Positions 1 to 64,000 of a stretch of DNA of 64,000 nt are shown one piece after another. Both the position numbers and the translations under genes were made by a program. Positions within the stretch are counted from its first letter, which is position 1; every line of letters starts with the position of its first letter. The notes beneath the pieces are model-generated. The model had not been told where the DNA came from. It was given only the letters and a program-made list of their open reading frames with translations, and ran no database searches. Source of the stretch: Eledone cirrhosa (Eukaryota); assembly GCA_964016885.1 (NCBI GenBank), contig OZ024741.1, positions 302,188,001 through 302,252,000 of the forward strand, given 5' to 3'.

Positions 1-774
1 TGTACACATACACACATATATATGTATGCATATATACACGTATGTATCTATCTATCTATATATATATATATATATATAGTAAACTTTGTCTCTCTCCATT
101 CTTTTATTTTAATCATTATTTCAACACAATTGACTTAAACCTTCCCTCTGATTTGTTCATGTATTTCCAACCATTTGTAAAATGCCTGAGAGTGTTTTCA
201 TCGTTATGACATCGTTTCCTTTGACGATTTTTCCTTTTTGGAAATTAAATGGGGAGCCAGTAAGTGACCTTCGTTCGTGCCACAACTCTCTCTGTTGTGG
301 CCTATATGTTAATGAGACAAGCAATTCAATAACAGTTCAGTATTATCCCCTTTAATTCCATAACATTTTTTTTTTCGATATATTTATAGTGATTCAACTT
401 GACATAATAAAATGTGGTAGATAATGTCCCTTCCCCATCCAATCGTGATTACAAATCGGACAGTTTTTTTTTCCTGATAAACATAGCCCAACCTGTATGT
501 GAATTGTAGTTATTGTTCGAAACTGATGCAGTTCCCTCAGTACTCTCGCATGAGAGACCACTCAATCAACGATTTCCACTTGCTAATCTGCTTGCTATTA
601 TTTTTATTCTCAAATATCTTCTTTACTTGTCAATCTAATTATATTTATGTATGTGTAGGCTTGCCTCAAAAATTATTTGTAGCAATATATATATATATAG
701 TTTAATATCTCTTTTTTAAATGTGTTTTGTGTGATTCCTTTTATGAGCGGCGTTTATGTATGTATTTATATGTG

Positions 775-3280
<2,506 letters not shown>

Positions 3281-3554
3281 TTCATTTATTATGACTAAGT
3301 AGTGAGGCTTGACACTTCTGAGTAACAAGACCCACCACTTAGCCATAATAAATGAATATTTCAACTCCACTTCGGTATTGAGTACTCATTCTCACGTACG
3401 CCAATAATACACACACACACACATTATATATAAACAGGACTCTGACTTGACCTTAATAAATATTATCAATCTGTGTTATGGTATTATTGAGTTCTCATTC
3501 TTTCGATCGTCAATACTACATATATTGTCTATTTACTATCTGTATGGACTGAGT

Positions 3555-4030
3555 TTTTTAACCCCTGGTCAGCTGATTTAGCAGACCTGTGATCAAAGGC
3601 GTTCTAATGGTGATCATCACGTTTTTTTTTCTTTCTGATAGTGTATCTGGAACAAGATTATACAAAAGGCCTTTTTATTTTTAAAACAATAGAATGTGCT
3701 TTGAGGATGATGTTTAGCTGGTCGAACCACCACGTAGTGGTTTTCTCGTTGGCTCTGTAAATATTGTTATGTAGTGAGTGTGTAGGGGAACATTCATTCT
3801 CTTTCTCTTTTTTGGGACAGTCGCTGAAGGGTTTTGGATGTTGGTCACTTGATTGAAAATATAGTAGCTCTGTTTGTTTATTTTGGTCACGTTATATATA
3901 CATTTTCTCACGCACATTCGCGAGCGTGTTATCGAGTAGACATATGGTCAAATGTGTTCCAGCCATGACTATCACGTCTTATTTTAAGAAATTCCTTATT
4001 TGACAGTGTGATTTAGCTTCTAAATTTTAG
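3555..4030 (-). repeat. Degenerate old interspersed repeat remnants (probable SINE 3' parts); related copy in opposite orientation at ~6195-6320
   Basis: Two similar motifs (GATCAAAGGCGTTCTAATGGTGATCATCAC and GGTCAAATGTGTTCCAGCCATGACTATCAC) with loose reverse-complement similarity at 6.2-6.3 kb; compared by eye only. Confidence 0.35.
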
Positions 4031-4920
4031 CAAGTCGTTGGTTCGCCTGTGAGGCCCTTTTTTTATCCTTATGCTTATGTGTGAACATGGAAGCAATTGA
4101 TGTTCTTTCGTCTTAAGCAGACAGCGATCGCCGTACATTTTAAAATGTAAATAAACGGTACCTGATTGATTTGTAAATGTAAATTTAGTCATTTATTAGT
4201 AAAAGGAAAGGAAATGGGACATAACTTTATCTCTTTTCCATGTGCCTGCAGGAATTTTCTGTATGTAAATTCAGCATGATTTGTTTGTAGAATAAAATGT
4301 TTAGAATTTAATTATGTCCGATACAGGTTAAAGAAAATTGTTGTAATTGATTTTGAAAGAATATAAACAAAATTATAAATCGGAGATTGCCATCAACTTA
4401 AAATGAAAGAAGGCTCTACAGTCCCCCCCCCCCCCCTCATTTTCTTTACTCACAACTTTCGTAATTCATATTTTTTAATGACGTTTTGTTGCAAGACTAC
4501 GATAATGTTGATGAAATTAAAATATCTTTCTAGACTTTTTTTCATTTACTGAATTCTTCTGTGTTTATAGTTGCCTAAAAGTGAATTCGAATCCTTTTAC
4601 ACCTTGCTTTCTAATTTCAAGTTATTGATAAATAATTGCAATCTAAATGTCATAGATTTTTTTTTTTTTACATGAACGTAATGCGATTTCTACTTCTAGA
4701 TATTGCAAATATATATATAAACATTTCATCAGCATAGGCGTGATGTACATCTCGGAAAAGTTACATCGAAAACGTGTATTAAGATGGTTATGAGGAAACA
4801 AATTGTAATTATGTCAAAAGCGAAAGATAAAATATAGGCGTTTGTATCTTATATTGGTAAATTTCGGTGATCTTATATCATATATTGGCACTTCACCGCA
4901 CACGATGAATTAATGTAAGC

Positions 4921-5090
4921 CAGTAATATAATCCGAACTAATTTATTCCAAATTAAGGTTGGGGTTAAGGTTAACACGTTTTCTGTTTGTAAGACTGTCG
5001 ATCTGGAATCAGTGAATTATAGGAAATGCATTGAATTAACCCTGACCCTTAACTCTAATTTGGAATAAATTAGTTCAGATTATATTATTG
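4921..5090. mobile_element. MITE-like fold-back element with ~50-bp imperfect terminal inverted repeats
   Basis: AATATAATCCGAACTAATTTATTCCAAATTA at ~4925 vs TAATTTGGAATAAATTAGTTCAGATTATATT at ~5057 (1 mismatch); non-coding spacer. Confidence 0.65.
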
Positions 5091-5191
5091 TCATATTTAT
5101 ATTAACTTATTATGGAAGAGAGAGAGGTGGGGCTATTCGGGTAAAAAGCACCCATACAGTTACCATACTAACCGATTTATATATATATATA

Positions 5192-5375
5192 TAGCATTAT
5201 CGGTAGAGGGTCGGACGTCATGCTTTGACGCATAGAATTACGACCCTTTCCATTCTGAGTTCAAATCCCGCTGAGGTCAACTTTGCCTTTCATCCTTACG
5301 GGGTCGATAAAATAAAGTACCAGTACATCACTTTGCCATTTATTTTTCAATGATCGATAAAATAGGTACCAGTGA
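5192..5375 (+). mobile_element. tRNA-derived SINE with conserved central domain and a partial internal duplication
   Basis: B-box-like GAGTTCAAATCC, then GAGGTCAACTTTGCCTTTCATCCTTACGGGGTCGATAAAATAAAGTACCAGT (resembles a widely shared metazoan SINE central domain; from memory); degenerate repeat of it at 5331-5373. Confidence 0.65.
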
Positions 5376-5892
5376 AGTAACGTTGTAGATATAATCAGCT
5401 ATAACTCTCCCCCCATCCTTTGTCTAAGCTTGTGATCATATTATACCCACATTCCAACTTGTATTTTAACCTCTTCATTGCCATATTTTTCATGAAAAAC
5501 ACTATCCTTTACATTAAAGTATGGTGGGAGGTTTTTAGACAAATATAAACTCTTTAAAACAAACTGCTCTGTATAGTAGAACTAGGAGCGGTTTCAGGCA
5601 GTTTTAGTTTTCGTTTTCGTTTTTTATTGAATGTTAAATGCATTGACTTGGTGGTTACTTTGATAGCAAACGAATGAGGAGGGAGTAATCACATGTGTCT
5701 ACCAATCTCTTTTCCGTGAAGTTATTAAATGGAAGGTTACTATAAAACAAAGTACACATGCATGCACACGTTCAGACAAATACGCATACAAAGACCGAGT
5801 TCAGAAAATCAACTTGTCAATATAGAATTTCTCACTATGAGCGATCTTAAGATGAACGTTCACGGCTATAGTTATTTACATACTAATCAACC

Positions 5893-6030
5893 AAGACGAG
5901 GAGCAGCTTTAGAACGGCGGATGGAATGATTCCCAGTATTTGTTTCGACTCTGCGCTGTGATCTGAGTTCATATCTCACCGAGGCCAACTCTGCCTTTCA
6001 TCCTTTTGTGGCTGCGTAAAGTTTCAGTTT
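5893..6030 (+). mobile_element. Older copy of the same SINE
   Basis: CTGAGTTCATATCTCACCGAGGCCAACTCTGCCTTTCATCCTTTTG aligns with 5254-5300. Confidence 0.55.
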
Positions 6031-6335
6031 GAGTATTAAGCCTCATTCTTTCTCTATACTTGCTTTCTTAATCGTCCATTTCTCAGGAGAAAACGGCTGT
6101 GTTCAAACACGGCCTGAGTAACAACGACGCACCCACGACCCCATCAGGGATTAAGAACCCATAGCATGCTATGGCAATTAAGGCGATGCCACGGGGTTGT
6201 TCGATCTGCTAGAAATAGTAGCAATATTTGCTTCGAATTAAATCATCTTATAAATACGGAAGGCTACATTGAGCAATATTGTCGTTAATACACTAAATGA
6301 CTGGTGGTCACGGTTGCTTCATTGGAAAAAATCAT

Positions 6336-6461
6336 TATACTTATCCAAGTACCCTGGGCAATGTAGTTTCAGAATATATATGATCATGGGGGTCTATCTC
6401 CTAAACCATAGGAGTTCGTGAACAAACAAACAGACAGGAACTACAACTTTATATATATAGA
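6336..6461 (-). mobile_element. Inverted 5' fragment of the Helitron-like element at 6542
   Basis: Near-exact reverse complement of 6542-6660. Confidence 0.7.
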
Positions 6462-6489
6462 TGTGTGTGTGTGTGTATATGCATGTATG

Positions 6490-6541
<52 letters not shown>

Positions 6542-7080
6542 TCTATATATATAAAGTTGTATTTCCTGTCTGTTTGTTTGAACTCCTATGGTTTTGGAGA
6601 TAGACCCCCATGATCATATATATTCTGAAACTACATTGCCTAGGGTACTTGGATAAGTATATTTCATTTTAATCAAAGGGTACCCCGGGGGCACAAACCC
6701 ATGCTGAAAATGTTTTCCCTTCAATTTATATCAAATTTAAACCATAGGTAAATGACAAGATATGATGCCTATTCACAAAATTTCAGCAAATTTCAATAAT
6801 ATTAAGACACCCAAATAGGGGTTAAACCCCCTATAGTGAAAATTTTGGCCAATAAATGCAACAAGATTTCACAAACTCCTCTTATGGTTTTGGAGAAAGA
6901 CCCCCATAACCATATATATTCTGAAACTACATTGCCCAGGGTACTTGGATAAGTATATTTCATTTTAATCAAAGGGTACCCTGGGGGCACAAACCCACAC
7001 TGAACATTTTTTCCCTTCAATTTATATGAAATTTAAACCATAGGTAAATGACAAGATATGAGGCCTATTCACAAAATTTC
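6542..7080 (+). mobile_element. Non-autonomous Helitron-like element with ~300-bp internal tandem repeat, truncated
   Basis: Starts A|TCTATATATATAAAG followed by TGTCTGTTTGTTTG, a typical animal Helitron 5' end; 6582-6785 recurs at 6875-7080; no 3' hairpin/CTAG seen. Confidence 0.5.
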
Positions 7081-7394
7081 TGCCAGGGCGTCTGTACTTG
7101 TAGATTTTTGTCTGGAACAGGTAGAGCTCCTCTGTAGCACTGCAAGGCCAGAGACCTATCGAAGTTATCCATAGGCCCTGGACAGAAAGCCCTCCTGAAC
7201 AGACTGGTCAGTTCGTCCTCGATGCCTAGAGTTTCCTCGAGAACGTAGTCGGACTTTTCCTCCACTAATCCCCTATAGAATGTCGAGGTGGAGTCTCCAC
7301 TGTTTGCCGTTTCCGCTTGGTAGAGGGCGGTAAGCGCCTGAAGGCACTCGAGGTGCCAGGCGCCCATTTTCGGTCTTTGCTTGACCCAGGACTG
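7081..7394 (-). mobile_element. Tx1/L1-like LINE ORF2 C-terminal fragment
   Basis: QSWVKQR...FYRGLV...GPMDNFDRSLALQCYRGALPV matches the ORF at 26367-27173. Confidence 0.85.
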
Positions 7395-7445
7395 ATATAC
7401 ATACATGGATAGATATATGTTATCTGTGTTCTAACTTTAGATTTA

Positions 7446-7486
7446 TACTCTGATGATCTGCTGCTTGGATGAAACGGTTGTTAGTA
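7446..7486 (+). ncRNA. Degenerate type I hammerhead ribozyme (Penelope pLTR-like)
   Basis: TACT-CTGATGA-TCTG ctgct TGGA T-GAAA-CGGTTG-TT-AGTA: 4-bp stem I, intact core boxes, wobble-rich stems II and III. Confidence 0.5.
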
Positions 7487-7675
7487 ATTAAATATTCTTA
7501 AACGCTCTCCGATTGTTATATTTTCTCCACCACCTCCATTCTACTCTCAAGCCCTTCCTCCAACCTCCCCCCTCCCCCCTAGATGCATCCAATAATGTAC
7601 CTGTTATTTTCATCTAAAGATTTTTTTCCTATTCCAACTCACCCGTCGCCTCACTCTATCTTCTTTCTCATTCTT

Positions 7676-7711
7676 TCTTCTGATGAAGGACTGGCGTCCG
7701 AAACGTTAGGA
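7676..7711 (+). ncRNA. Minimal hammerhead-like motif (Penelope pLTR-like)
   Basis: TCTT-CTGATGA-A-GGAC tggc GTCC-GAAA-CG-TT-AGGA; perfect stem II, weak stem I. Confidence 0.5.
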
Positions 7712-7847
7712 CACTCTTCCTACTATATCAAGCGTTAACCTAATATATCCCTTCCATATACTGTACAGATTGTGTTGTTATTTCTGTTTACCTTTTACAT
7801 ACATATATATATATACATACATATATATATATATATACATACATATA

Positions 7848-8101
7848 TCATCATCATCATCAACGTTTAACGTCCGTGTTCCACGCTTGCATGGGTTTGG
7901 ACGGGGGTAGTCCCACTTGAGGCAAGAGTGATTGTCTTGCTCGCATAGGACTGTCTGGCAGGTTTTCTACAGTTGGATGCCCTTCCTAACACCAACAACA
8001 TTTACAGTGTGGGTCTGGGAGGTTTTTACCGTGTTGCCTACACAGTCACATTACAGCGTGGACTGTGTGTTTTTTTGTCGTGACACCTACACGATCTCAT
8101 T
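7848..8101 (-). mobile_element. RTE subfamily A 3'UTR fragment with (GAT)n tail
   Basis: Matches 10073-10321 and 30222-30480. Confidence 0.9.
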
Positions 8102-8129
8102 TATATATATACGTATACACATATATACG

Positions 8130-8169
<40 letters not shown>

Positions 8170-8267
8170 TACATATATATATATATACGTATACACATAT
8201 ATATATATATGTGTATATATATATATGTGTATATATATGTATATATGTATATATGTATATATATGTA

Positions 8268-8312
<45 letters not shown>

Positions 8313-8315
8313 GTA

Positions 8316-8363
<48 letters not shown>

Positions 8364-9047
8364 CGTATACATATATATATATGTGTATATATATATGTAT
8401 ATATGTATATATATATGTATGTATATATGTATATATATATGTATATATATATGTATATATATATGTATATATATATGTATATATATATGTATATATATAT
8501 GTATATATATATGTATATATATATGTATATATATATGTATATATATATGTATATATATATGTATATATATATGTATATATATATGTATATATATATGTAT
8601 ACATATATATATGTATATATGTATATATATGTATATATGTATATATATGTATATATGTATATATATATGTATATATATGTGTATATATATGTATATATAT
8701 ATGTATATATATATATATGTATATATATATATGTATATATATATATGTATATATATATATATGTATATATATATATGTATATATATGTATATATATATAT
8801 GTATATATATATATATGTATATATATATATGTATATATATGTATATATATATGTATACATATATATATATGTATATATATATGTATATATATATGTATAC
8901 ATATATACATATGTATATACATATATATATGTATATATATATGTATATATATATGTATATATATATGTATATATATATGTATATATATATGTATACATAT
9001 ATATATGTATATATATATGTATATATATATGTATACATATATATATG

Positions 9048-9082
<35 letters not shown>

Positions 9083-9319
9083 GTATATATATGTATACAT
9101 ATATATATGTATACATATATATATGTATACATATATATATGTATATACATATATATATGTATATATATGTATGTATATATGTATATACATATATATATGT
9201 ATATACATATATATATGTATATATACATATATATATGTATATACATATATATATGTATATATATGTATGTATATATGTATATACATATATATATGTATAT
9301 ACATATATATATGTATATA

Positions 9320-9353
<34 letters not shown>

Positions 9354-9743
9354 TATATATGTATGTATATATATGTATATATATATGTATATATATGTAT
9401 ATATATATGTATATATATGTATATATATATGTATATATATGTATATATATATGTATATATATGTATATATATATGTATATATGTATATATATGTATGTAT
9501 ATATGTATGTATATATGTATATATATATGTATATATATATGTATACATATATATATATATACGTATACACATATATGTATATATGTATGTATATATGTAT
9601 ATATATATGTATATATATATGTATACATATATATATATATACGTATACACATATATGTATATATGTATATATATGTATATATATATGTATATATATATGT
9701 ATACATATATATATATATACGTATACACATATATATATATATG

Positions 9744-9778
<35 letters not shown>

Positions 9779-10072
9779 GTATATATATATGTATATATAT
9801 ATGTATATATATATGTATATGTATATGTATATGTATATATATATGTATATATATATGTATATATATATGTATATATATATGTATATATATATGTATATAT
9901 ATATGTATACATATATATATGTATACATATATATATGTATATATGTATATGTATATATATATATGTATATATATATATGTATATATATATGTATACTTAT
10001 ATGTATATATATATGTATACTTATATGTATACATATATATATGTATACATATATATATATATGTATATATAT
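8102..10072. repeat. (TA)n microsatellite with TG interruptions
   Basis: Directly visible. Similar tracts at 13856-14595, 18757-20117, 22244-23116, 33743-35029, 39028-40260, 42582-45232, 49125-50970, 52667-54588, 55439-56038, 57132-58170 and 58809-59857. Confidence 0.97.
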
Positions 10073-13000
10073 ATCATCATCAGGTTTAGCGTCCGTGTTC
10101 CATGCTTGCATGGGTTTGGACGGGGGTTTTCCCACTTGAGGCAAGAGTGGTTGTCTTGCTCGCATAGGACTGTCTGGCGGGTTTTCTACAGTTGGATGCC
10201 CTTCCTAACACCAACCACATTTACAGTGTGGGGCTGGGAGGTTTTTACCGTGTTGCCTACACGGCCACATTTACAGCGTGGACTGTGTGTTTTTTTGTCG
10301 TGACACCTACACGATCTCATTTGTTTCGACCTGGATGTTGTGGGACCAACATAACTGTACATTGAAAGGGGCGGTGTGGATGGGGTGGAGGTGGTGGGAC
10401 GGGGGGGTGTTTTGATAGAGATGCCTACTAACTGTAGTAGGTTTTTACTTTGTATTTAGGTAAGGCGGGTCTTCTCTATTACTGAGTACCGCCAAAGGTC
10501 TCGGTCCAGTGACATTGTCTTGGAGAGGTGTAAGCGTGTGAGGTCGGAATTTATCAGCTCGTCCCATGTTTTTCTGGGTCTGCCTACTCCGTGGCTACCG
10601 TCTATCTTTATTGCCCTGCACTTTGTTATACAGCTGTCGTCTTTCATGCGCATCACGTGACCGTACCAACGTAGCCTTCTCTCAAGTAAACAACATCTGA
10701 TCCCTCTTATTTCTAATTTTTTCCTTAGTTCGTTTATGCTTTGCCGTTCACGTATATTACTATTGCACATCCAGCGGAGCATGCAAGCTTCGTTCCTCTC
10801 TAGTCTGCGTATATCCTCTGCACACAATGCCCATGTCTCACTGCCATGCAGCATTGCTGTTCGTATGCAGGCATCGTATAACCTGCCTTTCATTTTTAGG
10901 GAGAACCCTCTAGCGGCTAATAGTGGTATAAGCTCTCTGAACTTTTTCCATCCTGTTCTGACTCTAGCTACTGTACTTTCAGAGCACCCTCCACCACTGC
11001 TGATTTGGTCACCCAGGTAACGGAAAGTGTCCACTATTTCTATAGAACTATCTGAGCAATAGAAGGAGCTAGTATCCTCTGGGCACATGCTACTTATTGC
11101 ACCTGAGCATCGGCGACATGTAAAATCTATGTTCTTAGTTAGCTTACCTGTGATCCCACTACATCTTTTATGCACCCATACTTTGCATTTGGGACATAAA
11201 ATGGAGTTTCTACCTACGCCTTTCCTACACACTGAGCATGGCCATTTCCCAGATGGGACTGCCGCCATATTTTCTTTCCTACAAACTAGAACTTTTGTCT
11301 TAGCCAGGTTAATTTTAAGGCCTTTTGATTCTAGGCCGTGCTTCCATGTTTGGAATTTCTTCTCTAGTTCGGTCATTGATTCAGCTATGAGCGTTAGATC
11401 ATCTGCGTATAGGAGTTCCCATGGGCAGCCGGTCTTGAACTCCTCTGTTATAGCCTGAAGGGCAATAATAAATAGTAAGGGGCTAAGAACAGAGCCCTGA
11501 TGGACACCAACTTTTACGCTAAACTCTTCACTATATTCGTTGTTAATTCTAACCTTACTGACTGTTTCTTTATACATGGCTTGTATAGCTCGCACAAGCC
11601 ATTCGTCAACACCTAGTTTTCTAAGAGCCCACCAGATAATGGAACGGGGGACTCTGTCGAAGGCTTTCTCCAAGTCGACGAAAGCTAAGTATAGGGGTTT
11701 ACTTTTAGCTAGGTACTTCTCCTGTAGTTGTCGTACAATGAAAAGAGCGTCTGTGGTACTTTTGCCTGACACAAATCCGAACTGCATTTCATCTAGATCA
11801 ATTCTCTCTCTGATTAGTTGCGCTATTACTTTTTCCGTGACCTTCATGACCTGGTCGATTAATTTAATGCCTCTATAGTTACTCCTATCTAGGGCATCTC
11901 CTTTTCCCTTATAGCAGTTAACGATGATGCTGCTACGCCAGTCCTTCGGAACAACCCCATTCTGTACGACTTGGTTTACTATCCGGGTGACCATGGTGTG
12001 TCCCACCGAACCAGATGCCTTCAGCATCTCAGCAACTATTTCCGAAGGACCAGCCACCTTACCCGTCTTCATATCTTTGATTGCCTTGCTTATTGTACTA
12101 CCCTGGACTAACACTGCTGGTCCCTCTATTGGGTCGATGTGGGGGAGACTGTCTTTCTCCCATTTGTTCTCCTCATTTAGAAGCCTTTCGTAGTGACACT
12201 TCCAAGCTACCTTCTTATCAGCGTCGGTGATGGCAAGTATGCCATCATCGTTAAGCACACACTTCTCCCCGACAATATCACGGTTTTCCTTGACACATTG
12301 CCTGGCAATCCTGAACACCTCACGTTTTTGGTCCTCACGTTGTAGAACATGCTTGAACTTTCTTTCCTCTGCTTCCCTTCTTGCGAAGTACACTTGTCTC
12401 CTAGCTTCCCTCCTGGCTACCTGATAGTCTTCTCTACTTCCCCCATCCCGCCATGCTTTCCAAGCCTGCTTTTTGGCCTTAATTGACTCCTCCACCTTAC
12501 TGTTCCACCACCATGTTACTCTCCTCCTACCTACAGGCCTGCTCCAGCCACAGACTTCGTCTGCCGCCATCAGCAGGTTTGCTCTCAGGAATTCCCACTG
12601 TTCCTCTATATTATACGACTCTAATTGCTCTTCCTTACTGTCGAAAGCGTCAAGTAATATGCTTTGAAATTTATTTCTGGCTATGGGGTCCTTTAGCTTC
12701 CATATTTTTCTCCTGAGGATAGTCCTCTTCCGCTGTCTAGTACGTCTCGTCCTGACTATGAGGTCGCTAATTATCAGTCTATGTTGGGAGGTGAATTCTT
12801 CATGGGGGAGGGATTTAGTGTTAACAACAGACACTCTGTCACGTCTTCTGGTAAGGATATAATCTACCTAGCTTGTGTGTTCCCCCGATCTATAGGTGAT
12901 CAAGTGATTGTCTCGTTTTTTGAAGTTAGTGTTACAGATAGTTAAGTTATTTGCGTCGCAGAATTCCAGGATTCTGGAGCCTTCCTCATTTCTAGTACCG

Positions 13001-13855
13001 AACCCATAGCCTCCATGGATTCCGTCATAGCCGTCACAATGCTGTCCAACGTGACCATTTAGGTCGCCTGCAATAACTATATAGTCACTGTCGGTTATTT
13101 GGGAGGTAGCGAGCATCAGTGTCTCGTAGAATCTGTCTTTTATAGCACCGGGCAGTCCGGATTGTGGTGCGTACGCAGATATTACTGTCACCGTAGTTTT
13201 ATTGAGGACAAGTCTTATTTTAATTATTCTGTCGTTCACTCTATTTACGTCTATTATCTTATCTGCCCACTTTTCTGCTACCATGATTCCTACCCCACCC
13301 AACCCATTGTCATTTCCCACCCAGAAAAGCTTATAGCATCGTTCTTTACCCACGATGAATCTAGCCGACCCTCCCCTCCACCTGGTCTCTTGAATACAAC
13401 AAACATCGACCTCCTTACGTTCAAGCATTTCTACAACCTCGTTAGAGCGACCCTTTAAGGTGCCTACATTCATGGTACCAACTCTGAAGTTTTGGATTGC
13501 GTTTGGAGGGTGGGGGGCGGGGGGAGATGGGGTTATGTTAGCCATCCTGGGCCGAAACAAGGCGGAGTGCTTGCATTCTCGTCCACGAGGTGAATTTGTC
13601 TTTATCTTTGGCATTGTCGCTGAGCGTCCACATTTTTCTCTCTTCAACTCTCCAGAATTCCGTAGTCTATCCATCATATCGAAAAGCAACCAGTTAGGCG
13701 ATAGTATGGGCCTCTGACTTATGATTGGTCCACGTAATAATGGTGGTGCGTGGGGGCGGGTGGGAGGGACGATGTGTTGTTAGCGAGAATGTAAGGTTTA
13801 AGATAAGATCGCTGTATTTTGGGCATAATTTAACAAACGAAAATACAAGATTTGA
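10073..13855 (-). mobile_element. RTE-clade LINE, subfamily A, near full length
   Basis: Single APE+RT frame (GTMNVGTL, CIQETRW, AGDLNGHVG; DLEKAFDRV, GVHQGSVLSP, YADD), 3'UTR and (GAT)n tail; microsatellite on both sides. Confidence 0.95.
10456..13689 (-). pseudogene. RTE APE-RT polyprotein interrupted by one nonsense codon
   Basis: ORFs 12868-13689 and 10456-12834 are in frame; TAG at 12868-12870 replaces CAG (HTSQVDY in the 30.6-33.6 kb copy). Confidence 0.9.
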
Positions 13856-13999
13856 TATATATGTATATATATATATGTATATATATATATGTATATATAT
13901 GTATATATATATATATATATGTATATGTATATATATATGTATATATATATATATATATGTATATGTATATATATATGTATATATATATGTATATATATG

Positions 14000-14032
<33 letters not shown>

Positions 14033-14043
14033 GTATATATATG

Positions 14044-14076
<33 letters not shown>

Positions 14077-14111
14077 GTATATATATGTATATATATATGT
14101 ATATATATATG

Positions 14112-14144
<33 letters not shown>

Positions 14145-14231
14145 GTATATATATATGTATATATATATATATGTATATGTATATATATATATATGTATAT
14201 ATATATGTATATATATATGTATATATATATG

Positions 14232-14264
<33 letters not shown>

Positions 14265-14595
14265 GTATATATATATGTATATATATATATATGTATATAT
14301 ATATGTATATATATATGTATATATATATGTATATATATATATGTATATATATATGTATATATATATGTATATATATATGTATATATATGTATGTATATAT
14401 ATATATGTATATATATGTATATATATATATATGTATATATATGTATATATATATATATGTATGTATATATATATATGTATATATATATATGTATGTATAT
14501 ATATATATATGTATATATATGTATATATATATATATGTATGTATATATATATATGTATATATATATATGTATGTATATATATATATGTATATATA

Positions 14596-15294
14596 TCATC
14601 ATCATCATCATCATCATCATCATTTTACGTCCGCTTTTCCCTGCTTGCAAGGGTGGGACGGGTCTTATTCAGCACAGCATCTCTCCACTCGTCACGGTCC
14701 CTCGTCATCTCCACCGTGAGCTTCAATGATCTGAGGTCTGTTCTCACCACCTCCGCCCATGTTTTTCGTGGTCTACCTCTACTACGTCTTCCTTCAACTG
14801 GCATTTCCTGGCACTTCTTCACCCATCGGTCATCCTCCATGCGCATCACATGTCCATACCACCTCAGTCTCCTCTCCCGTACACTACATTCTATCCCTCT
14901 CAGACACAGTTTCTCTCTCAACACATTTATGCTGGGTCGTTCACGCACATTTACACTGCACATCCAACGGAGCATGCTTGCCTCATTTCTCTCCAGCCGT
15001 CGCATATCTTCTGCGGTAGCTGCCCATGTCTCACTACCATGCAGCATCGCGCTCCTCACACAGGCATCATACAACCGGCCTTTCGTATGCAGGGAGAAAC
15101 CCTTCTTCGTCAACAGAGGAAGCAGCTCCCTAAACTTCTTCCAACCCGTCCTTATTCTAGATACTATGGCCTCGGAACACCCTCCTCCCATGCTAATCTG
15201 ATCTCCTAGGTACCGGAAGCTATCCACCACTTCTATAGCGCCCTCTCGCATTTGAAAAATGTGTCTATCAGTGCGACTTCTACTGTCTAATTTC
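14596..15294 (-). mobile_element. RTE subfamily C 3' fragment, runs into the assembly gap
   Basis: FRYLGD...LHGSETW...RRLRWYGHV...GRPRKTW; stop codon followed immediately by the (GAT)n tail. Confidence 0.92.
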
Positions 15295-15494
15295 NNNNNN
15301 NNNNNNNNNNNNNNNNNNNNNNNNNNNNNNNNNNNNNNNNNNNNNNNNNNNNNNNNNNNNNNNNNNNNNNNNNNNNNNNNNNNNNNNNNNNNNNNNNNNN
15401 NNNNNNNNNNNNNNNNNNNNNNNNNNNNNNNNNNNNNNNNNNNNNNNNNNNNNNNNNNNNNNNNNNNNNNNNNNNNNNNNNNNNNNNNNNNNNN
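15295..15494. other. Assembly gap (200 N)
   Basis: Run of N. Confidence 1.
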
Positions 15495-18400
15495 GCTGTG
15501 TGCAAGAGACTAGATGGGGAGGAGGGGTCTGCTAGAGTCCTTGTAGGAAAAAGCCAGTGCTACAAATTTTTCTGGGTGGGAAATGACGATGGGATGGGTG
15601 GTGTAGGTTATACTATTAGCTGACAAGTGGGTAGATAAAGTAATCTCAGTGTACAGGGTAAATGCAAGAATCATTAAACTCAGACTAGTCCTGAATAAGA
15701 CAATTACCACAATAATATCAGCTTACGCACCCCAATCGGGGCTGCCAGACGAACTTAAGGATAGGTTTTACGAGTCCCCTAATACACACTACTGCTCTAA
15801 CAGACGACAAGGACTTCCTAATCATTGCAGGAGATTTTAACGGACATGTAGGTAAACACTGCGACGGCTTCAATAGAGTACATGGAGGCCATGGAGTTGG
15901 CACAAGGAATGAGGAAGGATTCAGACTTCTAGAATTCTGCGACGCCAATGACATGTCGATATGTAACACAAACTTTAAAAAACCCGACAACCACCTGATC
16001 ACCTATAGATCAGGGGAGCACTCTAGTCAGTTAGATTTTATCCTCATCAGAGGACGTGACAGTATGGACGGTCGTAAACACAAAAGCCTTCCCTAGTGAG
16101 GAATGTACATCCCAACATAGCTTAGTTGTCAGCGACCCTCACGGTCAGAACTAGACGAGCCCTGAAACAGAGGCCCAACCTGGAGAAGAAAGATCTGGAA
16201 GCTGAAAGTCCCCCTCAACCAGTAACAGATTTAAAGATATTTTACTCAACGCCTACGACAGTAAAGAAGAACAGATAGAGACATTTAACGTAGAAGAGAA
16301 CTGGGAGTTCCTAAAAAATAACTTACTAGAGGCGACGGATGAGGTTTGTGGCTGGAGTAAGACCTCAAGCAGGAGGAGAGTGACTTGGGTGGTGGAACAA
16401 TAAGGTAGATGAAGCAGTCAAGGCCAAGAGACAGGCATGGAAAGAATGGAAGAACGGGGGGGAGCAGGGTACATTACATAGAGACCAAGAGGGGAAGCTA
16501 GGCGACAAGTATACTTAGCTAGGAGGGGAAGCAGAGGATAGAAAATTCAAGCATGTTTTACAACGTGAGGACCAGAAACAGGAGGTATTCAAGATTGCGA
16601 GGCAGTGTGTCAGAGATAGTTTGTGATGTCATTGGAGAGAAGTGTATCCGGAATGATAAAGGTGAGCTTGCCCTCACAAGTGCTGAGAAGAAAGATGCAT
16701 GGAAGAGTCATTATGATAGATTACTAAATGAGGAGAATGCATGGGGAAGAAGAGACCCTACCCCACGTAGACCCCTATAGAGGGACCAGCAGTACAAGTC
16801 AGCGGCAGCGTAGTAAGTAAGGCAATCAGAGATATGAAGATAGGGAAGGCAACCGGTCCATCGGGTATAGCTGCCGAGATGCTGAAGGCATCTGGGTCTG
16901 TAGGTCACACTATAACCACACGTATCGTTAACCAGGTAATACTAGAGGGGGCCATACCAAAAGATTGGTGCAGTAGCATCATTGTCAACTGCTACAAAGG
17001 TAAAGGCGATGCACTAGATAGAGGAAACTATAGAGGTATAAAGTTGATGGACCAGGTCATGAAAGTAACAGAAAGAGTTATAGCACAGCTGATTAGGGAC
17101 CGGGTGAATATAGACGAGATGCAATTTGGGTTTTGTACCAGGGAAAGGCACCACTGATGCGCTCTTCCTTGTGAGGCAATTACAGGAAAAGTACCTAGCT
17201 AAAAGTAAGCCACTCTACTTGGCATTTGTCGACCTTGAGAAAGCTTTTGACAGAGTTCCACGTGCAGTAATCTGGTGGGCTCTTAGAAAACTAGGAGTAG
17301 ATGAATGGCTTGTGAAAGCGGTACAAGCCATGTATAGGGGAGCAGTCAGCAAAGTTAGGATTGGCAATGAGTATAGCGAGGAATTTAGCGTACAGGTTGG
17401 GGTCCACCAGGGCTCTGTTCTTAGCCCTCTCCTGTTCATCATAGTCCTGCAGGCAATAACGGAGGAGTTTAAGACCGGATGCCCATGGGAACTCCTGTAT
17501 GCTGATGACCTCGCACTCATAGCTGAATCTATGGTAGAACTAGAGAATAAATTCCAAACCTGGAAGCAGGGACTAGAGAGAAAGGGCCTCAAAGTCAACA
17601 TGACAAAGACTAAGGTCCTTATAAGTAGACGAGAAAACAGAACCCAGATCCCCTCAGGGAAATGGCCTTGCTCAGTATGTAGGAAAGGTGTAGGTAGGAA
17701 CTCCATTCTTTGCCCCAAATGCAAACAATGGGTACACAAGAGATGTAGCGGGATCTCAGGAAGCTTAATTAAGAATGTAGGATTCACATGCAGCAGCTGT
17801 GCTGAAACAGCAAGCAAACAGCCACAGAAACAAGTACCACCAATCTCTGGGAGGGCCCTGTAGAAACAGTAGACAGCTTCTGCTACCTAGGTGACCGAAT
17901 TAGCAACGGAGGTGGGTGCTCAGAAAGTACAATAACTAGGGTAAGAACGGGATGGAAGAAGTTTAGGGAACTACTACCACTGCTAGCTGCAAAAGGCTTC
18001 TCCCTCAGAATGAAAGGCAGACTGTATGATGCGTGTATCCGAACAGCGATGTTGCATGGTAGTGAGACCTGGGCGCTGAAGGTGAAGACTTACGTAGATT
18101 AGAGAGAAACGAAGCCTGCATGCTCCGATGGATGTGTAACAGTAATATACGTGAACGACAAAGCATAAATGAATTGAGAGAGAGACTGAGCATAAGAGGA
18201 ATCAAATGCTGCGTGCAGGAGAGGCGGTTACGCTGGTAATGGACATGTGATGCGTATGAAGGATGACAGCTGCATAAAAAGGTGCAGAGCACTAGAAGTT
18301 GATGGAAACCGCGGAGTGGGGAGACCCAAGATGACTTGGGATGAGGTGATAAAAGCCGACCTTACCCAACTACACCTCTCAAAGTCAATGACACACGACC

Positions 18401-18754
18401 GTGACTTCTGGCGTCACGCAGTAATACAGGGTACCCGACCTCCCATGGGTACATGCTGAAGCATATAAACAATATGCCCCCCCCCACCGCAAGGTGGTCG
18501 TGGAGGTGCCACGGCAAAAAAGCACCCAGCCCACACTGTAAAGTGGACGTGTAGGCGCCACGAAAAAGCACCCAGCACTCACTGTAAATGAGGTTGGTGT
18601 TAGGAAGGGCATCCAGCTGTAGAAATCAAGCCAGATCAGTTCCTGTATGAGCAAGGCATGGTCAGCCGACCAGGCACTGCCCACAACAGGACAACCCGTC
18701 TCACCCATGCTAGCGTGGAAGAACGGACGTAAAACGGTGATGATGATGATGATG

Positions 18755-18756
<2 letters not shown>
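15495..18756 (+). mobile_element. RTE subfamily B copy with many single-base indels
   Basis: Near-identical reverse complement of 60467-63725; APE and RT pieces in shifting frames; (GAT)n tail. Confidence 0.95.
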
Positions 18757-18820
<64 letters not shown>

Positions 18821-18821
18821 G

Positions 18822-18852
<31 letters not shown>

Positions 18853-18927
18853 GTATATATATATGTATATATATATGTATATATATATGTATATGTATAT
18901 ATATATGTATATATATATATGTATATA

Positions 18928-18976
<49 letters not shown>

Positions 18977-19020
18977 GTATATATATATGTGTATTTATAT
19001 ATATATATATATGTATATAT

Positions 19021-19080
<60 letters not shown>

Positions 19081-19665
19081 GTATATATATATGTATATAT
19101 ATATGTATATGTATATATATATGTATATATATATGTATATATATATGTATATATATATGTATATATATGTATATATATATGTATATATATATATGTATAT
19201 ATATATATGTATATATATATATATGTATATATATATATGTATATATATATATGTATATATATGTATATATATATATGTATATATATGTATACATATATAT
19301 GTATATATATATATGTATATATATATATGTATATATATGTATACATATATATGTATATATATGTATACATATATATGTATATATATGTATACATATATAT
19401 GTATATATATATGTATACATATATATGTATATATATATGTATACATATATATGTATATATATATATATATGTATATATATGTATGTATATATATGTATAT
19501 ATATATATGTATATATATGTATATATATATATATGTATATATATATATGTATATATATATATGTATATATATGTATACATATATATGTATATATATATAT
19601 GTATATATATGTATACATATATATGTATATATATATGTATATATATGTATATATATATATGTATA

Positions 19666-19704
<39 letters not shown>

Positions 19705-19718
19705 ACATATATATGTAT

Positions 19719-19778
<60 letters not shown>

Positions 19779-19793
19779 ATGTATATGTATATG

Positions 19794-19844
<51 letters not shown>

Positions 19845-19857
19845 GTATATATATATG

Positions 19858-19902
<45 letters not shown>

Positions 19903-19911
19903 GTATATATG

Positions 19912-19942
<31 letters not shown>

Positions 19943-19943
19943 G

Positions 19944-19976
<33 letters not shown>

Positions 19977-19989
19977 GTATATATATATG

Positions 19990-20038
<49 letters not shown>

Positions 20039-20117
20039 GTATATATATATATGTATATATATATGTATATATATATGTATATATATATATATATGTATAT
20101 ATATATGTATATATATA

Positions 20118-22243
20118 TTGGAATAAATGCTCTGAAATAGCGATATATATGTGAATATAGACATAGAATATTCGAAAATATTCTGTATGTTTATAATAAA
20201 CATTTTGAAGACCTAATCGCTATAGAATAGAATACGTCACGTATTACAATTAGATTCTCGATAAAAGCAAGGGAAGTAATCTACGCGTTTCATTCTTATT
20301 AGAAATCTTCAGGACTACATATCCAGTGCTTTTATCAAGAATGACACAGCTAGAGACTTATAGAATACTTAGCTGTGTACATGAACTGGTTTGAAAGAGC
20401 GGTTGCCGGTCCGGCAGAAATTAGAAATTGGAATAAATGCTCTGAAATAGCGATATATATGTGAATATAGACATAGAATATTCGAAAATATTCTGTATGT
20501 TTATAATAAACATTTTGAAGACCTAATCGCTATAGAATAGAATACGTCACGTATTACAATTAGATTCTCGATAAAAGCAAGGGAAGTAATCTACGCGTTT
20601 CATTCTTATTAGAAATCTTCAGGACTACATATCCAGTGCTTTTATCGAGAATGACACAGCTAGAGACTTATAGAATACTTAGCTGTGTACATGAACTGGT
20701 TTGAAAGAGCGGTTGCCAGTCCGGCAGAAATTAGAAATTGGAATAAATGCTCTGAAATAGCGATATATATGTGAATATAGACATAGAATATTCGAAAATA
20801 TTCTGTATGTTTATAATAAACATTTTGAAGACCTAATCGCTATAGAATAGAATACGTCACGTATTACAATTAGATTCTCGATAAAAGCAAGGGAAGTAAT
20901 CTCTAATTGTAATACGTGACGTATTCTATTCTATAGCGATTAGGTCTTCAAAATGTTTATTATAAACATACAGAATATTTTCGAATATTCTATGTCTATA
21001 TTCACATATATATCGCTATTTCAGAGCATTTATTCCAATTTCTAATTTCTGCCGGACCGGCAACCGCTCTTTCAAACCAGTTCATGTACACAGCTAAGTA
21101 TTCTATAAGTCTCTAGCTGTGTCATTCTCGATAAAAGCACTGGATATGTAGTCCTGAAGATTTCTAATAAGAATGAAACGCGTAGATTACTTCCCTTGCT
21201 TTTATCGAGAATCTAATTGTAATACGTGACGTATTCTATTCTATAGCGATTAGGTCTTCAAAATGTTTATTATAAACATACAGAATATTTTCGAATATTC
21301 TATGTCTATATTCACATATATATCGCTATTTCAGAGCATTTATTCCAATTTCTAATTTCTGCCGGACCGGCAACCGCTCTTTCAAACCAGTTCATGTACA
21401 CAGCTAAGTATTCTATAAGTCTCTAGCTGTGTCATTCTCGATAAAAGCACTGGATATGTAGTCCTGAAGATTTCTAATAAGAATGAAACGCGTAGATTAC
21501 TTCCCTTGCTTTTATCGAGAATCTAATTGTAATACGTGACGTATTCTATTCTATAGCGATTAGGTCTTCAAAATGTTTATTATAAACATACAGAATATTT
21601 TCGAATATTCTATGTCTATATTCACATATATATCGCTATTTCAGAGCATTTATTCCAATTTCTAATTTCTGCCGGACCGGCAACCGCTCTTTCAAACCAG
21701 TTCATGTACACAGCTAAGTATTCTATAAGTCTCTAGCTGTGTCATTCTCGATAAAAGCACTGGATATGTAGTCCTGAAGATTTCTAATAAGAATGAAACG
21801 CGTAGATTACTTCCCTTGCTTTTATCGAGAATCTAATTGTAATACGTGACGTATTCTATTCTATAGCGATTAGGTCTTCAAAATGTTTATTATAAACATA
21901 CAGAATATTTTCGAATATTCTATGTCTATATTCACATATATATCGCTATTTCAGAGCATTTATTCGAATTTCTAATTTCTGCCGGACCGGCAACCGCTCT
22001 TTCAAACCAGTTCATGTACACAGCTAAGTATTCTATAAGTCTCTAGCTGTGTCATTCTCGATAAAAGCACTGGATATGTAGTCCTGAAGATTTCTAATAA
22101 GAATGAAACGCGTAGATTACTTCCCTTGCTTTTATCGAGAATCTAATTGTAATACGTGACGTATTCTATTCTATAGCGATTAGGTCTTCAAAATGTTTAT
22201 TATAAACATACAGAATATTTTCGAATATTCTATGTCTATATTC
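20118..22243. repeat. 310-bp hammerhead-ribozyme tandem array 1 (retrozyme/pLTR-like) with internal inversion at ~20901
   Basis: ~2.5 units with HHR on - (20276-20318, 20586-20628), then ~4.3 units with HHR on + (21148, 21458, 21768, 22078). Confidence 0.95.
21148..21190 (+). ncRNA. Type I hammerhead ribozyme (representative unit of array 1)
   Basis: GTAGTC-CTGAAGA-T TTCT aata AGAA T-GAAA-CGCG-TA^GATTAC; stem I extended by a 16-bp helix ATTCTCGATAAAAGCA/TGCTTTTATCGAGAAT beyond an internal loop. Confidence 0.88.
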
Positions 22244-22316
22244 ATATATATATATATATATGTATATATATATGTATATATATATATATATGTATATATA
22301 TATGTATATGTGTATA

Positions 22317-22387
<71 letters not shown>

Positions 22388-22497
22388 GTATATATGTATA
22401 TGTATGTATATATATATGTATATATGTATATGTATATATATATGTATATATATATGTATATATGTATATATATGTATGTATATATATGTATATGTAT

Positions 22498-22537
<40 letters not shown>

Positions 22538-22544
22538 GTATATG

Positions 22545-22593
<49 letters not shown>

Positions 22594-23116
22594 GTATATA
22601 TATATATGTATATATATATATGTATATGTGTATATGTATATATATGTATATATATGTATATATGTATATGTATATATGTATATGTATATATGTATATGTA
22701 TATGTATATATATATATGTATATATGTATATGTATATGTATATATATATATGTATATATATATATGTATATATGTATATATATATATGTATATATATATA
22801 TGTATATATGTATATATGTATATGTATATATGTATATATGTATATATATATATGTATATATATATATATGTATATGTATATATGTATATATATGTATGTA
22901 TATGTATATGTATATATGTATATGTATATATGTATATGTATATATGTATATATATATATGTATATGTATATATGTATATGTATATATGTATATGTATATA
23001 TGTATATATATATATGTATATATGTATATATGTATATATATATATGTATATATATATATGTATATATATATATGTATATGTATATATATATTTGTATATA
23101 TGTATATATATATGTA

Positions 23117-25493
23117 TTACTCTTTTACTCTTTTACCTGATTCAGCCATCCGGCTGAGGCCATGCTGGGCCACCGCCCTTGTTGCTACACATTTTATCTC
23201 CAGCCTGTATAGGTTGGCCACTGGTGTAAGAGGGAGTTTGTTGCTGCTGCCCTTGGGTTTCCCTCGTTTCTTGCTGTGGGCTCATCCGAGATCCTGGATA
23301 ACAAGGCGTCGAGATGTTTCTTAAAGACATCCACCTCCACGTCATGCAAGTCTCTCAGATGCCTCGGCAGCCCGTTGAAGAGTTGAGGGCCCTTGAATCC
23401 GAGGCTATTGCAATACCTGCTCCTTATTCTAGATGTTGAAGACGGGACCTTTGGCACCACACAGTGACGTCCTGCTCGGCGGTTGGTCCAGCTCCCAATT
23501 CGTATCTCTCCCGTCTTCGCTCCAAGGAGTAGAGGTTCAGTTCCTTTAGCCTCTCCCAGTAGCTTGTCTCCCTCATCTTGGCAATCCTCTTGGTGTAGCT
23601 TCGCTGGATTGCCTCAAGCTCCGTGGTTAGTTTGACACTATGGGGTGACCACAACTGGGAGCAGTAGTCCAGGCGGCTTAGGACAAATGTCTTCCATAGT
23701 GTCAACATGGTGTCTCGATCTCTTGTCCGGAAAGTCCTCAAGATCCAGCCAGCGAGTCGTCTGCACATTGTCGCCATTTTCATGATGTGTGAAGAAAAAG
23801 ATGCATCATCGCTCATGTCTATGCCCAGGTCTCGTATTGATTTTGACACGGGGATATCGGTCCCTCCTGGTCCTGTGTAGTTGTGTTCCACTATATTTGT
23901 GTTTGCAGGTTTGTTTGGAGGTTTGTATTGTAGTGTTTGGAATTTGCCAGCATTAAACTGCATGTTGTTTTCTTCCGCCCATTTGTATATGGCATCCAGA
24001 TCCTGCTGTAAAAGGGCAGCGTCAGCCTGGTTTTTGATTGCCTGTGCTACCTTAGTGTCATCAACATAGCTAGTGAGGGATGTTGTTGTATGTACTACAG
24101 AGGGCATGTCTGAGAGAGCCATAAAAACAGTAGTGGTCCCAGGACTGTCCACTGCGGCACCCCACTTGTTATTGGTGTTTCCTTTGAGAGGGCCCCATTT
24201 GCTGCGACTGCCTGGTTCTGTCCCTTAGGAAGCAATGCAGCCACTCACCTACTTTTCCAGTTATGCCGAGTCCGTGTAGTTTGTGACATATCATTCCGTG
24301 GTCAACCTTGTCAAAGGCCTTCGCAAAGTCAAGATATATCACGTCCACATGTGAGCTGTCTAGTAGTTGTTTCAGTACCCAGTCGTAGTGATGTAGCAGC
24401 TGTGTAAGGCAGCTTCTTCCTGGGCAGAAGCCATGTTGCGTGCTAGTCAGGCGGTCATTTTCCTCGAGGAAAGTGATCAGTTTCTTTCTTTGTGATGACT
24501 AGCTCCATGACCTTACTGATATGCGACGTCGGGGAGACTGGCCTATAATTTTTGGCCTCCGCTCTGCTACCTCCTTTATGGATAGGGAATATTGTGCCTT
24601 CTTTCAGCTCCTTGGGTAGTACACCGCTAGCCAAGGAGCTTCTGAAGAGCATCTTCAGTGGAGTTGCTAAGGCCCGCTTACATATTTTTAAGAGAACTGC
24701 TGGGAATCCATCAGGTCCAGCAGCCGAGTCTATTCTAATTTCATCAATGGCGTACACCACATCCTCCTCCGTCATTTCTATGTGGTTGATGGTGTTGTGG
24801 CATCAAAGAACTCCTCTGGTTTCGTTATTTGCATGTGCCTCAGTGGACATGTGAACACACTTTTGTACTGTTCGTTCAGTATTTCAAATATCTCTTGGGG
24901 GTTTTCGGTTAATGAACCGTCCGTATGGAAGAGTGGCCCAATCTTGCAGTGTACTGAGGCAGTTTCTTTTGCAAATTTAAAGAAGGCCTTAGGGTTTGTT
25001 TTAATGTTTTCTATGGCCCTGTTCTCTTTCTTTGCCCTCTCATTCTCATGGGAAAGCTTGAGTGCAATCTCGGTGCCAAGTAATGCACATTTCAAATAGG
25101 ATTCCTTCTTGTTTTTGTTTTGTTGACTATTTAACTGGTTTGAGAGTTTGGTTCTACGTCTCATAAGGATTTTCCTATCTCTGGGAATAAATTTTTGTGT
25201 CTGTTTGCCTCTTTCTCCGGGACAAACTTTTTGCATATAGTGTGTATCGTTGTCATGAAGTGTTGAAATTGTGTGTTAGTGTCTTGTGTGGCGGTGTTTT
25301 CACTCCATGTTTGCTTCCGGATTTCTCTCTTAATCTTTTTCCAGTTAGCCTTGTAGAAGTCAAGGCTGGATAACGTCCCGGAGCTTCTTGGTGGTTTTGT
25401 CTCTGTTGGTTCTCTTGGACCACATATCATTAGCTCTACTAAGTTATGATCTGAGAGAATTGTTGGTGTCACATTTACATTGTGGATGAGCAC
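23117..25493 (-). mobile_element. CR1-like LINE, 5'-truncated and frameshifted
   Basis: LSDHNLV, AGPDGFP, NYRPVS, QHGF, LDFAKAFDKVDH, YVDD, RDLGI, LDYCSQLWSP, LYSLERRRERY; 8-bp repeat tail (AAAGAGTA)n. Confidence 0.9.
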
Positions 25494-25730
25494 AACAATG
25501 GTTGCGGGACACTACGGCTTAATACGGGATGTTTGTTTACAAACACACCGAGCTTTATAATAATGTTTTGGTGAATCCATACGTACATATATATGTGTGT
25601 TCATGTATGTATATATATATACATACTACTGTACGTCTGTATACATATATGTATGTACGTGTACATACTTATATTTAAGTAACAGCCGTACTAAGAGTGG
25701 GAAATGAAATTTCGTTTCATTTTTTCCGTT

Positions 25731-25731
<1 letters not shown>
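25494..25731 (-). repeat. Unclassified repeat related to 56039-56547
   Basis: Reverse complement AAAAAATGAAACGAAATTTCATTTCCCACTCTTAGTACGG...GTATACAGACGTACAGTAG matches 56045-56150. Confidence 0.75.
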
Positions 25732-25771
<40 letters not shown>

Positions 25772-25970
25772 GTATGTATATATATATATGTATATATGTA
25801 TGTGTATATATATATATGTATATATGTATGTGTATATATATATATGTATATATGTATGTATATATATATATCTGTATATATATATGTATGTATATATATA
25901 TATATGTATATATATATATGTATATATATATGTATATATATATGTATATATATATATGTATATATATATG

Positions 25971-26006
<36 letters not shown>

Positions 26007-29000
26007 TTTCTTTATTTACCATAAAGGCATAAAAAGAAGGGACAAATACAAAGGGGGAGTTTACATACAATCGAGTAAAAAGGGTATAAAATGAAAATAA
26101 TCGAAAATAACCTCAAAAGGGAGGGGACGTGATGGGGGTTGCACACACCCCCGAAAAAGTGTGCAATCCTTTGCCCAGGGAGCACATGGAGAAGGTGCTC
26201 CCCTCTCCTTTACTTCTTTACCTACAGGATGGTATACAGAGAAGGCCCATTTACACGAGCCATTCTCGCCACTATCACCCACCTTTCATAAAACTGCCCG
26301 TGGCCAAGCACCTCTCTCTCCATTCTTATCCTTCTTCCGAAGTGATATCGGAAGAAGTAGACCAGACTATGGCCAGAGAGGAAGTTGCCTGACCTCAGAC
26401 CTTTCAATCGTGTCCACCAAACAACCTTTCAACATGGCTATTACGCACAGAAAAACCGCCTTTGCTTCCTTTGTGAAGAGGGGAGGCGGTTTGATTGTCA
26501 TCACGGACTCGGCGGTCAATTGAATCGGCGCCACCCGCGACAGCAGTCGTTCGGCATAGCCCCACAGATCAGCCACGCCCGGACATTGCACCAATGCGTG
26601 CGCAACGGTTTCTTCGTGACGCACGCATCTAGGGCAAATCTTTTTTGAGGGATCCCTGCCCGGGCGCCCGTGTCTGTAGAGCCTCTCTCGAACGGGTAGA
26701 GCCCCTCGGTAGCACTGCCAGGCCAGTGACTTCTGGAAGTTGTCCATTGGTCCTGGGCCGAAAGTCCTACCGAACAGGCTGGCCAGTTCGTCCTCTTCCA
26801 TGTCCAGCGACTCTCCAAGGGTGTCATCGCCCCTGCTAGCCACCAGCCCTCTATAGAATGATGAGGTGGATTCTCCAACGATGGCCTGGCCTGCTTGCCA
26901 GAGAGCCCTGAGCGCCTGAGCACACTCAGTGTGCCAGTCTCCCAGTTTTCCGGATCTTTGCTTGACCCAGGACTGTAGCTCGGTGAGCGAGACGAGTCTC
27001 GGAAAGGCTCGTTTCACAAACGGAGCCCACACCGGTTGACCAGTGAGGAATACCTGTAGGTGCCGTAGCCTTAATGCGTTCCTACGCATCATAACCACGG
27101 CATCCCCAGCCCTCCTTTCGAAGGTTGTTGGCAGCAGATGGATCTTCTCACCATAGGAGGGCGCTTCTTCCAAAGAAATTGGAAGAGCATGCGTTCCATG
27201 GTGGTGAGTGTTTCTTTAGGGCAAGGCACGACAGTCAGTGACGGACGCTATGTAAATGTTCGCCACCTCCGCCCGGCCTTTTAGGGACAGCTTACACTTG
27301 GCCCATTTCTGGGTTAGTGCAAACACCTTGTTCGTAACCTCGTTCCAGTTCTTTTCCACCTGGAGGTCCGGTCCAAACCAGACCCCAAGCAACTTTACCG
27401 GGCCCTCCGTCCAGTGTCCGACGACACCGTCGGGAGGCATCGGTCTGCCTCTCCACGTTCCGAGTTGCAGCCCGATGGATTTTTCCCGGTTCAGTTTCGC
27501 TCCTGACAACCTTTCGTAATCCTCCAGTAAGGTACCGATCGCCTCGATCTCCGAGTCGGTCGATACCATTACTGTTACGTCATCGGCGTAGGCCGACACT
27601 GCTTTGCTCAATCCTGGTTCCAGGGGGATACCCTGCAACAACTCCAACTTCCTCAGTAAAGGCTCGAGAGTCAATACGTACAGAAGGGAGGAGAGAGGGC
27701 ACCCCTGTCGAATGGATCGTGTGATTTCGAACGGCTTCGAAAGGTAGCCGTTCACCTTGATCCGAGAACAGATGTGGTTGCTATGTAAGGCAGTGATCCA
27801 GCCTCTGAAAACAGGACCGAACCCAGCCGCCGCTAGCACCGCATCCAGGTAACCATGGTCGACCCTATCGAAGGCCTTAGACTGATCCAAGTTGATCAGG
27901 GCCCCACCGAAGCCGGGTTTGTTGCCAACCCTCTCTATGATGTATCGCATGAGGTGGAGGTTATCGTGAATGGACCTGGATGGGATAGCACATGTCTGCG
28001 CATCTCCCACCAGGCCACCCACGACAAGCGCCAACCTCTTTGCTAACACCTTGGCCAAAATCTTTAACTCTGTGTTTAGCAGGGTTACGGGCCGAAAATT
28101 ATTTATACTATCTCCCTTGTTCTCGTCCTTCCTCACCAGCGTGACTATGCCCTTGGCTACAGAACAAGGAATTCTCCCGTTCTGCTGCCAATTGTAGTAG
28201 ACCGCTTCGAGGAGTTCGGAGAAGAAGACCGGCATTGCTAAATAAAGTTTGTAAGGTATACCATCAAGACCTGGAGATTTGCGTCTGCTGCATTGGCTCA
28301 GCGCATCTCCGATCTCATCAGCCGAGATTGGTCCCTCGCAGGACTCTGCCTCTTCGCTCGAGAGACGCGGCAGGCCGTCGAGGTATGGACCGAAATCCAC
28401 GTCCCCGCCCGGACCCTCGCCTCCCCCGAACAATCGGGCAAAGTGCCTTTGAAAGGCCTCGCACATCTGCTTAGGCTCCCGGATCACCCGTCCATCTTCG
28501 TCTTGCAACGACCGGATGGTAGATCGATTTCCACTCTTAGCTTCTGTCACGCGGGCCCAGCCAACGGCTTTGGCCCCCTCATTACCTAGAGCACGTATTT
28601 TACTTCGAATGACGCAGCCTTCGTGCTTTGCATCGAAAAACTGGTTCAAGGCCGTCCTCGATGCCAGCACTCTGGCCACATCTTCGCTCTTGATTGCCTC
28701 TTCTAATTTACCTGTTAATTCTTTCTCGTTTCTATTCCTATCGGCAGCTAACATCTTGCTATAACTTATTGATTCTGTTTTAATCTCTCTTGAGAGATGC
28801 CCACCATCGGTTGTTGACGATTGCACCCGTCAACCTCTCCTTAACTAATCTGCTAATCCGGTTTCTGTAAATCTCTTTTGCCGGTAAAGACAAATTAAGT
28901 TTCCAGTAACCGGGACCCTGTTTATGTGTTTTCTCGAGATTGACTACGCAGGTCACTAATTTGTGATCCGTGTAGCCAACCGTGCGCATTTCTGGACAGC

Positions 29001-29254
29001 TTAATATGTCCCTATCCTTACTTCTAACTAAGAATCTATCTAAGTACGATCTAGATTGACCACTGTGGTTTCTCCAAGTCCAGGTAGGCACAGTTGGAAA
29101 ATCTAGTCGATATCTATCGACCAAGTTAAAACGGTCGAGTAACCCCTTGAGGCTGTTACACCCCCCTCTATTAGGACATGCTCCTGCATAGTCCCAACGT
29201 GCATCTAGGAGGTCATTCCAATCCCCCGCTAGAAGCAGGGAACGCGACGTTCCC
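26007..29254 (-). mobile_element. Tx1/L1-like LINE ORF2, 5'-truncated and frameshifted
   Basis: APE (AGDWND, SYLDRF, TDHKLV, GYWKLN), RT (SPGLDG, NFRPVTLLN, DQSKAFDRV, RQGCPLS, YADD), C-terminal CPRC..EET..H...C knuckle; AATAAA close to the 3' end. Confidence 0.92.
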
Positions 29255-29276
29255 ATATATATATATATATATATAT

Positions 29277-29540
29277 GGATAGGTAAATATACACGGGTGT
29301 GTATGATTGTGTATAGAAGATTATATTAATAAGAGGAATTCCAACTTTGTCTGATTTACTCGTTTTATTTACAATCCTTTAAAATATATAATGGTATTAT
29401 AATGAAATAGTATGATAGAATATTAAATTCTAAGTGTTAATTGAACAAGTACTTTCATGCTTTTGCAATCTTCAGGTTCATAATATGTGGTGACAGTCAA
29501 GTTTGCAATTTTCAACTGTGAAAATTGCAAACTTGACTGT
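29277..29540 (-). mobile_element. Penelope pLTR-like fragment with HHR and terminal 22-bp fold-back
   Basis: HHR at 29442-29480; perfect 22-bp inverted repeat at 29493-29540; TA repeats on both sides. Confidence 0.6.
29442..29480 (-). ncRNA. Type I minimal hammerhead ribozyme
   Basis: Minus strand reads TGAAC-CTGAAGA-T TGC aaaa GCA T-GAAA-GTAC-TT^GTTCA; palindromic stem III. Confidence 0.75.
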
Positions 29541-29550
29541 ATATATATGT

Positions 29551-30161
29551 GTGTCAGGTCACCAGTTGGTGCTACTGGTAACATGTATCCCAGTACAACC
29601 TGTCTCATGGTCGGGTCGTTGGCGACTAAACTGGCAACCCCACCAAGGTTTCTTGGTGAGGAGGGTGACTTTGGACATCCTACAGGACTAAAAACAAAAC
29701 CTGTCAAAAGGGCAAAGGAGCTCTTAAGAGTCAATGGCCATCTAAAATCACCGGGAGAGATGACCCCTTAGCCTTTGTCAAGGCAGAATTCTAGGAGAAG
29801 GAAAACTCTGATATAACACCTGCAACCCTGATGGTATCCAATGATGTTGACTTGTTCTTCTTTTTGGTAAATATCATCTTGGTTAAGAGAGTGGGACTGG
29901 CTTTGTGCATTGCCTTTGCTCACTATAAAAGCTTCACGGCACAGGCATTGCTTTATATCTGGAGATCTCTCTGCACTTGTCATCACGTGGTACCATGGGC
30001 CCAACACTATGTGTCAATAATTGTCACAAGTGTAGTGATTGTGCCAGTTTTCAAGTCGCTGGCTGGACTAAAAAGTCACACTCGTTCAGCGCATCGGTAG
30101 GGGTTCTCCTACATGGATATAAAGTAGTGGCCGTACTCGAAAACGAGTTGGCAGCCACCAT
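29551..30161 (+). mobile_element. Non-autonomous bipartite RTE/BovB-derived element (~610 bp)
   Basis: 5' part has GGAGAAGGAAAACTCTGA (resembles a BovB-type 5'UTR motif; from memory); 3' part encodes a C2H2-like ORF end (CHKC...FKSLAGLKSHTRSAHR*) and ends in hairpin ACTCG aaaa CGAGT; three copies in the window. Confidence 0.65.
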
Positions 30162-30221
30162 GTATATATATATGTATGTATATATATATATGTATATATA
30201 TATATGTATGTATATATATAT

Positions 30222-33200
30222 ATCATCATCATCATCATCAACGTTTAACGTCCGTGTTCCACGCTTGCATGGGTTTGGACGGGGGTAGTCCCACTTGAGG
30301 CAAGAGTGATTGTCTTGCTCGCATAGGACTATCTGGCAGATTTTCTACAGTTGGATGCCCTTCCTAACACCAACCACATTTACAGTGTGGGTCTGGGAGG
30401 TTTTTACCGTGTTGCCTACACGGCCACATTACAGCGTTGACTGTGTGTTTTTTTGTCGTGACACCTACACGATCTCATTTGTTTCGGCCTGGATGGTGCG
30501 GCACCAACATAACTTTACATAGAACGGGGTGGTGGGACGGGGTGTATTTTGTTAGAGATGCCTACTGGCTGTAGTAGGTTTTACTATGTATTTAGGTAAG
30601 GTGGGTCTTCTCTGTTACTGAGTACTGCCAAAGGTCTCGGTTCAGTGACATTGTCTTGGTGAGGTGTAAGTGTGTGAGGTCGGAGTTTATCAATTCGTCC
30701 CAGGTTTTTGTAGGTCTGCCTATTCCGTGGCTACCGTCTATCTTTATTTCCCTGCACTTTGTTATACAGCTATCGACTTTCATGCGCAACACGTGTCCAT
30801 ACCAACGTAGCCTTCTCTCGAGTAAACAACATCTGATCCCTCTTATTTCTAATTTTTTCCTTAGTTCGTTTATGCTTTGCCGTTCACGTATATTACTGTT
30901 ACACATCCAGCGGAGCATGCAAGCTTCGTTCCTCTCTAGTCTGCGTATATCCTCTGCACACAATGCCCAGGTCTCACTGCCATGCAACATTGCTGTTCGT
31001 ATGCAGGCATCGTACAACCTGCCTTTCATTTTTAGGGAGAACCCTTTAGCAGCTAATAGTGGTATAAGCTCTCTGAACTTTTTCCAACCAGTTCTGACTC
31101 TAGCTACTGTACTTTCAGAGCAATCTCCCCCACTGCTGATTTTATCGCCCAGGTAACGGAAGCTGTCCACTATTTCTATAGAACCCTCTGCGCAATTGAA
31201 AGAGCTAGTATTTTGTGGGCACTTGCTGCTACTTATTGCACCAGAGCACCGGCCACATGTAAAATCTATGTTCTTAGTTAGCTTACCTGTGATCCCACTA
31301 CATCTTTTATGCACCCATACTTTGCATTTAGGACAAAAAATGGAGTTTCTACCTACGCCTTTCCTACACACTGAGCATGGCCATTTCCCAGATGGGACCG
31401 CCGCCTTATTTTCTTTCCTACAAACTAGAACTTTAGTCTTAGCAAGGTTAATCTTAAGTCCTTTTGATTCTAGGCCGTGCTTCCATGTTTGGAATTTCTT
31501 CTCTAGCTCGGCCATTGATTCCGCTATGAGTGTCAGGTCGTCTGCGTATAGGAGTTCCCATGGGCAGCCGGTCTTGAACTCCTCTGTTATAGCCTGAAGG
31601 GCAATAATAAATAGTAGGGGGCTGAGAATAGAGCCCTGATGGACGCCAACTTTTACGCTAAACTCTTCACTATATTCGTTGTTAATTCTAACCTTGCTGA
31701 CTGTTTCTTTATACATGGCTTGTATAGCCTTCACAAGCCATTCGTCAACGCCTAGTTTTCTAAGAGCCCACCAGATAATGGAGCGGGGGACTCTGTCGAA
31801 GGCTTTCTCCAACTCGACAAAAGCTAAGTAGAGGGGTTTACCTTTAGCTAGGTACTTCTCCTGTAGTTGTCGTACAATGAAAAGAGCATCTGTGGTACTT
31901 TTGCCTGACACAAACCCGAACTGCATTTCATCTAGGTCAATTCTCTCTCTGATTAGTTGCGCTATTACTTTTTCCGTGACCTTCATGACCTGGTCGATTA
32001 ATTTAATGTCTCTATAGTTACTCCTATCTAGGGCGTCTCCTTTACCCTTATAACAGTTAACGATGATGCTGCTATGCCAGTCCTTCGGAACAACCCCATT
32101 CTGTACGACTTGGTTAACTATGCGGGTGACCATGGTGTGTCCCACCGTGCCAGATGCCTTCAGCATCTCAGCAACTATTTCCGAAGGCCCAGCCGCCTTA
32201 CCCGTCTTCATATCCTTGATTGCCTTACTTATTATACTCCCCTCGACTAACACTGCTGGTCCCTCTATTGGGTCGATATGGGGGAGACTGTCTTTCTCCC
32301 ATTTATTCTCCTCATTTAGTAGCCTTTCATAGTGACCCTTCCAAGCTACCTTCTTATCAGCGTCGTTGATGGCAAGTATGCCATCATCGTTAAGTACACA
32401 CTTCTCCCCGACAATATCACGGTTTTCCTTGACGCATTGCCTAGCAATGCTGAACACCTCACGTTTTTGGTCCTCGCGTTGTAGAACATGCTTGAACTTT
32501 CTTTCCTCTGCTTCCCTTCTTGCTAAGTACACTTGTCTCCTAGCTTCCCTCCTGGCCACTTGATAGTCTTCTCTACTTCCCCCATCCCGCCATACTTTCC
32601 AAGCCTGCTCTTTGGCCTTAATTGACCCCTCCACCTTACTGTTCCACCACCATGTTACTCTCCTCCTGCCTACAGGCCTGCTCCAGCCACAGACTTCGTC
32701 TGTCGCCATCAGCAGGTTTGTTTTCAGAAATTCCCACTGTCCCTCTATATTGTCCGACTCTAAATGTTCTTCCTTACTGTCGAAAGCATCAAGTAATATG
32801 CTTTGAAATTTATTTCTGGCTGTGGGGTCCTTTAGCTTCCATATTTTTCTCCTGAGGATAGTCCTCTTCTGCTGTCGAGTACGTCTCGTCCTGACTATGA
32901 GGTCGCTAATTATCAGTCTATGTTGGGAGGTGCATTCTTCATGGGGGAGGGATTTAGTGTTTACAACAGACACTCTGTCACGTCTTCTGGTAAGGATATA
33001 ATCTACCTGGCTTGTGTGTTCCCCGGATCTATAGGTGATCAGGTGATTGTCACGTTTTTTGAAGTTAGTGTTACAGATAGTTAGGCTATTTGCATCACAG
33101 AATTCCAGGATTCTGGAGCCTTCCTCATTTCTAGTACCAAACCCATAGCCTCCATGGATTTCGTCGTAGCCGTCACAATGTTGTCCAACGTGACCATTTA

Positions 33201-33742
33201 GGTCGCCTGCAATAATTATATAGTCACTGTCGGATATTTTGGAGGTAGTTAGCATCAGTGTCTCATAGAATCTGTCTTTTATAGTGCCGGGCAGTCCGGA
33301 TTGGGGTGCGTATGCAGATATTACTGTCACCGTAGTTCTATTGAGGACAAGTCGTATTTTAATTATTCTGTCGTTCACTCTATTTACGTCTATTATCTTA
33401 TCTGCCCACTTTTCTGCTACCATGATTCCTACTCCACCCAGCCCATCGTCGTTTCCCACCCAGAAAAGCTTATAACATCGTTTTTTACCCTCAATGAATC
33501 TAGCAGACCCACCCCTCCACCTGGTCTCTTGGATACAACAAACATCGACCTCCTTACGTTCAAGCATTTCTACAACCTCGTTAGCGCGACCCTTTAGGGT
33601 GCCTACATTTACGGTACCAACTCTGAAGTTTTGGATTGCGTTTGGAGGGTGGGGACGGCGGGAGATGGGGTTATGTTAGCCGTCCGCGGTCGAAACAAAG
33701 AGGAGTGCTCGCATTCTCGTCCACGAGGTGAATTTGTCTTTA
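30222..33742 (-). mobile_element. RTE subfamily A copy, slightly 5'-truncated
   Basis: Highly similar to 10073-13603; (GAT)n tail. Confidence 0.95.
30592..33567 (-). CDS. RTE APE endonuclease-reverse transcriptase ORF (991 aa; frame open further upstream)
   Basis: Uninterrupted APE, RT (YADD), PHD-like finger and C-terminal RLRWYGHV; RT motif reads ELEKAFD instead of DLEKAFD, so activity is doubtful. Confidence 0.85.
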   Translation of the reverse strand: MLERKEVDVCCIQETRWRGGSARFIEGKKRCYKLFWVGNDDGLGGVGIMVAEKWADKIIDVNRVNDRIIKIRLVLNRTTVTVISAYAPQSGLPGTIKDRFYETLMLTTSKISDSDYIIIAGDLNGHVGQHCDGYDEIHGGYGFGTRNEEGSRILEFCDANSLTICNTNFKKRDNHLITYRSGEHTSQVDYILTRRRDRVSVVNTKSLPHEECTSQHRLIISDLIVRTRRTRQQKRTILRRKIWKLKDPTARNKFQSILLDAFDSKEEHLESDNIEGQWEFLKTNLLMATDEVCGWSRPVGRRRVTWWWNSKVEGSIKAKEQAWKVWRDGGSREDYQVARREARRQVYLARREAEERKFKHVLQREDQKREVFSIARQCVKENRDIVGEKCVLNDDGILAINDADKKVAWKGHYERLLNEENKWEKDSLPHIDPIEGPAVLVEGSIISKAIKDMKTGKAAGPSEIVAEMLKASGTVGHTMVTRIVNQVVQNGVVPKDWHSSIIVNCYKGKGDALDRSNYRDIKLIDQVMKVTEKVIAQLIRERIDLDEMQFGFVSGKSTTDALFIVRQLQEKYLAKGKPLYLAFVELEKAFDRVPRSIIWWALRKLGVDEWLVKAIQAMYKETVSKVRINNEYSEEFSVKVGVHQGSILSPLLFIIALQAITEEFKTGCPWELLYADDLTLIAESMAELEKKFQTWKHGLESKGLKINLAKTKVLVCRKENKAAVPSGKWPCSVCRKGVGRNSIFCPKCKVWVHKRCSGITGKLTKNIDFTCGRCSGAISSSKCPQNTSSFNCAEGSIEIVDSFRYLGDKISSGGDCSESTVARVRTGWKKFRELIPLLAAKGFSLKMKGRLYDACIRTAMLHGSETWALCAEDIRRLERNEACMLRWMCNSNIRERQSINELRKKLEIRGIRCCLLERRLRWYGHVLRMKVDSCITKCREIKIDGSHGIGRPTKTWDELINSDLTHLHLTKTMSLNRDLWQYSVTEKTHLT

Positions 33743-33838
33743 TATGTATGTATATATGTATGTATATGTATGTATGTATATATATATGTATGTATGTATA
33801 TGTATGTATATGTATGTATGTATATATATATATGTATG

Positions 33839-33887
<49 letters not shown>

Positions 33888-33935
33888 GTATGTATATGTA
33901 TGTATGTATATGTATGTATGTATGTATATATATGT

Positions 33936-34013
<78 letters not shown>

Positions 34014-34054
34014 GTATGTATGTATATATATATGTATGTATATATATATGTATG

Positions 34055-34085
<31 letters not shown>

Positions 34086-34154
34086 GTATATATATATATG
34101 TATATATATATATATGTATATATATATATGTATATATATATATGTATATATATG

Positions 34155-34192
<38 letters not shown>

Positions 34193-34210
34193 TATGTATA
34201 TATATATATG

Positions 34211-34245
<35 letters not shown>

Positions 34246-34426
34246 GTATATATATGTATGTATATATGTATATATATGTATGTGTATGTATATATGTATA
34301 TATATGTATGTATATATATATATGTATATATATATATGTATATATATGTATATATATATATATGTATATATATATATGTATATATATGTATATATATGTA
34401 TGTATATATATATATGTATATATATG

Positions 34427-34464
<38 letters not shown>

Positions 34465-34492
34465 TATGTATATATATATATGTATATATATG

Positions 34493-34656
<164 letters not shown>

Positions 34657-34660
34657 TATG

Positions 34661-34739
<79 letters not shown>

Positions 34740-34806
34740 GTATATATATATATGTATATATATATATGTATATATATGTATGTATATATATGTATATATA
34801 TATATG

Positions 34807-34851
<45 letters not shown>

Positions 34852-34862
34852 GTATATATATG

Positions 34863-34963
<101 letters not shown>

Positions 34964-34964
34964 G

Positions 34965-35023
<59 letters not shown>

Positions 35024-35029
35024 GTATAT

Positions 35030-35990
35030 ATAATAACTTTGAAATGTTTTGGCCAGTATTGGCCCAGGCCATGTCTAACTTAATAGCACCACCTGGCGAA
35101 GTCTTTCAATTCAGGATTTGGGCACCATGGCCCATTCGAGAAGAGAATTACTGTTTGCGGAGACATATCCGGGTGTGGGTGATTTGTCCGGGATTAGTTG
35201 GAGGAATTTGTCCAAAGACTTCTTGAATTTTGTGTGGTCAGTTTCTGTTTTGACGTGTCCTGGTGTGATGTTGAAGAGAGCAGGGCCGATTGAGGTGAAA
35301 TAATTGTGCCGTATTGTTGTTATGAGTTGCGATTTAGATTTTTGAATGGGACGGATAGCACGGGGCCCAAGCCTTGGGTGTATCTTGAAGGCGATGCCAA
35401 CATCATTTGGGCAGTGATGATGGAACATTTTCCACATCATGCAGATAATATAACGCTCACGGCGACGTTGGAGTGAGTAAAGTTTCAGGTTTTCTAATCG
35501 ACCCCAGTAGTCAAGGTCTGACATGCCATCTATCTTTTTCGTGATTGCCCTTTGAGGAGCTTCAAGTTTCATGATACTTTGTTTCGTGTGGGGAGACCAC
35601 AGTGGACAACAGTATTCAAGGTGTGGTCGGGCAAAAGTAGAGAAGAGAAGGATAATGGTGCGGGAATCTCTCGACTGGAAGGTTCTGAGGATCCAGGAAC
35701 ACATTCTGCGGGCCATGTCAACTTTGCTGCTTATATGCGTGGTCCAGCTTATGTTGCTGTCCACGGTTACTCCCAAGTCTCTGATGTTGTTAGATGCCAC
35801 GAGAGTTTCCCCGGAGGGAAGGGAGTACGGGAGTTTCAGAGCATCCTCTTTTCCAAAGTGGATCAGTTCGAATTTGTCTTCGTTCAGTAACATGTTGTTC
35901 TTTTCCGCCCATTGGGTAACAGCCAGTAGGTCTGACTGAAGGCTTATCCGGTCATCCACGCCATTGATGACCTTTTGGAGCTTGGAATCA
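35030..35990 (-). mobile_element. CR1-like LINE 3' fragment (second family)
   Basis: LQSDL..W...NMLLNEDK, RDLGV, RPHLEYCCPLWSP, LYSLQRRRERY; short (TTA) tail. Confidence 0.9.
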
Positions 35991-36043
35991 TGTATGTATA
36001 TATATGTATATATGTATGTATATATATATATATATGTATATAT

Positions 36044-38180
36044 GTTCAGGATTGCCAGGCAATGTGTCAAGGAAAACCGTGATATTGTCGGGGAGAAGTG
36101 TGTACTTAACGATGATGGCATACTTGCCATCACCGACGCTGATAAGAAGGTAGCTTGGAAGTGTCACTACGAAAGGCTTCTAAATGAGGAGAACAAATGG
36201 GAGAAAGACAGTCTCCCCCAGATCGATCCAATAGAGGGACCAGCAGTGTTAGTTGAAGGTAGTATAATAAGTAAGGCAATCAAAGATATGAAGACGGGTA
36301 AGGCGGCTGGGCCTTCGGAAATAGTTGCTGAGATGCTGAAGGCATCTGGTTCGGTGGGACACACCATGGTCACCCGGATAGTTAACCAAGTCGTACAGAA
36401 TGGGGTTGTTCCGAAGGAATGGCGTAGCAGCATCATCGTTAACTGCTATAAGGGAAAAGGAGATGCCCTAGATAGGAGTAACTATAGAGGCATTAAATTA
36501 ATCGACCAGGTCATGAAGGTCACGGAAAAAGTAATAGCGCAACTAATCAGAGAGAGAATTGATCTAGATGAAATGCAGTTCGGGTTTGTGTCAGGCAAAA
36601 GTACCACAGACGCTCTTTTCATTGTACGACAACTACAGGAGAAGTACCTAGCTAAAAGTAAACCCCTATACTTAGCTTTTGTCGACTTGGAGAAAGCCTT
36701 CGACAGAGTCCCCCGTTCCATTATCTGGTGGTCTCTTAGAAAACTAGGTGTTGACGAATGGCTTGTGAGAGCTATACAAGCCATGTATAAAGAAACAGTC
36801 AGTAAGGTTAGAATTAACAACGAATATAGTGAAGAGTTTAGCGTAAAAGTTGGTGTCCATCAGGGCTCTGTACTTAGCCCCCTACTATTTATTATTGCCC
36901 TTCAGGCTATAACAGAGGAGTTCAAGACCGGCTGCCCATGGGAACTCCTATACGCAGATGATCTAACGCTCATAGCTGAATCAATGACCGAACTAGAGAA
37001 GAAATTCCAAACGTGGAAGCACGGCCTAGAATCAAAAGGCCTTAAAATTAACCTGGCTAAGACTAAAGTTCTAGTTTGTAGGAAAGAAAATAAGGCGGCG
37101 GTCCCATCGGGGAAATGGCCATGCTCAGGCAGTGGGGGAGGGTGCTCTGAAAGTACAGTAGCTAGAGTCAGAACTGGATGGAAAAAGTTCAGAGAGCTTA
37201 TACCACTATTAGCCGCTAGAGGGTTCTCCCTAAAAATGAAAGGCAGGTTATACGATGCCTGCATACGAACAGCAATGCTGCATGGCAGTGAGACCTGGGC
37301 ATTGTGTGCAGAGGATATACGCAGACTAGAGAGGAACGAAGCTTGCATGCTCCGCTGGATGTGCAATAGTAATATACGTGAACGGCAAAGCATAAACGAA
37401 CTAAGGAAAAAATTAGAAATAAGAGGGATCAGATGTTGTTTACTCGAGAGAAGGCTACGTTGGTACGGTCACGTGATGCGCATGAAAGACGACAGCTGTA
37501 TAACAAAGTGCAGGGCAATAAAGATAGACGGTAGCCACGGAGTAGGCAGACCCAGAAAAACATGGGACGAGCTGATAAATTCCGACCTCACACGCTTACA
37601 CCTCTCCAAGACAATGTCACTGGACCAAGACCTTTGGCGGTACTCAGTAATAGAGAAGCCCCGCCTTACCTAAATACAAAGTAAAAACCTACTACAGTCA
37701 GTAGGCACCTCTATCAAAACACACCCCCGTCCCACCACCTCCACCCCACCCACACCGCCCCTTTCAATGCAAAGTTATGTTGGCCCCACAACATCCAGGC
37801 CGAAACAAATGAGATCGTGTAGGTGTCACGACAAAAAACACACAGTCCACGCTGTAAATGTGGCCGTGTAGGCAACACGGTAAAAACCTCCCAGCCCCAC
37901 ACTGTAAATGTGGTTGGTGTTAGGAAGGGCATCCAGCTGTAGAAAACCAGCCAGACAGTCCACGCTGTAATGTGGCCGTGTAGGCAACACGGTAAAAACC
38001 TCCCAGCCCCACACTGTAAATGTGGTTGGTGTTAGGAAGGGCATCCAACTGTAGAAAACCCGCCAGACAGTCCTATGCGAGCAAGACAACCACTCTTGCC
38101 TCAAGTGGGAAAACCCCCGTCCAAACCCATGCAAGCGTGGAACACGGACGCTAAACCTGATGATGATGATGATGATGATG
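36044..38180 (+). mobile_element. RTE subfamily A, 5'-truncated, with in-frame deletion and 3'UTR duplication
   Basis: RT ORF to 37673; WPCS fused to GSGGGCSE at ~37128; ~113-bp tandem duplication at 37842-38065; (GAT)n tail. Confidence 0.93.
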
Positions 38181-38248
38181 TATATATATATATATGTATA
38201 TATGTATATATGTATGTATATATATATGTATGTATATATATATGTATG

Positions 38249-38288
<40 letters not shown>

Positions 38289-38609
38289 TGTATATATATG
38301 TATATATATATGTATGTATATATATATGTATGTATATATATGTGTGTATATATATGTATATATATATGTATGTATATATATGTATATATATATGTATGTA
38401 TATATATGTATATATATATGTATGTATATATATGTATATATATATGTATGTATATATATATATATGTATGTATATATATATATATGTATGTATATATATA
38501 TATATATATGTATGTATATATATATATATATATGTATGTATATATATATATATATATGTATGTATATATATGTATATATATATGTATGTATACATATGTA
38601 TGTATATGT

Positions 38610-39027
38610 AATGTAGGAGGTGAGTTTTATTGTAGTACAATAAAGCAATGCAGATATCGGTTAAGAAGCACTCTACAGTTTGTAGGACTGGAGTATACAT
38701 AATATATAAGAACAAAAGATGGTTAAAAGAGTTCCATGTATTTTATTATGAGCATTTCAAAAACAAATATCATCATGCAATAATATTTGTGTTTTCATCA
38801 GATAAAACAGGAAGACATGATATGAAGGTTAAAAAACACTTGTGGATAGTTCAGTTTTAAATCAACATAAACTGAACTATCCACAAGTGTTTTTTAACCT
38901 TCATATCATGTCTTCCTGTTTTATCTGATGAAAACACAAATATTATTGCATGATGATATTTGTTTTTGAAATGCGCATAATAAAATACATGGAACTCTTT
39001 TAACCGTCTTTTGTTCTTATATATTAT
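38610..39027. mobile_element. Inverted twin of an HHR-bearing pLTR-like element
   Basis: Arms 38699-38857 and 38869-39027 are near-perfect inverted repeats; the left arm has ~85 bp extra; one HHR per arm. Confidence 0.85.
38919..38985 (+). ncRNA. Type I hammerhead ribozyme with long stem II (mirror copy on - at 38741-38807)
   Basis: TTTTAT-CTGATGA-AAACACAAATATTATT gcat GATGATATTTGTTTTT-GAAA-TGCGCA-TA^ATAAAA. Confidence 0.85.
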
Positions 39028-39127
39028 ATGTATGTATATATATATGTATGTATATATGTATGTATGTATGTATGTATATATGTATATATATGTATATATA
39101 TGTATGTATATGTGTATGTATATATGT

Positions 39128-39165
<38 letters not shown>

Positions 39166-39216
39166 GTATATATATATATATGTATATATGTATATATGTA
39201 TATATGTATATATGTA

Positions 39217-39249
<33 letters not shown>

Positions 39250-39266
39250 ATATGTATGTATATATG

Positions 39267-39329
<63 letters not shown>

Positions 39330-39467
39330 GTATATATATGTATGTATGTATATATATATGTATGTATGTATATATATATATATGTATGTATATATATATA
39401 TATGTATGTATATATATATATATGTATGTATATATATATGTATGTATGTATATATATATGTATGTAT

Positions 39468-39501
<34 letters not shown>

Positions 39502-39827
39502 GTATATATATGTATGTATGTATATATATATATGTATGTATATATATATATGTATGTATATATATATATGTATGTATATATATATATGTATGTATATATA
39601 TATATGTATGTATATATATATATGTATGTATATATATATATGTATGTATATATATATATGTATGTATATATATATATGTATGTATATATATATATGTATG
39701 TATATATATATATGTATGTATATATATATATGTATGTATATATATATATGTATGTATATATATATATGTATGTATATATATATATGTATGTATATATATA
39801 TATGTATGTATATATATATATGTATGT

Positions 39828-39861
<34 letters not shown>

Positions 39862-40017
39862 GTATATATATGTATGTATGTATATATATGTATGTATGTA
39901 TATATATGTATGTATGTATATATATGTATGTATGTATATATATGTATGTATGTATATATATGTATGTATGTATATATATATATGTATGTATATATATATA
40001 TGTATATATATGTATGT

Positions 40018-40090
<73 letters not shown>

Positions 40091-40260
40091 TATGTATATA
40101 TATGTATGTATATATATATGTATGTATATATATATATGTATGTATATATATATGTATGTATATATATATGTATATGTATATATATATATGTATGTATATG
40201 TATATATATATATGTATATGTATATATATATGTATGTATATATATATATATGTATATATA

Positions 40261-42581
40261 CAATATTAAATAAATGGAAACTATATTTATAAAACCATAT
40301 TTATTTCATTATATATATTTCAGGGATATCATATTAACAATATGCTATGCCTTCCTCAGACAAAATACAATATAAACAGTTTTATATATAAATAGATTCG
40401 ACATACCGTAACAACATCGACTTGTATTTGAAAAGGTTGATTTGGCAGTGAAAAAATTGTACACAGAGAGAAAGAAAGAGAGAAAAAAGGAAAGAAAGAC
40501 AGAAAACGAAGAAAAAGAAGAAAAAGAAGAAATGCATGGAACAAAATAGAGAGATGGAAAGATAGATAAAGAGAAGAACTTCATGTAAAGAAACAGAAAG
40601 ATATATATATATATATAGAGAGAGGAAATAGAGATAGATACATATATATAGAAAACTAGGTAGTGGGACGTCTGTTGAGTAAACGTATCAATGATACATT
40701 TATTTATTTATTTATCTCTAGTATTAATGTAAGGGAGATATATGGAGAGAAACCAGCTGTTATATAGAGAAAGAAAAAATTTAAAAATAGCCAGACATAT
40801 GCGAGGCGTAAAAAACCCTATGTTTTAATGTAGAGGTATTAGTATTTATAAAAACCAGCCACTATATTGTAAATATCAGTATTCCTGAATGAGACATGTA
40901 TCCATAATGTGTGAAAATTAATGATCTTATGTTTAGTTTTTAAAAAAAATTCATATGTTTATGTGATAACTACAAACATCTATGTGAATCTACATGATCA
41001 ACTCTGCAAACCCTAAGTTCACGGAAAACATTCCCAATGTGGTATAAAAATTTAAGTATACATATATGTGTATATATATACACACAAATATATATAGAGT
41101 CAATATTAGTATTCCTGTCTTTACTCTACAAGATTATCTATCAAGCAGAAATAGAGAGCAGATTTCAATATACTAATAAAAATATATATCCGAAACAAAA
41201 CTAAAAAATAACAATAATAATAATAAGTAATAATAAAATAGAAAACTAAAAAATATTACGAAAGAATATTACATATTAAAAATATTACATATTAAAAAAT
41301 TTACATATTAAAAATATTAAAAATAAAAAATATTAGAAAATACTACAATAATAAAAATAAAAATAAACCACAAAGATCAACCCTTCAAAATTAATTGACA
41401 ATATATTGCCAAGTTCATTATAAGCATCAGAGTCGAAAAACAGATAAAGCCAAAAATTATCTATCAAATCGCATCTAGCAAAGATCATTTCAGAAAGTTT
41501 AGGATGCCCAATTTGGTCTACATGTGTTCTTATATTTAATATAGAAGTTTATCTAGTGTAACGTTTATTCGAAATATTTGGAGCATCAACTTTTAGCGTA
41601 GCTTAATTTTTCATGAAGAATGTTTAAATAAAAATAAAATAAAAATAAAAAGAATAAAAAGAAGGAATCAAAAATTTATCGGCTAGTTTCCCAAATAATT
41701 ATAAATCAACCTAAATATACTACATTTTAAATTTAAATTTATATTTAAACGTTGAGTTTAATCTATGTTTGCAACAACTGAATAAATTTGTCCGTAGATT
41801 AAGGGAATTTTTAGATTTTAGTATAAAGAATATCTCCTCTGCGCAGAGGTCACATGTCTCAGAGGATGAATTAAAAGGAATCCCTCTTGAGACTATATTC
41901 CAAGCCGTCGAATATCTAACGTTATCTAGCTTAAGTTGCCAGAGTACACCTGATAGTGCCGTTGAAGATTTTTTGCTTGGATCTGTGAAAGAATTCTTGT
42001 GGTTATTATAGCGAAGTTTAAATTCCGTCGATGTGGAACCGACGTAGTTAAAAGAATTAGAGTCAGTATTAACATTACAATTGTATACTATATTTTTAAC
42101 TAAGCAGTTGTTATTTAACGGACATTTAGATCTATCTCTACAGTTACATTTGTTAACTTGTATATTATTTATGCTATTATCACTAGGTTTTAAGTTCCTA
42201 TTATTTATTCTATTAATATTTTGTGCTAAATTTTTGGTGGATGAGTAGGTTAATTTTATTGTATGTCTATTGAAAATTGAGTGATACCTATGTGTTCTAG
42301 GGAAGCGATTATCAAGAGCTTTAAAAAATAGTTTAGCGATGTGGGTTTTAATGTTTAGTGAGAAAGGGGGGGCAAACCAAATTATGTTCCTAGTTCTATT
42401 TCTTTTTTGGCCTTTGGAATTATTGTAATGCTTTCTATTATAGTTGTTAAGGTTGTTGCCGTAATTAAAAAAGTTGTTACTTTGTTTAGTTTGTCTATCA
42501 TTATCTATGTACACAAACTTATCAGCATATCCTGCTCCAGCTAATGCTTCATTGTAGTATTGGGCTTTTTCGTCGAAAAAT
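40261..42581 (-). mobile_element. Penelope-like retroelement (Naiad-type), 5'-truncated, long AT-rich 3' region
   Basis: GIY-YIG ORF plus ~1.45 kb downstream sequence, bounded by TA microsatellites. Confidence 0.8.
41720..42580 (-). CDS. PLE RT-thumb end, Zn-finger linker and GIY-YIG endonuclease (N-terminally truncated)
   Basis: [24 protein letters not shown]...CPLNNNC, NIVY...[23 protein letters not shown]...CKH; frame open to the microsatellite junction. Confidence 0.85.
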
Positions 42582-42604
42582 ATGTATATATATGTATATA
42601 TGTA

Positions 42605-42653
<49 letters not shown>

Positions 42654-42950
42654 GTATGTATATATATGTATATATATATATATGTATGTATATATATGTA
42701 TATATATATATATGTATGTATATATATGTATATGTGTATGTATATGTATATATGTATATATATATATGTGTCTGTGTATATATATATGTATATATATGTA
42801 TATATGTATATATATGTGTATGTATATGTATATATATGTATATATGTATATATATGTATATATATATATATGTATATATATGTATATATATATATATATG
42901 TATATATATGTGTATGTATATGTATATATGTATATATATATGTATATATG

Positions 42951-42981
<31 letters not shown>

Positions 42982-43032
42982 GTATATATATGTGTATGTA
43001 TATGTATATATGTATATATATATGTATATATG

Positions 43033-43077
<45 letters not shown>

Positions 43078-43264
43078 GTATATATATATATATGTATATA
43101 TATATGTATGTATATATATATGTATGTATATATATATGTATGTATGTATATATATATGTATATATATATATATGTATATATATATATGTGTGTATATATA
43201 TATATGTGTATATATATATATATGTATATATATATATGTATATATATATATATGTATATATATG

Positions 43265-43295
<31 letters not shown>

Positions 43296-43336
43296 GTATA
43301 TATATGTATATATATATATATGTATATATATATATG

Positions 43337-43415
<79 letters not shown>

Positions 43416-43498
43416 GTATATATATATATGTATATATATATATGTATATATATATATGTATATATATATATATGTATATATATATATGTATATATATG

Positions 43499-43531
<33 letters not shown>

Positions 43532-43560
43532 GTATATATATATGTATATATATGTATATG

Positions 43561-43605
<45 letters not shown>

Positions 43606-43611
43606 GTATAT

Positions 43612-43667
<56 letters not shown>

Positions 43668-43681
43668 GTATATGTATATAT

Positions 43682-43727
<46 letters not shown>

Positions 43728-43765
43728 GTATATGTATATGTATATATATATATGTATATGTATAT

Positions 43766-43873
<108 letters not shown>

Positions 43874-43876
43874 GTG

Positions 43877-43909
<33 letters not shown>

Positions 43910-43978
43910 GTATATATATATATATGTATATATATGTATATATATATGTGTATATATATATATATGTATATATATATG

Positions 43979-44063
<85 letters not shown>

Positions 44064-44106
44064 GTATATATATATATGTATATATATATATGTATATATA
44101 TATATG

Positions 44107-44153
<47 letters not shown>

Positions 44154-44210
44154 GTATATATATATATGTATATATATATATGTATATATATATATGTATA
44201 TATATATATG

Positions 44211-44257
<47 letters not shown>

Positions 44258-44274
44258 GTATATATGTATATATG

Positions 44275-44305
<31 letters not shown>

Positions 44306-59857: not shown

Positions 59858-60411
59858 TGTCGGGTCGTTGGCGACTAAACTGGCAACCCCACTAAGGTTT
59901 CTTGGTGAGGAGGGTGACTTTGGACATCCTGCAGGACTAAAAACAAAACCTGTCAAAGGGCAAAGGAGCTCTTAAGAGTCAATGGCCATCCAAAATCACC
60001 GGGAGAGATGACCCCTTAGCCTTTGTCAAGGCAGAATTCTAGGAGAAGGAAAACTCTGATATAACACCTGCAACCCTGATGGTATCCAATGATGTTGACT
60101 TGTTCTTCTTTTTGGTAAATATCATCTTGGTTAAGAGAGTGGGACTGGCTTTGTGCAGTGCCTTTGCTCACTATAAAAGCTTCACGGCACAGGCATTGCT
60201 TTGTATCTGGAGATCTCTCTGCACTTGTCATTACATGGTACCATGGGCCCAGCACTATGTGTCAATAATTGTCACAAGTGTAGTGTTTGTACCAGAGTTT
60301 TCAAGTTGCTGGCTGGACTAAAAAGTCACACTCGTTCAGCGTATCGGTAGGGGTTCTCCTACATGGATATAAAGTAGTGGCCGTACTCGAAAACGAGTTG
60401 GCAGCCACCAT
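59858..60411 (+). mobile_element. Bipartite RTE-derived element, second long copy
   Basis: Highly similar to 29609-30161. Confidence 0.85.
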
Positions 60412-60466
60412 GTATATATATATGTATGTATATATATATGGATGTATATATGTATGTATGTATATA

Positions 60467-63400
60467 TCATCATCATCATCATCATCATCACCGTTTTACG
60501 TCCGTTCTTCCACGCTAGCATGGGTTAGACGGGTTGTCCTGTTGTGGGCAGTGTCTGGTCGGCTGACCATGCCTTGCTCATACAGGAACTGATCTGGCTT
60601 GATTTCTACAGCTGGATGCCCTTCCTAACACCAACCTCATTTACAGTGAGTGCTGGGTGCTTTTTCGTGGCGCCTACACGTCCACTTTACAGTGTGGGCT
60701 GGGTGCTTTTTTGCCGTGGCACCTCCACGACCACCTTGCGGTGGGGGGGGGGGGGCATATTGTTTATATGCTTCAGCATGTACCCATGGGAGGTCGGGTA
60801 CCCTGTATTACTGCGTGACGCCAGAAGTCACGGTCGTGTGTCATTGACTTTGAGAGGTGTAGTTGGGTAAGGTCGGCTTTTATCACCTCATCCCAAGTCA
60901 TCTTGGGTCTCCCCACTCCGCGGTTTCCATCAACTTCTAGTGCTCTGCACCTTTTTATGCAGCTGTCATCCTTCATACGCATCACATGTCCATACCAGCG
61001 TAACCGCCTCTCCTGCACGCAGCATTTGATTCCTCTTATGCTCAGTCTCTCTCTCAATTCATTTATGCTTTGTCGTTCACGTATATTACTGTTACACATC
61101 CATCGGAGCATGCAGGCTTCGTTTCTCTCTAATCTACGTAAGTCTTCCACCTTCAGCGCCCAGGTCTCACTACCATGCAACATCGCTGTTCGGATACACG
61201 CATCATACAGTCTGCCTTTCATTCTGAGGGAGAAGCCTTTTGCAGCTAGCAGTGGTAGTAGTTCCCTAAACTTCTTCCATCCCGTTCTTACCCTAGTTAT
61301 TGTACTTTCTGAGCACCCACCTCCGTTGCTAATTCGGTCACCTAGGTAGCAGAAGCTGTCTACTGTTTCTACAGGGCCCTCCCAGAGATTGGTGGTACTT
61401 GTTTCCTGTGGCTGTTTGCTTGCTGTTTCAGCACAGCTGCTGCATGTGAATCCTACATTCTTAATTAAGCTTCCTGAGATCCCGCTACATCTCTTGTGTA
61501 CCCATTGTTTGCATTTGGGGCAAAGAATGGAGTTCCTACCTACACCTTTCCTACATACTGAGCAAGGCCATTTCCCTGAGGGGATCTGGGTTCTGTTTTC
61601 TCGTCTACTTATAAGGACCTTAGTCTTTGTCATGTTGACTTTGAGGCCCTTTCTCTCTAGTCCCTGCTTCCAGGTTTGGAATTTATTCTCTAGTTCTACC
61701 ATAGATTCAGCTATGAGTGCGAGGTCATCAGCATACAGGAGTTCCCATGGGCATCCGGTCTTAAACTCCTCCGTTATTGCCTGCAGGACTATGATGAACA
61801 GGAGAGGGCTAAGAACAGAGCCCTGGTGGACCCCAACCTGTACGCTAAATTCCTCGCTATACTCATTGCCAATCCTAACTTTGCTGACTGCTCCCCTATA
61901 CATGGCTTGTACCGCTTTCACAAGCCATTCATCTACTCCTAGTTTTCTAAGAGCCCACCAGATTACTGCACGTGGAACTCTGTCAAAGGCTTTCTCAAGG
62001 TCGACAAATGCCAAGTAGAGTGGCTTACTTTTAGCTAGGTACTTTTCCTGTAATTGCCTCACAAGGAAGAGCGCATCAGTGGTGCCTTTCCCTGGAACAA
62101 ACCCAAATTGCATCTCGTCTATATTCACCCGGTCCCTAATCAGCTGTGCTATAACTCTTTCTGTTACTTTCATGACCTGGTCCATCAACTTTATACCTCT
62201 ATAGTTTCCTCTATCTAGTGCATCGCCTTTACCTTTGTAGCAGTTGACAATGATGCTACTGCACCAATCTTTTGGTATGGCCCCCTCTAGTATTACCTGG
62301 TTAACGATACGTGTGGTTATAGTGTGACCTACAGACCCAGATGCCTTCAGCATCTCGGCAGCTATACCCGATGGACCGGTTGCCTTCCCTATCTTCATAT
62401 CTCTGATTGCCTTACTTACTACGCTGCCGCTGACTTGTACTGCTGGTCCCTCTATAGGGTCTACGTGGGGTAGGGTCTCTTCTTCCCATGCATTCTCCTC
62501 ATTTAGTAATCTATCATAATGACTCTTCCATGCATCTTTCTTCTCAGCACTTGTGAGGGCAAGCTCACCTTTATCATTCCGGATACACTTCTCTCCAATG
62601 ACATCACAACTATCTCTGACACACTGCCTCGCAATCTTGAATACCTCCTGTTTCTGGTCCTCACGTTGTAAAACATGCTTGAATTTTCTATCCTCTGCTT
62701 CCCTCCTAGCTAAGTATACTTGTCGCCTAGCTTCCCTCTTGGTCTCTATGTAATGTACCCTGCTCCCCCCGTTCTTCCATTCTTTCCATGCCTGTCTCTT
62801 GGCCTTGACTGCTTCATCTACCTTATTGTTCCACCACCAAGTCACTCTCCTCCTGCTTGAGGTCTTACTCCAGCCACAAACCTCATCCGTCGCCTCTAGT
62901 AAGTTATTTTTTAGGAACTCCCAGTTCTCTTCTACGTTAAATGTCTCTATCTGTTCTTCTTTACTGTCGTAGGCGTTGAGTAAAATATCTTTAAATCTGT
63001 TACTGGTTGAGGGGACTTTCAGCTTCCAGATCTTTCTTCTCCAGGTTGGCCTCTGTTTCAGGGCACGTCTAGTTCTGACCGTGAGGTCGCTGACAACTAA
63101 GCTATGTTGGGATGTACATTCCTCACTAGGGAAGGCTTTTGTGTTTACGACCGTCCATCTGTCACGTCCTCTGATGAGGATAAAATCTAACTGACTAGAG
63201 TGCTCCCCTGATCTATAGGTGATCAGGTGGTTGTCGGGTTTTTTAAAGTTTGTGTTACATATCGACATGTCATTGGCGTCGCAGAATTCTAGAAGTCTGA
63301 ATCCTTCCTCATTCCTTGTGCCAACTCCATGGCCTCCATGTACTCTATTGAAGCCGTCGCAGTGTTTACCTACGTGTCCGTTAAAATCTCCTGCAATGAT

Positions 63401-64000
63401 TAGGAAGTCCTTGTCGTCTGTTAGAGCAGTAGTGTGTATTAGGGACTCGTAAAACCTATCCTTAAGTTCGTCTGGCAGCCCCGATTGGGGTGCGTAAGCT
63501 GATATTATTGTGGTAATTGTCTTATTCAGGACTAGTCTGAGTTTAATGATTCTTGCATTTACCCTGTACACTGAGATTACTTTATCTACCCACTTGTCAG
63601 CTAATAGTATACCTACACCACCCATCCCATCGTCATTTCCCACCCAGAAAAATTTGTAGCACTGGCTTTTTCCTACAAGGACTCTAGCAGACCCTCCTCT
63701 CCATCTAGTCTCTTGCACACAGCATACATCAACTTCCTTTCGCTCTAGCATTTCTACGATTTCTCCTGCTCTTCCTTTCATTGAGCCTACATTGATGGTA
63801 CCAACTCGGAGTTTTGGGCATTTGTCGACACTCGTAGGGGAGGGTCTCTGGGTTGGCGCTTCACGTGGGTGCTTGGTAGCTCGCAGATTCATATTTCATC
63901 TATTGATTCAGAGTTGCTCGTGTATTCCCAGCTCATCCATCCCTAACGGTGGGAAAATTGAGGGCTAGAAGGACAGTGGTGGTGGGGTAATGGCAGGGTG
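60467..64000 (-). mobile_element. RTE subfamily B, apparently intact; 5' end lies beyond the window
   Basis: Intact ORF, 3'UTR and (GAT)n tail. Confidence 0.95.
60773..63892 (-). CDS. RTE APE endonuclease-reverse transcriptase (1039 aa, intact)
   Basis: GTINVGSM, CVQETRW, AGDFNGHVG, QLDFIL, SQH; DLEKAFDRV, GVHQGSVLSP, YADD, FCYLGD; C4HC3 finger. Confidence 0.93.
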   Translation of the reverse strand: MNLRATKHPREAPTQRPSPTSVDKCPKLRVGTINVGSMKGRAGEIVEMLERKEVDVCCVQETRWRGGSARVLVGKSQCYKFFWVGNDDGMGGVGILLADKWVDKVISVYRVNARIIKLRLVLNKTITTIISAYAPQSGLPDELKDRFYESLIHTTALTDDKDFLIIAGDFNGHVGKHCDGFNRVHGGHGVGTRNEEGFRLLEFCDANDMSICNTNFKKPDNHLITYRSGEHSSQLDFILIRGRDRWTVVNTKAFPSEECTSQHSLVVSDLTVRTRRALKQRPTWRRKIWKLKVPSTSNRFKDILLNAYDSKEEQIETFNVEENWEFLKNNLLEATDEVCGWSKTSSRRRVTWWWNNKVDEAVKAKRQAWKEWKNGGSRVHYIETKREARRQVYLARREAEDRKFKHVLQREDQKQEVFKIARQCVRDSCDVIGEKCIRNDKGELALTSAEKKDAWKSHYDRLLNEENAWEEETLPHVDPIEGPAVQVSGSVVSKAIRDMKIGKATGPSGIAAEMLKASGSVGHTITTRIVNQVILEGAIPKDWCSSIIVNCYKGKGDALDRGNYRGIKLMDQVMKVTERVIAQLIRDRVNIDEMQFGFVPGKGTTDALFLVRQLQEKYLAKSKPLYLAFVDLEKAFDRVPRAVIWWALRKLGVDEWLVKAVQAMYRGAVSKVRIGNEYSEEFSVQVGVHQGSVLSPLLFIIVLQAITEEFKTGCPWELLYADDLALIAESMVELENKFQTWKQGLERKGLKVNMTKTKVLISRRENRTQIPSGKWPCSVCRKGVGRNSILCPKCKQWVHKRCSGISGSLIKNVGFTCSSCAETASKQPQETSTTNLWEGPVETVDSFCYLGDRISNGGGCSESTITRVRTGWKKFRELLPLLAAKGFSLRMKGRLYDACIRTAMLHGSETWALKVEDLRRLERNEACMLRWMCNSNIRERQSINELRERLSIRGIKCCVQERRLRWYGHVMRMKDDSCIKRCRALEVDGNRGVGRPKMTWDEVIKADLTQLHLSKSMTHDRDFWRHAVIQGTRPPMGTC

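Follow-up and report, generated by a model that had tools for sequence, protein, structure and literature searches.

The DNA analysed here is a stretch of 64,000 nucleotides from the genome of Eledone cirrhosa (contig OZ024741.1, positions 302,188,001 to 302,252,000 of the forward strand), referred to below as the window. It contains long (TA)n tracts separated by LINE fragments in which AP-endonuclease, RT and PHD domains occur, and Pfam matches were found for 10 of the 18 ORFs scanned. Young LINE copies, in which a PHD finger follows the RT, occur at 10456-13779, 30592-33675 and 60773-63895 (minus strand) and at 15495-18737 (plus strand); one pair among them is 99% identical across 3.2 kb.

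Two arrays of a 310-nt monomer lie in this setting, and are listed with the other features in Table 1. Tandem Repeats Finder placed the 310-nt arrays at 20117-20902 (2.5 copies), 20902-22253 (4.4 copies) and 45233-49124 (12.6 copies). The first two are the arms of array 1, which are inverted about 20901/20902 with their ribozyme-sense 5′ ends facing each other. The preliminary description had counted 2.5 units pointing left and 4.3 pointing right from a junction near 20901, and the arms indeed hold 2.53 and 4.33 units, arranged head-to-head in (TA)n. The 3′ limit of the right arm is at 22244, or at 22253 when a single mismatch within an AU run is tolerated.

Table 1. Features of the window. 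Monomer positions are numbered from the predicted cut site.
Feature	Coordinates	Strand	Remarks
Left (TA)n target tract, array 1	18755..20116	.	TATG-biased on the plus strand
Array 1, left arm	20117..20901	-	785 nt, 2.53 units of the 310-nt monomer
Array 1, extension present in the left arm only	20117..20151	-	26-35 nt, fits a Penelope 'tail'
Second left-arm hammerhead copy (predicted)	20254-20342	-	Private C-to-U change, U-G pair remains
Left-arm hammerhead copy (predicted)	20564..20652	-	
Array 1, head-to-head junction	20897..20909	.	1 nt common to both arms
Array 1, right arm	20902..22244	+	1343 nt, 4.33 units
Predicted type I hammerhead with stem I extension, first right-arm copy	21124..21212	+	Repeated at +310, +620 and +930
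Elements of this hammerhead	C3 21154; N7 21158; U10.1.U11.1 21161/21174		Predicted cut after 21184
Fixed difference, stem I extension	21133 (monomer 259)		A-U pair (array 1) vs G-U pair (array 2)
Fixed difference, N7	21158 (monomer 284)		A in array 1, U in array 2
Fixed difference, loop II	21168 (monomer 294)		U in array 1, C in array 2
Fixed difference outside the ribozyme	21394 (monomer 210)		
Right (TA)n target tract, array 1	22254..23117	.	TATG-biased, 88 TATG vs 0 CATA
Head-to-head palindrome	38611..39027	.	Hammerhead in each arm, 88-nt left extension
5′-truncated Penelope-like element	40255..42579	-	In (TA)n beside array 2; context only
Predicted type I hammerhead in the Penelope-like 3′ region	Core 40359	-	Predicted cut after 40310; N7 = G, palindromic AU stem III
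Penelope-like ORF end with GIY-YIG-like domain	41723-42559	-	
Array 2	45233..49124	-	12.55 identical units of the 310-nt monomer
Head-to-head palindrome, second hammerhead family	52088..52666	.	54-nt left extension
Second copy of the second-family palindrome	54589-55203	.	Different centre
Tailed palindrome	56738-57130	.	112-nt spacer; hammerhead motif not found by motif scan

Across the junction of array 1, 756 of 758 positions are mirror-paired. This symmetry, together with the difficulty of assembling palindromes, could point to a DNA fold-back or an assembly chimera. However, the lengths of the arms, their end points, their private changes and their flanks are all unmirrored; the TATG bias lies on the same strand in both flanks, and the right flank is therefore no mirror of the left. 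These asymmetries argue that the inversion is not a fold-back artefact, and we consider this the least probable of all the explanations weighed here. Snap-back of the left cDNA was ruled out, since the right arm is longer than the left. Read-through of 20117-21659 would yield a hairpin of 758 bp with the 756 pairs counted above, from which small RNAs directed against the monomer family could arise.

Publications are cited here for the sections of them that were covered. The hammerhead core consensus was taken from PMC3088659. The core (C3 U4 G5 A6 N7 G8 A9 / G12 A13 A14 A15.1 / U16.1 H17) is complete in all 18 full copies of the monomer, with H17 being A. Stem I has 6 bp, followed by an internal loop and an 18-bp extension; stem II has 4 bp and the palindromic stem III has 2 bp. 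Stem positions are paired in 100% of 90 cells, stems I and II are present in the predicted fold, and the topology is that of type I, with stem I open-ended and stems II and III closed. The pair 10.1-11.1, which is usually G-C, is absent: a U.U mismatch opens stem II in both arrays. U.U at this position occurs in natural hammerheads and is the best tolerated mismatch (PMC3088659). Stem III alone gave no fold (0.0 kcal/mol), and between two copies it pairs (-9.5). Animal hammerheads typically have a short, palindromic helix III, which favours dimeric cutting, and in natural hammerheads the loop contacts matter for activity (PMC4209133).

The Rfam scan of the window gave nothing at the gathering score. 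The best sub-threshold match was to Hammerhead_HH9 (RF02275), whose gathering score of 52 exceeds the values found for array 1 (17 bits, E 0.31) and array 2 (19.2 bits, E 0.021); the identification of the ribozyme therefore rests on the core motif and the stems as read from the sequence. Hammerhead_HH9 shares the type I topology, the 6-bp stem I and the 4-bp stem II, whereas the stem III found here is far shorter. A hammerhead motif was not found on the antisense strand of the monomer. We note that isolated hammerhead-like cores occur at 7450 and 7680 (plus strand) and at 56359 (minus strand), and that the core at 7680 is similar to the minimal Penelope type, with an extra base after A9 and a G10.1-C11.1 pair.

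The monomer has a GC content of 0.335, and its longest ATG ORF encodes 30 amino acids. It folds better than shuffled sequences, with a z score of -5.2 as a circle and -3.8 as a linear molecule, for which none of 100 shuffles was as good. Consecutive complete hammerhead motifs number two in the left arm, four in the right arm and 12 in array 2. Non-LTR retrozymes are defined by a tandem of two or more units of 150-450 bp that each carry a type I hammerhead, and by a GC content below 50% with neither a coding region nor LTR structure (PMC7229834; 10.64898/2026.07.22.740005). All of these features are present here, the primer-binding site and polypurine tract being left aside, and the copies appear dispersed, in that there are two separate insertions in the window, and 681 contigs of run X1 match the monomer, with ends that pass into different TA flanks. 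By this sequence definition the 310-nt repeat, with its predicted type I hammerhead, counts as a non-LTR retrozyme and represents a young family of a known class. It resembles the metazoan retrozymes described in the same two sources in its GC content below 50% (34% here), its single type I hammerhead per unit, its well-folded monomer, and its occurrence in a genome with Penelope-like elements; what sets it apart is the uncommon U10.1.U11.1 mismatch, and ends with a Penelope tail and alignment to the predicted cut site, insertion ends being left undescribed in the sections covered of those sources. Self-cleavage was absent for eight of nine predicted frog retrozymes (10.64898/2026.07.22.740005). 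An autonomous Penelope-like element would have an ORF with RT and GIY-YIG domains, which the monomer lacks. Satellite-like repeats with a hammerhead are also known from cricket pDo500 (PMC2837043) and salamander satellite 2, the latter having a short stem III and working as a dimer (both points from PMC7229834).

The monomer (21185-21494) was found in near-identical form in 20 runs, with 18 organism labels from 17 studies, on the basis of 65-96% of sampled words. Runs X7 and X20 each contain one cyclic contig, with depths of 34 and 3.6 respectively, against several hundred thousand summed in X1, which is possibly derived from the same source as the window. The raw reads of run X21 gave zero matches in 1938 million letters, a search that does not count as a test. 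None of the listed runs containing the monomer was an RNA run, which speaks neither for nor against its expression as linear or circular RNA. For the presence of the monomer under so many organism labels, trace DNA is as likely an explanation as horizontal transfer. Ribozyme pattern scans of metagenome_contigs, viral_contigs and genome_contigs gave zero loci.

Arrays 1 and 2 differ at four fixed sites, as had been noted at first by eye: N7, loop II, an A-U to G-U change in the stem I extension, and one site outside the ribozyme. The differences separate all six covering copies of array 1 from all 12 complete copies of array 2, which are identical. Array 1 also carries private substitutions at 20337, 20718 and 21966, each confined to a single copy, two of them CpG transitions and none listed in the preliminary description, while array 2 has none; the difference between three and zero (P 0.044) is a weak hint that array 1 is the older. 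Within each array there is one haplotype in all copies, and in array 1 this haplotype spans both arms. The N7 = A allele of both arms has a frequency of 16% in run X1, and the array 2 alleles at 21133 and 21394 are each below 2% there, although 21394 is near the edge of the compared stretch. These observations support the earlier suggestion that each array was amplified from its own variant monomer, and we propose that descent from a single template haplotype explains why each array is uniform.

The preliminary description also read the four differences as a sign of selection on RNA structure, and here the evidence is mixed. Of all possible single substitutions in the monomer, 80% leave the core and pairs intact when loop II is treated as neutral; all four differences are of this kind, which gives P 0.41. 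Restricting the comparison post hoc to the three changes in the ribozyme and its extension gives P 0.026. Covariation was counted in eight rows (all six array 1 copies and two of the 12 from array 2): none of 30 pairs was altered on both sides, but only three of the rows are distinct and the comparison has no power. Given P 0.41 and the lack of any two-sided pair change, selection cannot be deduced from the four differences, which are variants that happen to be tolerated and are too few to show it.

Run X1 bears on the same question. In a variant survey in which four of the 24 listed runs were compared with one monomer, the sites varying at 2% or more among the 681 X1 contigs were N7 (U 84%), 10.1 (A 18%) and two sites in loop II (75% and 23%). 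All four are tolerated, with P about 0.008 given their placement within C3-N17, and this favours constraint on the core. The A variant at 10.1, which restores an A-U pair, is also found in run X7. We note that the four sites fall within 12 nt (21158-21169), with P 8e-5 for C3-N17; the cluster could reflect tuning of the cutting rate, a mutation hot spot or a bias of contig building, which loses isolated variants and could favour clustered ones in X1. Overall, four of 31 ribozyme positions are variable compared with at most four of 221 outside (Fisher P 0.009, from X1, X7, X20 and array 2, with three unplaced differences counted as outside). The ribozyme is thus enriched for variable sites; variation does not avoid it, and concentrates at its tolerant positions.

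Strong purifying selection that keeps substitutions out of the core and pairs, with the four differences as its proof, comes out at slightly below an even chance when these results are put together. It fits the lack of changes that break the core or a pair in the three distinct rows of the window, the tolerated X1 variants with their restored pair at 10.1, and the precedent of cricket pDo500 (PMC2837043). It fits poorly with the result for the four window differences, with the enrichment of variation in the ribozyme, with the possible clustering bias of the X1 contigs, and with a contig of run X20 in which a stem I pair is broken, though this has a depth of only 3.6 and may be an error. The ribozyme region of pDo500 is better conserved than the remainder of the repeat and shows compensatory changes; the 310-nt family has the opposite pattern, its few variants being gathered in the ribozyme without any compensatory change among them. 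Selection may plausibly act on the core, and the variants packed at N7, 10.1 and loop II may tune the cutting rate and thereby the length of arrays.

The ends of the arrays were compared with the predicted cut site. The RNA-sense 5′ end of the left arm is the first base after the predicted cut, with an ambiguity of 1 nt, and that of array 2 is at the cut site itself (49122, with a TA shared with the flank). The right arm begins at monomer position 28, that is, 27 nt past the cut. Two of the three 5′ ends thus lie within a 3-nt window at the cut site, for which the chance is 2.8e-4, or 5e-4 if array 2 could be joined only at the 37 TA steps of the monomer; the test is post hoc and uses three ends, the cut site being the only position for which there was a prior reason. 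That two separate insertions start at the predicted cut suggests that RNA that was already cut was likely copied by a Penelope-like element. Among the six of 49 loose-end rows listed for run X1, none starts an array at the cut site, a row at monomer position 3 being uninformative. Insertions of retrozymes that start at the cut site or are tailed were not reported in the literature searched, which was mostly open and without supplements; the supplementary figures of PMC7229834 and PMC11167929 could show such junctions.

At the other end, the left arm stops at monomer position 165, array 2 at 170 and the right arm at 130 or 139. In run X1, among the same six of 49 rows, the passage from monomer to TA run falls at 139 (eight contigs), 167 (four) and 170 (two); these ends form two clusters and match those seen in the window. 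The left arm of array 1 consequently has an extension that the right arm lacks. A tail in Penelope-like elements is one-sided, about 30-40 nt long and bounded by two internal start sites (PMC11167929; 10.1101/2021.04.23.441226); the extension here has this form, with a length of 26-35 nt. The insertion pattern is also that of Penelope-like elements, with an inverted, 5′-shortened, head-to-head copy in an AT-rich or (TA)n target; inverted 5′-truncated copies, tails and a preference for (TA)n are in print for these elements (10.1101/2021.04.23.441226; PMC3846280). The likeness to those that bear an endonuclease, with their inverted pLTR insertions, extends to a hammerhead upstream of the reverse-transcription start sites (PMC3846280; 10.1101/2021.04.23.441226; PMC11167929), while the array 1 family differs in being non-coding and multimeric and in having a 5′ end at the cut site.

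Twin priming yields inverted 5′ segments, and an ordinary LINE acting in this way on a single multimeric RNA could also give an inverted array; LINE ORFs with endonuclease and RT that appear intact are present in the window. The arms, however, do not abut on the RNA (165 against 28, requiring either an overlap of 137 nt or a gap of 173 nt), there is neither a poly(A) nor a LINE-like 3′ end, and the tail and the parallel palindromes are traits of Penelope. Twin priming is therefore very unlikely. A palindrome might alternatively be made by self-priming on an antisense transcript, as has been offered for head-to-head palindromes of rotifer Penelope elements (PMC3846280). An antisense template would have no reason to end at a sense cut site, and with no hammerhead motif found on the antisense strand we regard self-priming as still less probable.

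A Penelope-like element is present beside array 2, although it is 5′-truncated. The end of its ORF has a score of 0.96 to GIY-YIG clusters, which make up 12 of 30 Atlas matches (17 being unnamed), and PF01541 is found on 23% of the members. Across 80% of the ORF end, identity to a 534-residue protein is 43%, and RT motifs were read by eye in that protein; Pfam gave no family for either the ORF end or this homologue. No significant similarity was found between the 310-nt monomer and the 3′ region of the element, since 13 of 100 shuffles scored as high.

Four further tailed palindromes lie in or beside (TA)n, with one-sided extensions of 54-88 nt and hammerhead-like motifs in three of them. An arm of the palindrome at 38611 aligns with the hammerhead-bearing 3′ end of the Penelope-like element, with one of 100 shuffles scoring as high. 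The tailed palindromes and the truncated element together indicate that Penelope-like activity giving such a pattern is present locally. Where the palindromes carry hammerheads, in three cases, their arms begin some 60 nt 5′ of the core and hence on uncut RNA; they are like the anole system in this respect and unlike the retrozyme. We note that the core is about 63 nt from the centre in two unlike hammerhead families (38611-39027 and 52088-52666). The two second-family palindromes have identical outer ends and an identical 54-nt tail, the one at 54589 having a 45-nt restart; both of their left arms reach the same 5′ base, which is perhaps the transcription start. Rfam matches that would make the palindrome at 38.6-39.0 kb a miRNA fell below gathering and were rejected as hairpin artefacts. 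An older cluster of inverted and direct repeats surrounds a short TA tract at 6336-7083. The tail is on the left in all five head-to-head insertions (20117, 38611, 52088, 54589 and 56738), and the four flanks counted for arrays 1 and 2 are all TATG-biased on the plus strand; target cutting with a strand polarity is a possible reading of both.

We propose that array 1 was probably written into (TA)n by a Penelope-like enzyme acting in trans, on a sense RNA likely cut by the ribozyme at its 5′ end. Read-through transcripts of an array would first be cut at only some of their hammerheads: with a palindromic stem III of 2 bp, a hammerhead is predicted to depend on a second copy, and the U10.1.U11.1 mismatch should make cutting slower. 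The Penelope-like protein would then nick both strands of an AT-rich target, and reverse transcription would start within the RNA, at one AU-rich site some 130-139 nt beyond the cut and at another some 165-170 nt beyond it, which would produce the one-sided tail. Copying would halt at the 5′ end made by the ribozyme. For array 1, two cDNAs, one from each flank, would be joined by their 3′ ends, one of them losing 27 nt; for array 2, a single cDNA would be joined to the flank. The junction of array 1 would be explained by an inverted microhomology of 4-5 nt with two extra nucleotides, although such matches are common by chance. The presence of the minor X1 allele at N7 in both arms is expected if the template came from a single source. 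On AT-rich DNA, a purified Penelope-like protein of the anole both cuts and extends the two strands, and it uses two adjacent internal starts that bound the tail (PMC11167929).

Several observations count against this scheme. The anole protein needs no cutting in vitro, its main template is uncut RNA and no reads begin at the cut site (PMC11167929); the other hammerhead palindromes in the window likewise retain their hammerheads well inside the arm. A template of 12.55 units with 12 uncut hammerheads would demand either slow cutting or a later expansion at the DNA level, and any target-site duplication is unreadable in (TA)n.

The arrays could instead have grown after insertion, as satellites do, from one or two units expanded by unequal crossing-over or slippage (as proposed in 10.64898/2026.07.22.740005), in which case the uniformity of an array would say nothing about an RNA template. 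Such growth would preserve both ends and would account for uniformity without 12 uncut ribozymes, but the three private changes of array 1 have not spread beyond one copy each. We think this unlikely; since it leaves the ends and the inversion unexplained, it can only supplement copying from cut RNA.

A circular template, or cut monomers copied by template jumping, is a further candidate, the Penelope-like enzyme sometimes stopping at the ligation junction, which is the cut site. Circles have been proposed as the template (PMC7229834; PMC7761336), the circular monomer folds well (z -5.2, 100 shuffles), the arms, with two and four full laps, each finish at the cut site or close to it, and the 12 copies of array 2 are identical. 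Against this, a seamless 3′-5′ circle should offer the enzyme no reason to stop, all internal junctions are perfect, without the added bases that jumping might leave, and the numbers of laps were possibly altered after insertion. A circle is, in our assessment, unlikely, and a little more so than growth after insertion, and we retain a linear RNA with a ribozyme-made 5′ end as the more probable template, although the ends themselves would fit either a partly cut linear multimer or a circle with a stop at its junction.

Earlier publications already cover much of the context, namely the retrozyme class, its link to Penelope, the inverted arrangement and the action of selection on a hammerhead in a satellite. 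Selection is the claim of lower value, being expected, shown already for pDo500 and unproven here. Circles as template (PMC7229834; PMC7761336) and Penelope-like elements as partner have been proposed from co-occurrence and sequence kinship, and the retrozyme repeats themselves give no motif that indicates the partner (PMC7229834). The insertion ends are not described in the sections covered of PMC7229834 or 10.64898/2026.07.22.740005, and in the text of the latter that was covered the terms 'tail', 'cleavage site' and 'junction' have zero occurrences. Ends aligned to the cut site bear on the question of a circular or linear template. With slightly better than even confidence, we suggest that such ends directly record the retrozyme cycle, in which a Penelope-like enzyme in trans primes both strands and the hammerhead cut sets the point at which copying stops. 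A 5′ end at the cut site combined with a Penelope tail makes the questions of partner, of template and of sense or antisense countable in good assemblies. If this reading is true, the template for integration would be a cut linear RNA (or copying would stop at a ligation junction), in place of an antisense transcript or a circle that rolls freely; beyond what was seen in the one in vitro Penelope system, the hammerhead would gain a role in transposition.
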